This document shows positions 1 through 64,000 of a stretch of DNA of 64,000 bases, piece by piece (the first letter of the stretch is position 1; each line of letters starts with the position of its first letter). The DNA is taken from NCBI GenBank assembly GCA_963790475.1, contig CAWBOS010000006.1, forward strand, positions 192,001 through 256,000, given 5' to 3'. A model generated the notes under the pieces. The model searched no databases, was not told the origin of the DNA, and saw only the letters and a list, made by a program, of their open reading frames with translations. Source of the stretch: an uncultured delta proteobacterium. Its GTDB lineage: Bacteria; Desulfobacterota; RBG-13-43-22. The position numbers and the translations under genes are program-made.

Positions 1-207
1 GGCATCAAAGGGTTTTATGGAGGCACCCTGACCAGCAACGTGGTGAACCTCCAGTTGACGCGGAAGGTGGGTTTCAAAGAGCTGTTCGATATTCAATACT
101 GGAAACTCGGGCATATCCGAAAATGTCAACTTCGGGGAATCAGTCAAGATGGGCTTCGAGAATATGCAGACACAGTTCGGTGGGAAGATTACTTTTGTGC
201 TCAGTAA
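1..207 (+). CDS. C-terminal part of a probable GNAT-like acetyltransferase (runs off window start)
   Basis: Frame 1 open to TAA 205-207; GGTLTSNVVNLQLTRKVGFKE resembles the GNAT C-terminal N..xL..KxGF motif. Confidence 0.45.
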   Translation, partial: GIKGFYGGTLTSNVVNLQLTRKVGFKELFDIQYWKLGHIRKCQLRGISQDGLREYADTVRWEDYFCAQ

Positions 208-481
208 CTGCCTGATGAACCGCTGGGGTATCCTGGGGGGCAGTCGGGCGGCTGAAAAATTGAAGTGGTATGGCCTGGATTAGTTGCAAAAATTGCAATT
301 GGCCAAGCTGCAAAATATCCTGAGCTATACCGCCAACTGGGTGCCGTATTATCGGGACCTGTCTAATTGGATCGGGTTTGTACCGGAAGACCTAAAAGAG
401 TTTGAAGATGTCCGGCGCCTCCCCTTTCTGTCGCGTTATGAAGCCATCAAGCACCACGAGGGGACGGTCGTAACGGCTTGA
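149..481 (+). pseudogene. Degraded N-terminus of a phenylacetate-CoA ligase (PaaK/CapK-like) family gene
   Basis: LQKLQLAKLQNILSYTANWVPYYR...EDVRRLPFLSR is the typical family N-terminus; upstream stops and truncation after about 65 aa. Confidence 0.6.
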
Positions 482-647
482 TTATCCAGGGTCTAAAAGC
501 AGGAAGATTAGATGTGCAAGATGTTTTGGCAATTCTATCAAATATATTCAGATATCTTTACAAGCAGTAGGACCCTATGTCATGCCGAAGCCTGGATAAA
601 AGCAGGCGAGACATTACGGGATTCATAATAGAAGGGAGGGATAGATC

Positions 648-1460
648 ATGAGAAACCGTGCTAAAGAACTCACCGGCTTAACGGATTATTTAAGCCTGAT
701 AGGCGTCCGCGATTTACCGCCTCTCACCTCTCCATTTGACCCGGGGTATGACCCGCTTACCCTGGAAAGTCACATGGAACAGAGCGCACACCTGATAGCA
801 GTGTTAAAAATTTCCATGGCATGCTGGCAAATCGCAAACGAAGCCAGCACCCGCAGAAAAGTGGACGCGGCCAACCGGCTGAAAATCCCCACCTGCACCG
901 GCGGAGGCCCCTTCGAAGTTGCCGTGCAGTTCGGCAAACTCCCAGGATTCCTCGATCTGGTCGCCGATATCGGTTTCAGGCGAATTGAAGCTGGCGAAGG
1001 GTTTACAGATATGCCTCTTCCTCCAGGGCATGTGATTAAACTGGCAGCCGAAAGAGGATTGGAGGTTCAATTCGAAGTCGGCAAGAAGCACGAAGGCACT
1101 TTTATCTCCGATGTCATTGAAGAGCTCATCGACCAAGGGAAAAGGTGGCTGGATGCCGGAGCCAAACAAATTGTGGTTGAAGCGCGAGAAAATGCCCAGA
1201 ATATTGGCGTATTTGGCAGTAAAGGCGAATTTGACGCATCGGCCGCTGACCGTTTCGCGAATGCCTTTGGGTTAGAGGTCGCAATTTTTGAGGCACCCAC
1301 TAAACCAAGCCAGTTCGCGATGTTAAACCATTTTGGTCCAATGGTCCACTTGAGTAATGTCCGCATCGAAGAACTGCTCCGCGTAGAAATTTACCGAAGA
1401 GGCCTCCACTCCGATGCTTTTCAACAAGACAACTTAAGACCGGTAGGGCCGTTAAAATAA
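648..1460 (+). CDS. comA: Phosphosulfolactate synthase (ComA family)
   Basis: EVGKK, VEARE, FEAP, V.LSNV and RRGL.SD motifs; strong SD GGGAGG. Confidence 0.88.
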   Translation: MRNRAKELTGLTDYLSLIGVRDLPPLTSPFDPGYDPLTLESHMEQSAHLIAVLKISMACWQIANEASTRRKVDAANRLKIPTCTGGGPFEVAVQFGKLPGFLDLVADIGFRRIEAGEGFTDMPLPPGHVIKLAAERGLEVQFEVGKKHEGTFISDVIEELIDQGKRWLDAGAKQIVVEARENAQNIGVFGSKGEFDASAADRFANAFGLEVAIFEAPTKPSQFAMLNHFGPMVHLSNVRIEELLRVEIYRRGLHSDAFQQDNLRPVGPLK

Positions 1461-1492
1461 AACTAAACTTTCACCTTAATCTTGCTTACGGT

Positions 1493-1525
1493 AAATTCCC
1501 CGCAGCTTGCTGCGTGGTAGTTCAT
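1493..1525. repeat. Short palindrome resembling an IS200/IS605-type end or REP
   Basis: ttccccgcagc-tt-gctgcgtggtagttcat; perfect core cgcagc/gctgcg 1501-1514. Confidence 0.4.
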
Positions 1526-1590
1526 TGCAGCGATAAACGAGTATTCGAAAAAATATTGACGTAAAAGGCAAGGAGACCACTTTTCTTATC

Positions 1591-2445
1591 TTGACCCGTT
1601 TGGAACAGTACAATAGAGTACTGAAAAATTTCATGGGTAATAATCAAAGAACAATAAATGAAAACGAGTTAGAATCGTGGGAAATTATTTACGATGAACA
1701 AAGTTTCGTTGGGGATTTCTTCCGCCGAAGAATGGAAAAGGCTCTCTCGTGGGTCGACGCGATGAATTTCTCTGAAAATGCTATAATCTTTGATGCGGGT
1801 TGTGGCGGAGGCCGGTTGGTAGAAGAAGCTGTCAAGAAAGGGTATCACATAATCGGGATGGATTCCAATGAGGATGTGCTGAAGAAGGCGTTGGGTTCTC
1901 TGAAAAAAAGACCGGGCAGCAATTACTGCTTTTTACGAGGTGATGTCAAGATTATACCGGTGAAGGATTCAAGCCTGGACGCAATTATTTGCCTGGGGGT
2001 TATTTCTTATTTGAAATCGGAGATGACTGTTCTGCTTGAGTTTGCAAGAGTTTTGAAACCGGGTGGATTGCTTATTTTGAGTGCGACCAATAAGGCTCGG
2101 CTAGTGGGGCGCCTGGATATTCCTCTCATGATTTCGTCCATTAAAAAGAAGATTTTTGTGCACAAGAATATGAAGGAAGATGATGATTCTTCCAGAGAAG
2201 GAAATCATCGACAACGATCATATTTAATTCCTCGCTTCTCAAATTCGTTAGAATCCGCGGGGTTTTCTGTTTCAGGATACGTAACTTTTCCATATGAACT
2301 TCCCACATTATTTGGGCGAGAATTTCTACCACGAAGCTTCTCTGAAAAGGTCTCGTTGTTTATCGAACGATTTGCCAATTTACCCCTGGTTGGATCTTTT
2401 GGATCGAGGTGGATGATCAAAGCGCAAAAAAAGAACTTTTCATAA
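1591..2445 (+). CDS. Class I SAM-dependent methyltransferase
   Basis: IFDAGCGGG motif I; ARVLKPGG. Confidence 0.88.
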   Translation: MTRLEQYNRVLKNFMGNNQRTINENELESWEIIYDEQSFVGDFFRRRMEKALSWVDAMNFSENAIIFDAGCGGGRLVEEAVKKGYHIIGMDSNEDVLKKALGSLKKRPGSNYCFLRGDVKIIPVKDSSLDAIICLGVISYLKSEMTVLLEFARVLKPGGLLILSATNKARLVGRLDIPLMISSIKKKIFVHKNMKEDDDSSREGNHRQRSYLIPRFSNSLESAGFSVSGYVTFPYELPTLFGREFLPRSFSEKVSLFIERFANLPLVGSFGSRWMIKAQKKNFS

Positions 2446-2618
2446 GATAATTATTATAATAATGAAACCTATGCTTATTTTCAAGAGATCTATCGATTCG
2501 TCGCTGCAGTTTTCTGAATACGAGAATTCTCGTAGCTACGGTAAGCCGTTGAAAATAATCAAAATAAGTCCAGTCGTTCTCTGGAACCATCTATTAAAAT
2601 AAATCATGTGAAATTGCT

Positions 2619-3371
2619 ATGTTGACGGGGAATCATATGATTGCAATTGATGTTTTTTACAACAAAAGACTTGACTACGATAACACGTATGCGATTTTGG
2701 CAGTAGATGTAATTCGGGCGACAACCACCGCCATTACTGGCGTTGCGATGGGGAGAAAGTGTTATCCAGCGTCTTCGATTGAAGACGCGACCACTCTCGC
2801 TAAAAAGCTGGTGAACCCGTTGCTGGTGGGTGAATTGGGCGGGAACATGCCCTACGGGTTTGACCTACAAAACAGCCCCTTTCTGGTGGCCTCACGGACC
2901 GATATTATCCGCCCGATGATTCTCCTTTCCACGTCCGGCACCCGACTCATCACCAAATATAAAGGCCACGATGCCGTTTACCCGGCCTGCCTCCGAAACT
3001 ACAAAGCGCTCATCCCCCACCTGGCGGCTCACCACGACAAAGTAGCCTTGATTGGCGCAGGCACTCGCGGAGAGTTCCGCGAGGAAGACCAGCTTTGCTG
3101 CGCGTGGATAGCCGAAGGGCTCATTCAGAACGGTTTTAAACCTGAAAACGAAATGACTGCGGAAATGATCGAGCGCTGGCGGCATGCTTCGGTCGACATT
3201 ATTAGAGACGGCGAAAGCGCCGCTTATCTCAACCGATCGGGGCAAACCCAGGATCTGGATTTTATCCTGGCGCATGTGGACGACCTGCCTTTTGTGTACC
3301 AATTTAAAAATGACCAGATTGTTGAACTGTCAAAAACCACAACTTGGGAAAAAGCTGTTTTATCAGAGTGA
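2619..3371 (+). CDS. comB: 2-phosphosulfolactate phosphatase (ComB family)
   Basis: VDVIRATTT, GELGG..GFDLQNSP, STSGT and ED motifs. Confidence 0.9.
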   Translation: MLTGNHMIAIDVFYNKRLDYDNTYAILAVDVIRATTTAITGVAMGRKCYPASSIEDATTLAKKLVNPLLVGELGGNMPYGFDLQNSPFLVASRTDIIRPMILLSTSGTRLITKYKGHDAVYPACLRNYKALIPHLAAHHDKVALIGAGTRGEFREEDQLCCAWIAEGLIQNGFKPENEMTAEMIERWRHASVDIIRDGESAAYLNRSGQTQDLDFILAHVDDLPFVYQFKNDQIVELSKTTTWEKAVLSE

Positions 3372-3375
3372 AACC

Positions 3376-4596
3376 TTGACTTTAAAGCAGACCAAAATTC
3401 GACTGAAGATAGAACCATCAACACCTTGCGTCGTGATCTGCCCAGGCTACCACGGGCACGGGGTCGCACGGAGTCTTGGACGGCTGGGCGTCCCTGTCTT
3501 CGGGGTGCATGCCAACCCGAGATCTCCTTCCGCTAGCTCACATTACTGGCGCAGCAACTATCTTTGGGACCTTTCGAAAGCCTCACCCGATGAATCTTTA
3601 AACTGGTTCCTTAAACTTGCCTGCACAATTGGACAACGCCCCATTCTCATTCCCACTGACGATCATAGCTGCTTGTTTGTAGACGACCACGCCGAAGCAC
3701 TGCTTCAGGAATACGAGTTCCCAAAGCAGCCAACCGGGCTGACACGTGCGCTCTCTAACAAAAAGCTGCTTTATTCGCTGTGCAACGAGGAGTCAATTCT
3801 AACCGCCGAGACAGTCTTTCCGCAGTCGCGCGCCGACGTCATCCAGTTTATGGAAAAAGGAAACTTCCCTGTTATGCTCAAAGGGATTGACACAGTCGCT
3901 CTTCAAAAACGGGTCGGGGTTCGCATGGTTATCGTCAATGACGGTGAGACGCTGCTGAAACGCTACGATGAGATGGAAATGCCCGGCGCGCCCAGTTTGA
4001 TGATGCAGGAGTATATCCCAGGAGGAGCGGAAAACGTGTGGATGTTCGACGGATATTTTGACAGCAATTCAAACTGTCGATTCGGAATCACTGCCCGCAA
4101 ACTGCGTCAGTACCCGGCCTATACAGGCATGACCAGCCTGGGAGTATGCGAAACCAACGAAACACTCTTTAACCAAATCCAGGCCTTTATGAAAGCGGTT
4201 GGGTACTGCGGCATTCTGGATATTGGCTACAAATATAACCCGGCTAACAGAAAATATTATCTCTTAGACCCCAATCCGCGACTCGGTTGTTCATTTCGTC
4301 TCTTTGTTGATTCCATCGATATGGACGTGGTAAGGGCACTGTATTGCGACCTGACTAGGCAACCTATCCCGACCGGGAAACCAGTGGAAGGGCGCAAATG
4401 GCTGGTTGAGCTCTTTGACATCGTCTCCTCCTATCGCTATTGGCGCGATGGAAATCTTAAGTTTGGAAACTGGCTGCATTCATTCCAGGGGTTGCAAGAG
4501 GCGCAATGGTTCGCTTGGGATGACATGCGCCCATTTCTTAATGTTTGGAAGTATTCCGCCGAGACGCTCTTCAAACCGAAAGAGAAAAAGAACTGA
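3376..4596 (+). CDS. ATP-grasp carboxylate-amine ligase (D-aspartate-ligase-like); probable start TTG 3376 rather than 3184
   Basis: ARSLGRLG, LIPTDD, FPVMLK, QEYIPG, KLRQYP, LLDPNPR; the 3184 start would overlap comB extensively. Confidence 0.85.
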   Translation: MTLKQTKIRLKIEPSTPCVVICPGYHGHGVARSLGRLGVPVFGVHANPRSPSASSHYWRSNYLWDLSKASPDESLNWFLKLACTIGQRPILIPTDDHSCLFVDDHAEALLQEYEFPKQPTGLTRALSNKKLLYSLCNEESILTAETVFPQSRADVIQFMEKGNFPVMLKGIDTVALQKRVGVRMVIVNDGETLLKRYDEMEMPGAPSLMMQEYIPGGAENVWMFDGYFDSNSNCRFGITARKLRQYPAYTGMTSLGVCETNETLFNQIQAFMKAVGYCGILDIGYKYNPANRKYYLLDPNPRLGCSFRLFVDSIDMDVVRALYCDLTRQPIPTGKPVEGRKWLVELFDIVSSYRYWRDGNLKFGNWLHSFQGLQEAQWFAWDDMRPFLNVWKYSAETLFKPKEKKN

Positions 4597-4620
4597 TGAC
4601 ACTGGAATACAGACACATCC

Positions 4621-5493
4621 ATGAAACCCCAGACAAAGAACAAAAACGCAAATTTCGTCACACCTCTCCAGTTTCATGAGGAAAAGAATAACGTCAACAC
4701 TTATTTCGCGTCTGAATCTTCGGGCTGGAACGATATCTATCAAAAAGAGGATGTCTATTCCATAATCCATCAAGACCGCCGTGCGATCGCGTTTCAATAT
4801 TTCCAGGAATTGTCGCTGCCGCGGGATGCCCGCATACTGGAAATTGGGTGCGGCGCCGGTTTAACCTCGGTGGATATCGCCCGTCAGGGTTATGTCGTCC
4901 AAGCGGTTGATAGCGTGGAAGCCATGATTGACCTGACTCGTAAGAATGCGCTCAAATTTGGAATGGAAAAACAAATTCACGCCAGCGTGATGGATGTGTA
5001 TAACCTACAGTTTTCAAAACAAACCTTTGCCCTGGTCATAGCCCTGGGGGTGGCTCCTTGGCTTGCCGACCTGAACAGGGCTCTCAAAGAAATCTCAAGG
5101 GTGCTAACTCCCGGGGGGTATGTCCTGATGAATGTGGATAACCGCTATCGCCTCAATCACCTGCTAGACCCGTTTTATTTTCCCAGGCTCGCTGGTTTGA
5201 AAGAGCGGTTGAGGGATTTCCTAGAAAAGGCTAGCGTGTGCAAAACTTCCAGCATTCCCCGCCCTAAAAGACACAGCATCAAAGAGTTTGAGTCCCTGCT
5301 CGAGTCCGCCAGTCTGGTCAAACTAAAACACCGGATGCTTGGGTTTGGCCCATTTACCTTTTTAAAGATTCGCCTGTTCCCGAACTCAGTTGGAATCAAG
5401 CTTCATCGGTACCTACAAAACGAGGCCGACAAGGGAACCCCCCTCCTCCGTTCGACCGGGTCACAATACCTGGTTCTGGCGCATAAAATGTAA
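4621..5493 (+). CDS. Class I SAM-dependent methyltransferase
   Basis: ILEIGCGAG motif I; RVLTPGG; similar architecture to 1591-2445. Confidence 0.88.
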   Translation: MKPQTKNKNANFVTPLQFHEEKNNVNTYFASESSGWNDIYQKEDVYSIIHQDRRAIAFQYFQELSLPRDARILEIGCGAGLTSVDIARQGYVVQAVDSVEAMIDLTRKNALKFGMEKQIHASVMDVYNLQFSKQTFALVIALGVAPWLADLNRALKEISRVLTPGGYVLMNVDNRYRLNHLLDPFYFPRLAGLKERLRDFLEKASVCKTSSIPRPKRHSIKEFESLLESASLVKLKHRMLGFGPFTFLKIRLFPNSVGIKLHRYLQNEADKGTPLLRSTGSQYLVLAHKM

Positions 5494-5526
5494 CTTGTTA
5501 TTCCTTTTTTCATTCAACCAACCAAA

Positions 5527-6837
5527 ATGAACTCAATAATTTCTCTCAAGACCGGGGTCTGGTACGGCGATAGGCAAATTAATTTGCCCATCCCCTCGAG
5601 TTGGGATGTAAAGGTCCTTTGGCCGGCCACCCCCCCCCCTCTGACGGCGGAAGAGTTATTGAGCACCCTGGAACATCCAATAGGCAAAGCGAGGCTGACT
5701 GAAGTCTGCCGGAAGAAATCCCGACCCTTGATTCTCGTTGATGACCTGAACCGCCCTACCCCCACAGCCGAAATCATGCCGCATTTGCTAAAAATGATGA
5801 GCACGGTCGGCATCCCCTCCGAAGCGATCAAAATCCTCATGGCTACCGGTACGCATGGCCAACCGGAACCAGACGCTGTTCTCAAAAAGGTAGACGCAGC
5901 ATTCGCTAACGATCAACTACAGGTACACAACTGCTTTGCGGACACTATAAAAATTGGGGTTACCTCCTCCGGTATACCTGTATTTGTGAACAAAATCGTC
6001 ATGGAAAGCGATGTGGTCATTGGCATCAGCGGAATTTACCCCAACCACACCGCCGGTTTTGGCGGCGGGTCCAAGCTTGCTCTAGGCGTGTTGGGGATTC
6101 AAACCATCTACCATTTGCACTTTCGTCACAAGTCGGCCGGCTGGGGGAATTTCTTTCCGGAGATGGGTTTCCGACGGGATCTGGATGAAATCGCCAGAAT
6201 GATTGGTATGGAATTTAATATCTCCCTGATTATTGACGCTAACCGGCAGATCGTTCGGATGTATTGTGGCGACCCAATCGCCTACTTCCCTCGAGCAGTT
6301 TTATATTACCAGCAGGTGTTCCGTACCCAGCTCCCCGGCGATGCAGATGTCGTCATCTCAAATGCCTACCCCAACGATTGTTCACTCACATTTACGCGGA
6401 TGAAGGGATTTGTTCCGCTTGCTCTGTGCACCCCAGCAGCGACTAGAATTGCTATTTCTGCATGTCCTGAGGGGCTAGGGCTTCATAATATCTGGCCGTT
6501 TGTAAACGTGCCGCCGCGTCACCGGTTGAAACATATCCTGCGGGTTTTATCCGTCCTGACTTTAAAAGAAATCCTGGTGAGGGGGTTTCGCACCGCAATC
6601 TCCCCACTCACGAAAAGGCTTACCAACCGGCAGAAGTCAGGGAACCTAAAGGCGCTCCAATCCGTATGGCTGTACCAGACGTGCGGCTCAGAAATTAATC
6701 TACCAGCAAATGTGCCCGGAATCCATATCACATCGGATTGGCAAAAAATCCTTGAGGCTGTTCTTCGAGAACAGTCGAATCGAAATCAGCTCAAGGTTTT
6801 GGTTTATCCGTGCGCTTTTCTTCAACTGTTCGAATAA
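5527..6837 (+). CDS. LarA (nickel-pincer lactate racemase) homologue
   Basis: VDDLNRPTP, ATGTH, AGFGGGSK and TIYHLH match LarA motifs. Confidence 0.82.
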   Translation: MNSIISLKTGVWYGDRQINLPIPSSWDVKVLWPATPPPLTAEELLSTLEHPIGKARLTEVCRKKSRPLILVDDLNRPTPTAEIMPHLLKMMSTVGIPSEAIKILMATGTHGQPEPDAVLKKVDAAFANDQLQVHNCFADTIKIGVTSSGIPVFVNKIVMESDVVIGISGIYPNHTAGFGGGSKLALGVLGIQTIYHLHFRHKSAGWGNFFPEMGFRRDLDEIARMIGMEFNISLIIDANRQIVRMYCGDPIAYFPRAVLYYQQVFRTQLPGDADVVISNAYPNDCSLTFTRMKGFVPLALCTPAATRIAISACPEGLGLHNIWPFVNVPPRHRLKHILRVLSVLTLKEILVRGFRTAISPLTKRLTNRQKSGNLKALQSVWLYQTCGSEINLPANVPGIHITSDWQKILEAVLREQSNRNQLKVLVYPCAFLQLFE

Positions 6838-6856
6838 TAATTTCTCCCGGAGGATT

Positions 6857-9001
6857 ATGACTATGAGAGTTTGTATGATTGCATATACCTTCTATGAAAA
6901 CGACAATCGAGTAAGACGATATGCCGATGCCTTGGTAAAAAGAGGGGATCATGTAGATGTGGTAGCGTTGCGAAATCCCGAGTTCGCAGAGCAGGAGAAC
7001 TTTCATGGAGTTAACATATACCACATTCAAGCAAGAATCCAAAATGAGAAGCATAAGCTGTTGTATTTGGCAAAGCTACTACTTTTTCTGGTTAACTCCG
7101 GAATATTTGTCACAAAGCAACACTTGAAAAATCCATATGATGTGCTTCATATCCATAATGTCCCGGACTTCTTGGTATTTTCCGGTTTGATACCAAAGCT
7201 AAAGGGTGCAAAAGTCATTCTCGATATTCATGACATAGTCCCTGAGTTTTACGCCTCCAAATTCAAAGTCTCCAAGGATTCTCTGGTTTGTAAAGTGTTG
7301 ATGCAGATCGAGAAACTGTCGATAGCTTTTTCGGACCACGTAATTATCTCCAATCATATTTGGGAGCAAAGACTCCTCTCACGATCTATCTCGAAAGAGA
7401 AGTGTTCCGTTTTTCTCAATTACCCGGACCCCGTACTATTCTATCCGCGGAAAGTGGAGAGAGAGGCGAATAAACTAATTTTCTTATACCCCGGAACCTT
7501 GGCGTGGCACCAGGGTTTGGACGTTGCTATCAAGGCATTTGCTCTGGTAAGAGACGAGCTTGAATCTGCTGAAATGCATGTCTATGGTGGTGGCCCTGAA
7601 AGGAGAAGACTCGAGCTACTCGCTACTGAACTTGGGATAAGTCGACAAGTTGTTTTCAAGGGATCATTTCCTATAGATGAGATTGTCGATGTTATGGCGA
7701 GGTCGAACATTGGGGTGGTCCCTAAAAGAAATGATTCGTTTGGAGGGGAGGCTTTTAGCACAAAGATATTTGAGTTCATGTCTCTCGGGGTTCCCGTGAT
7801 TGCTTCGAGGACTAGGATCGACTCTTACTATTTCGATAAGTCTGTCATCCAGTTCTTCGAGCCGGGAGACGAGAATGATTTGGCGAGATGTATGATTCTG
7901 CTCGGAAAAAACAAGGGGCTACGAGATGGCATCGCAGACCGGGCCCTGGAATTTATCAAGCAATACTCGTGGGATAAAAAGAAACAAGCCTATTTTGAGT
8001 TGGTGGATGGGTTGGTCCGGAAGAATGGCGTTGTGAAAACCTCTGGGGGACAGGCAACTAGTAAGCTGCTGGGGGTTTATTATTTGATGAAACCATTCAT
8101 ACCGAGGCGCCTGCAGATCCAGATACGGAGAAGGGTTGCGTCACGAAAGAGTATCTCCAATCGACATATTTGGCCCATTAACGAGCAAACGTCAAAAAAA
8201 CCTGAAGCATGGCGCGGGTGGCCCGATGACAAACGTTTTGCCCTGGTCCTTACCCACGACGTGGAAGGAGCCAAGGGTGTCCCGAATTGTCTCAGGTTGG
8301 CCGATCTCGAGCAAGATCTTGGCTACCGGTCTTCTTTTAACTTCGTGGCCCTGGACTACGAGATTTCGAAGGAATTGATGGATAGTTTACGGGCTCGGGG
8401 GTTCGAGATTGGCCTGCACGGTCTCTATCATCATGGAAATTTGTTCAAATCCAGAAGGGCTTTTCAAAAGCAAGTTCCTCGGATTAATGAATTTTTGAAG
8501 AAATGGAATGCGGCGGGCTTCAGATCCCCCAGTATGTATCATAATTTGGAATGGATCTGTGATTTGGATATTGAGTATGATGCCTCCACATTCGATACGG
8601 ACCCATTCGAACCTCAACCGGACAGCGCGGGTACGATTTATCCGTTTATCATATCAAGGAACGGATCGAAAAGCGGATTCGTGGAGCTGCCCTATACACT
8701 TCCGCAAGACCATCTGTTGTATGTGGTGATGAGAGAAAGAACTCCCTCAATCTGGAAGCAAAAACTGGATTGGATTGCCGAGAAAGGCGGTCTGGCCTTA
8801 ATAATTACTCATCCTGATTACATAGACTTCGCTGATAAGAGAAAGCCTGTGGATGCCTATCCGGCCAATTATTATGTTGAATTTCTCCAATATATCAAAG
8901 ACCGGTACGATGGGCAGTACTGGCATGCGCTTCCGAAAGATGTCGCCCGGTTCATACGGGAATCAGAAACAGCAGCTCAGTCGTCTATAAATGGAAAATA
9001 A
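6857..9001 (+). CDS. GT4 glycosyltransferase fused to a polysaccharide-deacetylase-like domain
   Basis: N-half DNRVRR...STKIFEFMSLGVPVI; C-half LTHDVE, GLHG, GFRSP; ATG 6857 after GGAGG. Confidence 0.85.
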   Translation: MTMRVCMIAYTFYENDNRVRRYADALVKRGDHVDVVALRNPEFAEQENFHGVNIYHIQARIQNEKHKLLYLAKLLLFLVNSGIFVTKQHLKNPYDVLHIHNVPDFLVFSGLIPKLKGAKVILDIHDIVPEFYASKFKVSKDSLVCKVLMQIEKLSIAFSDHVIISNHIWEQRLLSRSISKEKCSVFLNYPDPVLFYPRKVEREANKLIFLYPGTLAWHQGLDVAIKAFALVRDELESAEMHVYGGGPERRRLELLATELGISRQVVFKGSFPIDEIVDVMARSNIGVVPKRNDSFGGEAFSTKIFEFMSLGVPVIASRTRIDSYYFDKSVIQFFEPGDENDLARCMILLGKNKGLRDGIADRALEFIKQYSWDKKKQAYFELVDGLVRKNGVVKTSGGQATSKLLGVYYLMKPFIPRRLQIQIRRRVASRKSISNRHIWPINEQTSKKPEAWRGWPDDKRFALVLTHDVEGAKGVPNCLRLADLEQDLGYRSSFNFVALDYEISKELMDSLRARGFEIGLHGLYHHGNLFKSRRAFQKQVPRINEFLKKWNAAGFRSPSMYHNLEWICDLDIEYDASTFDTDPFEPQPDSAGTIYPFIISRNGSKSGFVELPYTLPQDHLLYVVMRERTPSIWKQKLDWIAEKGGLALIITHPDYIDFADKRKPVDAYPANYYVEFLQYIKDRYDGQYWHALPKDVARFIRESETAAQSSINGK

Positions 9002-9066
9002 CAAGCACCTCTATCTTGGTCTGATTGACCAATTGGTCAAGTAAATCCAAAAATATGGTATAAAAA

Positions 9067-9432
9067 ATGAAGGAAACCGAGGGGAAGAACAAGAAGTACG
9101 ATTTAGAGGACCGGACTTTTGAATTTGCACGAGAGGTTATTGCTTTTGTCAATAAACTGAAAAAAACGTTGGCGAATATTGAAATTGGAAAACAACTGAT
9201 CCGGGCCGCCGGTTCAGTTGGAGCAAATTATATCGAGGCAAATGAAGGGCTGAGCAGGAAGGATTTCATTATGAGAATAAAGATCTGCCGAAAGGAAGCC
9301 AAGGAAGCCGGATACTGGATTCGTCTGATCGATTGCGAAGAAGGTCTGGAAAGTTCTAGAGAAAAGTTGGTGAGCGAAAGCAAAGAGTTAACTAAAATAT
9401 TTGGAGCAATAATTATTAGATGCAAATCCTAA
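9067..9432 (+). CDS. Four-helix-bundle protein (23S rRNA IVP / Avd-like family)
   Basis: DLEDRTFEF...QLIRAAGSVGANYIEANE..SRKDF...KEAKE..YW. Confidence 0.9.
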   Translation: MKETEGKNKKYDLEDRTFEFAREVIAFVNKLKKTLANIEIGKQLIRAAGSVGANYIEANEGLSRKDFIMRIKICRKEAKEAGYWIRLIDCEEGLESSREKLVSESKELTKIFGAIIIRCKS

Positions 9433-9454
9433 ATCGCGAATTCTAAACTCAAAA
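9424..9454 (+). repeat. Heptamer repeat (aaatcct/aaatcgc/gaattct/aaactca) overlapping the stop codon
   Basis: Imperfect reverse complement of 9924-9954. Confidence 0.7.
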
Positions 9455-9466
9455 TAAGGATTTCTT

Positions 9467-9706
9467 ATGATTAGAAATTATACCGCTAAATATATAAAAA
9501 TTAGCAAAGGGTATATGGGACAGTTAATTGAGTGGCCGGAGGTCATCACTGAAGGCCGGGATATTGAAGAATGCCGTCGAATGCTGCGGGATGCCCTAAA
9601 ACAAATGGTTTTAGCCTATAAGCAGATACATAAAGAAATTCCCATTGGCGACGGTTTGATCGAACAGCTCCCCGTGGATATCCAAGATGTCTATCAAACG
9701 GCGTGA
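9467..9706 (+). CDS. hicB: HicB-family antitoxin
   Basis: YTAKY...EWPEVITEGRDIEECRRMLRDAL. Confidence 0.85.
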   Translation: MIRNYTAKYIKISKGYMGQLIEWPEVITEGRDIEECRRMLRDALKQMVLAYKQIHKEIPIGDGLIEQLPVDIQDVYQTA

Positions 9707-9875
9707 CCTAATCAAATATCTTGAAGAAAATGGATTTCGTTTTATAAGAGAAGGTGGGAGTCATTCTATCTATTCGAATGAGAACAAAACCATCCCGGTT
9801 AAAAGGCATCGTTCTTTAGATAGAATAACCGCCAATGAACTTTGCAAGCAAGCCGGAATAATCCCAAAATTTTGA
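9687..9875 (+). CDS. hicA: HicA-family toxin
   Basis: KRRDLIKYLEENGF..IREGGSH..IPVKRH. Confidence 0.88.
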   Translation: MSIKRRDLIKYLEENGFRFIREGGSHSIYSNENKTIPVKRHRSLDRITANELCKQAGIIPKF

Positions 9876-9923
9876 TGTCAGATTTTTGGATTGGGGTATT
9901 TGAATATTAGTATGGTCTATTAT

Positions 9924-9954
9924 TTTCGGATTTCGAATTTGGGATTTAGAGTTT
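9924..9954 (+). repeat. Heptamer repeat (tttcgga/tttcgaa/tttggga/tttagag) ending at the next start codon
   Basis: Imperfect reverse complement of 9424-9454. Confidence 0.7.
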
Positions 9955-11263
9955 GACCAGAATGCGTCTCGATCGTCTATTAACCCTATATCTATTTGGT
10001 CCTCTGGCTCGCCTCCGCAAACCCAGGGGTCTGCGAATCCCCATCCTCATGTATCACAGTATTTCCGATGACCCGGAAACCGGCCATCCGTACTATTGGA
10101 TCAACACATCCCCGGCATGCTTCGCCGAACACATGAAATTTCTTTATGATAATGGATATCAGGTAATTCCCCTCTCAACCGCGGTCGAAATGATCCGGAT
10201 GGAAAAAACTAATTCTAAAATTCTAAATTTTAACCTCGAACCTCGAACCTCGAACCTCGAACCTGGATCGAACCTCGAACCTCGAACCTCGAACCCCGAA
10301 AAGGGATTAACCAACAAACCAAACAAACTTAACGAACTCAATAACCCAATAGACCCAATCAACCAGCCAACCAATCAATCCGATCAATTAAATGGACTGG
10401 ATAGACCAAACCAACAAAATAGACCCAATGAACTCAAGGAACCCGAAGAACCCAATGAACTCAACCAACCCAATAGACTCAAAGAACCAGAGAAACCCCG
10501 CTACGTGGTCTTAACCTTTGACGATGGCTATCTCGACTTCTACACCGAAGCCTTTCCCATCCTCCAGCAATACGGTTTCCACGCAACCGTGTTTCTTCCG
10601 ACGATCTTCATCGATGGGAAAAGACCAGGCCTTCGGGGTAAGGAGCACCTCAACTGGGATCAGGTTCGCGAACTTCGTACCGTCGGCATTACTATCGGCT
10701 CTCACACCTGCAGCCACCCACAGCTTTACGATTTGCCGTTAGATAAAATTGAGCAGGAACTCCACCGGTCAAAAGAATCAATCGAATTTCATCTGAATCA
10801 AACAACCAACAAAGAAGTTAAGCAATCAGCCCAGTCAACCAATAAGCCCAATAAACTAAATGAATCCTATGAGCTATCAGCTATGAGCTATAAGCCATTT
10901 CCACCCGATCACCCGATCACCCTGTCTTCCGTGGATTCTTTTTGTTATCCTTATAAATTTCCCGGGCAAAACAAAGCTTTTCGAACTTTGCTATCCGATT
11001 CCTTGAAGAAAACAGGCTATAACAACTGCGTTACGACGAGGATAGGATCATACAATACCGCGGAGGATATTTTGTGTATGAAACGGTTGCCTATGAATAG
11101 GGCCGACGACCATTGGCTTTTTCGTGCGAAGCTTCAGGGAGGCTATGATTGGCTTGCGTGTCTTCAATCCCTGACTAAAAAAACCAACAGGGGGAGCAGA
11201 GTTGGCCGTCCGGTAGGTCAAATGATCGAGAAAGTCCAAACAAAGGCAGGGGTAAGAGCATGA
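9953..11263 (+). CDS. Polysaccharide deacetylase (CE4/NodB-like) with two repeat-derived in-frame insertions
   Basis: ILMYH, LTFDDG, GSHTCSH, FCYPY; low-complexity inserts about 10205-10497 and 10796-10928. Confidence 0.88.
   Translation: MTRMRLDRLLTLYLFGPLARLRKPRGLRIPILMYHSISDDPETGHPYYWINTSPACFAEHMKFLYDNGYQVIPLSTAVEMIRMEKTNSKILNFNLEPRTSNLEPGSNLEPRTSNPEKGLTNKPNKLNELNNPIDPINQPTNQSDQLNGLDRPNQQNRPNELKEPEEPNELNQPNRLKEPEKPRYVVLTFDDGYLDFYTEAFPILQQYGFHATVFLPTIFIDGKRPGLRGKEHLNWDQVRELRTVGITIGSHTCSHPQLYDLPLDKIEQELHRSKESIEFHLNQTTNKEVKQSAQSTNKPNKLNESYELSAMSYKPFPPDHPITLSSVDSFCYPYKFPGQNKAFRTLLSDSLKKTGYNNCVTTRIGSYNTAEDILCMKRLPMNRADDHWLFRAKLQGGYDWLACLQSLTKKTNRGSRVGRPVGQMIEKVQTKAGVRA
10232..10298 (+). repeat. 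(AACCTCG)n heptamer array inside CDS
   Basis: 4 perfect + 1 variant unit, 4-nt spacer, 3 perfect + 1 variant unit. Confidence 0.95.
10308..10497 (+). repeat. Degenerate 9-mer array inside CDS (actcaataa/cccaataga/cccaatgaa type)
   Basis: Direct reading; same family as intergenic 39424-39485 and reverse complement of 37438-37490. Confidence 0.85.
10867..10925 (+). repeat. Heptamer (ctatgag/ctatcag) x4 plus octamer (cacccgat) x3 inside CDS
   Basis: Heptamer tract is the near reverse complement of intergenic 36214-36244. Confidence 0.85.
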
Positions 11264-12126
11264 CTCCCGGATATGTCGTCATCACTCCCATCAGGGATGA
11301 GGAAGCCTACATAGAAAAGACCATCGACTCTATGGTTTCTCAAACAATTGCCCCAATGCAATGGATTATCGTTGACGATGGATCTACGGACGGTACCGGT
11401 GGGCTTATAGATAATGCGGCGAACCTTTACCCTTGGATTCTGTCAATCCATCGAGAGGATAGAGGATTTCGCAAGGCGGGTGGTGGGGTTATTGAGGCCT
11501 TTTACGCTGGTTATGCCGCACTCTCGTGTGAAGATTGGGATTTTGTCGTAAAACTGGACGGGGACCTGTCCTTCGAACCGGACTATTTTGAGAAGTGTTT
11601 TGCTATTTTCAGAACAGATCCCAAACTCGGGGTCGGTGGAGGCCATATCTATAACCTGATCGAAGGCAGATTGGAGCTGGAAAAACAACCACGCTTCCAT
11701 GTGCGAGGAGCTACGAAAATTTACAGGAGAACCTGTTGGGATGCAATAGGCAGTCTGCTTGCCGCACCCGGGTGGGACACCCTCGATGAGGTAAAGGCAA
11801 ATATGCTCGGCTGGACCAGCTACAGCTTCCCGGAGTTGAAGCTGACTCATCATCGGTACACAGGCGGTGCCGATGGCACCTGGCGAGACGCGGTTAAGAA
11901 CGGCCTTTCGGACTACATTTGTGGATACCACCCCTTATTTATGGCAATCAAATGCCTCAAGCGGCTCGGGGGAAAACCCTATCTGTTGGGATCATTGGGC
12001 CACGCCTACGGCTTTGGGAAGGGCTACCTTAAGGGGGTATCTCAAATCAATGACCCAGCGCTCATCAAATACCTGAGGGCGCAGCAGTTGAAGAGGCTTT
12101 GCCTGAAATCCAGTATCTGGACTTAG
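11260..12126 (+). CDS. GT2 glycosyltransferase
   Basis: VVITPIRDEE, IVDDGSTD, KLDGD, GWD. Confidence 0.9.
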   Translation: MTPGYVVITPIRDEEAYIEKTIDSMVSQTIAPMQWIIVDDGSTDGTGGLIDNAANLYPWILSIHREDRGFRKAGGGVIEAFYAGYAALSCEDWDFVVKLDGDLSFEPDYFEKCFAIFRTDPKLGVGGGHIYNLIEGRLELEKQPRFHVRGATKIYRRTCWDAIGSLLAAPGWDTLDEVKANMLGWTSYSFPELKLTHHRYTGGADGTWRDAVKNGLSDYICGYHPLFMAIKCLKRLGGKPYLLGSLGHAYGFGKGYLKGVSQINDPALIKYLRAQQLKRLCLKSSIWT

Positions 12127-12163
12127 GAAGTCAGTTCCCTATTCCGGAGGCAGTCGGCAAAAA

Positions 12164-13138
12164 ATGGATTTATCAATAATCATCGTCAACTGGAATTCCG
12201 CGAACTACCTCCGGAAATGCCTTGAGACTGTATTCGCGAACATCCATGGCCTTGATTTCGAAGTTATTGTAGTCGATAATGCATCCTACGACGGATGCGG
12301 CGAAATACTCGAAACTTACTTCCCGACTGTCAAGTTTGTACAAAGTGCCAAGAATCTCGGGTTTGCAGGCGCCAATAATCTTGGCTTCAACCATTCGTCC
12401 GGAGAAAATCTCCTCTTCCTGAATCCGGATACTGAAGTTCTCGGCTCGGCAATCCAGGACATGCTTCATGTCCTCCGAACGATTCCCGACGCCGGAGCAG
12501 TGGGATGCAGGCTGCTGAATACGGATGGGTCTTTACAGACTACCTGCATCCAGCCGTTCCCAACCCTCCTAAACCAGATGCTGGACACAGATTTTCTGAT
12601 ACTTCGTTTCCCCAGTTGGAAAATTTGGGGCGTAAGGCCCCTTTTCTTCGGTTCGGACCATGCTGAAACTGTTGAGGTGGTGACCGGAGCCTGTTTGCTG
12701 GTAAGGCGAAGTGATTTTGAAAAAGCAGGGATATTCAGTTCCGATTATTTTATGTATGGGGAAGATATAGATCTATGTTTTAAACTGGTCAGGTCCGGTC
12801 AAAGGAATTATTACCAGGGAGGCGCATCGATTGTCCACCATGGGGGGAAGAGTGCGGATCAGGCGAGCTTCAGCCATTTCAATGCGGTCCATAAACGGGA
12901 TTCCGTTCGTATATTTTTCTGCAAATTCAGGGGCCCTTTCCAGGCCCACCTTTACACCTTCACCACCGGGTTATCTGCGGTCGCCCGGTTGATTGTGATC
13001 CTTTTGTCCAGTCCCGGGGCCTTCCTGACTCGGCGCAGGAAGCGCCTGGGGGTGACATTCAAAAAATGGATGACCGTCTTAAAGTGGTCCTTAAGGGGCT
13101 CCCGGCGGACCAACGAAATTTCTTTAAAAGGCGTTTAG
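12164..13138 (+). CDS. GT2 glycosyltransferase (WbbL-like)
   Basis: SIIIVNWNS, VDNASYD, NLGFAGANN, LNPDT, GACLL, YGEDID. Confidence 0.9.
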   Translation: MDLSIIIVNWNSANYLRKCLETVFANIHGLDFEVIVVDNASYDGCGEILETYFPTVKFVQSAKNLGFAGANNLGFNHSSGENLLFLNPDTEVLGSAIQDMLHVLRTIPDAGAVGCRLLNTDGSLQTTCIQPFPTLLNQMLDTDFLILRFPSWKIWGVRPLFFGSDHAETVEVVTGACLLVRRSDFEKAGIFSSDYFMYGEDIDLCFKLVRSGQRNYYQGGASIVHHGGKSADQASFSHFNAVHKRDSVRIFFCKFRGPFQAHLYTFTTGLSAVARLIVILLSSPGAFLTRRRKRLGVTFKKWMTVLKWSLRGSRRTNEISLKGV

Positions 13139-13147
13139 ACAATTTCC

Positions 13148-15070
13148 ATGTGTGGAATCTGCGGCATATTTTATCTGGATAAGGATCGGGTGGTGTCACC
13201 GATTCTTTTGAAAAACATGGCTGACATCATGCATCACCGGGGGCCTGACGACGAAGGGTTTTATATCGCCGGACGGATTGGATTTGGCCATAGACGCCTC
13301 TCGATTATCGACCTCGATACAGGCAAGCAGCCGATAAGCAATGAAGATGAAACAGTCTGGATCGTTTTCAATGGAGAAATCTATAATTATCTGGAACTTA
13401 AAAAAACATTGATAGCCAAGGGACATCAGTTTAAGACTCGCTCGGATACCGAGGTGATTATTCATGCTTATGAGGAATATGGGGCCGATTGCGTAACCAA
13501 GCTCAATGGGATGTTCGCCTTCGCCATCTGGGACGAAAAACAACAAACCTTATTCCTGGCCCGGGACCGTGTCGGGATCAAACCGCTTTATTATACCCGG
13601 ACTGAAGGGGCCTTGGTGTTTGCCTCTGAAATCAAGGCCATTCTGACGGATCCTTCCATTCCCAGGAGAATGAACCTGGGTTCCATCGACAGGTTTCTGA
13701 CTTACTATTATCTCCCCGGGGAAGAAACTTTACTCGAAGGTATCTATAAACTTAGTCCAGGCCATTATCTAATAGCTAATGAAAAGGGGGTAACCAAACG
13801 GCGGTATTGGGATTTACATTTTGATATTTCACCTCGCTGGCAGGATTTTAATGAAGCGGTGGAAGCCTTACGGGAGATCCTGCGCCGGTCGGTCAAGGAT
13901 CATATGATCAGTGATGTCCCGGTGGGTGTGCTGCTCAGCGGCGGGGTGGATTCTACCGGAGTGTTGCGTTATGCCGTCGAGCAGACCGACAAACCTATTC
14001 GGACGTTTACCATCGGGTTTGAGGGAGAGAAATTTACCGACGAACGGCCCTATGCCCGTTTGGCGGCCGAGCGCTATGGTACGATTCATCAGGATATAAC
14101 CATGACCTCCAGGGATTTCCGTGAATTCCTCCCCCATTATGTCTGGCATATGGAAGAGCCCGTCTGTGAACCGCCGGCCGTGGCCCTCTATTATGTTTCC
14201 CGGCTCGCCCGGGACAACGGGGTCAAGGTGCTGCTCTCCGGGGAGGGGGGGGACGAGGCCTTCGGAGGTTATCAGACTTACCGAAACCTTCTTTTATTAG
14301 AGAAATTAAAATCAGCCTTCGGTCCGGCCAAAGGATTGTTGCGACTCGGTTTTCAGGCTTTGGGGCGGGTCGGTCTGAAACGTTTTGAACACTACGGCAC
14401 CTTGGTTGACCCGACCCTATCCCAATACTACCTCAGTCGTACTTCCACCCCATACATGGGATTCAACCGCCTCAAAGGTTCCCTTTACACGGAGGAATTC
14501 AAGGAAGCACTCCGTACCGGCCAATCAGCGGAATCAACCAATCAGCCTTTCAATCAATTTGATGATCTGCAGATCAACCAATCTCCCTTAAATTACATGC
14601 TTTATATGGATACGAAAACCTGGCTTCCGGATGATTTGCTGGTAAAGGCGGACAAGATGACCATGGCCACCTCTGTAGAGCTGCGGGTACCGCTGCTCGA
14701 TTTTCAAATTCTGGAATTCGCGGCATCGCTTCCGGAGGATTATAAGGTTCGGGGCTGGGAAACCAAACGGATCCTTAAGGCGTGCCTGGCAGAGTCCGTG
14801 CCCTCGGAAATTTTAAGAAGGAAAAAGACCGGCTTTCCAGTTCCATACGGCAACTGGTTACAAGGGAACCTGAAAGATCTCGTTGAAAAAAACTTATTAG
14901 AAAAAGAAGCTGTTGGACGTGGCTATTTTTTCAGAAAAGGGATAGAAGAGATGGTCTCAGCCAATGCGACGAGAGGGGATGGCGCCAAGGAGATCTTTTC
15001 CCTATTGGTATTAGAACTTTGGCATAAAAAATTTTTAGATAACAAAACCATGAATCCTTTAAGCTCTTAA
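13148..15070 (+). CDS. asnB: Asparagine synthase (glutamine-hydrolysing) family amidotransferase
   Basis: MCGICG, HRGPD, NGEIYN, LLSGGVDS, SGEGGDE, ELRVP. Confidence 0.93.
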   Translation: MCGICGIFYLDKDRVVSPILLKNMADIMHHRGPDDEGFYIAGRIGFGHRRLSIIDLDTGKQPISNEDETVWIVFNGEIYNYLELKKTLIAKGHQFKTRSDTEVIIHAYEEYGADCVTKLNGMFAFAIWDEKQQTLFLARDRVGIKPLYYTRTEGALVFASEIKAILTDPSIPRRMNLGSIDRFLTYYYLPGEETLLEGIYKLSPGHYLIANEKGVTKRRYWDLHFDISPRWQDFNEAVEALREILRRSVKDHMISDVPVGVLLSGGVDSTGVLRYAVEQTDKPIRTFTIGFEGEKFTDERPYARLAAERYGTIHQDITMTSRDFREFLPHYVWHMEEPVCEPPAVALYYVSRLARDNGVKVLLSGEGGDEAFGGYQTYRNLLLLEKLKSAFGPAKGLLRLGFQALGRVGLKRFEHYGTLVDPTLSQYYLSRTSTPYMGFNRLKGSLYTEEFKEALRTGQSAESTNQPFNQFDDLQINQSPLNYMLYMDTKTWLPDDLLVKADKMTMATSVELRVPLLDFQILEFAASLPEDYKVRGWETKRILKACLAESVPSEILRRKKTGFPVPYGNWLQGNLKDLVEKNLLEKEAVGRGYFFRKGIEEMVSANATRGDGAKEIFSLLVLELWHKKFLDNKTMNPLSS

Positions 15071-15102
15071 GGAATTGTTTTTAAAATATAGGAAAACCGG
15101 TT

Positions 15103-16320
15103 ATGGAACATAACGCTAAGGTTCGGGTATTGTACAGCTTTCCTCACAAAATCGGGGCTGATAGGATCTGTTATACAGCCTGGCAGCAGGTAAATGGTCT
15201 GGCCCTTGCCGGTGCCGATATTTTGGTTTTCCCGGGGGTTCTTCACAAACCATTTCCGTCGAAGGTGAAAGTGCAGCCAACCCTCGCACGAGGGAAACTG
15301 CGGCTGTCGTACAAGCTTTTGGGGACCATGCGCGCCTGCGCGTTACACGACCATATTGTATCTCGCAGGATAAAAAAGCTGGTGGGCCAGATCGATATCA
15401 TCCACACCTGGGCCTTGGGGGCGGAAGAAACGCTAAAGACTGCCGCCAGGCTAGGGATTCCAACAGTTTTGGAAAGGCCTAACGCCCATACGCGTTTTGC
15501 CTATGAGGTGGTACAAAGGGAATGCGAGAAACTGGGCGTGGCTTTGCCGCCGAACCACGAACATGCTTATAAGGCCGATGTTCTGGAAAAGGAGGAAAGG
15601 GAGTATGAAATGGCCGATTATCTGTTATGCCCCTCCGAATTTGTGGTAAAAACCTTTCTTGACCAGGGTTTTAAACGGGAGAAATTGGTCAGGCACATAT
15701 ATGGATTTGATGAGAAGAGATTTTTTCCTGACAATAGGCAGAAAGATAACGGCAAAGGGATTACCATGATCTCGGTAGGTGTATGCGCCGTGAGGAAAGG
15801 GTTGCATTATGCATTGGAGGCCTGGCTGAATTCTCCAGCCAGCCGAGATGGGACATTCTTAATCGCCGGGGAATTTGTTCCCGACTATGCCAAAAAACTC
15901 TCGAAAATGCTGTCCCATCCTAGTGTTCAGGTGCTCGGGCACCGTAACGACGTGCCGGAATTGATCCGGAAAAGTGACATCCTGGTTCTGCCAAGCATCG
16001 AGGAAGGTTTTGGCCTGGTTTGCACTGAAGCCATGGGAAGTGGATGTGTCCCACTGGTTTCGGACGCCTGCACAGAAATATGTGTACATATGGAAAATGC
16101 CTTAGTGCACCACGTTGGTGACGTTAAGATGCTCACCCAACAAATCAACCAACTTTACCAAGATCGATTGCTCCTGGAGAGACTGCGTAAGGGATGTTTG
16201 GAAACCGCACCTGAAGTTACGTGGACCGTAGCAGGAGTCAGGTTGCTCCAGGCGTATCGAGAGGTCATGGCAGCCAGATCCGAGAGGAATATCTTAGATC
16301 GGCTCTCTCTGTGTAGTTAA
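15103..16320 (+). CDS. GT4 glycosyltransferase
   Basis: RKG, LPSIEEGFGLVCTEAMGSG. Confidence 0.9.
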   Translation: MEHNAKVRVLYSFPHKIGADRICYTAWQQVNGLALAGADILVFPGVLHKPFPSKVKVQPTLARGKLRLSYKLLGTMRACALHDHIVSRRIKKLVGQIDIIHTWALGAEETLKTAARLGIPTVLERPNAHTRFAYEVVQRECEKLGVALPPNHEHAYKADVLEKEEREYEMADYLLCPSEFVVKTFLDQGFKREKLVRHIYGFDEKRFFPDNRQKDNGKGITMISVGVCAVRKGLHYALEAWLNSPASRDGTFLIAGEFVPDYAKKLSKMLSHPSVQVLGHRNDVPELIRKSDILVLPSIEEGFGLVCTEAMGSGCVPLVSDACTEICVHMENALVHHVGDVKMLTQQINQLYQDRLLLERLRKGCLETAPEVTWTVAGVRLLQAYREVMAARSERNILDRLSLCS

Positions 16321-16335
16321 GTTTAGGTTATCTGT

Positions 16336-17295
16336 ATGAAAATCAGCGTTCTTATCCCGACTTACAATTCTTCAAAGACTATCCGAGCGACTCTCGACTC
16401 AGTGTTACAGCAAACTGTTCAGCCGGATGAAATACTTGTTCTCGATGATGGAAGCACCGACGATACGGTGTCACTGCTTAATTCATACAAGGGAAAGGTT
16501 AACGTTTTTCAGCAGGGGAATAGAGGTGTGGCCAGTGCCCGAAATGTGCTTTGCGAGCGTGCCAATGGGGACCTCATTGCTTTCCTCGATCACGATGACA
16601 TCTGGCATCCAGCCTACCTCGAGGTACAGCGTAGGCATTTAGAAGATTACCCAGACTCAGTTGCGTTCTTCACAGGGCATGTTAACTTTTATGGATATGG
16701 GGCGTACCGTTGGGAGAATAATGAATTTGACGTCGAGGAGACTCCTGAAGTAATGAGCCCCTTGAGGTTCTTTAAGAGATATAACAAATTCAACGGCCTT
16801 TTTAGCTCCGCCAGTTTCTTTTGCATTCGCAAATCGGTGCTGTCAAAAATTGGTAGCGAACCATTCCTTGAACAAGTCAGTGGAGTGGACGATGGTTATC
16901 TCTGCAATTTACTTCCCTTTTTTGGTTGTGTAGTCTATACTCGGCTTCCTTTGGTAGCGTATAGAATTATTAAGGAGGGACAATCGACGGACAAATTAAA
17001 GACCTTCGGGCTCAATGTAAAAATGTTTGAGCTTCTCGAGAGACGCTACAGAAACTTGCTAGACAGGAGACTCTCCACGGCCTTCGAAATGGCTTATGCT
17101 TCAAAAAGACGGACATACGCCAAGTTTTTATTGGGGGCAGGGATGACCTCCGACGCACGAGCCCAGCTACGGCACTCTCTGGGAAACACAAAAAATCCTT
17201 TGTCAATAGTAAAATCCCAGGCCTTGCTGTTATTGAGCTACATGCCCTCTCAGCTACAGCCTAAATATCCTACGAGCTACCGAGAATGGGAGTGA
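16336..17295 (+). CDS. GT2 glycosyltransferase
   Basis: SVLIPTYN, DDGSTD, ASARN, FLDHDD. Confidence 0.9.
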   Translation: MKISVLIPTYNSSKTIRATLDSVLQQTVQPDEILVLDDGSTDDTVSLLNSYKGKVNVFQQGNRGVASARNVLCERANGDLIAFLDHDDIWHPAYLEVQRRHLEDYPDSVAFFTGHVNFYGYGAYRWENNEFDVEETPEVMSPLRFFKRYNKFNGLFSSASFFCIRKSVLSKIGSEPFLEQVSGVDDGYLCNLLPFFGCVVYTRLPLVAYRIIKEGQSTDKLKTFGLNVKMFELLERRYRNLLDRRLSTAFEMAYASKRRTYAKFLLGAGMTSDARAQLRHSLGNTKNPLSIVKSQALLLLSYMPSQLQPKYPTSYREWE

Positions 17296-17387
17296 TGAGA
17301 ATCTTTGTGAATATCAATGTGGTCGGAGGAGTTTGGATCAACCGCAGGAGACTATTATGAACCGGGATAGTAAAAATTACTAAGAAT

Positions 17388-18752
17388 GTGAAGAGGCGGA
17401 TGCCAGAAACAAATGCTCCAACTTTGAGCCTGATAGGCCTCCTGTTAACCTTAGGGTTAGGCTCCTTGTTCCTTGTGTTACCGCGACGGTTCGCAGTGTT
17501 TCCGCTGATAGCGTCGGCATGCTTCATTACCTTGGGCCAGACAATTGTAGTCGCAAATATCTTTCATTTTACATCCTTCCGGATCGTTATACTCGTTGGA
17601 TGGCTTAGGCTGCTTGTCCGCCACGAATTATCATTATCAACAAAGTTCAATATCATGGACAAGCTTATCATTGTCTATGCAAGCGTGGGTTTTATATTAC
17701 CTATCATACTATTCGGGACTCTAGAAGCTCTAATAGCCCAGTCGGGGTTTATATATAACTTAATAGGCATATATTTCTTATTCAGATTCCTAATTAGAGA
17801 TTACGAGGATATGGAAAAAGCTGTCAAGATACTAGGTCTCTGTTTGATTCCTCTTGCAGGGTTTATGATCGTTGAGATGTCTACGGGCAGGAATATGTTT
17901 TCTGCTTTAGGAGGTGTTCCCGAGTTCAGCGCTTTTCGAGATGGCCAATTTCGCTGTCAAGGACCGTTTAGGCATCCAATCCTGGCCGGTAGCTTGGGGG
18001 CTGTGTCCACGCCTCTCCTAATAGGGTTGTTGGGCAAGCAAGAAAATCGCAGATGGTGGGCCATACTAAGTATTATTGCCTCTACGGCGATTGTTATTGC
18101 TTCACATTCGAGTGGGCCCGCCTTGGCCTATGGCTTTGGGTTGATTGGCTTGGGGGCCTGGCTCTGGAGACGTAAAATGCGCCTTATCAGATGGGCAATC
18201 CTGACATCATTGATCTTGCTCCATCTCATAATGAAGGCGCCTGTGTGGTATTTGATGGACCGTATTAGCGGCTTAATAGGCGGAGGTGGGTGGCACCGGG
18301 CTTACCTTATAGATCAGGCGATTAAGCACATTGACGAGTGGTGGCTATTGGGCACGAAATCTACAGCTGATTGGATGCCTTACACTCTCGCCATCGACCC
18401 CAACGCCGCCGATATTACTAATCAATTTATTGTTGAAGGTGTGACAGGAGGGCTGTTAAGGATGGGGCTCTTTATCTGTATAATTGTGACATGCTTCATA
18501 ATAATCGGTAGTCGTGTGCGTAAACTGAATAATGTGTTTAAATATCAGGCATTTCTTATATGGGGTCTTGGGGCCAGCCTGCTGGCGCATGTCACATCGT
18601 TCTTTTCTGTATCCTATTTTGATCAAATGACTTTGTTCTGGTACATGCTCCTGGCATTTATTGTAACGTCAATTCCTTCATCTCGAGTTAGCGAGAATAT
18701 CACCACGGCTGGTTTTCAATATCCTAACCTTCACGACTGTTTCAAGAAATGA
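17388..18752 (+). CDS. Multi-pass membrane protein, Wzy polymerase / O-antigen-ligase-like
   Basis: About 12 hydrophobic segments; R.QGPF.HP, HR; EPS context. Confidence 0.7.
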   Translation: MKRRMPETNAPTLSLIGLLLTLGLGSLFLVLPRRFAVFPLIASACFITLGQTIVVANIFHFTSFRIVILVGWLRLLVRHELSLSTKFNIMDKLIIVYASVGFILPIILFGTLEALIAQSGFIYNLIGIYFLFRFLIRDYEDMEKAVKILGLCLIPLAGFMIVEMSTGRNMFSALGGVPEFSAFRDGQFRCQGPFRHPILAGSLGAVSTPLLIGLLGKQENRRWWAILSIIASTAIVIASHSSGPALAYGFGLIGLGAWLWRRKMRLIRWAILTSLILLHLIMKAPVWYLMDRISGLIGGGGWHRAYLIDQAIKHIDEWWLLGTKSTADWMPYTLAIDPNAADITNQFIVEGVTGGLLRMGLFICIIVTCFIIIGSRVRKLNNVFKYQAFLIWGLGASLLAHVTSFFSVSYFDQMTLFWYMLLAFIVTSIPSSRVSENITTAGFQYPNLHDCFKK

Positions 18753-19259
18753 ATGATATGTACTGCTATGTAATTGTATGAGAGAAATGCTTGCATTCAC
18801 TCTAATGCGATCACAGGGGTATCTATTTTTAGGTCTTTTCGGAGTCCCTGTTTTCAATTGTTTCATGAGATGACGGCAATTCACTCAAATTCAATTTTGA
18901 CTAATGATCATAGGCAATTCAGTGATTTACTTTTGATGTGTTTTTATGATTTATCGTTGAATTAATCCATTTTATATAATTTCATTCCTTCAAGATCAGA
19001 GGATTGTCAATAACAAAAATTATATAGTGAAAAATCATTCAGCCTATATCGAAATCTGTAGAGAAAAACCTTCACCAGGGTGCTTATTTTTATATGCCGT
19101 TCTCAAAATATAGCTGATATTTTCAACTAATTTTTGTCATTTTATTACAAGTATTGTTAATCAATCCCCGCGCTTAACAGAGAACAGATATTTCCAAATC
19201 ATGAACAAAATATAATAAATGTAGATACATGTAATTTCCTGCTGATTAATTAATTATTG

Positions 19260-19275
19260 TGGCATTTTATTTGCA
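19260..19275 (+). promoter_or_regulatory. Sigma54 -24/-12 promoter
   Basis: TGGCATTTTATTTGCA, GG-N10-GC spacing. Confidence 0.7.
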
Positions 19276-19395
19276 ATAAAATATTTTGTCAAAATTTAGG
19301 TTAAATTATAAGGTGAAGGGGAATTTTTTATGAATAGAGTAGAATTATTTAGTAAATATACAAAAAAAAATGAGATTATAGGTCAAAGGGTTATA

Positions 19396-20892
19396 ATGGC
19401 TCAATGCTTTAAAATTTGGATAGTAATAGCCTCCATTTTTTTATTCGTTGGACTTTGTGAGGCAAAAGATATTTATATTACTCAGACAGCAGCAGGGGGA
19501 AACACTGGAGCCGATTGCGCTAATGCCCATGCCGTGACATGGTTCAATTCTACCTCGAACTGGGGTACAGGGACTGGTAAAATAAGTCCGGGGGATACCG
19601 TTCATCTTTGTGGAACGATTACTTCATCCCTTTCGGCGCAGGACGGTAGTGCCGGAAATCCCGTGACTATCCTATGGGAAACAGGGGCCAAACTTAGCCA
19701 ATCCGCCGCCAGTACATTCATCGACATTACAGGGAGTACCTATCTTATCTTCGATGGAGGGACAAATGGAATAATTGAAAATACCGGAAATGGAACAGGA
19801 GGAACTTCGGTTTCAACCAAGGGTTTTGATATTGCAGGAGCCCATGATATTGAGGTAAGAAAATTAACCTTCCAAAACTTTTATACTCATACTTCCTTGA
19901 GCGACACAAACGTAGATGCGGCAGCAGGAGGGGCATTTTATATCAATGGTGGTGCTTCCAACATATCGATTCACGATAACACTTTTACCGATATAGGGTG
20001 GGTAATTAATCTTCAATGTGGATCAAACACCTGTTCGGGGTTCAATATTTATAATAATACCATTACGAATTACGATCATGGGATAGCCGTAGGAATGAAT
20101 AATGGTGGATCAATTACTGGCAGTAGCTTTTACAATAATCACTTTGGGACCACTCTGAATTGGGACACAACAGCCAATGCTTATCACCATGATGGGATTC
20201 ATCTGTATATCAATTCGGGAACGGCGACAACGGGAATCTCTATTTACAATAACCTTTTTGATGGGGATTGGGGAGATCATACTACAGCCCAAATTTACAT
20301 TGAAAATCCATGGTCGCTAACTGTTTATAATAATGTTTTTATCGGAGAGAATAGCAGAAATCTAACAAACGGGCATCTAAGTGTAAATGGTTTAAAAAGT
20401 GGTTCTAAAATATTGAATAATACGATAGTTGGAAGCGGGGCATCTTTTCAAACCGCATCGTGTTTGACTTTAGGCGGATCAGGAATGACAGTAGAAAACA
20501 ATGTTGTTACGGATTGTGCAAATCCAATTTATGTTGATATTCCATCTACCTTTACGAGCCTGGATTACAACATTTACGCCAAAAGTGGAAGCTCAAATGC
20601 TTTCAAGTGGGGATCTACCTTCTACAGTTACAGTAATTTTGCAGGTTGGAAATCTGCTTCAGGAGAAGGAAGCCATTCTTCGTATCAAACCAGTGCTGGA
20701 TTAAGTTCTACTGGTGTACCACAGGCAGGATCAATTGTTTTAAGTGGCGGAGCAAATTTAACTTCCCTTGATATAAACACTCTTAATTCGGATAAGGCAG
20801 GCACATCAAGACCTATAAATGGGGCTTGGGGCATAGGGGCTTTTCAGCTCTCTTATCCCCTACTTCAGCCAAAAAATTTGCACGTAAATTAA
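19396..20892 (+). CDS. Secreted right-handed beta-helix (pectin-lyase-like fold) protein; start ATG 19396 preferred over 19330
   Basis: Signal peptide ending CEA-K; PGDTVHL; repeated IYNN.F / HHDGI motifs; C-terminal WGIGAFQ. Confidence 0.7.
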   Translation: MAQCFKIWIVIASIFLFVGLCEAKDIYITQTAAGGNTGADCANAHAVTWFNSTSNWGTGTGKISPGDTVHLCGTITSSLSAQDGSAGNPVTILWETGAKLSQSAASTFIDITGSTYLIFDGGTNGIIENTGNGTGGTSVSTKGFDIAGAHDIEVRKLTFQNFYTHTSLSDTNVDAAAGGAFYINGGASNISIHDNTFTDIGWVINLQCGSNTCSGFNIYNNTITNYDHGIAVGMNNGGSITGSSFYNNHFGTTLNWDTTANAYHHDGIHLYINSGTATTGISIYNNLFDGDWGDHTTAQIYIENPWSLTVYNNVFIGENSRNLTNGHLSVNGLKSGSKILNNTIVGSGASFQTASCLTLGGSGMTVENNVVTDCANPIYVDIPSTFTSLDYNIYAKSGSSNAFKWGSTFYSYSNFAGWKSASGEGSHSSYQTSAGLSSTGVPQAGSIVLSGGANLTSLDINTLNSDKAGTSRPINGAWGIGAFQLSYPLLQPKNLHVN

Positions 20893-21270
20893 GGTTCATT
20901 TAAATACACAGTATTTTATAAACAGGACATTTTAAGAGCATTAGTGTTTGAGAATCGGGATGTAGCCCCGAAAGCTGCTACCAAACCAAACAAAATTCCC
21001 AGGTTGATCTCTTCATATAGAAGGTGTTTTGCAAGGGACGAATATATTCAATTTTCTATCTGGGGGGTACATAGTCCCGCCATCAATGAATCTTCTATCT
21101 TTTCTGCCATACTACGAAATAAGGAATCGTTAGATAGTTCTACGATGGCTTATTCAAATTTGAACTAGCCAGGTTTCCCTCAATTCATAACCCTCTTTAT
21201 TTCAGCCTTTTCATAAAGGTTTTTTTTGAAGGTGAGTATTTGACGGGGGTAAGATGGAGTAACAGAAATA

Positions 21271-21945
21271 TTGGAAAATTCAGCTTTCAAAAATAAGAGC
21301 GACCCGTACTACAACATGTTCAAGAGCCGGATAGCTTCTCTAATTCCTGACGGTCCGAATGTAATACTCGATGTCGGATGTGCGGCAGGCACCTTTGGCC
21401 GGAAGCTTAAGAAATGGAATAAGGCCCATGAATTAGTTGGGATTGAAATTTTTAAGGAAGCAGCGGATGAGGCTTCAAAATGTTATGATAAAGTATATTG
21501 TGCTGACGTAGAGAACTCTCAACTCGAATATAGTGAGTATTTTGATTTTGTGATTTGCAGTGATATCCTAGAACATCTCAAGAACCACTATGAAATTCTT
21601 CGCAAGATCCATGGTTGGTTGAAAAAAGATGGATTTGTTCTCTTTTCCATTCCCAATATTCGGTACTGGAGAGTGATACGAAATCTTGTCATTCTTGGTC
21701 GCTGGGAATATGCGGAGGCAGGGATCCTTGACAAGACCCACTTGCGATTTTTTACGAGGCGATCCTTTTTAAAAGTTCTAAGAGAATCTGGGTTCCTCAT
21801 TCAACATTACGAAATGATCGTAGACGGGCTTAAACAGAAGCTGTTTGATCGAGTTACGTGCCATCTTTTTGAGGAATTCATGGGAGCACAAATAATTTTT
21901 GTTGCGAAGAAAGGAGAGACTATCGCTAGCAGACGCGGAGGATAA
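21271..21945 (+). CDS. Class I SAM-dependent methyltransferase
   Basis: ILDVGCAAG, DILEHL, SIPN, GILDKTHLRFFT. Confidence 0.9.
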   Translation: MENSAFKNKSDPYYNMFKSRIASLIPDGPNVILDVGCAAGTFGRKLKKWNKAHELVGIEIFKEAADEASKCYDKVYCADVENSQLEYSEYFDFVICSDILEHLKNHYEILRKIHGWLKKDGFVLFSIPNIRYWRVIRNLVILGRWEYAEAGILDKTHLRFFTRRSFLKVLRESGFLIQHYEMIVDGLKQKLFDRVTCHLFEEFMGAQIIFVAKKGETIASRRGG

Positions 21946-22030
21946 AATAATTACTTGGGGGAACAGATTATTATGCCACTGCTTAATTGTAACTTATTTT
22001 ATGCTCCTTATAATAAAGGTGGACATTTTA

Positions 22031-23215
22031 ATGAAAATACTTATGCAAAATAGACAAATGGCTCTTTCATATCCCGGTGGTGATACAATACAAATGTTAA
22101 AAACAAAAGAATATTTGGAGAAAAATGGCTTAACTGTTGATATATCTTTAGAAAGAGATCCAGAGGTCAAGTCCTATGACCTAATTCATATTTTTAACAT
22201 GCAGGATGTCGCTGTTACCCATAGCTATTTTCAGATCCTAAATGCCAAGAAAAAACGGAAACCCATTGCTCTTTCAACTATTTACTGGAACCTCTCTGAG
22301 GCTAACTCATGGGCAAGAGTTTTTAGGCAAGAAAAAGGTCCGTGGTATAAAACAAAAACTCTTGACCAGGTTATAAATTCAATATCAAGAAGAGCATTCT
22401 CAGTCGAGATTAGAAGGTTGCGTTACCTTGAGTGGCTTCAATGGCGTGCGCGGCAAGAGGAAAGTAACGAATTGATTAAGTCTTAACAACTATCTTGTTT
22501 ACTGCTTGCTGATGTTGTGTTGCCCAATGCGATTGCAGAATTGGATATGCTGATCAACGATTTTGAGATTTCTCCCAATAGAGCGTATATAATTCCAAAT
22601 GGCGCAGACTCTCTTTTTGAACACAGCGATGGAGCGGAATTTAAAAGGAAATATGGGTTACAAGACTTTGTATTATGTGTTGGGAGGATAGAACCTAACA
22701 AGAATCAACTTATGCTTATTAGGGCGATGAAAGGCTCAGGACTTCCGTTGGTTCTAATAGGAAAATGCGGAGATAAGGAGTATCTAAAACGATGCTTGAA
22801 CGAGTCTAAATCTGAGGTTAAATTTTTAGAAGCGATGCCGCATAGCGATCTTAGGTCTGCCTACGGGGCAGCAAAAGTTCACGCTCTACCAAGTTGGCGT
22901 GAAACCCCTGGTCTGGTAAGCCTAGAGGCAGGTCTTGCCGGCTGTAATGTGGTGGTTACCAACAGGGGTTCTACAGAAGAATATTTTAGAGATCTTGCGT
23001 TCTACTGTGAACCTGATGATGTCTCATCAATTAGGAGCGCGGTCATAAGAGCATTCAACGCACCTAGGACTCGTGATTTGGCAGACCATATTTTCAAGAA
23101 TTACACCTGGGAAAAGGCGGCAGAGAAAACATTAGACGCATATAAATCTATTATCGCTGAAGGAAGCGCGAGAGATGCTTATGCCAAATCACCATCTTTG
23201 AGGTTGAACTCCTGA
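22031..23215 (+). pseudogene. GT4 glycosyltransferase interrupted by an in-frame TAA at 22484-22486
   Basis: PGGDTIQMLKTKEYL N-half and VGRIEPNKNQ...ETPGLVSLEAG C-half lie in the same frame. Confidence 0.8.
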
Positions 23216-23585
23216 AGATAGCCGCCATTTAAATGATTAGGATTCTTTATAACTCGCTGATACCTTATCATTTAAGAAGCGGGGTCAACTTCAGAGCCAT
23301 CAACCTGGCCAGATATTTACGAACCTCTCCTTGAACTTTAAACCAAATTATCGAGAAAATATTTCTGGAATAATTTGAATGCGCTTTAATAAATTTCTGA
23401 ATTGACCCTGTGCTGCCCAATCTTTTTATCCCTTTACTGGTAAATTCTTCTTGGTCTTTTAGACTTCTCTCTGCCTCTATTTTTCCATTTATTGAATTCA
23501 TCCCCTATAGTCATAGGGTTTCTCAAAACATCTTTATTTTATAATTATAGCCGGAAGCACTTTTGTCTCCATTTATGCGCCATTC

Positions 23586-25169
23586 ATGCATAATTTCGAT
23601 AATGTGGGTCTTGTGGTGAAAATAAAATCTGGGTTAGGCAAATTGAAAAAGATTGAAAGAATGAGGCTATTATTTGTCGGTGTTGTCAGAAGGTTTGAAC
23701 AAGAAACCCCAATAGTCTATAGGCTCCTTCATGGAGGTTTTTGGGCTTTGGGGGGCACAGTTGCTTCTCGTATTTTTTCCATGGCTACCACAATTTTCAT
23801 CGCCAGAATTTTGGGTAAAGAAGATTATGGGGCCTATGGCATGGTTCAGAGCACCATAGGTATGTTCGGCCTTTTTGCAGGGATGGCTATGGGAGCTACA
23901 ACTTCAAAATATGTTGCCCAACTGAAATCAAGTGACCCTGCGAGAAGCGGTAGGATTATTGGGCTCACAATGATGCTTTCGATCATTTCAGGAGGTCTAT
24001 CAATGGTACTCATAATTACAGGAGCACCATGGTTGGCCCGAGTAACATTAAATCGCCCAGATCTGACTCCTATTTTGATGACTGGAGCAATATTGTTATT
24101 TATGATGACTGTAGGTGGGGTTCAGATTAGTTCCCTCGCCGGGTTCGAAGCATTCAAAGAAATTGCGATAATTAACGTCATACAGGGCGTCGCTACTCCT
24201 TTTATATCTCTGCCCCTGGTATACATCTATGGCATCCATGGGGCTATAGTTTCACTTATTATAATTACTGCTCTGGGTTGGTATTTTTGTAAAATTGCCA
24301 TTAAGCGGGAGTGCGATAAATTCAACATTGTCTACAAGACGTTTTCCTTTTCAAATTTAAGTGAACGGGGCATTCTTTGGAGATTTGCCTTGCCTGCTTT
24401 AATTTCAGGCGCTCTGGTTATCCCGGTTACATGGGCTACCAATGCAGTCCTTGTGAACCAGATTAACGGTTATTCCGAACTTGGCCTCTTTAATGCAGCT
24501 AATCAGTGGCGGCAATTCATAACATTTATCCCTCTAATACTTTCCGGGGTTATGCTGCCCATATTCTCAGATGTTCATGGTAGGCAGCAGAGCCATGAGT
24601 TTGTCCACGCGCTAAACATCAATTTGGGTTTGACATGGACCATTGCCCTACCGATGACTATCCTGACAATCGTTGTCAGGGGTCTAATATCCGATTTATT
24701 TGGTAGGCAATTTTCCGGTATGGTCCCCTTGATGGCACCACTCATGGTTACTTCTTTCTTAAACATTTTAAACAACGTAATTGGAACAGCTTTAATGGGA
24801 TCGGGACAAATGTGGATCGGGGCAATGTTCAATCTGGCGTGGGCTATCAGTTTATGCATAATCACATTAATCATGGTTCCTAAGTTTGGGGGTTTGGGCT
24901 TAGCAATTGCTTATTTGATCGCTTATGCCTTACATACCGTCTGGCAGATGATTTATGTCGAAATGAAACTGGCCCCATCTTCAATCCTCCGACACTGGAG
25001 GTTAATCCTAATATCAATTTTCTGTTTGGGGATTGCACCTTTTACATCCCAATCCTATCTGCCTTCAATCATTCCAAACTTATTTTTGATTGCAATAGGT
25101 TTCGTGCCATTATCGGGACTGATATACAGATTCTTTTCTGCCCAGCGCTCTTTCACCATAACTACTTAA
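23586..25169 (+). CDS. wzx: Polysaccharide flippase (Wzx)
   Basis: IARILGKEDYGAY, ELGLFNAA; about 14 TM segments. Confidence 0.88.
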   Translation: MHNFDNVGLVVKIKSGLGKLKKIERMRLLFVGVVRRFEQETPIVYRLLHGGFWALGGTVASRIFSMATTIFIARILGKEDYGAYGMVQSTIGMFGLFAGMAMGATTSKYVAQLKSSDPARSGRIIGLTMMLSIISGGLSMVLIITGAPWLARVTLNRPDLTPILMTGAILLFMMTVGGVQISSLAGFEAFKEIAIINVIQGVATPFISLPLVYIYGIHGAIVSLIIITALGWYFCKIAIKRECDKFNIVYKTFSFSNLSERGILWRFALPALISGALVIPVTWATNAVLVNQINGYSELGLFNAANQWRQFITFIPLILSGVMLPIFSDVHGRQQSHEFVHALNINLGLTWTIALPMTILTIVVRGLISDLFGRQFSGMVPLMAPLMVTSFLNILNNVIGTALMGSGQMWIGAMFNLAWAISLCIITLIMVPKFGGLGLAIAYLIAYALHTVWQMIYVEMKLAPSSILRHWRLILISIFCLGIAPFTSQSYLPSIIPNLFLIAIGFVPLSGLIYRFFSAQRSFTITT

Positions 25170-25255
25170 CAGCAATTTCGAAGTACCATACAAATTTTTT
25201 TATAAATTTAAAAACGGTCAAACTCGTAACACAATTTCATATAAAAACTGAAAAA

Positions 25256-25381
25256 TGTCAGTTTTTTTTACAAATATTCAAATACTATATCAATAAAGTA
25301 ATATATTGAATCTACATTATATTATGTGATCTGATTTTTTTAGCCACATGAATCTATTTATTTATGTCGGGAATTTTTACA
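25256..25381. promoter_or_regulatory. Two TGT-N11-ACA sites (25256-25272, 25365-25381), candidate PrsR enhancer boxes
   Basis: tgtcagttttttttaca and tgtcgggaatttttaca; the second is nearly identical to the boxes upstream of the PEP-CTERM gene. Confidence 0.65.
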
Positions 25382-25445
25382 ATTCCTTGCTTGGCTATTT
25401 GAAAAAAATATGAAATTATTTAATAAAATTAAATAGATAAATAAT

Positions 25446-25461
25446 TGGTCTCAAATTTGCA
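25446..25461 (+). promoter_or_regulatory. Sigma54 -24/-12 promoter
   Basis: TGGTCTCAAATTTGCA, GG-N10-GC, downstream of two enhancer-like boxes. Confidence 0.6.
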
Positions 25462-25495
25462 ATACATTTATATAAAAAATGCAAGGAGATTCCAA

Positions 25496-28400
25496 GTGAG
25501 AAATTCACGTTTAAATATTAATTTATTGATATTACTATTTATTTTAATAGTTCTTCCGTCGGTTGCCAGGGCCGATTGGCTTGATCCCGGATGGAGTAGT
25601 CGAGGGGTAATAACCGTGACCAACCCCGGAGGGGTCTCTTTGACCGGATTTCAGGTCAAAATACCACTTAATAGTACCTTTGATTTTAGTAGGTCGAAAA
25701 ATGATGGCTCTGATATTCGTTTGACTTCAGCGGATGGCATTACCCCCGTTCCGTTTTGGATAGAGTCTTGGAATAGTGCTGAAAAAACAGGCATTTTATG
25801 GGCAAAGGTGCCATCCATTTCTCCTACGGGTACGGCCCTCTTTCTTTATTATGGAAATCCTTCGGCAGTCAGTATCTCTAATGGGTCGGCAGTATTTGAA
25901 TTTTTTGATGATTTTGAATCAAACGGCACTACGACACTCGGATACTACCAATTGAATTTTCCTCAGACGGAACTGGTAAGGGACCAAGCCTGGGAAGCAA
26001 CCGCTCCACACTCTCTCAGCGTGGTGGAAGTGAACAGCGGGGGCTACACTTATTGGGGTTATTACGGGCTGCAGGATGGCTGTGGTGGGGTCGGTCTGGC
26101 CCGCAGTAATGACCTTATTAATTGGACAAAATACTCCCTTAATCCTTTATTCAGTAATGGAAGGTGGCCTTCTGTTCTTAAGGTGGACAAGACCTTTTAT
26201 ATGCTTTATACCAAGGACTTTTGTGCTACCAGTTATATTATCTTAGCAGAAAGTACCGACGGAATAGCCTTCAGTGACGTAAAACAGATAGTGTTACCGC
26301 AAACCGGCTACCGCAACCAGAACCCCAATCTGTTTTTCAACCCAAACGATGGTCAGTATTATCTGTACTGGTACAACGGAAACGATTCAAACAATTTTAT
26401 CATTAAAGCACGAAAGGCCCCTACCCCTGAAGGATTGGATAACCCGGCTACTGAGACGATCGTATTGCAATCCAGCAATACACTGGCTGCCCCTAATATG
26501 CTATTCCGTGACGGAACGTATTTTCTCTCGACGGAAAGCAAGGATAGTTCCGGCAATTGGATTGTCGATATCTACTCCAGCACCTCGCCGACCAGCGGAT
26601 TCTCCATGCTACCCGGGAACCCAATTATTCCTGATGGTGCTGCCTGTAACTTCCAGCATGTATTTGGAACTCAACTTCATGACTACTATTGTAAACAGAC
26701 GGGAGGCGTCTGGACCTTAGACCATCAGGTCGCCGATTTGACAGCCGGACGGGTAAACGAGCCATCAGGGGATCTTAGCAAATGGGCTGCCAGCGGCGGC
26801 ACATGGAATATTGTCAGCGATATCCAGCAGGATGGATCCGTGGGCGGTGTGGCCCAGGGCAGTATCAGCAATACCCGGGACATTCTTCTCTCCTCGTACA
26901 CCGGTACAGATTATGTCCTTGAAGGGTACGGCCGGCTGCTCAGCGGGCGTGTGTGGGGTTTCGGCACGCGGGCAACCGACAAGAATAATTTGTATTCCAG
27001 TAATCTTTACGAGGACCTTGACGGGACTTATAACCTGTATGAATACGATTGGGCAGGAGGCAGGGCCTCGACGCTTGCGCTGGCGGGCGTGGGCCAGATT
27101 GACCTCGATAGCTGGTACAAGCTCACGGTGAAGGCACACGGGAACACGATAGAGGTATTTAAGGATGATGTGCTCATGATCAACCCCACCTCTTCTCAAT
27201 ATGCCTCCGGTGCGGTGGCCCTCTATGGCGAGCGAAATACCGTAGCCCAGTTCAACAACGTGCTGGTGAGGAAGTATGCAGCCACAGAGCCTGTGGCGAC
27301 AATCACGCAATCAACAGTCATCACGAGCCTCAGCCCTTCCTCTGCGACAGCCGGCGGTCCTGCTTTTACACTGACGGTGAACGGGGGCAATTTTACTGTC
27401 AATTCCGTAGTGCAATGGAACGGTTCGGCTCGAACGACCACGTTTTTATCGGGCAGCCAGCTTCAGGCGAGCATCAGTGCGGCTGATATTGCTAATTCCG
27501 GAATAGTAGGAGTCTCCGTATTTGATCCCAATTCATCCGGTCTTTCCAACACGGTCACGTTTACGGTTCAGGGTCCAGCCTTACAGCCGGTTCTCGTGAG
27601 CCTCGCTCCTTCCTCTGCGACAGCGGGTGGCCCCGCCTTCACCCTGACGGTGAACGGGAGCAATTTTACCGGAAGCTCCGTAGTGCAATGGAACGGTTCG
27701 GCGCGAACGACCACGTTCTTGTCGGGCAGCCAGCTTCAGGCGAGCATCAGTGCAACGGACATAGCCTCTTCGGGGAATGTTCCGGTGACGGTGTTTACCC
27801 CGTCACCCGGAGGAGGGACCTCGAATTCGATATCGTTTGGGATTGTTAATACCGTGCCACTTCTTGTGTCGCTCACTCCTTCTTCTGCGACAGCCGGTAA
27901 TTCTGCTTTTACCCTGACGGTGAACGGGGGCAATTTTACTGTCAATTCCGTAGTACAGTGGAACGGTTCGGCTCGAACGACCACGTTTTTATCGGGCAGC
28001 CAGCTTCAGGCGAGCATCAGTGCGGCTGATATTGCTAATTCCGGAATAGTAGGAGTCTCCGTATTTGATCCCAATTCATCCGGTCTTTCCAACACGGTCA
28101 CGTTTACGGTTCAGGGTCCAGCCTTACAGCCGGTTCTCGTGAGCCTCGCTCCTTCCTCTGCGACAGCGGGTGGCCCCGCCTTCACCCTGACGGTGAACGG
28201 GAGCAATTTTACCGGAAGCTCCGTAGTGCAATGGAACGGTTCGGCGCGAACGACCACGTTCTTGTCGGGCAGCCAGCTTCAAGCGAGCATCAGCGTAACG
28301 GATATAGTCTCGGCGGGGAATGTTCCGGTGACGGTGTTTACCCCGTCACCCGGAGGAGGGACCTCGAATTCGATATCGTTCGTTGTTGCCCCTCAACCGG

Positions 28401-29308
28401 GGCAGATAGGCTGGCTTGATCCGGCATGGAGTAGTCGAAAGTTAGTAACCATCACCAATCCGGGAGGGGTGACCCTGAGCAACTTCCAGGTTTGGGTGAC
28501 GTTAGACAGCAGCTTTGACTTTGCCAGCGTGAAAAGCGATGGCTCCGATATTCGCTTTACCATGGACGACGGCATTACCCCTGTTTCTTTCTGGATAGAG
28601 TCTTGGAACAGCACAAACCGGACGGCCCTTATTTGGGTGAATATACCGTCAATTCCATCCGCCGGGACGTCTCTTTATCTTTATTACGGAAATCCGGGTG
28701 CCGTCACGGCGGCCAACGGATCGGCAACGTTCGATTTCTTTGATGATTTTGAAGGGACAGCACTTGATACATCGAGGTGGACTGCGAGCGGAGGCACGTG
28801 GTCCATTGTCAGCGATGTCCAGCAAGACGGATCTGTGGGAGGGGTAGCCCAGGGAAGTATCAGCAACACCCTTGATATCCTTCGCTCCTCGTATACCGGT
28901 ACTGATTATGTGCTTGAAGCATACGGCCGGCTGCTCAGCGGGCGGGTATGGGGGCTTGGTACACGGGCAACGGACAAAAATAACTTGTATTCCAGCAATT
29001 TGTATGCAGATTTGGACAGTGCCTACAACCTGTATGAATATGGCTGGTCGGGAGGCCGTGCCTCGACGCTTGCGCTGGCGGGCGTGGGCCAGATTGACCT
29101 CGATAGCTGGTATATTCTCACGGTGAAGGTCCATGGGAATACGATCGAGGTATTAAAGGACGGGGTCTCCATGATCAATACTACCTCCGCTCTATATGCT
29201 TCCGGCGCTGTGGCTCTCTACGGCGAACGAAATACCGTCGCCCAGTTCAACAACGTGCTGGTAAGAAAATATGCAGCAGTGGAACCTCAGGCGACAATAG
29301 CGCCTTGA
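25496..29308 (+). CDS. Large secreted mosaic protein: DUF2341, GH43-like beta-propeller, ConA-like/DUF1080-like, 4 IPT/TIG repeats, second DUF2341 + ConA-like unit
   Basis: GTG 25496 after AAGGAG; signal peptide ARA-D; DGSDIR...FWIESW...YYGNP twice; 4x PSSATAG..FTLTVNG.NF. Confidence 0.78.
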   Translation: MRNSRLNINLLILLFILIVLPSVARADWLDPGWSSRGVITVTNPGGVSLTGFQVKIPLNSTFDFSRSKNDGSDIRLTSADGITPVPFWIESWNSAEKTGILWAKVPSISPTGTALFLYYGNPSAVSISNGSAVFEFFDDFESNGTTTLGYYQLNFPQTELVRDQAWEATAPHSLSVVEVNSGGYTYWGYYGLQDGCGGVGLARSNDLINWTKYSLNPLFSNGRWPSVLKVDKTFYMLYTKDFCATSYIILAESTDGIAFSDVKQIVLPQTGYRNQNPNLFFNPNDGQYYLYWYNGNDSNNFIIKARKAPTPEGLDNPATETIVLQSSNTLAAPNMLFRDGTYFLSTESKDSSGNWIVDIYSSTSPTSGFSMLPGNPIIPDGAACNFQHVFGTQLHDYYCKQTGGVWTLDHQVADLTAGRVNEPSGDLSKWAASGGTWNIVSDIQQDGSVGGVAQGSISNTRDILLSSYTGTDYVLEGYGRLLSGRVWGFGTRATDKNNLYSSNLYEDLDGTYNLYEYDWAGGRASTLALAGVGQIDLDSWYKLTVKAHGNTIEVFKDDVLMINPTSSQYASGAVALYGERNTVAQFNNVLVRKYAATEPVATITQSTVITSLSPSSATAGGPAFTLTVNGGNFTVNSVVQWNGSARTTTFLSGSQLQASISAADIANSGIVGVSVFDPNSSGLSNTVTFTVQGPALQPVLVSLAPSSATAGGPAFTLTVNGSNFTGSSVVQWNGSARTTTFLSGSQLQASISATDIASSGNVPVTVFTPSPGGGTSNSISFGIVNTVPLLVSLTPSSATAGNSAFTLTVNGGNFTVNSVVQWNGSARTTTFLSGSQLQASISAADIANSGIVGVSVFDPNSSGLSNTVTFTVQGPALQPVLVSLAPSSATAGGPAFTLTVNGSNFTGSSVVQWNGSARTTTFLSGSQLQASISVTDIVSAGNVPVTVFTPSPGGGTSNSISFVVAPQPGQIGWLDPAWSSRKLVTITNPGGVTLSNFQVWVTLDSSFDFASVKSDGSDIRFTMDDGITPVSFWIESWNSTNRTALIWVNIPSIPSAGTSLYLYYGNPGAVTAANGSATFDFFDDFEGTALDTSRWTASGGTWSIVSDVQQDGSVGGVAQGSISNTLDILRSSYTGTDYVLEAYGRLLSGRVWGLGTRATDKNNLYSSNLYADLDSAYNLYEYGWSGGRASTLALAGVGQIDLDSWYILTVKVHGNTIEVLKDGVSMINTTSALYASGAVALYGERNTVAQFNNVLVRKYAAVEPQATIAP
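27337..28381 (+). repeat. Near-identical tandem duplication of a two-IPT unit, period 543 bp
   Basis: 27361 onward matches 27904 onward; 27421 matches 27964. Confidence 0.9.
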
Positions 29309-29536
29309 TAAGGAGAGATTTTTAGGTTTTATATTCAAAAGCGTGGTTATAATGATAGCATTAAATCTATAAGTCAATCCATTTTCCTTCAAGAGGCTGC
29401 TTGAAATTTTCAACCAGCCTCCTTCCCTTTTTGACAGAGCTGACTCAATCCCTCATCCAAAATAATCAGAAATTTCAACTCTTCCTTACCGATGCCATAA
29501 AACGGTTAAGATAATTATTCTCGGGGAAAATTCTTT

Positions 29537-30730
29537 ATGAAGATAGCATTTATCTTTGGAACACGGCCGGAAGCCATTAAGTTGGCACCGATTATCCTGG
29601 CGATGAGAAACCACCCGGTTATGCAGGGCATAGTTTGTGTCACCGGACAACACAGAGAAATGCTTGACCAGATGATGAACGTTTTTGGAATCACAGCTGA
29701 TGCCGATTTAGGGCTGATGCAGCCTAACCAAACCCTGTCTGGTCTAACGGCAAGGGCGATAGAAGCCTTGGATGGGTTTCTGCAGGAGGTTAAGCCTGAT
29801 TTTATTTTTGTTCAGGGGGACACGACAACGGCCTTTTGTGCTGCCTTGGTTGCCTTTTATCACCACATTCCTGTTGGGCACGTCGAGGCCGGGCTACGGA
29901 CATATAACTATGAGGCTCCCTGGCCTGAAGAGGCCAATCGAGTCCTTCTTTCCCGTTTGGCCTCCCTCCATTTTACACCGACAGAAATCTCCAGGGAAAA
30001 CCTTCTTAAAGAAGGTATTGCGGATAAGACAATAACCATAACTGGAAATACTGTCATTGATGCCTTATTTTTAGCTTTAAAGATGGTTAAACAAAAGCTG
30101 CCAAGAATTCCGGATCTTCCAGATTTCCTTCAGCCTTCAGCCGGAAGCCAAAATAATAATCCAAGAATGATCCTCATAACCGGGCACCGAAGGGAGAGTT
30201 TCGGGAAGGGATTCGAAAATATCTGCCAGGCGATCGCTGAATTGGCAATGCGTTTTTCAGATGTCCATTTTGTCTATCCCGTTCATCTCAACCCAAATGT
30301 GCAAGTCCCGGTGAGGCGCATTCTTGGTTTCGGCGAGGGCGGTTCAAAAGAGAGAAGAAACGGGGAAGGCCAGTATGATCAAACTCCACTCTGGAATGTT
30401 CACTTGATTGAACCTTTAGCCTATCTGGAATTTATCGGTATGATGGAAAGATCCACCCTGTTACTGACCGATTCCGGAGGGGTTCAGGAAGAAGCCCCTA
30501 GCCTAGGGAAACCGGTACTGGTAATGCGGGAAACTACCGAGCGACCAGAGGGTGTAGCTGCCGGGACGGCTCGTCTGGTAGGAACGGACAAAGAGAGGAT
30601 CGTTTCTGAGGTGTCGCGCTTGCTTAATGATCAAGAATTTTACTTATCTATGTCCCAACGCCGTAATCCTTACGGAGATGGCCTGGCATCGGAAAGAATT
30701 ATCCAGGTGGTTTGTGACTACCTGAAATGA
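29537..30730 (+). CDS. wecB: UDP-N-acetylglucosamine 2-epimerase (non-hydrolysing)
   Basis: FGTRPEAIK, TGQHREML, GHVEAGLR, PEEANR, TGHRRE, DSGGVQEEAP. Confidence 0.95.
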   Translation: MKIAFIFGTRPEAIKLAPIILAMRNHPVMQGIVCVTGQHREMLDQMMNVFGITADADLGLMQPNQTLSGLTARAIEALDGFLQEVKPDFIFVQGDTTTAFCAALVAFYHHIPVGHVEAGLRTYNYEAPWPEEANRVLLSRLASLHFTPTEISRENLLKEGIADKTITITGNTVIDALFLALKMVKQKLPRIPDLPDFLQPSAGSQNNNPRMILITGHRRESFGKGFENICQAIAELAMRFSDVHFVYPVHLNPNVQVPVRRILGFGEGGSKERRNGEGQYDQTPLWNVHLIEPLAYLEFIGMMERSTLLLTDSGGVQEEAPSLGKPVLVMRETTERPEGVAAGTARLVGTDKERIVSEVSRLLNDQEFYLSMSQRRNPYGDGLASERIIQVVCDYLK

Positions 30731-30995
30731 TCATGACTGGTTCTGATGAATATCATTTGTGTCGGAGTGAGCGACCCTACATAGAGATTCGGTTTCATAG
30801 GGTGTATTCGATTACAAGTTGAAGCTTCCCAATTCTTGCCTCGGATTCAGAAATGGCCCAACAAAATTTTGGATGTGGGTGTCTTATGGACATCCGATAT
30901 TTAAAGAACGATTAAGGACCTATGGCCTGTCATAATGGGGGACGTTGGTGCAGAAAGTTCTTGACGGAAGGGACGGGTTGTGAGATGATGGTATA

Positions 30996-31961
30996 ATGCC
31001 ACGATTAGCCCGCTTAGACGCCCACGGGGTGTTGCACCACGTCATTGGCCGTGGGATTGAACGTAGAAAGATATTTTATAAGGATAAGGATCGGGAGGAT
31101 TTTGTTGACCGGCTGGCGGGATTGGCGGAAAAGGGGGCCTGGGTCGTTTATGCCTGGGTCCTGATGTCCAATCATTATCATCTGTTGATCAAGACCAAAA
31201 ATCAGCCCCTGGCCGACAACATGAGGAAACTGTTGACCGGGTACGCGGTTAACTTCAACCACCGGCATAAGCGTGTAGGGCATCTGTTTCAAAACCGGTA
31301 TAAATCCATTGTCTGCCAGGAAGAGAACTATTTGCGAGAATTGGTTCGCTACATTCATCTGAACCCGCTGAGAGCCGGATTGGTTCAAGATACGGAACAG
31401 CTTAACCGGTATCCCTGGTCGGGGCATTCGGCTTTGCTGGGCTGGGTCAAACGGGAATGGCAGGATATCGGTTATGTGATGTCCTTTTTCGGCAACGAGC
31501 GACAGGCCCGCCGGAACTATTTAACCTACATGGTCGAAGGGATAGAGCAGGGGAGACGCGCGGATTTGGTCGGGGGAGGGTTGCTCCGAAGTTTGGGCGG
31601 CTGGTCGGAAGTGTTAGCCTTAAGAACCAAAAAAGAGCGGGTTCCCTACGACCAACGGATACTTGGAGATGGAGACTTTGTGGAGGGTTTACGATCGGCC
31701 TTGGACGATTTAATTTTTAGAAATCGAAGAAGTACAGTGAAGACCATGGACTTGGAAACCTTAATCGAACAAACCGGTTCCAAATACGGCCTGCTCCCGG
31801 GGGAACTCCGGTCCGGAAGCCGAAGGCGTGAGGCGGTCCGGGCTCGTGGGGAAATCGCCTGGGGAGCTGTGCGGGAACTGGGATATTCGGGGGCCGAGGT
31901 GGCCCGGTATCTGGGTGTGACCACTTCCTGCATCAACCGGGTGGTGGGAAGGGGCCGGTAA
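30996..31961 (+). mobile_element. Y1 HUH transposase, RAYT-like, with C-terminal HTH (DnaA_C-like)
   Basis: MPRLARLD..HHVIGRG, LMSNHYHLL (HUH), GHLFQNRY, RYIHLNP (catalytic Tyr), YPWS. Confidence 0.88.
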
Positions 31962-32125
31962 GATTGGGATAATGGAAGGGTGGAAGATTGGAAGGACAAA
32001 GACAGAGAACGGAGGGAGAAAGATTGGGGGCGGGTTAGGGGTTTATTGGGTCTGATGGGTCGTTTGGTTTTTTTTACTGAACAGACTAAATAGACCAAAA
32101 AGATTATAGGACCAGATAGACCCAA
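31962..32125. repeat. Stacked 8-mer, 7-mer and 9-mer repeats with a local inverted 9-mer pair
   Basis: gattggga/taatggaa/gattggaa; gggtttattgggtctgatgggtcgtttgg vs agactaaatagacc...gatagacccaat. Confidence 0.75.
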
Positions 32126-32467
32126 TTAAAGGGATAGACTTAACTTAAGGGCTCGTTCGACTTCTTTCATTTTATTTTCATCGACCAACCCCAACCTTTT
32201 TTCCAGTCGATCTTTAGAAACCGTTAGGATCTGGATGGTTTTTATAATAGAAGGTTTTATCAATCCACCTTGAGGTGGATCTAGTAATACATTCATAGGA
32301 TATTTCTTTACTGTTGTTGAAACGGCGGCGACAATCGTAGTCGAAGCATGTTCATTGCCAATATTGTTTTGAATAACCAGCGCAGGTCTTTTCCCGGCCT
32401 GCTCGCTGCCGCGGGCCGGGTTCCAATTGACAACCCATATTTCACCACGCTTGGGGAAGGTGGTCAT
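32126..32467 (-). CDS. mazF: MazF/PemK toxin
   Basis: KRGEIW..WNPARGSEQAGKRPALVIQNN...QILTVSKDRL. Confidence 0.92.
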   Translation of the reverse strand: MTTFPKRGEIWVVNWNPARGSEQAGKRPALVIQNNIGNEHASTTIVAAVSTTVKKYPMNVLLDPPQGGLIKPSIIKTIQILTVSKDRLEKRLGLVDENKMKEVERALKLSLSL

Positions 32468-32697
32468 TGGTGAATTTCCTTTTGGGCTTCCAAGGTCAAT
32501 TCAGAAAATTTCCGGTCTTCATCCGCCATCTCCCGGTATCCCTCGGCCATTAAGGCTTCAGTCTTTTTTTCCAACCATAAGGAAAATGACTCTTGCGCCA
32601 AACGGCTTCGGGCCAAATTAAAACGCTTGGCGGCCTGGTCAACAGCCTCACATAATCCTTCATCGATAGTAATGGTAATTTTTTTCTTGGTTTGCAT
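32464..32697 (-). CDS. RHH/CopG antitoxin (NdoAI-like)
   Basis: KITITIDE...RSRL...MAEGYREMAD; overlaps toxin start. Confidence 0.85.
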   Translation of the reverse strand: MQTKKKITITIDEGLCEAVDQAAKRFNLARSRLAQESFSLWLEKKTEALMAEGYREMADEDRKFSELTLEAQKEIHQ

Positions 32698-32728
32698 TAT
32701 GCCCCCAATTAGTCTTACTTTTTAGCAG

Positions 32729-32757
32729 ATATTATGTCATATTTTGAGTCATGTCAA
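32729..32757 (-). promoter_or_regulatory. Sigma70 promoter of the TA module
   Basis: TTGACA-17-TAATAT on the minus strand. Confidence 0.65.
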
Positions 32758-32791
32758 GAGAAAAATTTGGACACAAATGAATTGTGAGAGC

Positions 32792-32939
32792 TTGGTTTGG
32801 TCTGTCGGTTTGTTGAGTTTAATATGTCTATTTTGTCTATTTGGTTGAGGACTGAGGAAAAAGGATAAAGGAACGAGGAGCGAGGAGAAAAGATTGAGAT
32901 GCGAGGAAAAAGGAACGAGGGGAAAGGAGAAAGGAGAAA
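32792..32939 (+). repeat. 9-mer (G/T-rich) then heptamer (nnAGGAn) tandem arrays
   Basis: tgaggac tgaggaa aaaggat aaaggaa cgaggag cgaggag...; 32853-32872 is identical to 34796-34815. Confidence 0.85.
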
Positions 32940-32951
32940 TGACCAGGGGGG

Positions 32952-33242
32952 CTATGGTTTTAGCTTGGACAGCAGAAGCCGGAATTGATCATAGAGGTCT
33001 CTCCGGTGGCCGACATAAAAAACCTGGACAACCCGATTATCATTGTCAACGGTGTATATGATCCTGAATCTCTTGGGTTTAAAGGACTTAAATTCGGCGA
33101 GTTCCTCCTGCAAATCGTCGCCGACATAGGGTTCCTCACGAAGTTGGTCTAAGGCGTCTCGTATGATCTTCTTATGATCAGGATGCAGGCGGGAGATGCA
33201 TTGCGCTGCTTCAGGAGTGAAACTAACCCGGTACTTCTTCAT
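32952..33242 (-). CDS. relE: RelE/ParE-family toxin
   Basis: YRVSFTPEA...PYVGDDL...FRIIYTVD..VGHRRDLY. Confidence 0.88.
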   Translation of the reverse strand: MKKYRVSFTPEAAQCISRLHPDHKKIIRDALDQLREEPYVGDDLQEELAEFKSFKPKRFRIIYTVDNDNRVVQVFYVGHRRDLYDQFRLLLSKLKP

Positions 33243-33508
33243 TTCCCAAAAACCTTATCGTACTCGACCCATTTTCCCAGATTGGCCTCCTGGATAGATT
33301 TTCGAATGATTTTCATGGCCGACTCATCGGAAAGGATGTCGATGGTCTCGAGGAGACCTATAAATTTTCTCATACTAATCAAAACAGCCTCTGGAGCGCC
33401 GTTTTTAGTAATGGCGAAGGCATCGTCGGAATCCTCAAGTTTTCGGATTAAATTCAGAAGATTGCTTTTAGCTTTGGTGATTGGGATATAATCCTGTATG
33501 ATCTGCAT
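33239..33508 (-). CDS. Phd/YefM antitoxin
   Basis: IPITKAKSNL...ITKNGAPEAVLIS...ETIDILSD. Confidence 0.9.
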   Translation of the reverse strand: MQIIQDYIPITKAKSNLLNLIRKLEDSDDAFAITKNGAPEAVLISMRKFIGLLETIDILSDESAMKIIRKSIQEANLGKWVEYDKVFGK

Positions 33509-33524
33509 ATTTATTCTCCAATAG

Positions 33525-33563
33525 TTTTAATGGTCATTATACTGACTATTAAAATGCTGTCAA
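33525..33563 (-). promoter_or_regulatory. Sigma70 promoter with palindromic operator
   Basis: TTGACA-16-TATAAT; ttttaatggtca-ttatac-tgactattaaaa inverted repeat. Confidence 0.75.
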
Positions 33564-33621
33564 CCTATTTTGTGGGACGCAAAAATAGTTGATTTGTCGG
33601 AGGTAAATTTGGTAGTTTCTT

Positions 33622-33915
33622 GCCGCAGACCGGCACAGACAGGACCGGACAAAACCGTGTCTCTCACAGAGCGCACAGAGGCACAGAGAAAACTAATTTA
33701 TGGATTGCCGTTGAGGGGAAGGCAATCCAAAACCAGCGTCGCCTTTCCGCGAAATAATCTCTCTCTGAGAACTCTGAGGGCTTGAGTGACCGGAGGGAAC
33801 GGGCGAGAGGAAAATCTTTATCTCTCACAGAGCTCACAGAGACACAGAGGCAAGAAAGATTTTCATTGCGTTTGAGAAGGCCGCAATTAAGACCTGTCTG
33901 TCGCCTGAAGGCGAA
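33622..33915 (+). repeat. Modular hairpin element: one full copy (33660-33810) plus the 5' arm of the next (33821-33850)
   Basis: 5' arm ctctcacagagcgcacagaggcacagaga; 3' arm tctctgagaactctgagggct..gaccggagggaacgggcgagagg. Confidence 0.85.
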
Positions 33916-34154
33916 GATGCTTCTCTGGAGTGTATATATTAATTGAGGGATTAAGATTTAATAAGTTCCGGAATCAAACAAATCAGGTATTCTCCCGATG
34001 CTGCTTGGGGCAAGGCATAAGTTGTCTTCTTGGCATTTTATGCCGATGGCTATAAGAAGGTGAGGATGGTACGATTAGCAAGGTTTGTTATAACCGGCGT
34101 CCTTCGCTCACCCCAATATCCCCGGATGATTAAAAAATTTTTTTCGAGTTTACG

Positions 34155-34811
34155 ATGATGAAAAATCGATCCACTCAAAATTGGTACAGGCAGATCAAGG
34201 TGTTATTACCTACAATACTGATCGCCTATTCAATAACATTGGCGGCTATTGTCGGAATCTCCATTTATGCAATTTCCACAGGGAGGCGAATCTGGTATTT
34301 CACGGTTGATCCGTTTCTTATTGGCAACCTGCCATTTTATGCCGGCTTTCTTTCTAATTTGGGACTGCTTTTGTGGAGTGCCAGCGCAACGGTTTGTTTT
34401 TTTAGCGCAATGATCCTGCGTGATGAAGAATTAATAAACCGATATAGGTATTTTTTTGTTATGTCTGGTCTCTTTACTTCCTTGATTATGTTTGACGGTC
34501 TCTTTCAGATGCATCGCATTTTCTATCCGAATCACCTTCATCTCTCAACTTTTATGATCTATTGCGTTTATAGTATTCTTGGACTCTGGTATCTCTTTAT
34601 TTTTAGAAAACAAATTATGGAGACTGAATATTTAATGCTTGCCTTGGCTTTAAGCTTCCTTGGGTTGGCCGTAATTATTGATACCGTGTCTATGGTACCG
34701 AGAGGTCGTACGGCGCTTTCGGATTTATTTAAATTTTTTGGAATTGTGAGCTGGTTCATCTATTTTATCCGCACTTGCCGGAAGGTTCTGAGGAATGAGG
34801 AAAAAGGATAA
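34155..34811 (+). CDS. Hypothetical 7-TM membrane protein
   Basis: 218 aa hydrophobic ORF; DP..PFYAGFLSNLG. Confidence 0.7.
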   Translation: MMKNRSTQNWYRQIKVLLPTILIAYSITLAAIVGISIYAISTGRRIWYFTVDPFLIGNLPFYAGFLSNLGLLLWSASATVCFFSAMILRDEELINRYRYFFVMSGLFTSLIMFDGLFQMHRIFYPNHLHLSTFMIYCVYSILGLWYLFIFRKQIMETEYLMLALALSFLGLAVIIDTVSMVPRGRTALSDLFKFFGIVSWFIYFIRTCRKVLRNEEKG

Positions 34812-34843
34812 AGGATCGTGGAGATTTACCTAAAACGAAAGTT

Positions 34844-35137
34844 CCTCTCTCAGAACTGTGAGGGCAAGATTGACCGGGGAGTGAGCGGCGAGAGGAAAAG
34901 TCTTTATCTCTCACAGAGCTCACAGGGGGCACGGAGATGATATTTATTGATTGCCGTTGAGGGAGGGGGCGGCAATCAATATCCATCCGTCGCCTGGCGA
35001 CGACCCGTGGTTACACGCCCAAAGGGCCAGATGGTAGGAGGAAGACAAGTCGTCTTCCCTCCTGTCAGGTATTTGTCTGTGGCAAAAGAAGCTCTGAGAA
35101 CTGAGGGCTCAATTGACCGAAGGGAACGGGCGAGAGA
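34844..35137 (+). repeat. Modular hairpin element: a 3' arm (34844-34895) and a full copy (34907-35137)
   Basis: Same arms as 33660-33810; includes the aggaggaagac-aagtc-gtcttcc module. Confidence 0.85.
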
Positions 35138-35256
35138 AAACAGGAGACGTCGGAAAATTGTGTCTAAGCACAAAGAATGGCGCCAGTTTTTCGCCTTGGC
35201 TTAAGACCAAGAATTATATCCCATTGAAATACTGATTTTTTTTATAGGCCTCCTCA

Positions 35257-35272
35257 TGGCATAGGTTTTGCT
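35257..35272 (+). promoter_or_regulatory. Sigma54 -24/-12 promoter
   Basis: TGGCATAGGTTTTGCT, GG-N10-GC. Confidence 0.7.
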
Positions 35273-35329
35273 AAATCAGGAAGAAAGCAATTATCTCACT
35301 TTATCAATACTGGAGAAAGGGAGGTTTTT

Positions 35330-36178
35330 ATGATGGTGAAGAAGACTAGGGCTTCGAAGAACAGCTTTTCAGGAAAAAGGGGTTATGGGTGGGTGCCGGA
35401 TATTCCGGATCAGAGGGATTATCTTTTAAGCGCAGTGCTTAAGGTGCCGGCCAGGCTGCCTGGCAAGGTAGATTTGCGGCCGCTCTGTTCCAAGATTGAA
35501 GATCAGGGCCAACTGGGGAGCTGCACGGCCAATGCCCTGGCCGGGGCCATCGAGTTCCTGGAACGAAAGGACAAGGTTCCTTTTCAGGATTTCAGCAGGC
35601 TCTTTATTTACTATAACGAACGGGCCTTGGAACACACCATAAACTCCGATTCGGGGGCCATGATCCGGGATGGGATCAAGACTATGGCCAAGCAAGGGGT
35701 CTGCTCCGAGAAGAGCTGGCCCTATGAGGTATCCAAGTTTAAATCTAAACCGGGACCAGCCTGCTATAAAGAAGCCTTGGAACATCAGATCACCTCCTAT
35801 CGTCGTATTCTCACCCTTGATCAGATGCGGACCTGTCTGGCCGAAGGGTTCCCTTTTATCTTTGGCTTTACCGTGTACGAGAGCTTTGAAACCCAGGAAG
35901 TCGCCCGGACCGGTGTTGTGAATATGCCCGACCATGGCGAGCAGGTGCTCGGAGGGCATGCCGTTCTCGCCGTGGGGTACGATCATTCCAAAGAGAGATT
36001 TATTGTCCGAAATTCCTGGGGAAGCGGTTGGGGCCTGAAGGGCTATTTCACCATGCCCTATAAATACCTCAGCAACCGTAACCTTTCCGACGACTTTTGG
36101 ACCATCCGCAGGGGAGAATTGATGGTTCCCAGAAAAAAGGAAAGGATTGAGGTACGAGGAAAAAGAGTTGAGGGGTGA
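35330..36178 (+). CDS. Papain-like cysteine peptidase (C1 family)
   Basis: DQGQLGSCTANA, GGHAV, RNSWG catalytic motifs. Confidence 0.92.
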   Translation: MMVKKTRASKNSFSGKRGYGWVPDIPDQRDYLLSAVLKVPARLPGKVDLRPLCSKIEDQGQLGSCTANALAGAIEFLERKDKVPFQDFSRLFIYYNERALEHTINSDSGAMIRDGIKTMAKQGVCSEKSWPYEVSKFKSKPGPACYKEALEHQITSYRRILTLDQMRTCLAEGFPFIFGFTVYESFETQEVARTGVVNMPDHGEQVLGGHAVLAVGYDHSKERFIVRNSWGSGWGLKGYFTMPYKYLSNRNLSDDFWTIRRGELMVPRKKERIEVRGKRVEG

Positions 36179-36622
36179 TCTCTCACAGAGCAGAGGGAGG
36201 CACAGAGGGGAAAAGCTCATAGCTCAAAGCTGATAGCTGATAGCGAGAAAGAACTATCAAGAGATAGCGTCATTATTTTTTCATTGCGGTCGAGAAGGAC
36301 CGCAGTTGTCTATGACAAAAGAAAAGAAGGATTTATAGCCACGGACGCACACGGACAAAGTCTGGACGAAAGATAATTTGCCTGGCCCCTACAAGGACGT
36401 GGCCAAGCAAACCCAGCCGTCGCCTGGCGGCGAACCTGGAGTTAAGTACCTGATCCATTAGGCCTTAGGTAAGCCGAAGGCTGGATGGGTTATGAAAATC
36501 GGCCTGACACCGAATTTTATAAAAAGTGGTTCCTTCTCTCTGGGAAATCTGAGGGCTCGAGTGACGGGAGGGAATGGGCGAGCGGAAAAGATCCGATCTC
36601 TCACAGGGCACGCAGAGGCACA
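36179..36622 (+). repeat. Extended modular hairpin element (36179-36586) with internal heptamer tract, plus the next 5' arm (36597-36622)
   Basis: Arms as above; agctcat/agctcaa/agctgat 36214-36244; internal modules shared with 61951-62165. Confidence 0.82.
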
Positions 36623-36709
36623 ACTAGGCATTGCGCAATGTTTGAGTTATTGACATTCTCTGAAGATGCGCTTAATATAGGCTCATAATTAAACGCTAGA
36701 GGTGCAACA

Positions 36710-36940
36710 ATGAGAATAACCGCACATATTCCGGATAATATTGCAAAAGATGTTAAGAGGTTTGCTGACAATGAAAAGATGTCGGTATCGGCGGTAATAG
36801 CCGAAGCGCTTCAATATTATGTTTACGAAAAAAAAAAGATGGAAACCGGGAAAAAAGTTTTGGCCATGATCGGCAAGGTGCACGTTTCTGAAGATGCACA
36901 TAAAGAACTTAATAAAATGAGAGCAGAGACTGAAAGATGA
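36710..36940 (+). CDS. RHH-type antitoxin
   Basis: MRITAHIPD...SVSAVIAEAL; ATGA overlap with PIN gene; TTGACA-17-TAATAT at 36650-36678. Confidence 0.8.
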   Translation: MRITAHIPDNIAKDVKRFADNEKMSVSAVIAEALQYYVYEKKKMETGKKVLAMIGKVHVSEDAHKELNKMRAETER

Positions 36941-37329
36941 TAGGTTTGGATTCGGGTTTTTTTGTTGAGCTTCTTAAGGGCAATCAACAAACCGAAAGAA
37001 TCTGGAATGACATTTTGGATGGTCAAGGTTCTGTAGTATCGTGCATTTCTTTATTTGAACTTAAGAGGCTCGGCCTGAAAGGTTTGATTGATATCAGCAC
37101 GATCGACACTATTAATGAAGCGATTATGAATATATGCAATATTGCCTGGTTAGATAATGTTACTGTTGTCAATACGGCTGCTAATTTTTCCCACGGATTG
37201 GGAATCCACATGGCTGATGCCTTGATCCTTTCAGGATTTATTAAATATGGAGTTACGAAAATATACACAACGGATCAACACATTTCTTTGTATAAGAAAA
37301 AAGGCGTGAGGGTTATTATGCTAATTTAA
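36937..37329 (+). CDS. vapC: PIN-domain toxin (VapC)
   Basis: GLDS, SLFEL, ADALI, YTTD. Confidence 0.88.
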   Translation: MIGLDSGFFVELLKGNQQTERIWNDILDGQGSVVSCISLFELKRLGLKGLIDISTIDTINEAIMNICNIAWLDNVTVVNTAANFSHGLGIHMADALILSGFIKYGVTKIYTTDQHISLYKKKGVRVIMLI

Positions 37330-37367
37330 TCCATGACTTTTTTTACTTTGTTCTTATAGGGCGCCTT

Positions 37368-37552
37368 TCAATTGACCGGATGGAACGGGCGTGAGAAAAA
37401 AGGTGAAAGGAACTAGGAGCGGGTTATGGGTGGGGATTTGTTGAGTTTGTTGAGTCAATTGGGTTCATTGAGTTATTGGGTTTAATTGGTAGGCTTGGGT
37501 ATCCTCTTTTAATACAAAAATACCGTTTGTCGTTTATCGTTCGGTGTTCGGC
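37368..37552 (+). repeat. Element 3' arm followed by 7-mer and 9-mer arrays
   Basis: tcaattgaccggatggaacgggcgtgag; ttgttgagtttgttgagtcaattgggttcattgagttattggg. Confidence 0.8.
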
Positions 37553-37701
37553 GAACCCCAATTTTCATACTTCGGGGCGGTTGGCAAAGGTCTGAGGGTT
37601 TTATATAAAAAAACTCCGCACAAACTGTACGGGTTTTTTATCGGTAATAAATTGTTTGGGATAAGAATTTTATTAGTGTTTTTTCCTTGTCCGGGTAGCG
37701 G

Positions 37702-37910
37702 CTAACTCTTAATTCTCAAATTTTCTAAAGTTGGAACCGTTTTAAAGAGATCGCTTTCCGTTGCCTTTCGGTCGAAGGTGTAAGTTACCACAGCCTTTTC
37801 ACGATGATTGGAAAGACCGATAAGATAGTCGGCAAAGTCAGCCTTTCAGTCTGCCGCTGGTCATTGCGGACAATATAGCGAATAAGAACATTGGTATCCA
37901 ATCCAATCAA
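37702..37910 (-). pseudogene. VapC with large internal deletion and frameshift
   Basis: MIGLDTNVLIRYIVRND joined out of frame to KADFADYLIG...TYTFDRKA. Confidence 0.8.
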
Positions 37911-38140
37911 GACGATGCCCCTTTAGCTATTGCCTTATCCATATCAGCCAAGGATAGGGCTTTTTGGGGTTTAGGGACCATCCCCTTCAAACTGGATATC
38001 GTTTCCACCACAGGAATGATCTCCAACCTTTCATTGTCAATGACAATAAATTCCAGTTTACTGCCCGGGATAATTTTCAGTCGTCTCCTGGCTTCAGCCG
38101 GTAGAGTCACTTGTCCTTTGCTGGTTACCGTGGCAATCAT
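37907..38140 (-). CDS. AbrB/MazE-type antitoxin
   Basis: ATVTSKGQVTLPAEARRRL..PGSKLEF. Confidence 0.9.
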   Translation of the reverse strand: MIATVTSKGQVTLPAEARRRLKIIPGSKLEFIVIDNERLEIIPVVETISSLKGMVPKPQKALSLADMDKAIAKGASS

Positions 38141-38216
38141 TTCTTACCTCTTCTATATGTTCCTTACTTTTTAACCTTACTTTATCCAAATAAAATATTT
38201 TGTCAAGAGAATCCAT

Positions 38217-38293
38217 GTCCGGAGGGGATGGGCGAGAGAAGAAAATAGTGCCCTGAGGGACTGACGATAGGAGGAAGACAGGTCGTCTTCCTC
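38217..38293 (+). repeat. Element 3' arm plus gccc-n4-ggg / ggaagac-n5-gtcttcc module
   Basis: Matches 62141-62219 and 35017-35062. Confidence 0.8.
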
Positions 38294-38377
38294 GTTTCCA
38301 GCCGTAGTCGTTGGTACAAGGAAAATCCTCATTGCTAAAATTCCGAATGTAGTGTATTGTAGTACAAGAGGTGGGAA

Positions 38378-38596
38378 ATGAGAAACGTATTATCTGTGAG
38401 CCTTCCGGGAAATTTGGTGAAAGACCTTAATAGTTTTGCCAAGTCAACAGGAAGGAATAAAAGCGACATTTTAAGAGATTCGTTGGGCAATTACCTTTGG
38501 GAAATTAAATTCAAGGAGACCAAGAAACGCCTTTCCGCCAAAGCAAAGAAAGCCGGAATCATAACCGAAGATGATGTTTTTAAAACGGTATCATGA
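38378..38596 (+). CDS. RHH/CopG antitoxin
   Basis: LSVSLP...GRNKSDILRDSL...AGIITEDDVF. Confidence 0.85.
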   Translation: MRNVLSVSLPGNLVKDLNSFAKSTGRNKSDILRDSLGNYLWEIKFKETKKRLSAKAKKAGIITEDDVFKTVS

Positions 38597-39000
38597 AAGC
38601 CGCTTTCGATACTAATGTCCTAGTTGCGGCATTCCTTACCGACGGTTTATGCTCCAAGCCCCTTTTAAGAGCACGCCGCAAGGAATTCTCCTTAATTCTG
38701 TGCCCTTATATTTTGCAGGAGTTTCAAAAATTTCTTCAAGCAAAAATTAAGGCCTCAAGCCGGGAAATAGAAATGGCGGTTAAGCTCCTTGAAGAAGGGG
38801 CTTTTGAGATAAAGCATCCTTCGATGATTATTGAAAGGACATGCCGAGATATCGATGATGATAATATTCTCAGCTGTGCCTTGGCTTCAGAATCGGAGTA
38901 TTTGGTGACCGGAGATGATGATTTATTAACACTTCATAAGTATGGAAAAACAAAAATCATCAAACCTCGACAGTTTGAAGATCTTTTTGTCGACAATTAA
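38593..39000 (+). CDS. PIN-domain toxin (PIN_3 type)
   Basis: FDTNVLV, CRDIDDD, LVTGDDDLL. Confidence 0.9.
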   Translation: MKAAFDTNVLVAAFLTDGLCSKPLLRARRKEFSLILCPYILQEFQKFLQAKIKASSREIEMAVKLLEEGAFEIKHPSMIIERTCRDIDDDNILSCALASESEYLVTGDDDLLTLHKYGKTKIIKPRQFEDLFVDN

Positions 39001-39053
39001 AAGAATTGCCCAACCACGTTCTTCGGTTATCGGTGGCAAAAAAAGCCTTTCTA

Positions 39054-39485
39054 TCCACGGACCCACACAGACAGAAACTGGGACAATAGCTTATCTCTCG
39101 CGGAGCACGCGGAGGCACAGAGATTTTTTTCATTGCGGTTGAGGGACCGCAATGAAAAACACCCCGTAGTCTGATTTCCCTTTCTCAGAAAATCAGACTA
39201 TAAGTAACACACTCTGCAAACTCTGAAGGCTTGAGCGAAGCGGGCGGGAGAAAAGGGGTTTTGAAGTCAAAATGAAAAATGGAAAGTGCAGTTTGGTCTG
39301 TTTGGTCTATTGAGTCTATTGAGTTTGTTGAGTTCATTGCGTTGAGGAGAGAGGAAGAAGGAGAAAGGACAGGAAACACGGGGAAGAATGGATTGATGGA
39401 ATAATGGAAAAGGCAACAAGGATCAACCCAAACCACTCAAGTAACTCAATAACCCAACTAACTCAAGCAACCCAATAAATTCAAC
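39054..39485 (+). repeat. Modular hairpin element (39094-39252) followed by stacked 7/9/8-mer arrays with an inverted 9-mer pair
   Basis: 39291-39345 (ttgagtctattgagtttgttgagttcattg) is complementary in type to 39424-39485 (actcaataacccaactaactcaa). Confidence 0.82.
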
Positions 39486-39908
39486 GGTGCCGGGTTCAGA
39501 TGAATTTACCCTCTTAACAATAAAAAACCCCCCACATAATGCAAGCCTTCCCAATGACCGTCCACATAATAATCCTTCACACTCTCCGTATAACCATTCC
39601 TTGCCTCATGTAGATCTCCCTCGACTGGTGTTACAATCGAAGTATTTGGTTCCACACCTACAGGTGGTAGGGAGAAATTTAACCACGCAACCACACTGAG
39701 ATCATTAGTTGCTTCCAGTCCTGCCTTTGTCGGTGGCAAAAGAGAAGTATTAAAAGACTTTTTAGACACAGAACCAAGGAAGGAGAAACGAAGAAACAAG
39801 GTATGGAACGATAGCCTAAAAAATATTGACACTTTATGGTATAAAGTGTACCCTTTGCTCAGAATATAAAAGAATATTTCCCATTGCTGTAAAATTGAGG
39901 TGATCTAA

Positions 39909-40145
39909 ATGATAGAGGTAAATGCCAAAAAGGCTCGTGGGCAGTTAAGCTCCTTGCTTAAACAAGTCGAGGAAGGAGAAGAAGTGATCATTTCCCGTAA
40001 TGGAAAAAGGATTGCCCGGATGGTTTCTTTAATAGAATCCCCCAAGCGACTTCCAAGCTTGAATGATTTCAGGGCAAAGGTCAGAATTAATGGTGAGCCG
40101 CTGAGTGGAATCGTGGTGCAATCCCGGAAGGAAGAACGCTATTGA
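39909..40145 (+). CDS. Phd/YefM antitoxin
   Basis: VNAKKARGQLSSLLKQVEEGEEVIISRNGKRIARM; upstream palindrome acactttat-ggt-ataaagtgt over a TTGACA. Confidence 0.88.
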   Translation: MIEVNAKKARGQLSSLLKQVEEGEEVIISRNGKRIARMVSLIESPKRLPSLNDFRAKVRINGEPLSGIVVQSRKEERY

Positions 40146-40212
40146 TGATGGTATTGAAAAAAGTTCACAATCGTTACGAGCCTATTGAGGCATCATCCTA
40201 GGGAGGTAATCG

Positions 40213-40668
40213 TTGATGGTTTATGTAGATACCAGTCTTCTTGCCGCCTATTATTCCCCTGAACCTTTGAGCGGGAAAGCAGAGGAATTTCTAATTGGTC
40301 AGGAGGGGTTGGCCATCAGCAGTCTGACCGAAATTGAGCTTTTTTCAGCCCTTTCAAGAAAGGTGCGGGAGGAAGGACTTCATCAAATGGATGCTAAAAA
40401 GATTGCTTCTCGGTTTCTGTCCCATGTGGATGGGAATTTTTTCAAATATCTTACAGTAGAAACCAGACATTATCGACTGGCACGTGATTGGTTGGGGTTG
40501 TTCAACACCAGTCTGCGAAGCCTGGATGCCTTGCATTTAGCCGTAGCCTCATCACAAGGATTAGCTGTCGCTACCTCCGATCTTAAATTTTCCCAATCAG
40601 CTCGCGCAATGGGTCTGGAAGTTCTGTTGATTTCGTTTGAGGAGCCGAATGCCGAGAAAAGCATTTAA
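40213..40668 (+). CDS. vapC: PIN-domain toxin (VapC)
   Basis: YVDTS, TEIEL, LRSLDALHLA, TSD. Confidence 0.9.
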   Translation: MMVYVDTSLLAAYYSPEPLSGKAEEFLIGQEGLAISSLTEIELFSALSRKVREEGLHQMDAKKIASRFLSHVDGNFFKYLTVETRHYRLARDWLGLFNTSLRSLDALHLAVASSQGLAVATSDLKFSQSARAMGLEVLLISFEEPNAEKSI

Positions 40669-40710
40669 AAGTATCTGTGACCAGGGCTTCAGTCTAATAC
40701 TCTTCTATAT

Positions 40711-41052
40711 CTATATGGATAGATGAACCTTCATGGCCTTGTCAATCGCTTCTATATCTTCGAGTTCCAGTTTCCCTATGAATTTTATCAACCTCCTTCG
40801 ATCAAGGGTCCGAATCTGATCGGCCTTAACCTTGGAGTCTTTGGGCAGGTTGCCTTTTCCCTGAGGGATGAAAACCTCAAAAGGGTAAATCTTCTCCAAG
40901 TTTTTAGAGGTAACCGTAAGAACGGTCACTGTGCTTGAATACAGGTTATTGACGTCATTGGAAACCACCACCACCGGCCTGGTTTTTGCTATTTCGTTCC
41001 CGATTGCCGGATCTAGACCGGCCAGAAAGACATCGCCTCGCTTAATATTCAT
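40711..41052 (-). CDS. mazF: MazF/PemK toxin
   Basis: RGDVF..LDPAIGNEIAKTRPVVVVSND...DQIRTLDRRRL. Confidence 0.92.
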   Translation of the reverse strand: MNIKRGDVFLAGLDPAIGNEIAKTRPVVVVSNDVNNLYSSTVTVLTVTSKNLEKIYPFEVFIPQGKGNLPKDSKVKADQIRTLDRRRLIKFIGKLELEDIEAIDKAMKVHLSI

Positions 41053-41296
41053 CCCAGCCCTCCAAGTCGATAATGAAAAAATCTTGCGAAATTTCCCGAC
41101 CTTCTCCGTTGCGGACTTGGTAGCCTTCCTTCAGTATTTGTTCTTGTCGTTCCCTCCGCATTTTTTTCAATTTTTCTCTCAAGGTCATTGCAATAAATTG
41201 ACTTTTTTTGCGTGGTTCAACAAATTGATTTAATTCCTCCACTAGTTCATCCGGCAAAGTAATATTCAGCCTGGTGGTCTCCATAATGCACCTCAT
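41042..41296 (-). CDS. RHH/CopG antitoxin
   Basis: RLNITLPDEL...KSQFIA...LKEGYQ. Confidence 0.85.
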   Translation of the reverse strand: MRCIMETTRLNITLPDELVEELNQFVEPRKKSQFIAMTLREKLKKMRRERQEQILKEGYQVRNGEGREISQDFFIIDLEGWDEY

Positions 41297-41422
41297 TTGA
41301 TGTATTAATAATACATATTAATTTACACATTCAATTAAATTTTATCAAGATAAATTTGGAACACCTTAATAGGAAAAAAAAACGAAGATTGGTGACTGAG
41401 CAACCTATGAAAAGAGTTTTAT

Positions 41423-41518
41423 AGTCAAAATGAAAAATGCAAAAGATAAAGTGCAAAATGAAAAAAGGGTAAAGGGGAGGGTGGTGGGTTCATAGTCAGA
41501 GAGCTGGGTTCAGAGACC
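41423..41518 (+). repeat. Heptamer arrays (agtcaaa/atgaaaa/atgcaaa type, then G-rich)
   Basis: agtcaaaatgaaaaatg identical at 39265-39281; related tract at 48341. Confidence 0.78.
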
Positions 41519-41944
41519 TCAACATATCTTTTCCCCTTGTGCGGCTACTTTTAACCTTGCATCATAGGTCAAAAGCAGCAATTCAGGAAAATGGTCTTGA
41601 AGACCCTTGGCAGCAGATAGATGCCAGAGGTCGGCTCCTCCGAGGGGCCATTTATTGGACAGATTCCTGATGATATTCCATTGGGGGATGATAAATAACC
41701 GTCTCCAAGGACCATTTTCCAAAACTTCAACTGCTGCATCCACAAGAAGCGCGGCCATGTCTCTTTCGCGCCGAATTCTCGATAAAACCGCAAGCACTTC
41801 TGCATAGGATAAATGGGAAAGGAAATGGTGTCCTGATTGACCGGCCCATTTCTGGGCGTTCTGGCTGTGTTCATCTAATAGGAGGGCTGAAAGTACGGCC
41901 GAGGCATCCCAGTAGATGACTACCGGTTTTTCTTCCCTTGTCAT
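41519..41944 (-). CDS. vapC: PIN-domain toxin (VapC)
   Basis: YWDASA, SYAEV, GADLWHL, TYD. Confidence 0.88.
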   Translation of the reverse strand: MTREEKPVVIYWDASAVLSALLLDEHSQNAQKWAGQSGHHFLSHLSYAEVLAVLSRIRRERDMAALLVDAAVEVLENGPWRRLFIIPQWNIIRNLSNKWPLGGADLWHLSAAKGLQDHFPELLLLTYDARLKVAAQGEKIC

Positions 41945-42228
41945 CGGTCTCTTCCCTCTTGAAGATATCTTTGGGCTAAACCTTCCGGTGCGGGAAGGGG
42001 CGGGGGGAGACGTCTTCCGTAATTTTTTGACAAGGGTTCGGTCAACCCTTGTTCTTCCAGGATTCGGATACGATCCTCAAGGGAAAGTTTTTTCTGAGAA
42101 AAAGGGATTATTCTCCCTATCGGCTTGCCCCGTTCGGTAATAATGACCTCCTGACCTTCTTTAACTTTTTTCATTACTTTGCTCAAATTAATTTTGGCAT
42201 CCCGTATTCCAAAGGTTTTCGATAGCAT
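41941..42228 (-). CDS. Phd/YefM antitoxin
   Basis: GIRDAKINLSKVMKKVKEGQEVIITERGKPIGRI. Confidence 0.9.
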   Translation of the reverse strand: MLSKTFGIRDAKINLSKVMKKVKEGQEVIITERGKPIGRIIPFSQKKLSLEDRIRILEEQGLTEPLSKNYGRRLPPPLPAPEGLAQRYLQEGRDR

Positions 42229-42315
42229 AGTTCGTTCCTTTTTTGGTGACTTTGTAGTTACAATTTTAATGCAGTCTATGTAGTCATCTAGGTCAAGTTA
42301 TTTAATAAGATAACA

Positions 42316-42572
42316 GTGAAAGGGAAAAGGGGAAAGGGGAGAGGGGTTGGTTACGGGTTACAAGTTGCGGATTCATTGAAAAGTCTTGGGTTGAGGACTG
42401 AGGAGAAAGGATTTTTTACGCCAAATCCAACAAATTACAGTCAGTCAATAAAGGAAACAGACCAAACGACCAGACAGATAAAACAGACCAAACGACCAGA
42501 CAGATAAAACAGACCAGAAAGACCAAAAAAACGAACAGACCAAAAAAAAACCAGATAGACTCAATTAACTCT
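42316..42572 (+). repeat. G-rich heptamer tracts followed by C/A-rich 9-mer tract with a perfect 26-bp tandem duplication
   Basis: aaacagaccaaacgaccagacagata at 42455-42480 and 42481-42506. Confidence 0.85.
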
Positions 42573-42801
42573 AAAAACAAAGCACCTTAATGCTAACAGC
42601 CGGCAGATCTTCCAAGAGGGGAAACCCTGGAAATTCCTTTACCTCTGTTCCATTTTGGTCTAATCTGGTCTTTAGGTAATGCTCGGAGACTGAAACGATG
42701 CCCGGGCCCGCTGATCCGGACTCCCGGTTATTTCTTTAGCCAAAAAAACTTCATTCGGAGGGTTAAGGTTAAAAGGCCACAGACCAAAGAGGAAGATAAG
42801 G

Positions 42802-43686
42802 ATGATGATGGACAAACAAACCAAACTGAGAACCGCATTATTTTTTCTGATAACAGTCATTATCGGCCTGTTGATTTTATTTCCTCTAAAGGCACTTTTG
42901 TATTCGGAATCCAAAGGGATGTATTATGAATATTATTCCCATATTCTTTTGATACCCCTGGTGAGCGCCTACTTGCTTTATAACCGTCGCCAAGAAATAT
43001 GGGAATTCAAGAAAACCGCCATCCCGGTGTCGGGAGTTTTGGTTGGCGTTATTGGTATTATAGGCTACGGGACAGCCTTGGTACAAGATCAAAACATGGG
43101 ATTCATTAATGCCGTCGCCGGGCAAATCACTGGCTTACTTATTGCCTGGTTGGGAGCCTTCCTGCTTTTCTGGGGGACGGCCGCTTTTCGGCAGGCCCTT
43201 TTCCCTTTGCTGTTCCTTTTCTTTATGGTGCCGGTCCCCATGGATCTGATGGACGCCTTTATTTATGCCCTCCAGTGGGGGTCTTCCGAGGCTACAGGGC
43301 TGATCTTCAGTGTCCTCGGCACCCCTTATTACCGGGAAGGCTTCATCTTTCAACTGCAGACGGTCACCATCGAAGTAGCCAGGCAGTGCAGCGGCATCCG
43401 CTCCACCATGGCCATGGTCATCACCGGTGTCCTGGCCGCCCACCTTTTTTTGCGCGACAACGGGAAGAAGCTGATCCTGATGTTGACCATATTACCAATA
43501 ACTGTTTTTAAAAACGGCCTAAGGATCGTCATCCTGACGCTTTTGGCCATTCATGTTGACATGCGTTTCCTGACCGACAGCTTTTTGCACCATTCCGGGG
43601 GGTTTTTGTTTTATATACCGGGACTTTTAATTTTTGGGGGAATCCTCTTGCTTTTAAGAAGAGTTGAAAAAAGGACTGAGGACTGA
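42802..43686 (+). CDS. xrt: Exosortase (EpsH family)
   Basis: YSH, FMVPVP, CSGIRS (Cys), NGLRI (Arg), LHH (His). Confidence 0.92.
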   Translation: MMMDKQTKLRTALFFLITVIIGLLILFPLKALLYSESKGMYYEYYSHILLIPLVSAYLLYNRRQEIWEFKKTAIPVSGVLVGVIGIIGYGTALVQDQNMGFINAVAGQITGLLIAWLGAFLLFWGTAAFRQALFPLLFLFFMVPVPMDLMDAFIYALQWGSSEATGLIFSVLGTPYYREGFIFQLQTVTIEVARQCSGIRSTMAMVITGVLAAHLFLRDNGKKLILMLTILPITVFKNGLRIVILTLLAIHVDMRFLTDSFLHHSGGFLFYIPGLLIFGGILLLLRRVEKRTED

Positions 43687-43706
43687 GTGCTTAGGATTGA
43701 GGGGTG
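43672..43706 (+). repeat. Heptamer repeat aggactg/aggattg spanning the exosortase stop
   Basis: 43672-43683 is the exact reverse complement of 44271-44282. Confidence 0.85.
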
Positions 43707-43769
43707 AATTAGATAGAAGACCGGGAATGATTTTAAGGGACATTTTCAAGAATTTGAAAGGAAAGAATT

Positions 43770-44162
43770 GTGGAAAAGAAAAAAATTGAAAAATTTGAAG
43801 ATTTGATTGCCTGGCAGAAAGCCCGCGAATTGACAAAAATTATTTACCAAATTACGAACTACGGGAAGTTTTCGACGGATTTTGGGGTAAGGGATCAAAT
43901 CCGAAGATCAGCCGTTTCCAATATTGCTGAAGGATTCGAGCGGGGAGGTCGGGCGGAATTCCACCAATATTTAGTTATTGCAAAAGGCTCTTGCGCGGAA
44001 TTAAGATCCCAATTATATGTTGCCTTGGATGCCGGGTATCTTGACATAGTCACCTATCAAAAAGTAAATGCCTTGGCTGAAGAAACAAGCCGTTTGATAG
44101 GTGGACTTAGATCAGCAGTCTATCGCCAGAAAACTGTTGATCGTGTAAAGAGAACAAATTAA
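43770..44162 (+). CDS. Four-helix-bundle protein (23S rRNA IVP / Avd-like)
   Basis: [13 protein letters not shown]...[17 protein letters not shown]...[12 protein letters not shown]. Confidence 0.9.
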
Positions 44163-44259
44163 GATAAGAGGGAAAACATAACAAAAAGAGTTTATTTTGG
44201 TATTCGGAATTGAAGAAAACGAACCTTATTCCCGGAGCATAAGGTCTGATGAATAAGTT

Positions 44260-44282
44260 CTCAGTCCATCGTCCTCAGTCCT
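44260..44282 (+). repeat. Heptamer repeat ctcagtc just before the prsK start
   Basis: ctcagtc catcgtc ctcagtc ct. Confidence 0.85.
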
Positions 44283-44288
44283 AAAAAA

Positions 44289-46415
44289 ATGCTTTCCTAT
44301 ACTTTACTTATATCTTTAGTCGCTGCTTCCCTGGCGGGTCTGATTGCCGCCCTGGCCCTGTATCGCGATCCCCACAACTTGGTACACAAGATATTGGCCG
44401 CTGGGATGGTGGTTCTGGCTGTTGACGCAATCTTGACCTTCCTGAGCAGGGGGGCTTCCGAGCCTATGGGCATGATCGCCTGGCGGCAATGGCTTTACCT
44501 GGTTTCTGCTTTTCTTCCGGCCTTGTGGCTGGCCTTCGGTCTCAGCTATGCCCGTGCCGATCACCGGGAAAATCTGTTGCGCTGGAAATGGACCCTGGGC
44601 CTCGTCTTGGTCATCCCTCTGGTGCTGGCTGGCATTTATCGGGATGCTCTTTTTGCCGGGCCGCCGGTTTGGATTCCCGACACCGGGTGGGTCATTCCCT
44701 TGGGATGGGCAGGTTACGCCTTTAATCTGTTCCTACTCATTACCTTTATTATGATTCTTCTCGATTTGGAAAAGACCCTACGGGGTTCGCGCGGGGTCAT
44801 GCGCTGGCAGATCAAGTTTACTGTCCTGGGTCTGATCGCCCTTTTCGGAGCACGGATATTCACTTCCAGCCAGAATATTCTTTATCGCTCCGATAACCTG
44901 GACTTGGCGCTGGTCAACAACGGGGCACTTATTATCGCCGGGGTGTTGATTCTTCGGTCGTTGTTTCGGACCAAATTCTTCAGTGCTGAGCTCTATGTTT
45001 CCCAAAAGATTCTCTACAACTCGCTGACCCTGCTGATTATCGGCATTTACTTCATCGCCGTCAGTCTTTTGGCCAAGCTTTCGACCTACTGGTTCCTCGG
45101 CCGGACCTTACCCCTCCAGGCCTTTTTCCTACTGGTGGCCCTGGTAGGTTTAACGATCCTCATTTTTTCCGACCGGCTTCGCCGCAAAACCAAGCTTTTT
45201 ATCAGCCGTAATTTCCAACGCCCCCTTTACGACTATCGTAAGGAATGGATCCGTTTCACCCAGGAGACCACGGCGGTTCGAAATGTCCAGGATCTTTGTC
45301 AGGCTGTAACCCGAATGGTTTCTGATATCCTCCATTTCCTTTCCGTAACCATCTGGTTGGTGGACGAAGCAGGTGGAAGGCTGGTTCTGGGCGGTTCCAC
45401 AGCGATTACCCAACAGGAGGCCGATTCTCTGAGACCCTTCGAAAAGGCACAGAAAGAATTAATCGAGGCTATGGCTATGGAAGTGGATCCGGTGGATTTT
45501 GACAGCGCTTCGACTTCCTGGTCCATCAGCATCCCGGAATTAGACCTGGAATTTTTGAAGGCGGCTCGAATCCGCTATGTGGTGACTCTTCGAGCCGGAG
45601 AAACCTTGATCGGGTTGTTGACCTTGGATCAAAGAGTAGCCGAAGATCTATTGACCCTGGAGGACTTCGACCTCATTAAGACCATCGCCGATCAGACTTC
45701 CGCCGGATTGAACCAGTTAAGATTGGCCGAAAAGGTCCAGAAGACCCGGGAGATGGAGGCCTTTCAAACCATGTCCACCTTTTTCATCCATGACCTGAAA
45801 AATGTGGCCTCCCGTCTTTCACTGACCATGCAGAATCTGCCGGTACATTTTAACAATCCCGAGTTCCGGCAAGATGCCCTGCAAAGCATCGGCCAGAGTC
45901 TGGAAAAGATCAACGGATTATGCAGCCGCCTATCCTCCTTGCGGGAAAAACTGGAGGTGCATCTGAAAGAAGCTGATCTGAACGAAATGGTAAAAAAGAA
46001 TCTATCTGAATTTGAAGGAGCGTTGCAAGCCCGCCTGATCCAGGACTTTACCCCACTTCCCAGAATTCCATTGGACCTGGAGCAGATTTCCAAGGTCCTG
46101 ACCAACCTGGTCTTAAATGCCAATGAAGCCCTAACTCCCGGGAATGCCGGCGGCGAAATCCGGGTGGCCACTCGCCTTTTGAATAATTGGGTCGAGTTTT
46201 CGGTTAGTGACAATGGTCTGGGCATGTCCCGGGAAATGATAGAGCGCTCCCTTTTCCTGCCTTTCCGGACCACCAAGAAGCAAGGCATGGGCATCGGCCT
46301 TTTTCAGAGTAAGATGATTGTCGAAGCCCACCACGGACGCATCGAGGTGGAAAGCGAGGAGGGAAAGGGGACGACGTTCAGGGTGTTGCTGCCGACCTAT
46401 AATAAAAGGGGGTAG
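44289..46415 (+). CDS. prsK: PEP-CTERM system histidine kinase
   Basis: Multi-TM N-terminus, RWQIK, YDYRKEW, GAF region, FFIHDLKN, NLVLNA, GMGIGL. Confidence 0.92.
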   Translation: MLSYTLLISLVAASLAGLIAALALYRDPHNLVHKILAAGMVVLAVDAILTFLSRGASEPMGMIAWRQWLYLVSAFLPALWLAFGLSYARADHRENLLRWKWTLGLVLVIPLVLAGIYRDALFAGPPVWIPDTGWVIPLGWAGYAFNLFLLITFIMILLDLEKTLRGSRGVMRWQIKFTVLGLIALFGARIFTSSQNILYRSDNLDLALVNNGALIIAGVLILRSLFRTKFFSAELYVSQKILYNSLTLLIIGIYFIAVSLLAKLSTYWFLGRTLPLQAFFLLVALVGLTILIFSDRLRRKTKLFISRNFQRPLYDYRKEWIRFTQETTAVRNVQDLCQAVTRMVSDILHFLSVTIWLVDEAGGRLVLGGSTAITQQEADSLRPFEKAQKELIEAMAMEVDPVDFDSASTSWSISIPELDLEFLKAARIRYVVTLRAGETLIGLLTLDQRVAEDLLTLEDFDLIKTIADQTSAGLNQLRLAEKVQKTREMEAFQTMSTFFIHDLKNVASRLSLTMQNLPVHFNNPEFRQDALQSIGQSLEKINGLCSRLSSLREKLEVHLKEADLNEMVKKNLSEFEGALQARLIQDFTPLPRIPLDLEQISKVLTNLVLNANEALTPGNAGGEIRVATRLLNNWVEFSVSDNGLGMSREMIERSLFLPFRTTKKQGMGIGLFQSKMIVEAHHGRIEVESEEGKGTTFRVLLPTYNKRG

Positions 46416-46478
46416 GGTATAGGGTGTAAGGGGTAGGGTGGATACTTAATATGGGTTTTAGGGGGTAGGGTGTTAGCT
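46407..46478 (+). repeat. G-rich heptamer repeat (agggtgt type) spanning the prsK stop
   Basis: agggggt agggtat agggtgt aaggggt agggtg; complementary C-rich tract at 46917-46946. Confidence 0.8.
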
Positions 46479-46510
46479 AGAGATAGGAAGCGAAAAAATG
46501 AGGGCAAAAA

Positions 46511-46868
46511 ATGGAGAGTTATAAGGAGTTGATCGCTTAATCAAAAAGGTTATCAATTATCCCTTCAGGTTTATGAGATTACAAAAAGATTTCCGAAAGA
46601 AGAGATTTATGGAATAATTTCTCAAATGAGGAGGAGCGCCGTTTCGATACCCTGTAACATCGTGGAAGGATATCGACGAGGACACAGAAAGGAACATATA
46701 CAATTCCTTTATATGTCTTATGGGTCTTGCAGTGAATTGGAGACCCTCCTTTCTTTATCTAAAAATCTTGGCTTTTTAGAACAGCACTTTTTTGATAAGA
46801 TTTATTCCTTACAAGAAGAAACTTCGAACTTATTGAAAAGTTTAATTGTATCCTTATCCCGGAAGTGA
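46511..46868 (+). pseudogene. Four-helix-bundle gene with +1 frameshift
   Basis: MESYKELIA then TAA 46538-46540; removing one A gives AYQKGYQLSLQVYEITKRFPKEEIYGIISQMRRSAVSIPCNIVEG. Confidence 0.85.
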
Positions 46869-46903
46869 TTTAGTTAGAACCCCCGGATTGAAAGGAAAAG
46901 AAT

Positions 46904-48298
46904 ATGCCGGAAGAATCACCCCCTCCCACCATCCCCCTCCCCCCTATTCAGAAGCCGCGTCTTCTTATCGTTGAAGATGATGAATCCATTCGCACCCAAA
47001 TGAAGTGGGCCCTGATGCAGGACTACGATGTCTTTCTATCCGAAGACCGGGCCAGGGCTTTAGATCTTTTGCGTTTGGAAAAGCCCGCCGTAGTAACTTT
47101 GGACCTCGGACTGCCACCAACCCCGGCGGATGTGACCGAAGGCTTTGCTGCTTTGGCTGATATCCTGGCTGAGGACAATCTGGTCAAGGTGATTATTATT
47201 ACCGGACAAGGGGAAAAGGACAACGCGCTGAAAGCCGTGGCCGAGGGGGCCTACGATTTCTTTATCAAACCCATACAGCTTGACGAACTTAAGGTGGTTA
47301 TTAGACGGGCCTTTTACGTTTCCCGTCTGGAACGCGAGAACCGGGTCTTACAGCAACAGGGGGCCGGACAGCCCTTTGCCGAAATGCTGGGCCGCAGCCC
47401 GCAGATGGAGGAGGTCATTACCACCATCCGCAAGGTGGCCACTACGGATGTTTCGGTGCTGATCAATGGTGAGAGCGGAACCGGTAAGGAATTAGTGGCC
47501 CGGGCCATTCATCAACATAGCAACAGGAGCAGCGGGCCGTTTGTAGTGATTAACTGTGGGGCAATCCCGGAGAACCTTCTGGAAAGTGAATTGTTCGGCC
47601 ACGAGAAGGGCTCCTTCACCGGTGCCCATATACAGCGCAAGGGTTTAATCGAGATGGCCCAGGGAGGAACCTTATTTCTAGATGAGATCGGGGAATTACC
47701 GCTGGGCCTGCAGGTCAAGCTCCTGCGTTTCCTTCAAGAACAGACCATTGAACGCGTCGGTGGAAGGGTCCAGATTGCCATAAATGCTCGGGTGTTGGCT
47801 GCCACCAACCTGGACCTCCAAAAGGCTGTGGCCGAGGGTCGCTTCCGTGAGGACCTTTATTTTCGGCTGGGAGTGATTTCCATTGCCCTACCGCCCTTAC
47901 GGGATCGGGAAGGTGACCTGATACTGCTGGCTAATGCTTTTCTGCATCGATATGTCCAGGAAACCAGAAAGAAAATAACCGGTTTCACTCAACAGGCCGT
48001 CAGGGCGATGGGCCAATATGCGTGGCCGGGGAACATCCGGGAGCTGGAAAACCGAATCAAGCGGGCGGTGGTCATGGCTGATGGAGCCAAGATTAATCCA
48101 CTGGACCTGGAACTGGAAACAGCCAAGGGTAAATATTACGGTCTTACTCTGAAAGATGCCCGGGAGGCTGTGGAAAAAGAACTGATTTTGAAGGCTCTGC
48201 AAAGGAATAAGGGGAAGGTGACCCAAACAGCCGATGAGCTGGGCATCAGCCGCCCTACCTTATATGAGCTTATGGAGAAGCTGGGGATTTCGAAATAA
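46904..48298 (+). CDS. prsR: PEP-CTERM-box sigma54 response regulator
   Basis: REC (TLDLGLPP), [27 protein letters not shown]; follows prsK. Confidence 0.92.
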
Positions 48299-48315
48299 GC
48301 ATGGATATAGTAAAA

Positions 48316-48467
48316 AGGACTGGGGACTGAGTTATACTTAAGTCAAATTTCAAATTGCAAAGGGTAAAGGGCAAAATTAAAAATTTAAATGTTTTTGATG
48401 GATTCGGTGAAAAATCGGATGGAGGGGATGAAAAGATGGAATAATGGAAGGATGAAAAAATGATAGG
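48316..48467 (+). repeat. Stacked 7-mer and 8-mer repeats after prsR
   Basis: aggactg gggactg; agtcaaa tttcaaa ttgcaaa; gatggaat aatggaag gatgaaaa. Confidence 0.75.
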
Positions 48468-48477
48468 AATCAATTTT

Positions 48478-48584
48478 TGTCGGGATTTCTTACAAAAACG
48501 AAAATTGATGTAAAATATAATAAAAATAAATAGTTATATAAAATAAGGCTTAAATGAAACTTCAATGTGTCGGAATATCTTACA
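48478..48584. promoter_or_regulatory. Two TGT-N11-ACA enhancer boxes (48478-48494, 48568-48584), candidate PrsR sites
   Basis: tgtcgggatttcttaca and tgtcggaatatcttaca upstream of a sigma54 promoter. Confidence 0.75.
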
Positions 48585-48701
48585 AATAATATTTATGAAA
48601 ATTCATCTTTGGAATAAGACTTACTGAGAAGAAATATTTTTCATTAAGTAAATCAGCTAATTAGGACATATAAAAACATGATATTTAACTTTTTTCTATT
48701 A

Positions 48702-48717
48702 TGGCATAATTATTGCT
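48702..48717 (+). promoter_or_regulatory. Sigma54 -24/-12 promoter
   Basis: TGGCATAATTATTGCT. Confidence 0.8.
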
Positions 48718-48759
48718 TTTATAATTTTATAACAAAAAAATAACTCTGAGGTGATACAA

Positions 48760-49416
48760 ATGAAAAAATTCTTGATTATTATTTTTTTTATGATGTCGGC
48801 ATGTTTGATATTCGTACCGGCGACAATGGCGCTTACAATTAGCGACGGTGACTTGGTTCAGGTTCAATCTTACAACCCAAACGATATGGCCGGAATATTT
48901 ATCTTTAATGTGAAAAATAATGGTGGCAGTCCGCTGGGGACCTATGATACGTTTTGTATTCAGGAGACTGTTTATATTTACCCTGGCACTTGGTACCAAG
49001 TAGAACTATCAGATTATGTTGGTAAAAATCCAAATAATAGCGGCGATAAGCTAAACGGGGCGGTTGACTATCTCTTTTATCGGTACAAGTCCGGGGCCTA
49101 TGATACGCCATTTGCTGGCTCTTATTCTAACCAGGCTGATTTTCAAAAGCTTCTCTGGAGTCTACAAGGGACAGGTGATCCATTTTCGTCAACAGGAACG
49201 CTCTGGGCCAGTGATTTGGGAATTTATACAAGTGACTCCTCTCTACATCATCCCTGGGGGACCGAAGTTATTAACCTTTACACTGAAAATACTAACGGGG
49301 GATACACGGAAATTCAAAACCAACTATACAATCAGGTTCCAGAGCCCATGACTTTGCTGCTTCTTGGTTTTGGTCTTATTGGTGTTGCTGGTCTCAGGAG
49401 GAGGCTGAAAGCTTAA
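48760..49416 (+). CDS. PEP-CTERM sorting-domain protein
   Basis: Signal peptide; TFCIQ; C-terminus VPEPMTLLLLGFGLIGVAGLRRRLKA. Confidence 0.95.
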   Translation: MKKFLIIIFFMMSACLIFVPATMALTISDGDLVQVQSYNPNDMAGIFIFNVKNNGGSPLGTYDTFCIQETVYIYPGTWYQVELSDYVGKNPNNSGDKLNGAVDYLFYRYKSGAYDTPFAGSYSNQADFQKLLWSLQGTGDPFSSTGTLWASDLGIYTSDSSLHHPWGTEVINLYTENTNGGYTEIQNQLYNQVPEPMTLLLLGFGLIGVAGLRRRLKA

Positions 49417-49468
49417 GGTAAAAATAGGCTGCCGGCTTAAATTACAATATAAAGAAAAATGCCAATTG

Positions 49469-49498
49469 AAAAAAGCCGCTCTTGGGAGCGGCTTTTTT
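49469..49498 (+). terminator. Rho-independent terminator
   Basis: aaaaaagccgctc-ttgg-gagcggctttttt. Confidence 0.9.
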
Positions 49499-49503
49499 AT
49501 TTG

Positions 49504-49586
49504 GTGCGCCCGAAAAGGGGAAGTGTTTGCCTGACGGCAAGGGTTGTCACCTTGAGGTTGGATCTGAAGGAAGCCGCAGACAAAGC
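49504..49586 (+). mobile_element. Truncated 5' fragment of a group IIC intron
   Basis: Starts GTGCGCCC a few nt after a terminator; gcctgacggcaagggt...atctgaaggaagc..caaa resembles IIC domain I. Confidence 0.7.
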
Positions 49587-49799
49587 AATATTCTACCCGA
49601 TTCCAGTAGACCCCGCTGATTTGGAGATAGTGTTTTTCTTCAGGCCCTCCATTTATTTTAATCCTTAGGTCGACTTTTTGGTTTGTGTGACTTGTTGAAA
49701 AAATGGTAAACTCCCAAGAAGAAAAAAACCGTCGCAGAAATCAAATTGAAGATGATCTAAGAGCCACGAGGGCGGTTCTGCGATCGAGGGGAAGAAGAA

Positions 49800-50459
49800 T
49801 TGAGTAAAAGGGTTTTATATCCGGTCGTTTTTATTGCCGGATTATTAATTGTATTATTCTTCTTATCCCCACCTATTTTGAATAGGGCGGGTGATTTTTT
49901 AGCTCCCATGAGTAATGGAAAGGCGGAGGTCATTATTTTAGAGGGAACCGAGACCATAAAAAATGGCGCAGTCCAAGAAGGAATAGAGCTTTTGAGAACC
50001 AGCCAGGCTAAGTGTTTGGTAATTGTGTTACACATCAGCAAAAAGGAGGGTCAACTTTTTGCTATCCAAGAAGAATATCCAAAATTATTGAAGGAAAAAT
50101 TTAAAGCACTGGGACTAAAAGAAAAACAACTGAAAATACTCTTCGTTCCTATTAACGACAATCCTATAACCTTAACCGAGGCCAGGTTTGTTGTCGGGAT
50201 CCTGGCCAAGGAAGGTTTTCGCCATGCTATATTGCTCTCCGAAGGATTTCACGCCCGCAGAAGCTGGTCGGTTTACAGGCAGGAAGGGAAGCGATTCAAT
50301 ATCTCAGTTATGTCTTACCCATTTTTCATTGATTTCAGAAAAGAAAACTGGTGGCACCAAAAAGAAGGTATTCGGGATTTTGTTGAGGAGGTTACCAAGC
50401 TCGTATATTACTTGGGTTGCAGGTATATTTCGATAGGGTCTGTCCTAACCTCAAAATGA
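49800..50459 (+). CDS. YdcF/DUF218-like membrane-anchored protein
   Basis: N-terminal TM, AGDFL, TLTEA, SEGFHARRS, E..KL.YY. Confidence 0.7.
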   Translation: MSKRVLYPVVFIAGLLIVLFFLSPPILNRAGDFLAPMSNGKAEVIILEGTETIKNGAVQEGIELLRTSQAKCLVIVLHISKKEGQLFAIQEEYPKLLKEKFKALGLKEKQLKILFVPINDNPITLTEARFVVGILAKEGFRHAILLSEGFHARRSWSVYRQEGKRFNISVMSYPFFIDFRKENWWHQKEGIRDFVEEVTKLVYYLGCRYISIGSVLTSK

Positions 50460-50507
50460 AATTTGGACAACTGCCCTTCCATACTTGGAACGATGTCTTT
50501 TCCACCA

Positions 50508-50975
50508 TTAACACCATACCTTTCCTAAGATAATACCGAGTATAATCCAGATGGGGATTGAAATAATGATTGCCCAGGCAATACCGGTTAGTCTTTTAAT
50601 CGATCTTTCCAGTTTTTTGGTATGCAGGGCCCTCTCCACCTTGATCCGCACTTCGTCAAGTTGAACGGGCTTGGCGATATAATCATAGGCGCCATGTTTT
50701 ATGACTTCGATGGCCGTCTCAATTGTCGGATAGCCGGTAATGAGGAGGAAAGGTATTTTTAATTTCTGAGACCTGACCTGTTTGAGCAATTCAAGACCAT
50801 CCATGTCGGGCATAACAAGGTCGGAGATGATGCAGTCGATATCATTTTGGCTGAGTTTGCCTAAAGCCTCAGCACCATTTGAGGCAAACTTGACTTCGTA
50901 ACCAAGGTGTTGAAAGTAATCTACCAGAAGTTTTTGGATTTGTTCGTCATCATCTACGATAAGAATTCGTTTCAT
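50508..50975 (-). CDS. Response regulator receiver with C-terminal TM helix
   Basis: ILIVDDD, SDLVMPDMDG, ITGY, AKP; hydrophobic tail. Confidence 0.88.
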   Translation of the reverse strand: MKRILIVDDDEQIQKLLVDYFQHLGYEVKFASNGAEALGKLSQNDIDCIISDLVMPDMDGLELLKQVRSQKLKIPFLLITGYPTIETAIEVIKHGAYDYIAKPVQLDEVRIKVERALHTKKLERSIKRLTGIAWAIIISIPIWIILGIILGKVWC

Positions 50976-51536
50976 GAATGTCGTAACTCCCCTTTTTTAT
51001 AAAGTCTTATGGTGTCATAATCTAGATAGGTTTCAAGAAAAAAACGAAAAAACCAGGAGAAAGGACCACGAAATTTTGAGATCTAAAAGGGTTAAAAAAA
51101 ATTTATTCACAAGGTTCAACTCCAAGGCTGTAATAAAATACGCCTTGATCATCATTCGCTGATCTCAAGAGAATAATGCCCCCCTCTTCTAACTTTCCCT
51201 TCCTTACCGAAGAGATCGATAAATATTCTTTCTTTTTGATATATTCAGTTAGGGAAAAAATATTTCAGGGATAACTTTATAACCGAATGTTTCAATTTCC
51301 AAAACAGAGCGGTTATCTAACGCGAATTCACTGGAAAATATTTTTTGAGAAAAATAATTACCGGGGTAAATTAGATCTTTCCTGTCTAAGCTGATCAATT
51401 AAAAGTAAATATATCTACAGGTTAATTTGGAAAAATATAGAATAGGGACAGAGATAGTGTCAAGGAGAAAAAGTGGAAAAAGATAGCCGGGGACAAAAAG
51501 CAAGGTTAACGAACAAGGCAATACTGGCAGGGTTAA

Positions 51537-51644
51537 TTATTGTAAGGTAGGGACCTCGTCGGCTTCTTTGGCTTTTACCAGCATAGATATTAAGAAAACC
51601 CCCAAACTGCATCCCACAAATAACCCAAAGATAAAAAGAAACAT
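51537..51644 (-). CDS. Small membrane protein, 35 aa (DUF3789-like), below the ORF-track cut-off
   Basis: AGGAGG-4nt-ATG; MFLFIFGLFVGCSLGVFLISMLVKAKEADEVPTLQ. Confidence 0.65.
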   Translation of the reverse strand: MFLFIFGLFVGCSLGVFLISMLVKAKEADEVPTLQ

Positions 51645-51840
51645 AATGCCTCCTGGCTTTACAGGAAGTTTTGAACAACCCTTCCTTTTGCCATTCTCTT
51701 TGTCAGACTCACATCATAACCCTTAAAATACAAAAGGTTTTCGGTAGATAAAGCTGCCTTTGACCGGATCGTTTTCCTTGACCTTGGATAAAATTGAATG
51801 TTTTTCAAGGTCCTGACAATAAGGGTTTGTTAAAATAAAA

Positions 51841-51856
51841 AGCAAAAATAGTACCA
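51841..51856 (-). promoter_or_regulatory. Sigma54 -24/-12 promoter (minus strand)
   Basis: TGGTACTATTTTTGCT. Confidence 0.6.
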
Positions 51857-52138
51857 TTTGGGACCATTATTTTTTAACTATATGTTTTTATTCTATTATA
51901 ATAATTTTTTACCCAAAACAGAAGGCAATAATAACAAAAAGCTGTATGAAATTTCAGACATTATTCTGCATAGAATGCAGGTTTTTCTTTTAAGTAAAAC
52001 ACCATCTTGCCAAGGTCTAAAACAGGTCTTTCATCTTTCTTAAATCAAAATTATTTCAAAGCCCTAAAGTGATACCTGTTTTCTTTCTTAAAATAAAATG
52101 GTATAAAAATCTATAAATTTTATCTCTAAGGAGAAACA

Positions 52139-54427
52139 ATGATGAGATCTTATTTTGGTAAATGGGTCAAAGTGCCCTTTTGGATTCTGATCGGCCTTAT
52201 CCTGATCGGTTTTATGGGCTGCAGCAAAGAAGCCAAGATGGAACGTCATTGGAAGAAAGGGGAGAACTACTTCACTCAGAATAAGTTTAATGAGGCCGTC
52301 ATCGAATATAAAAATGTTCTTCAGCTTAATCCGAAGAATGCCCAGGCCCATTATAAACTGGGGCTTGCTTACTTAAGGACGAATAATTTCAAGGGAGCCT
52401 TTTCTGAATTTTCCCAGGCCGTGGATCTGAATCCGAATTTTATTGATGCCCGGCTCCAGTTAGGGACCCTCTATTTACTAACCCGGGATATCCCCAAAGC
52501 CAGGGAGCAAATAAAAAAAATATCCTTGAAAGAGCCGGATAATCCTTCGGCCCTTCTCTTGAACAGCTCCATTTACGCCCTGGAAAAGGACCTTGATAAG
52601 GCCATTGCCGAAGCCCGGAAGGCCATTGAGAAGGACCCCAAAAAGATTGAGGCCTATCTCCAATTGGCCGCTTTATATATCCTTAACAAAGACATGACCA
52701 AGGCCGAACAAACCTATAAGGAGGCCATCAAGACCGACGAAAAATCCATAAAAGCCCGGTATGCACTGGCCGGATTATATAGCCGGACCGGCAAGAATGA
52801 ATTGGCTGAGGCAGAACTCATCAAAGTCACCCAGATTTTTCCTAAAGATACCGGGGCGGCGATCACTTTAGGCAACTTTTATGCCTCGGTCAAAAGGAAC
52901 GAAGATGCGGAAAAGCAATTTTTAAAGGCGATTGAACTGGATTCCAATAATATTCCTTCCCGGCTCCATCTGGGGGACTTTTACCTGGCCTGGACCAAGA
53001 AAGACAAGGCCCTGGAAACCTATCAAAAGGCCATGGATATGGACTCCAGGAATATCCCTTCCCGAATTCGGGTAGCTGAGATCTATTTAGCGGAAAAGAA
53101 ATACGATAAGGCATCGGAATTGATAGAAAAGATACTGAAAATCAATTCCAAAAGTCAGGAGGGGATCTTTCTAAAAGGAAGACTGTACCTGGCTAAAGGG
53201 GAATTTGATAAAGCTTTGGCCCTGCTCCAGTCCTATCTCAAGGAATATCCCAAATCCTCCATGGGTCATTATTTCTTAGGGTTGGCCTATATGGGGAACA
53301 AGGATAGTTTGCAGGCCAAGAGCGAAGTGACTGAAGCGGTAAAGTTAAACCCCGGAGACGTGAGGGCCCGGTTACTGCTGGCGGACCTTCACTTCCGGGC
53401 CAGGGCCTATGATCTGGCCATTGAACAGTCCCAGGAAATCTTGAAAATTAACCCGAATATCTTTCAAGCCCACCTGATGTTGAGCCAGGCCTATCTCCTG
53501 AAAGGAGATGCCCTCAAGTCAGAAAAGGCCTGTGAAGAAGTAATTCGTATCGTACCCAAGAATCCGATAGGATATTATCAGCTGGCCCGTACCCTGTTGG
53601 CCCAGAAAAAGGAAAAAGAAGCTTTGATCCAATCGGAGAAGGCCCTAACTCTTCAACCTAATTATGTGGAAGCCCTTGGCTTGGTGGTGGGGGTTTACCT
53701 AAAACAAAAAGACACCCAGAAGGCCGTTACCCGGGTGGAGACTCAAATCCAGCAGAACCCCAAAAACGCCTATTTTTATCAGATGCTGGCCAATCTGGAG
53801 GAGGTCAAAAAAGATACGGCCAAGGCGGAAACCTTATATAAAAAGGCCATAGATATAAATCCCAATATCACGGCCTTTCATATTGCCCTGGGGAATTTTT
53901 ATGCCCGTTATAAAATGTCGGATAAGGCCGTTAAGGAATTGAACACAGCCATCCAACAAAACCCCAACTCGTTACAGGCTATGATGACCCTGGGCATAAT
54001 TTATGACTCCCAGAAAAATTATGATAAGGCCGTTGAATATTATCAAAAGGCCTTAAAGATCAATCCCAAGTTTGCCCCGGCGGCCAATAACCTGGCTTTT
54101 CGTTATGCCGAAAAGGGAGATAAGATCGATGAGGCCCTCAATCTGGTCCAGATGGCCAAAGAGCAGTTCCCTGATGACCCTAATATTGCCGATACCCTGG
54201 GATGGGTCTATTACAAAAAGAATGTCTTTACCCGGGCTATCGTCCATTTTAAGGAGGCCTTGGAAAAGGAAAAGGATAATCCAATTATTCATTATCATTT
54301 AGGTCTGGCTTATTTTAAAAACAATGACAAGGATCAGGCCCGGAAGGAATTGAAAAAGGCCCTGGAATTGGACCCCAAATTCTCAGGGTTCGAAGAGGCC
54401 ATGTCCGTACTGGAAAAGATCAGGTAG
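52139..54427 (+). CDS. prsT: TPR-repeat lipoprotein, PrsT-like
   Basis: Lipobox FMGC; many TPRs; NNLA and DTLGWVYY; PEP-CTERM context. Confidence 0.8.
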   Translation: MMRSYFGKWVKVPFWILIGLILIGFMGCSKEAKMERHWKKGENYFTQNKFNEAVIEYKNVLQLNPKNAQAHYKLGLAYLRTNNFKGAFSEFSQAVDLNPNFIDARLQLGTLYLLTRDIPKAREQIKKISLKEPDNPSALLLNSSIYALEKDLDKAIAEARKAIEKDPKKIEAYLQLAALYILNKDMTKAEQTYKEAIKTDEKSIKARYALAGLYSRTGKNELAEAELIKVTQIFPKDTGAAITLGNFYASVKRNEDAEKQFLKAIELDSNNIPSRLHLGDFYLAWTKKDKALETYQKAMDMDSRNIPSRIRVAEIYLAEKKYDKASELIEKILKINSKSQEGIFLKGRLYLAKGEFDKALALLQSYLKEYPKSSMGHYFLGLAYMGNKDSLQAKSEVTEAVKLNPGDVRARLLLADLHFRARAYDLAIEQSQEILKINPNIFQAHLMLSQAYLLKGDALKSEKACEEVIRIVPKNPIGYYQLARTLLAQKKEKEALIQSEKALTLQPNYVEALGLVVGVYLKQKDTQKAVTRVETQIQQNPKNAYFYQMLANLEEVKKDTAKAETLYKKAIDINPNITAFHIALGNFYARYKMSDKAVKELNTAIQQNPNSLQAMMTLGIIYDSQKNYDKAVEYYQKALKINPKFAPAANNLAFRYAEKGDKIDEALNLVQMAKEQFPDDPNIADTLGWVYYKKNVFTRAIVHFKEALEKEKDNPIIHYHLGLAYFKNNDKDQARKELKKALELDPKFSGFEEAMSVLEKIR

Positions 54428-54576
54428 GGACTTGAAAAAGAGAATATCAACATAGAAACTTGACAAAGGAAGACTAATCACTACTGTAACAGGAGGTTTG
54501 AGAAAAGTCCTCCTTTTTCCCAATTTCTGAGTTAGGATAAAGTCCTTACCTCGAAATACTATAGGCAATCCTTTGA

Positions 54577-54601
54577 GTAATCCCGCCAAAAGGCGGGATC
54601 G
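54577..54601. repeat. REP-like hairpin
   Basis: atcccgcc-aaaa-ggcgggat. Confidence 0.5.
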
Positions 54602-54657
54602 GCTTCCTTGAACTTGAACAAAATTGAACCTTTTTCGAAGCTCTCATAATATCATAA

Positions 54658-56106
54658 ATGATGCGGCTGACTATTTTTTGGCGATTAATTATCGGTTATC
54701 TGATAATCTTTATTTTGGTGATGATGGTCGGAGTCTATGCCATTATCCAACTCAGACAGTTTAATACGGTCACTCGATACATTCTGAACGTTGATAATCG
54801 AATTCTGGAATACGAAAAAAAACTGTTGGATTTGACACTCTCTCAGCATCGATTCCTGAAAAAGTATATCATCACCAGAGATCAAAACCTCTATAATCAG
54901 TTTTTTTCAGCGAAAGAAGCATTTTCCAGGAATCTGGATATGGCCTTCGCTGTTTCCGATACCCCCGTCCATCAGGATATCCTGACAAAAATCAGGGCAT
55001 ACCAAAACCGTTATCAATCTCTGGTACGGAAAGAAAATGACCTAATCCAGTCCAAGGAAATCTATTCCAAGAAAGAATACGAAAAAGAAAAAGAAAGACT
55101 GATCGATGGTATCCTAAAAGAATTAGAACTATTGGAGATTCGAGTTCAACAAGATGCCCATCAACGGATGAAGGAACAGGGGGAGGCCGGAGATTCCGCC
55201 CGTTATATCGCTGTAATCCTGGCCTCGCTCGCCTTGGGTTCGGTCGTTATCATATCTTTTCTTATAACCAGAAGCATCACTCGACCTTTGGGTTTGCTGA
55301 GACTGAAAACCCGAGAGATATCCGAAGGAGTTTTTAAGAGTAATTTGAAGATTTCTTCTTCCCCGGAGATTTCTGAGTTGGCCCAGGCCTTTAATTTGAT
55401 GGTTCATCGCCTCAGTACCCTGGAAAAAATGAAATCCGATTTTTTTTCCACTATGTCTCACGAACTGCGGACCCCGCTGACTTCCATTAAAGAAGGGATT
55501 GCCCTCCTACAGGAGGAGGCGGCCGGGCCGATTACCGAAAAACAAAAAAAGCTTCTGGCCATTGTTGCCCAGGAAAGCCGTCGGTTGATTGACTTGGTTA
55601 ATTCCTCCCTGGACCTGTCCAAGATGGAGGCGGGGATGATGATCTATCGCTTTGAACAGGCCGATTTTGTTTTCCTGATCGATAAGGTGATCGTGGAGAT
55701 GGGCCCTCTGGTGCAAGCTAAGAAAATTAGACTGGAGGCAGAGGTCAAGACAAAGTTGCCAAGGATTAAAATGGACCAGGAGAGGATCCTGCAAGTGCTT
55801 CGTAATCTGATTGGAAACGCGGTGAAATTCACTCCTGAAGGGGGGCGCATAGCGGTTTTCGCCGGTCTTGCCGGCCAAAGCGTCAAGGTGGCCGTGAGAG
55901 ACACCGGCCCCGGGATCCCGGAAAATGATCTTGCTACTATTTTTAACAAATTTCACCAGGTAACGCCGGAAAAATCTTATCAGATTAAAGGATCCGGATT
56001 AGGTCTGGCGATAGTCAAACACATCATTATTTCACATGGCGGTAGGGTATGGGCAGAAAGCAAATTAGGGCAAGGAAGCACTTTTTATTTTGTTTTGCCG
56101 GCTTGA
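54658..56106 (+). CDS. HAMP sensor histidine kinase (GlrK/QseE-like)
   Basis: 2 TM, HAMP, SHELRTPL, NAVKF, DTGPG, GSGLGL. Confidence 0.88.
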   Translation: MMRLTIFWRLIIGYLIIFILVMMVGVYAIIQLRQFNTVTRYILNVDNRILEYEKKLLDLTLSQHRFLKKYIITRDQNLYNQFFSAKEAFSRNLDMAFAVSDTPVHQDILTKIRAYQNRYQSLVRKENDLIQSKEIYSKKEYEKEKERLIDGILKELELLEIRVQQDAHQRMKEQGEAGDSARYIAVILASLALGSVVIISFLITRSITRPLGLLRLKTREISEGVFKSNLKISSSPEISELAQAFNLMVHRLSTLEKMKSDFFSTMSHELRTPLTSIKEGIALLQEEAAGPITEKQKKLLAIVAQESRRLIDLVNSSLDLSKMEAGMMIYRFEQADFVFLIDKVIVEMGPLVQAKKIRLEAEVKTKLPRIKMDQERILQVLRNLIGNAVKFTPEGGRIAVFAGLAGQSVKVAVRDTGPGIPENDLATIFNKFHQVTPEKSYQIKGSGLGLAIVKHIIISHGGRVWAESKLGQGSTFYFVLPA

Positions 56107-56681
56107 TTTTTCTATTCCTCAACGGGTGTGCATTCTTGGATAAAATTCGGGAACCGGATCAGCCGGCAATCTCCCGGGCGGAAAAGGAAAAAACCTTAAG
56201 AAGGGAAGCGGCCATTGCCGAAGAGAAAAAAAGGGAAGAGACGGCCAGAGCCCATCTCCTCAAGGGGCGGAAACTTTTTGCCTATGGGGATTTTGAAGGA
56301 TCGTATTGGGAAAATTATACAATAATCACTTTTTTTCAGGGCCAGTCCTCGATGGAGGAGGCTATTTTTATGCTTGGCTTGATCTATAGCCATCCAGGCA
56401 ACCCCAATAAAGATCTTAGCAGGTCCCTTGACTTTATGAAAAGGGTGGTTAAAGAATATCCAAACAGCTTTTTCGGGCAAGAGGCCAAAGCCTGGATAAA
56501 CATTCTCCTAGTGAATGAAAAAGTAGGCAAAGAAAATGAAAAATTGGTGAAAGAAAATGAAAAATTGATAAAAGAACATGAGAAATTGATGAAAGAACAT
56601 GAGAGAATGTCCAAGATGTTGGAAGAGTATAAACAGGTGGATATCGAGATAGAAGATAAAAAGAGAGAGAAAGGAAGATAA
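56049..56681 (+). CDS. Lipoprotein with TPR-like and coiled-coil regions (QseG/YfhG-like position)
   Basis: Lipobox LNGC; coiled-coil tail ending KQVDIEIE; lies between kinase and regulator. Confidence 0.7.
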   Translation: MGRKQIRARKHFLFCFAGLIFLFLNGCAFLDKIREPDQPAISRAEKEKTLRREAAIAEEKKREETARAHLLKGRKLFAYGDFEGSYWENYTIITFFQGQSSMEEAIFMLGLIYSHPGNPNKDLSRSLDFMKRVVKEYPNSFFGQEAKAWINILLVNEKVGKENEKLVKENEKLIKEHEKLMKEHERMSKMLEEYKQVDIEIEDKKREKGR

Positions 56682-56689
56682 TAGAGTCC

Positions 56690-58063
56690 ATGTTTTTGGG
56701 AAATATTTTGGTGGTGGATGATGACCTAAACCTTCTGGAATTGGTGAAAATGAGGCTTGAATCGGCCAATTATGAGGTTACGGCGGCCTCAATCGAAGAA
56801 GAAGCCCTCGGTGCTCTCAAGGAGCGGGTTTTTGATCTGGCCATCGTAGACCTTCAATTGGCCAATCAGGACGGGATATCCCTGATGGAGGCCTTTCATC
56901 AGATCATACCGGATATGCCGGTGGTGATCCTTACGGCCCATGGAAGTATCGAAAGTGCTGTGGAGGCTATGAAGAAAGGGGCCTACAGCTACCTCACCAA
57001 GCCCTTTGACGCCCAAGAGCTGCTGCTGCAGATCAGAATAGCTTTGGAGAACCGCAGGCTCACCTCCGAGGTAAAAAGGTTGGAAACCCTATTAGAAGAG
57101 CATTTTGGTTTTTCAAATATTGTGGCCCGGAGCGAGAAGATGCGCTCCATTCTTGATGGGGTTTCTCAGATTGCCAAAACCGAGTCGACCGTTTATATCC
57201 ATGGAGAAAGCGGAACAGGAAAGGAACTCATTGCCAAGGCCATCCATATGGCCAGCGAAAGGGAAAACAAGGCCTTTGTGGCCATCAATTGCGCCGCCCT
57301 CCCCGAAGGGTTATTGGAGAGCAGGCTTTTTGGCCATGAAAAAGGGGCCTTTACCGGGGCGGTGAAGAGTACTAAAGGCCTTTTTACCCAGGCCCACGGA
57401 GGCACCATTTTCCTCGATGAGATCGGGGACATGCCCCTTGGAATTCAAGCCACGCTTTTGAGGGTTCTTCAGGAACGACAGTTTTACCCAGTGGGCAGCG
57501 AGAAGGTGGTTGAAGTCGATGTCCGGGTGATCGTGGCCACCAACAAGGATCTGGAAACCATGGTCAAACAGGGTCTTTTCCGGGAAGACCTCTATTACAG
57601 GATCCACGTCATTCCTATTTTTCTGCCTCCTTTACGGGAACGAAAAGAGGATATCCCTCTGTTGGTCGAGCATTTTCGGGAAAAATATAACCGGCAAATG
57701 AATAAAGAGGTCAAGGGATTGAGCCAGTCGGCTTTGCAAAAAATGATGCTTTATGATTGGCCGGGAAATGTGAGGGAACTGGAAAATACGTTAGAGTACG
57801 CTGTGGCCATAACCCAACAGGATATCATCCCTGAAGAAATTATTCTTCAACAGACTAAGGGTGTTGTTGCCGCAACCCCGGTTTTGCAGCCCCTCAAGGA
57901 GGCCAGGAACGCTTATGAGAAAAATTATCTGATTCAACTCCTGGAAATCTGCAAAGGGAATATAAGTAATGCTGCCAAACTTGCCGGAAAGTACCGCGCC
58001 GACTTCTACGATCTCCTTAAAAAACATGACCTGAAGGCGGAAGATTTTAAGAATAGCGATTGA
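56690..58063 (+). CDS. Sigma54-dependent response regulator (GlrR/QseF-like)
   Basis: [17 protein letters not shown]; C-terminus AAKLAGKYRADFYDLLKKH. Confidence 0.88.
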   Translation: MFLGNILVVDDDLNLLELVKMRLESANYEVTAASIEEEALGALKERVFDLAIVDLQLANQDGISLMEAFHQIIPDMPVVILTAHGSIESAVEAMKKGAYSYLTKPFDAQELLLQIRIALENRRLTSEVKRLETLLEEHFGFSNIVARSEKMRSILDGVSQIAKTESTVYIHGESGTGKELIAKAIHMASERENKAFVAINCAALPEGLLESRLFGHEKGAFTGAVKSTKGLFTQAHGGTIFLDEIGDMPLGIQATLLRVLQERQFYPVGSEKVVEVDVRVIVATNKDLETMVKQGLFREDLYYRIHVIPIFLPPLRERKEDIPLLVEHFREKYNRQMNKEVKGLSQSALQKMMLYDWPGNVRELENTLEYAVAITQQDIIPEEIILQQTKGVVAATPVLQPLKEARNAYEKNYLIQLLEICKGNISNAAKLAGKYRADFYDLLKKHDLKAEDFKNSD

Positions 58064-58144
58064 CCGGAAGGTCATTTCCCAATGTCGGATAAAAAAAGGC
58101 CGTATCGGTAGACATGGCCTTTCCTTTTTACTGTTTTTCAAATC

Positions 58145-58597
58145 TTATTCTACGGTAATCTTGATTTGTTTTTCCTTGGCCTTTTCACTCTTGGGAAGTG
58201 AAATGGTCAGGACTCCTTCTTTATGAGAGGCCTTTACATTTTTGGTATCCACATCGGTGGTCAGTCGGATACTCCTGGAAAACGAACCGTACCGCCGTTC
58301 GATCAAGTGATAGGACTCGTCTTTTTCTTCTTTTTCCTGCTTCTTTTCCCCTTTAATGGTCAGCATATCCCCGCTGATGGTTACTTCCACTTCTTTGGAA
58401 CTTAATCCGGGAATTTCAGCGGTGACCACTATGTTTTCTTTTGTTTCCTTGACATCTAAAGCTGGCACCCAAGCCGCTTCGGATAGAATCGGGAAACCGG
58501 AATCTCCGAAAAATCGACCCCACAAGTCATCCATCTCTTTTCTTAACTTGGACAAAGTCTTTGTTCTTTCCCAGGGAACAAGCTCAAACATGGTCAC
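58145..58597 (-). CDS. Hsp20 small heat-shock protein
   Basis: PALDVKET, AEIPG, LTIKGEK, ERRYGSFSR, GVLTISLPK. Confidence 0.93.
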   Translation of the reverse strand: MTMFELVPWERTKTLSKLRKEMDDLWGRFFGDSGFPILSEAAWVPALDVKETKENIVVTAEIPGLSSKEVEVTISGDMLTIKGEKKQEKEEKDESYHLIERRYGSFSRSIRLTTDVDTKNVKASHKEGVLTISLPKSEKAKEKQIKITVE

Positions 58598-58709
58598 ACC
58601 CCTTTTTGTTTTTTTTGTTCATAAATCGAAGCACGAAATATTTTATATTTAGGTAATCATTTCTTGGCGTTTTGTCAAGATAGGGCCCACAACCCAATAT
58701 GAACCGTGA

Positions 58710-60479
58710 CTATTTTCCAAATAAGGACAGTTGTTTTTTCTTGGGTTTCAGCGGGTGTTTGGTCCCCCGGATTTCAATCTGTTTTTTTAAGAGGGGTTCA
58801 ATGTTTTCTAAAAACGGAGAAGGGGATTGAACCCAGTTCCGGCCGAACAGGGTCCGTTTTCTGGCCCAGGTTAAAATCACTTTTTCTTTAGCCCGGGTCA
58901 AGCCTACATAAAATAGACGCCGTTCTTCTTCCGGATCCGATTGCTTAAGTAAAGAAAGGGGGAGAAGATTTTCCTCACAGCCGGCAATGAATACTATGGG
59001 AAACTCAAGACCTTTAGCGGCATGAAGGGTCAGTAGTTTGACGGTTTCCTGATCCGGTTCATAAGTGTCCAAACCGGTTTGTATTGAAAGTTCCTCTATA
59101 AATTCTTTCAAGGACCCTCTAAAGGCTGCCGCCCAGAGGCGAAGTTTTTTGATTGCTTCTTCCCCTTCCGCCGAAGCCGGGTGTTTTTCAGAAGGGTTTG
59201 TAAAAATTACTTTTCCCAAAGCCGCCAGCGGTGAAATATCCCAGGAAGGAAGGGATTTGAGGAGGGTCAATAAGGCTCGAATTTCCGGTCGTTCCACCCA
59301 GTGCACTTCCTGAATTTTTTTAAAGGGGATTCCTTTTTTGGAAAAGATACCGGCCAAAACCTCTCCCTGGGCATGAAGCCGGTAAAGGACGGCAAAGTCG
59401 GCAAAGCTCCTGGGCTGGTTATGCCGGAAATCGGAAAATGAATCCATTCCTTTGGATGACAGGCTCAGGCCTCCCATTTCTTCTTCAATAATCCGGGATA
59501 TATATTCCCCTTCTTCTTCGGCAGAAGGCAGGGCAATGACATTCAAGGAGGGCTCCCCTTTAAGGCTGGAGATTAGCCTGACCGGGCTCTTGCAGATCGT
59601 TCCTTCAATAACCTGCGAGGAAGCAGCCAGAACAGTCTGATTCAACCGAAAGGTCTCTTCAAGGGTAACTTCCGTCAAAGAGGGGTTTTCCTGTTGGAGA
59701 CGGGGGAAAAACTCAGCGCTTGCCCCCCGGAAGCCATAAATGGCCTGGTTGGGGTCTCCAATAACCATCCATTCTCCATCCTTTCGGGTCAATAATTCGA
59801 AGAGACGGTATTGGGAAGGATTAATGTCCTGAAATTCATCAATGAATACATAGGGAAAATGGGCCTGAAGGTCTGCTCTGAGGTCAGGACTTCCTTCCAA
59901 AAGAGTGACGGCCTGAATGAGGAGTTCATCAAAATCCCAAAATAGGCCAGCGCCAAGTTTTTCCTGAAAGGCTTGATAACAAGAGGGCCAATTGGGATAG
60001 GTTTCCCAAGGGGGCGGTGTTTCTGGTGAATCCGGCAGGATGAGGGCATTTTTAGCCCAGGAGATGCGGCGGCCCAATTCTTTCAAAGAGGGGATTGGGA
60101 AGTCCGGGAAATATTGCCGGACCGTTTCTCGGAGTAACGCCAAGGCTTCATTTTCGGACAGTAATTGATAAGGAGTAGAAAGGTTCTCCCGCAGAAAGCG
60201 GAAACAAAACCCATGAAATGTGGAAATCCAAGGGGGGGAAAATTGGTCGATCTCTTGGCCAAGTTGATCTATCCGAGACCGCATCTCCTCAGCGGCTTTG
60301 TTGGTAAAGGTGACGGCCAGTATTTGATCAGAGCGGGCGATCCTGCTTGCAATCAGGTGGGCAACGCGATAGGTCAGGGTTCTGGTCTTCCCGGTCCCGG
60401 GTCCGGCCAAAACGATCAAGGGGCCTCCCTGATGTCTGACCACTTTCTCTTGTGAGGGTGTCAGGGACGAAAGATCCAT
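58710..60479 (-). CDS. UvrD/Rep-family helicase; probable start ATG 60479
   Basis: AGPGTGKT, TFTNKAA, DEFQD, GDPNQAIYGFRG, TLHAAKGLEF, EERRLFYVGLTRA. Confidence 0.92.
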   Translation of the reverse strand: MDLSSLTPSQEKVVRHQGGPLIVLAGPGTGKTRTLTYRVAHLIASRIARSDQILAVTFTNKAAEEMRSRIDQLGQEIDQFSPPWISTFHGFCFRFLRENLSTPYQLLSENEALALLRETVRQYFPDFPIPSLKELGRRISWAKNALILPDSPETPPPWETYPNWPSCYQAFQEKLGAGLFWDFDELLIQAVTLLEGSPDLRADLQAHFPYVFIDEFQDINPSQYRLFELLTRKDGEWMVIGDPNQAIYGFRGASAEFFPRLQQENPSLTEVTLEETFRLNQTVLAASSQVIEGTICKSPVRLISSLKGEPSLNVIALPSAEEEGEYISRIIEEEMGGLSLSSKGMDSFSDFRHNQPRSFADFAVLYRLHAQGEVLAGIFSKKGIPFKKIQEVHWVERPEIRALLTLLKSLPSWDISPLAALGKVIFTNPSEKHPASAEGEEAIKKLRLWAAAFRGSLKEFIEELSIQTGLDTYEPDQETVKLLTLHAAKGLEFPIVFIAGCEENLLPLSLLKQSDPEEERRLFYVGLTRAKEKVILTWARKRTLFGRNWVQSPSPFLENIEPLLKKQIEIRGTKHPLKPKKKQLSLFGK

Positions 60480-60539
60480 AAAAAAAGAACAGGTCGGGGT
60501 TTTCCTGACCTGTCCCAAATAAAAAACTAACCGGAAAGG

Positions 60540-60725
60540 CTAAACTTCTTTTACGGTAATAGCCCCGGCTTCACAAACTTCAACACAGCTTTCGCAGCCC
60601 AGACATTCGTCCATATTAACGGGTACGGCTTTGTTGTCCTGAAGCTCAAAAACACTCACCGGGCAGGTATCCACGCAATTGGAATCTCCTGTGCATTTAT
60701 CGGCGTCAACCGTTACTTCAAACAT
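60540..60725 (-). CDS. Dicluster ferredoxin
   Basis: CTGDSNCVDTCP and CLGCESCVEVC. Confidence 0.92.
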   Translation of the reverse strand: MFEVTVDADKCTGDSNCVDTCPVSVFELQDNKAVPVNMDECLGCESCVEVCEAGAITVKEV

Positions 60726-61059
60726 TGATTCTTCCTCCTTGTATTAGAGATAATTTTTCACCAAAAACCAAGGGTTACAAGTCCTTGGGATTATCTTGGG
60801 GTGGATTTAAGGTAGTAAGCCTTCAAATAATCCGGCAGCTTAGAATATTTTTCTCCAAAGGTCAAACAATTTTTTCACCGGAGGAATACTCCGGGCAGAC
60901 AGGTAAAAAAACATGAAGAACCAATAAGAGTTAGAGCTTATCATAAGTCTATTTTGCCCAACTCACAGATATAACCATTAGCCCGGAGGAGTTAAAAAGA
61001 TTGACCGAATTTGCCCCTGTGGTAGATAATGGGACTAACGAAAACCCAAAGGAGGTGCC

Positions 61060-61839
61060 TTGATGCTGGATAAAATGGAAGCCCTTCGCTATGACCGGCA
61101 AATCATGATTAACCATTTTGGGGATGAAGGACAGGAAAAATTAAGAAAAAGCCGGGTCCTGATTGCCGGGGCGGGTGGTCTGGGATCGGCGGCCGCCTAT
61201 TATTTAACCGCTGCCGGAGTGGGCGCACTTAGGATCGTGGACAAGGATAGGGTGGATCTCAGCAACCTAAACCGACAGATCCTCCACTGGGAACCGGACG
61301 TTGACCGGCTCAAGGTGGAATCGGCCAAGGAAAAACTATCCAAACTTAACTCATGGATTGACCTGGATATGCGGAAAGACGATATTAACGAGGAGACGCT
61401 TCCTCAATTGATGGAGGGGTGCGACTTGGTCCTGGACGGCCTGGATAATTTTCCGACCCGTTATTTGATCAACCAACAAATATTACGCCAGGGGATCCCT
61501 TTTATCTATGGAGGTATCCTGGGCATGATGGGCATGGCTACAATGATCCGGCCCGGACAGACTCCTTGTTTGAAATGCCTTTTCCCGCAAGCCCCTCCGC
61601 CTCAGAAGTTCCCGGTCTTAGGGACCACACCGGGAATCATCGGACTGATTGAAGCCAATGAAGCCATTAAGTATCTGGTAGGTTTTGGAAAGCTTCTTGT
61701 CGGCCGGCTGCTCGTTTATAACGGGTTGGATATGCGTTTTTCAGAAGTCCGGATTGAATCCAATCCCGAATGTCCGGTCTGTGCAAAAGTAGATAAAAAT
61801 AAGGGAGAGACGATTCCAAATGTTGACCAAGGGAGATAA
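61060..61839 (+). CDS. moeB: MoeB/ThiF adenylyltransferase
   Basis: RYDRQ, GAGGLG, SNLNRQ, DN, CLKC, CPVC. Confidence 0.85.
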   Translation: MMLDKMEALRYDRQIMINHFGDEGQEKLRKSRVLIAGAGGLGSAAAYYLTAAGVGALRIVDKDRVDLSNLNRQILHWEPDVDRLKVESAKEKLSKLNSWIDLDMRKDDINEETLPQLMEGCDLVLDGLDNFPTRYLINQQILRQGIPFIYGGILGMMGMATMIRPGQTPCLKCLFPQAPPPQKFPVLGTTPGIIGLIEANEAIKYLVGFGKLLVGRLLVYNGLDMRFSEVRIESNPECPVCAKVDKNKGETIPNVDQGR

Positions 61840-61916
61840 ATAGACTAAGGTGTATAAAAAATTAATAGGGTCTAAGAAATTCCTTTGTAACATTTTATCT
61901 ATTCTCAATACGTTTT

Positions 61917-62219
61917 GCCACCGACCCACAAAGACTGGACCAAAGGCCTATCTCTCACAGAGCGCACAGAGGCGCAGAGAATTGATATTTTCTCATTGCC
62001 GGTGAGGGGCCAGCAATGAAAAACCAGTCATGCGCTATCGCGCACCCTGGCCGAAGGCCTGAGGGGTTATGAATAATCGGCCTCTCGCCGATTTTTCATA
62101 AAATATGGTCGTTTTTCTCTGAGAACTCTGAGGGCTCAAGAGACCGTAAGGGAACGGGCGAGAGGAAAAATTAGTGCCCGGAGGGCCTGACGGTAGGAGA
62201 AGACAAGTCGTCTTTCTCC
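61917..62219 (+). repeat. Stand-alone complete copy of the modular hairpin element
   Basis: Leader gccaccgac.., 5' arm 61951-61980, internal hairpins, 3' arm 62116-62165, ggagaagac/gtctttctcc module. Confidence 0.85.
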
Positions 62220-62315
62220 AGTCTTGCAGTTTTCTGTGGTAAAAAGGAAATTGCTGTGCTTTTTTCAAAAAACTAAATTGATAAATTCGTTTAAGTATTA
62301 AGCGAGGTAGTATTC

Positions 62316-63893
62316 ATGGAGGATTGGGCCTTCAACCAGGATGATCGGCGGCGCATGACCGCCCTGGGAATTTCCGAAAGCCGGGTGCGGGCACAGATGG
62401 CCTTGATTCAAAGATCGTCTGGGTATCTTCACCTTCAACGTCCGTGCACACTGGATGACGGGATTGAGCAGGTCCAGGCCCACGAAACCGAAGCCTTGAT
62501 TTTCGTGCAGGAACAGGCAGCCAGGGAAGGCCGGTTCATTAAATTCGTCCCTGCCTCAGGCGCGGCGACCCGGATGGTTCAGGGACTTTTATCTTTATAT
62601 CTCAGCCGATCTTCTTTTGATCTGGATAAAATTTATACTGATTCAAATGAAAACGATTCCGAGGCCGGGGATTTGGTTCGGTTCTTGTCCGGTATTCGTC
62701 GTTTCGCATTTTGGGAGGAGTTGAAAAAGTCCATGGCCCGGGATGGGCTGAACATCTCCAAGGTCATCCATCAAAAACGATGGCGGGAGATTCTGGATTA
62801 TCTCCTAACTGAGCGGGGCTTGAATTACCAGGGCAGGCCTAAAGGGTTGCACCAATTCCACGCCTATCCGGGACATAACCGGACAGCCTTTGAAGAACAC
62901 CTGGTTGAGGCTGTGAACACGATTTGCGATAGAACGGGCCAATGCCATCTTCATGTGACGATTTCTCCGGAACATGAAGACACCTTCAGGAATTTCTTTG
63001 AAACCTTGCGGCCAGCTTACCAAAGCCAATACCACTGCCGTCTTAAGCTTACCTTTTCCTTCCAAAATCATTCCACCGATACTTTGGCGGTTGATCTGGA
63101 AAACCGGCCTTTTCGGGATGCTTCCGGAAACCTTCTCTTTCGTCCCGGGGGTCACGGGGCCTTGCTTCAAAATTTGAGCGATCTTCAAGGTGATTTGATT
63201 TATATAAAAAATATTGATAATGTCCAGCCGGACCGATTGAAAAAACCAACCATTGACTGGAAAAAAATCTTGGGCGGCTATCTGGTTAAGATCCAGCAAA
63301 CCATCCACGCTTTTCTTCGGAAGCTGGCTGAAGAGACGGATAGCGCGTCCTTTTTTTCGGAAGTCAGGGCCTTTTGCCGGGACCGGCTTTTGATTTATCA
63401 ACCTCCAGGTTTAACTAATTGGTCCCTTAAAGAACAAAAAAACTGGCTGATATCTTCATTAAACCGGCCCATTCGGGTCTGCGGTATGGTCAAAAATGAA
63501 GGAGAACCCGGTGGGGGACCGTTTTGGGTAGAGGATAAGGATGGAGTTGTTTCAAGGCAAATTGTGGAAGGCGCCCAGGTCGATCCTGTCTCTGCGGAAC
63601 AAAAGGCTGTTTGGACCTCTTCTACCCATTTTAATCCTGTTGACCTGGTCTGTTCGGTCCGGGATTATAAGGGCCGACCTTTTGATCTGACCCGGTATGT
63701 GGATCCGGAAGCGATTTCCATTACCCGGAAGTCCCATAATGGACGGGACGTAAAGGCCCTGGAATTACCCGGCCTATGGAACAGTAGTATGGCTAAATGG
63801 ATTTCTCTCTTCGTAGAAGTGCCTGTTCAGACCTTCAGTCCGGTTAAAACCATCAATGATTTATTGAGACCGGAACATCAAAACGAGGCCTGA
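62316..63893 (+). CDS. DUF4301 family protein (nucleotidyltransferase-like)
   Basis: KFVPASGAATRM, FRPGGHGALL, KNIDNV, GEPGGGPFW, HFNPVD, LELPGLWN. Confidence 0.88.
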   Translation: MEDWAFNQDDRRRMTALGISESRVRAQMALIQRSSGYLHLQRPCTLDDGIEQVQAHETEALIFVQEQAAREGRFIKFVPASGAATRMVQGLLSLYLSRSSFDLDKIYTDSNENDSEAGDLVRFLSGIRRFAFWEELKKSMARDGLNISKVIHQKRWREILDYLLTERGLNYQGRPKGLHQFHAYPGHNRTAFEEHLVEAVNTICDRTGQCHLHVTISPEHEDTFRNFFETLRPAYQSQYHCRLKLTFSFQNHSTDTLAVDLENRPFRDASGNLLFRPGGHGALLQNLSDLQGDLIYIKNIDNVQPDRLKKPTIDWKKILGGYLVKIQQTIHAFLRKLAEETDSASFFSEVRAFCRDRLLIYQPPGLTNWSLKEQKNWLISSLNRPIRVCGMVKNEGEPGGGPFWVEDKDGVVSRQIVEGAQVDPVSAEQKAVWTSSTHFNPVDLVCSVRDYKGRPFDLTRYVDPEAISITRKSHNGRDVKALELPGLWNSSMAKWISLFVEVPVQTFSPVKTINDLLRPEHQNEA

Positions 63894-64000
63894 AGTAAGG
63901 CGTGAGGCGTGAGGATATCCCTAACCTGAATATTGAAACATTAATCCCTTTCCAAGATTATCATTCTGGACTTATTCCGAAATCGAGTATTCTCAAGCCG

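Follow-up and report, generated by a model that had tools for sequence, protein, structure and literature searches.

The closest described counterparts of the inserts analyzed here are the intervening sequences (IVSs) of 23S rRNA in Coxiella burnetii and Leptospira, 0.4–0.6-kb inserts in which an ORF of the PF05635 family lies between stem-forming complementary ends (PMC4990558, available text). The same text gives the Coxiella IVS a 28-bp stem, an S23p ORF and excision by RNase III, and presents IVSs as passive passengers of the host transcript, some of them ORF-less and many with a decaying ORF. In the available text of a 2024 preprint (10.1101/2024.02.27.582315), the PF05635/TIGR02436 family is called ‘functionally uncharacterized’. 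Diversity-generating retroelements (DGRs) have an accessory protein, Avd, with a homologous four-helix bundle (4HB). Avd is pentameric and binds to nucleic acid.

Short heptamer repeats constitute a second group of counterparts. GGGAATC in Xanthomonas, GGGGA(C/T)T of the STRR type in Nostoc, and TAACTGA in Beggiatoaceae are, like the arrays described below, tandem, and they sit directly downstream of sense-strand stop codons or, in antisense, ahead of ORFs. The G-rich repeats of Xanthomonas lie at most 50 bp after a sense stop or before an antisense ORF and include 70–75 convergent pairs (Rehm et al., PMC4692102, available text). Known intergenic heptamer repeats are transcribed, and G-quadruplex or regulator-binding roles have been proposed for them (PMC4692102 and PMC4679880, available text); a term search of the available text of these two papers returned no match for S23p or four-helix bundle. 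In the literature found, no paper links PF05635/4HB genes to heptamer arms; subscription journals and supplements may hold one. Two further classes share part of the design: MITEs and TIR transposons are likewise small, bounded by inverted repeats, polymorphic for presence at orthologous sites and accompanied by gene-less relics, and integron gene cassettes are likewise promoter-less and co-directional.

The 64,000-nt stretch of DNA analyzed as a whole (hereafter, the window) encodes on its forward strand an XrtA/PEP-CTERM PrsK-PrsR two-component system, with both equivalog models scoring above their cut-offs. The exosortase gene xrt (42802..43686; PF09721, 1.1e-45) passes only the general exosortase model TIGR02602 (127.7 bits, cut-off 105.55); with the XrtA model it reaches 130 against a cut-off of 208, and the XrtC model also stays under its cut-off in the profile search. 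It is followed by prsK, the XrtA/PEP-CTERM system histidine kinase gene (44289..46415; TIGR02916, 383.3 bits, cut-off 300), and by prsR, which encodes the PEP-CTERM-box sigma-54 response regulator (46904..48298; TIGR02915, 628 bits, cut-off 502.6). Between the genes, neither predicted terminators (5 vs 5.8 expected) nor promoters (4 vs 3.9 expected) are in excess. Both junctions, xrt|prsK and prsK|prsR, carry an insert that is co-directional with the operon, placed exactly between stop and start codon, and AT-richer than its neighbors (GC 0.34–0.44 vs 0.50–0.57). The general layout is a G-rich tandem array of 7- to 9-nt units, a PF05635 4HB gene and an inverted C-rich array; that the window holds two copies of this widespread cassette is well supported. 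Unlike the rRNA IVSs, these inserts reside at the gene junctions of a protein-coding operon rather than inside 23S, and their arms are tandem arrays of 7–9-nt units that are clade-specific and abut stop and start codons. They likewise depart from the Xanthomonas, Nostoc and Beggiatoaceae heptamers in that the arrays serve as the arms of a gene cassette, with most units unable to form a G-quadruplex.

At the xrt|prsK junction, the original prediction of a perfect inverted repeat proved correct: the 12-nt AGGACTGAGGAC at 43672–43683, ending directly 5' of the xrt TGA (43684–43686), is the reverse complement of 44271–44282, which ends 6 nt before the prsK ATG at 44289. This start is matched by the starts of the orthologues in two relatives (G013 and G003) and, as had been noted, has no evident Shine-Dalgarno (SD) sequence, there being no purine-rich stretch ahead of it (...cctcagtcctaaaaaaATG). 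The 12-mer is the best-matched core of longer imperfect arms composed of inverted AGGACTG heptamer arrays. Tandem Repeats Finder (TRF) and inverted-pair searches place the 5' arm at 43672..43702 (+), with 4.4 degenerate AGGACTG copies containing TGA/TAG triplets and with the final codons and stop of xrt inside it; TRF, inverted pairs and folding place the 3' arm at 44254..44282 (+), with ~3.9 copies of AGTCCTC. Longer inverted pairs across these arms span 22–23 nt at 74–77% complementarity. Since a flank score of at least 12 is reached by 162 of the 5780 genes called, crudely, in the source genome of the window (G000), the pair is unusual but not extreme by itself. In MFE and centroid folds alike the two arms pair with each other, and none of 20 shuffles is equally stable (z = -2.95).

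Between these arms lies an intact 4HB gene of 130 aa with a GTG start (43770..44162, +; PF05635 2.4e-30, 105.3 bits against a cut-off of 33.8; TIGR02436 93.5 bits against 24). Its alignment lacks three residues of the conserved S-I-P-S-N-I-A-E-G motif. The nearest solved structure is 2gsc (XCC0516), which has five chains and is described as a homopentamer (PMC4990558, available text). The xrt|prsK insert was seen in the source genome only, and an empty xrt|prsK site was not found in relatives, where the upstream gene differs (G013) or the contig begins at prsK (G003).

At the prsK|prsR junction, the 5' arm of the insert (46404..46472, +) is a direct-repeat family of G-rich GGGTAGG-type heptamers with a conserved counterpart in G003, G017 and G020; the prsK TAG stop is its first unit, and stops at 46413, 46420, 46427 and 46434 cover all three frames. 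The C-rich 3' arm (46917..46946, +; TRF) is translated as a Pro-rich N-terminal extension of PrsR, whose TIGR02915 alignment begins at residue 20. PrsR of G013 has no such extension, and its prsK|prsR slot carries another passenger, a PDDEXK_3 gene. The proposed facing of a G-rich and a C-rich tract thus holds as far as both tracts are present, but their pairing in the source genome is no better than base composition: the arm duplex energy is -45.0 vs -46.7 +/- 4.8 with a shuffled C-rich arm, 127 of 200 shuffles are as good, and the fold of the whole insert is no better than shuffles (z = -0.71). A closing stem of the rRNA IVS kind is accordingly found in the first insert, whereas that of the second does not rise above shuffles.

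The passenger of this second insert (46511..46868, +) carries a 1-nt insertion at ~46539–46541 relative to the intact G003 orthologue, so that the frame from ATG 46511 meets a TAA at 46538. The residual ORF (46626–46868) covers PF05635 model positions 35–105 of 106 and still scores 75 bits on PF05635 and 77 bits on TIGR02436 (cut-offs 33.8 and 24). Judged from the sequence, this appears to be a +1-frameshift pseudogene, the alternative being an assembly error. In G003 and G017 the 4HB gene of this slot is intact, and in G000 and G020 it is broken; the intact orthologues score 32 bits on the bAvd-like PF22296, below its cut-off of 40. The insert is old and occurs across genera of the family; in the source genome the enclosed gene appears to be decaying, and the PrsR reading frame has taken in the 3' arm of the insert. 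The original prediction placed one 4HB gene within each arm pair; the first junction holds an intact one, and the apparent pseudogene state of the second had been overlooked.

A third, divergent 4HB gene (9067..9432, +; PF05635 53.1 bits, TIGR02436 71.5 bits) had been taken to have a repeat family of its own, as had the other two. This did not hold: the gene lacks heptamer arms (flank score 8.5), and its sole inverted repeat (23 nt, 83%; 9044–9066 and 9870–9892) also encloses a HicB/HicA-like pair. Three 4HB proteins gave no match in the anti-phage defense library. None of the nine reverse-transcriptase (RVT_1) matches in the source genome lies on the window contig or adjoins any 4HB gene, as would be expected for an Avd gene beside its DGR reverse transcriptase.

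Beyond the window, the anticipated excess of inverted complementarity in the flanks of this family was recovered. Among 77 4HB loci drawn from many phyla, arms in the form of inverted tandem-repeat arrays were present at 43, against 5 of 77 in the direct-orientation and 4 of 77 in the reversed-only control, figures that depend on a flank-score threshold of 13 and on unit classes set after the data were seen, and on related genomes that are not independent. Metagenomic relatives behaved similarly (44/73 with inverted arms vs 11/73 in the direct-orientation control). Within the source genome, the flank score of an armed locus is reached by 97 of 5780 crude genes; of the 11 crude genes with an overlapping PF05635 match, 6 reach it. 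The median arm is 30 nt long, about 4–5 units. Inserts of this design therefore recur across bacterial phyla.

The arms also coincide with stop and start codons, as predicted. Measured from the arm start, the upstream co-directional stop ends at -1 nt (median), and the downstream start follows the arm by 13.5 nt (median); a co-directional upstream stop abuts the arm in 37 of 43 loci, a downstream start does so in 36 of 43, and the 4HB gene is co-directional with both neighbors in 32 of 43. Stop triplets are enriched in the 5' arms (1.02 per 10 nt vs 0.62 +/- 0.03 in shuffles; 0/300 as high). The order of units is mirrored between arms, with 26 of 31 loci above the permutation mean and 7 at p <= 0.05. 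Complementarity is often limited to the repeat core, and mismatches are more often of the A-C type (113) than of the G-U type (67), with A-C ahead in 25 of 50 loci and G-U in 11 of 50, which is the opposite of what selection for a sense-RNA stem would produce. We rejected the arms as SD mimics: the density of GGAG, GAGG, AGGA and AAGG in 5' arms equals that of shuffles, and one or more of these motifs are present in 35 of 94 arms vs a shuffled mean of 51.8.

No recombinase, transposase, integrase or attC was seen with the cassettes, and the longest direct match outside the arms, sought as a target-site duplication, averages 3.14 nt vs 3.19 in the control (87 loci). Unlike those of TIR transposons and MITEs, the arms are internally tandem-repetitive, their units differ among cassettes of the same genome, and they are not accompanied by a target-site duplication.

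The type of repeat follows the protein. The correspondence with 4HB clades foreseen in the original prediction was recovered on the protein tree, which requires 23 label changes vs a shuffled mean of 47 (0/300 as low). Of the 44 armed relatives of the window protein, 28 have the motif (AGNNNTG)x2, vs 1 of 50 in other clades, and the armed relatives occupy 30 distinct contexts among 40. Unit core and period (7, 8 or 9) are clade-specific at 53–72% protein identity, and cross-phylum pairs at 54–57% identity have common units. A protein clade keeps its unit in unrelated gene neighborhoods; the arms therefore belong to the cassette and not to the host site. At orthologous Flavobacterium loci both arms have changed in concert, a pattern that could reflect DNA-level homogenization rather than selection on RNA.

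Proteins about 55–60% alike (by eye) may differ in unit, as does the source-genome gene C12:1347563 from the type-B genes of congeners. A stem alone leaves unexplained the conservation of a 4–5-nt core and of the period (7, 8, 9) within protein clades. The idea of one 4HB gene per repeat family was rejected, since distinct canonical heptamer units number 243 in the source genome and PF05635 matches 13. Likewise, AGNNNTG x3 arrays number only 5 there (rank 113 of 256 cores), and a trans-regulon for the window cassette was rejected. AAGGT-type arrays are abundant (78 of the GGNNNAA x3 class), with no 4HB gene of that genome having matching arms.

Taken as a whole, we give roughly a 0.5 probability to the reading that the inserts of the window are IVS-like, probably mobile, operon-riding cassettes, closed by a stem and present in two copies at operon junctions. 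Such a cassette would be carried on the host operon transcript; its 5' array would halt incoming ribosomes, as suggested by the enrichment of stop triplets there; and the two arrays would pair into a 20–45-bp stem shutting off the passenger gene, resembling the stem that RNase III cuts in 23S rRNA IVSs with an ORF. With its passenger closed off in this way, the insert would do little harm between co-transcribed genes. Judging from the clade-specific core of the repeats, the pentameric protein may also read its own arms. Slot histories at prsK|prsR and at guaB|guaA (below) favor this reading, and the excess of A-C over G-U mismatches and the weak pairing of cassette 2 count against it. Gene-less hairpins built in the same way, of which the source genome has 92, would most simply be relics of cassettes or landing sites for them.

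A tentative alternative, compatible with the stem model, is that the arms are primarily protein-binding arrays on RNA or DNA, offering one repeat core to each subunit of a pentamer, in an inverted layout like that of transposon terminal repeats or operator pairs, and serving autoregulation or the maintenance or movement of the element. The conservation of core and period at 53–72% identity across 30 contexts, where unconstrained DNA should be scrambled, speaks for such binding, as do the units common to cross-phylum pairs at 54–57% identity, the match between a median 30-nt arm of ~4–5 units and the five chains of the nearest solved relative 2gsc, and complementarity that is often confined to the core. 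Recognition by a protein of its own repeat is, however, read from a correlation that co-inheritance of gene and arms would equally yield; in addition, the abundant AAGGT-type arrays of the source genome have no 4HB gene with matching arms, the AGNNNTG class comprises just 5 arrays, and similar 4HB proteins (~55–60%, by eye) can have different units. An equally tentative extension would make PF05635 proteins sequence-specific readers of tandem 7–9-nt arrays and the cassette a self-recognizing mobile element that colonizes operon stop/start junctions and rRNA helices, with intergenic heptamer repeats and hairpins (STRR, Xanthomonas GGGAATC, and the 92 hairpins described below) as its decay products. 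Were this true, arrays absorbed into coding sequences, such as the PrsR N-terminus and a deacetylase linker, would be a by-product reshaping host proteins.

We regard it as unlikely that the arms originated at the DNA level, as host-genome repeat hairpins (by slippage or palindrome correction) that belong to the site and in whose permissive loops 4HB and other small genes accumulate. The source genome does supply raw material for this, with 2653 short tandem arrays as well as 92 inverted pairs that enclose no gene and have <200 nt between arms. Of these pairs, 70 begin with the G-rich arm and 5 with the C-rich arm, a polarity matching that of the cassettes; neighboring intergenic gaps there have a common repeat unit, and the PDDEXK_3 gene in the G013 prsK|prsR slot fits such a loop. 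GxxExxY/PDDEXK_3 genes as a general second passenger were rejected, as inverted arms flank 1/6 of those in the source genome, with direct repeats around the rest. Among 12 relatives, the guaB|guaA junction is variously occupied by a hairpin without a gene, by a cassette of type A or type B, or by a nested cassette. G001 has a gene-less GTTCGTC hairpin where G010 has a 4HB gene within GTTCGTC arms, and in G006 and G000 inner arms are nested inside outer ones, which a site-bound origin would accommodate. The type-B cassettes, however, bring AAGGT arms with no GTTCG remnant; protein clade and unit stay together across 30 unrelated contexts; and nearly all inverted array pairs ~340–550 nt apart in the source genome that contain a complete ORF of 118–130 aa hold a 4HB gene.

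It is very improbable that the arrays are G-quadruplex or i-motif elements of regulation or stability, a role suggested for the heptamers of Xanthomonas and Nostoc, with incidental 4HB genes: the cassette 2 arm GGGTAGGGTATAGGGTGTAAGGGGTAGGG does fit the G3+N1-7 pattern, and the Xanthomonas repeats of Rehm et al. have the same geometry (PMC4692102, available text), but most units (AGGACTG, AGTGATG, GCTTAAA, TTAGCCG) have no G-tracts, making a quadruplex impossible, and neither the link to one gene family nor the clade-specific units would be explained. An invertible segment or chance low-complexity complementarity is scarcely credible, for although the segment is short, flanked by inverted repeats and low-complexity in both arms, its co-directionality with the upstream neighbor (37/43) and with both neighbors (32/43) argues against frequent inversion, and the three controls (direct, reversed and shuffled) exclude chance.

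For the locus itself, the finding means that a PEP-CTERM/exosortase regulatory core tolerates inserts at both of its gene junctions, and that one arm has turned into the N-terminus of a response regulator, which bears on start-site annotation and on how the expression of such operons is read. More broadly, PF05635/TIGR02436 is a very large family still without a function, and intergenic heptamer repeats have long been known, without explanation, from the genomes of cyanobacteria, Xanthomonas, Beggiatoa and Bacteroidota. If gene and arms are one entity, these two puzzles would be joined, and the idea of the intervening sequence would be widened from rRNA to mRNA operons.

ORF mapping and family scans placed the exosortase gene xrt at 42802-43686, for which only the general exosortase model passed. 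It is followed by a gene of the four-helix-bundle family PF05635/TIGR02436 (23S rRNA intervening-sequence protein, S23p; here 4HB) at 43770-44162, by prsK at 44289-46415 (equivalog TIGR02916, 383 bits versus a cut-off of 300) and, beyond a 4HB remnant, by prsR at 46904-48298 (equivalog TIGR02915, 628 bits versus a cut-off of 502.6). The exact 12-nt inverted repeat originally noted at the xrt|prsK junction (cassette 1) is present at the stated position and constitutes the best-matched portion of two heptamer arrays, a 5' arm at 43672-43702 (AGGACTG, 4.4 copies) and a 3' arm at 44256-44282 (AGTCCTC, 3.9 copies), which an inverted-pair search joins over 22-23 nt at 74-77% complementarity. The second unit of the 5' arm contains the xrt TGA, and the prsK ATG, 6 nt past the 3' arm, indeed lacks a Shine-Dalgarno (SD) sequence. 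In the predicted RNA fold of 43660-44295, the arms are paired in both the MFE and centroid structures (z = -2.95; 0 of 20 shuffles equally stable). Cassette 1 was seen only in G000, the genome that holds the window; both cassettes of the operon are higher in AT than the neighbouring genes, and no terminator or promoter excess was found between the operon genes. Directly 5' of xrt lies a toxin-antitoxin-type island (36900-42000) with four PIN-domain ORFs and a MazF/PemK ORF, the ORFs upstream of xrt being parted by tandem-repeat hairpins (e.g. 39291-39343 versus 39425-39478; 42455-42546).

G000 carries 13 PF05635 matches, five of them inside a 58-kb stretch of the window's contig (C6:181088-238838; about 0.12 expected by length), in a polysaccharide/PEP-CTERM region to which the window belongs. 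Judged by eye, 9-10 of these 13 genes are bracketed by inverted short tandem repeats, with a different unit each time. We compared the 200 nt upstream of each gene with the reverse complement of the 200 nt downstream, using one fixed score for all. Scores of at least 13, which mark armed loci, were reached by 97 of 5780 crude G000 genes and by 6 of the 11 that overlap a PF05635 match; the other genes at this level are mostly IS transposases. The excess of inverted complementarity expected at 4HB flanks extends to a multi-phylum set of 80 loci, three of which were left out for short flanks: 43 of 77 scored at least 13, versus 5 in direct and 4 in reversed-only comparison, and the mean was 15.3 versus 8.3 for shuffles. 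Units of 6-9 nt repeated in tandem make up the arms (median length 30 nt); the upstream arm ends at a median distance of 28 nt from the 4HB start, and the downstream arm begins 14 nt after the 4HB stop. G exceeds C in the upstream arm at 48 of 50 armed loci (43 multi-phylum, 7 from G000). The original prediction that arms coincide with neighbouring codons likewise held, with a co-directional upstream stop at 37 of the 43 loci (median -1 nt), a downstream start at 36 (median +13.5 nt) and both neighbours co-directional with the 4HB gene at 32; stop triplets reach 1.02 per 10 nt across 94 arms, versus 0.62 by composition (0 of 300 shuffles as high). Separately, G000 has at C13:330098-330310 a weak PF05635 match (25 bits) in a protein of 195 aa, beside a gene that by eye looked Cas4-like.

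Among 80 metagenomic relatives of the cassette-1 protein (53-72% identity), 73 had usable flanks and 44 were armed, distributed over 30 context clusters among 40 flanks. Repeat type correlates with 4HB clade, as had been anticipated: doubled AGNNNTG occurs in 28 of the 44 versus 1 of the 50 armed loci from other clades, the exact AGGACTG unit recurs in the closest relatives, and the period is 7 in 43 of the 44 and 8 in 16 of the other 50. The tree of 94 cassette proteins carries 23 changes of unit class versus 47 on average after shuffling (0 of 300 shuffles reached so low a count), and 12 changes of period versus 18; as the classes were defined post hoc on data already seen, and kin share labels, these figures show that gene and arms travel together, not recognition.

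At the prsK|prsR junction (cassette 2), the repeat pair originally noted stands only in part. A G-rich array (46404-46472) begins at the prsK TAG and carries TAG, TAG, TAA and TAG across all three frames, and a C-rich tract (46917-46946) is translated as the PrsR N-terminus, but their complementarity is no better than shuffled: the duplex energy is -45.0 versus -46.7 +/- 4.8 with a shuffled C-rich arm, 127 of 200 shuffled arms pair equally well or better with the array, and the region folds at z = -0.71. The enclosed 4HB gene is a probable pseudogene in G000; relative to the intact orthologue of the related genome G003, a 1-nt insertion (GCTTAATCAA versus GCTT-ACCAA) yields a TAA at 46538 and a frameshift, leaving an open frame only in the C-terminal two thirds.

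A PrsK search of 40 related genomes, from which six true orthologous loci were inspected, revealed an insert at this junction in all six. The 4HB gene is intact in G003 (118 aa, PF05635 129.6 bits) and G017 (126 aa, 133.6 bits), interrupted by an in-frame TAG in G020, and reduced to remnants, read by eye, in G014 and G027; G013 carries a truncated PDDEXK_3 (GxxExxY-type) gene between perfect 17-nt inverted repeats. G-rich and C-rich heptamer arms bracket the copies of G003, G017 and G020; in G017 and G020 the complementarity between arms is genuine, equalled by 0 of 200 shuffles. The PrsR N-terminus reads in frame through the C-rich arm in G000, G017 and G020, and G013 PrsR, with the other passenger in the slot, lacks this extension. 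In G003 (locus L003), the C-rich tract of PrsR has no canonical in-frame start before it, the nearest TTG being out of frame, which could stem from misassembly of the C-run or from a frame shift via heptamer copy-number change. Elsewhere in these loci, about 200 nt 5' of prsK in G017, G014 and G020 (L004, L005, L006), inverted GGGTGTA / TACACCC-type arrays surround a conserved gene-less stretch with, by eye, a sigma-54-like TGG-N9-TTGC motif (tggtgccgaagttgcc). The PDDEXK_3 genes of G013 (L002, 1069-1386) and G000 (C12:1305567-1305905) have common GACAGGATTAACAGGAT-type inverted repeat flanks; the other five G000 copies have direct, not inverted, flanks.

The guaB|guaA junction, compared in 12 genomes of the genus and family, differs in content among them, indicating turnover. 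A 4HB gene enclosed by GTTCGTC arms occupies it in G010 and G004; a related gene with inner AGTTCGG arms within outer GTTCGTC remnants in G000, G005 and G006; and another clade with AAGGTNN arms in G003, G007, G008 and G012. No 4HB gene is present in G001, G014 and G015, of which G001 and G015 have clear gene-less hairpins of GTTCGTC or GTTCGGC units and G014 a short gap with partial complementarity only. G000 holds 92 gene-less inverted array pairs with less than 200 nt between arms, the G-rich arm first in 70 and the C-rich in 5, the polarity of the cassettes.

A repeat family had also been attributed to a third 4HB gene (9067-9432), where heptamer arms proved absent. A 23-nt inverted repeat (9044-9066 / 9870-9892, 83%) surrounds this gene together with the HicB-like (UPF0150) and HicA pair immediately past it (9467-9875). 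Further on, a polysaccharide deacetylase ORF (9953-11263; PF01522 at residues 178-285) contains in-frame C-rich tandem arrays at 10232-10488 and 10810-10922 (AACCTCG x10, ACCCAATGA-type, CTATGAG), which appear to be translated low-complexity linkers, and a 1287-aa ORF (25445-29308) has an internal 273-nt tandem repeat (27325-28293, 3.6 copies, 74% match).

The Coxiella 23S rRNA intervening sequence (IVS) has a 28-bp stem, RNase III excision and a decaying S23p ORF (PMC4990558). Since the cassette layout is that of ORF-bearing 23S rRNA IVSs, the most economical reading is that, in operon transcripts, the arms would form an IVS-like stem around the passenger. Variable unit positions are mirrored between arms above the permutation mean at 26 of 31 loci (7 at p <= 0.05), which fits arm pairing. 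Homogenisation of the arms at the DNA level would also produce concerted change, and both arms have indeed changed in concert at orthologous Flavobacterium loci, which holds the stem reading back; A-C mismatches outnumbering G-U (113 versus 67) and pairing frequently confined to the unit core also count against it. That core and period are clade-specific suggests a further constraint, most simply a 4HB protein that may read its own arms; the nearest solved relative of the cassette-1 protein, 2gsc, has five chains. Against such reading stand the near-private AGNNNTG class of the cassette and the abundance in G000 of arrays without a gene having matching arms. SD mimicry by the arms was rejected, none being found. 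No target-site duplication was found at 4HB cassettes, no defence-family match for three 4HB proteins and no reverse transcriptase near the 4HB genes of G000.

Heptamers of the same geometry, convergent pairs included, were described in Xanthomonas and Nostoc by Rehm et al. (PMC4692102), who interpret them as G-quadruplexes; neither that paper nor the MacGregor TAACTGA paper (PMC4679880) mentions S23p, and our literature search found no paper connecting PF05635 with heptamer arms. The present analysis adds the negative wobble, target-site duplication and SD tests, the turnover at guaB|guaA, the replacement of the prsK|prsR passenger within the same slot, and an insert at prsK|prsR that is old and decaying, one arm of which has passed into PrsR. 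Occupancy across relatives makes this insert older than the split of several genera, and the comparison implies that the 4HB gene was lost repeatedly and its arm was absorbed into the host protein.
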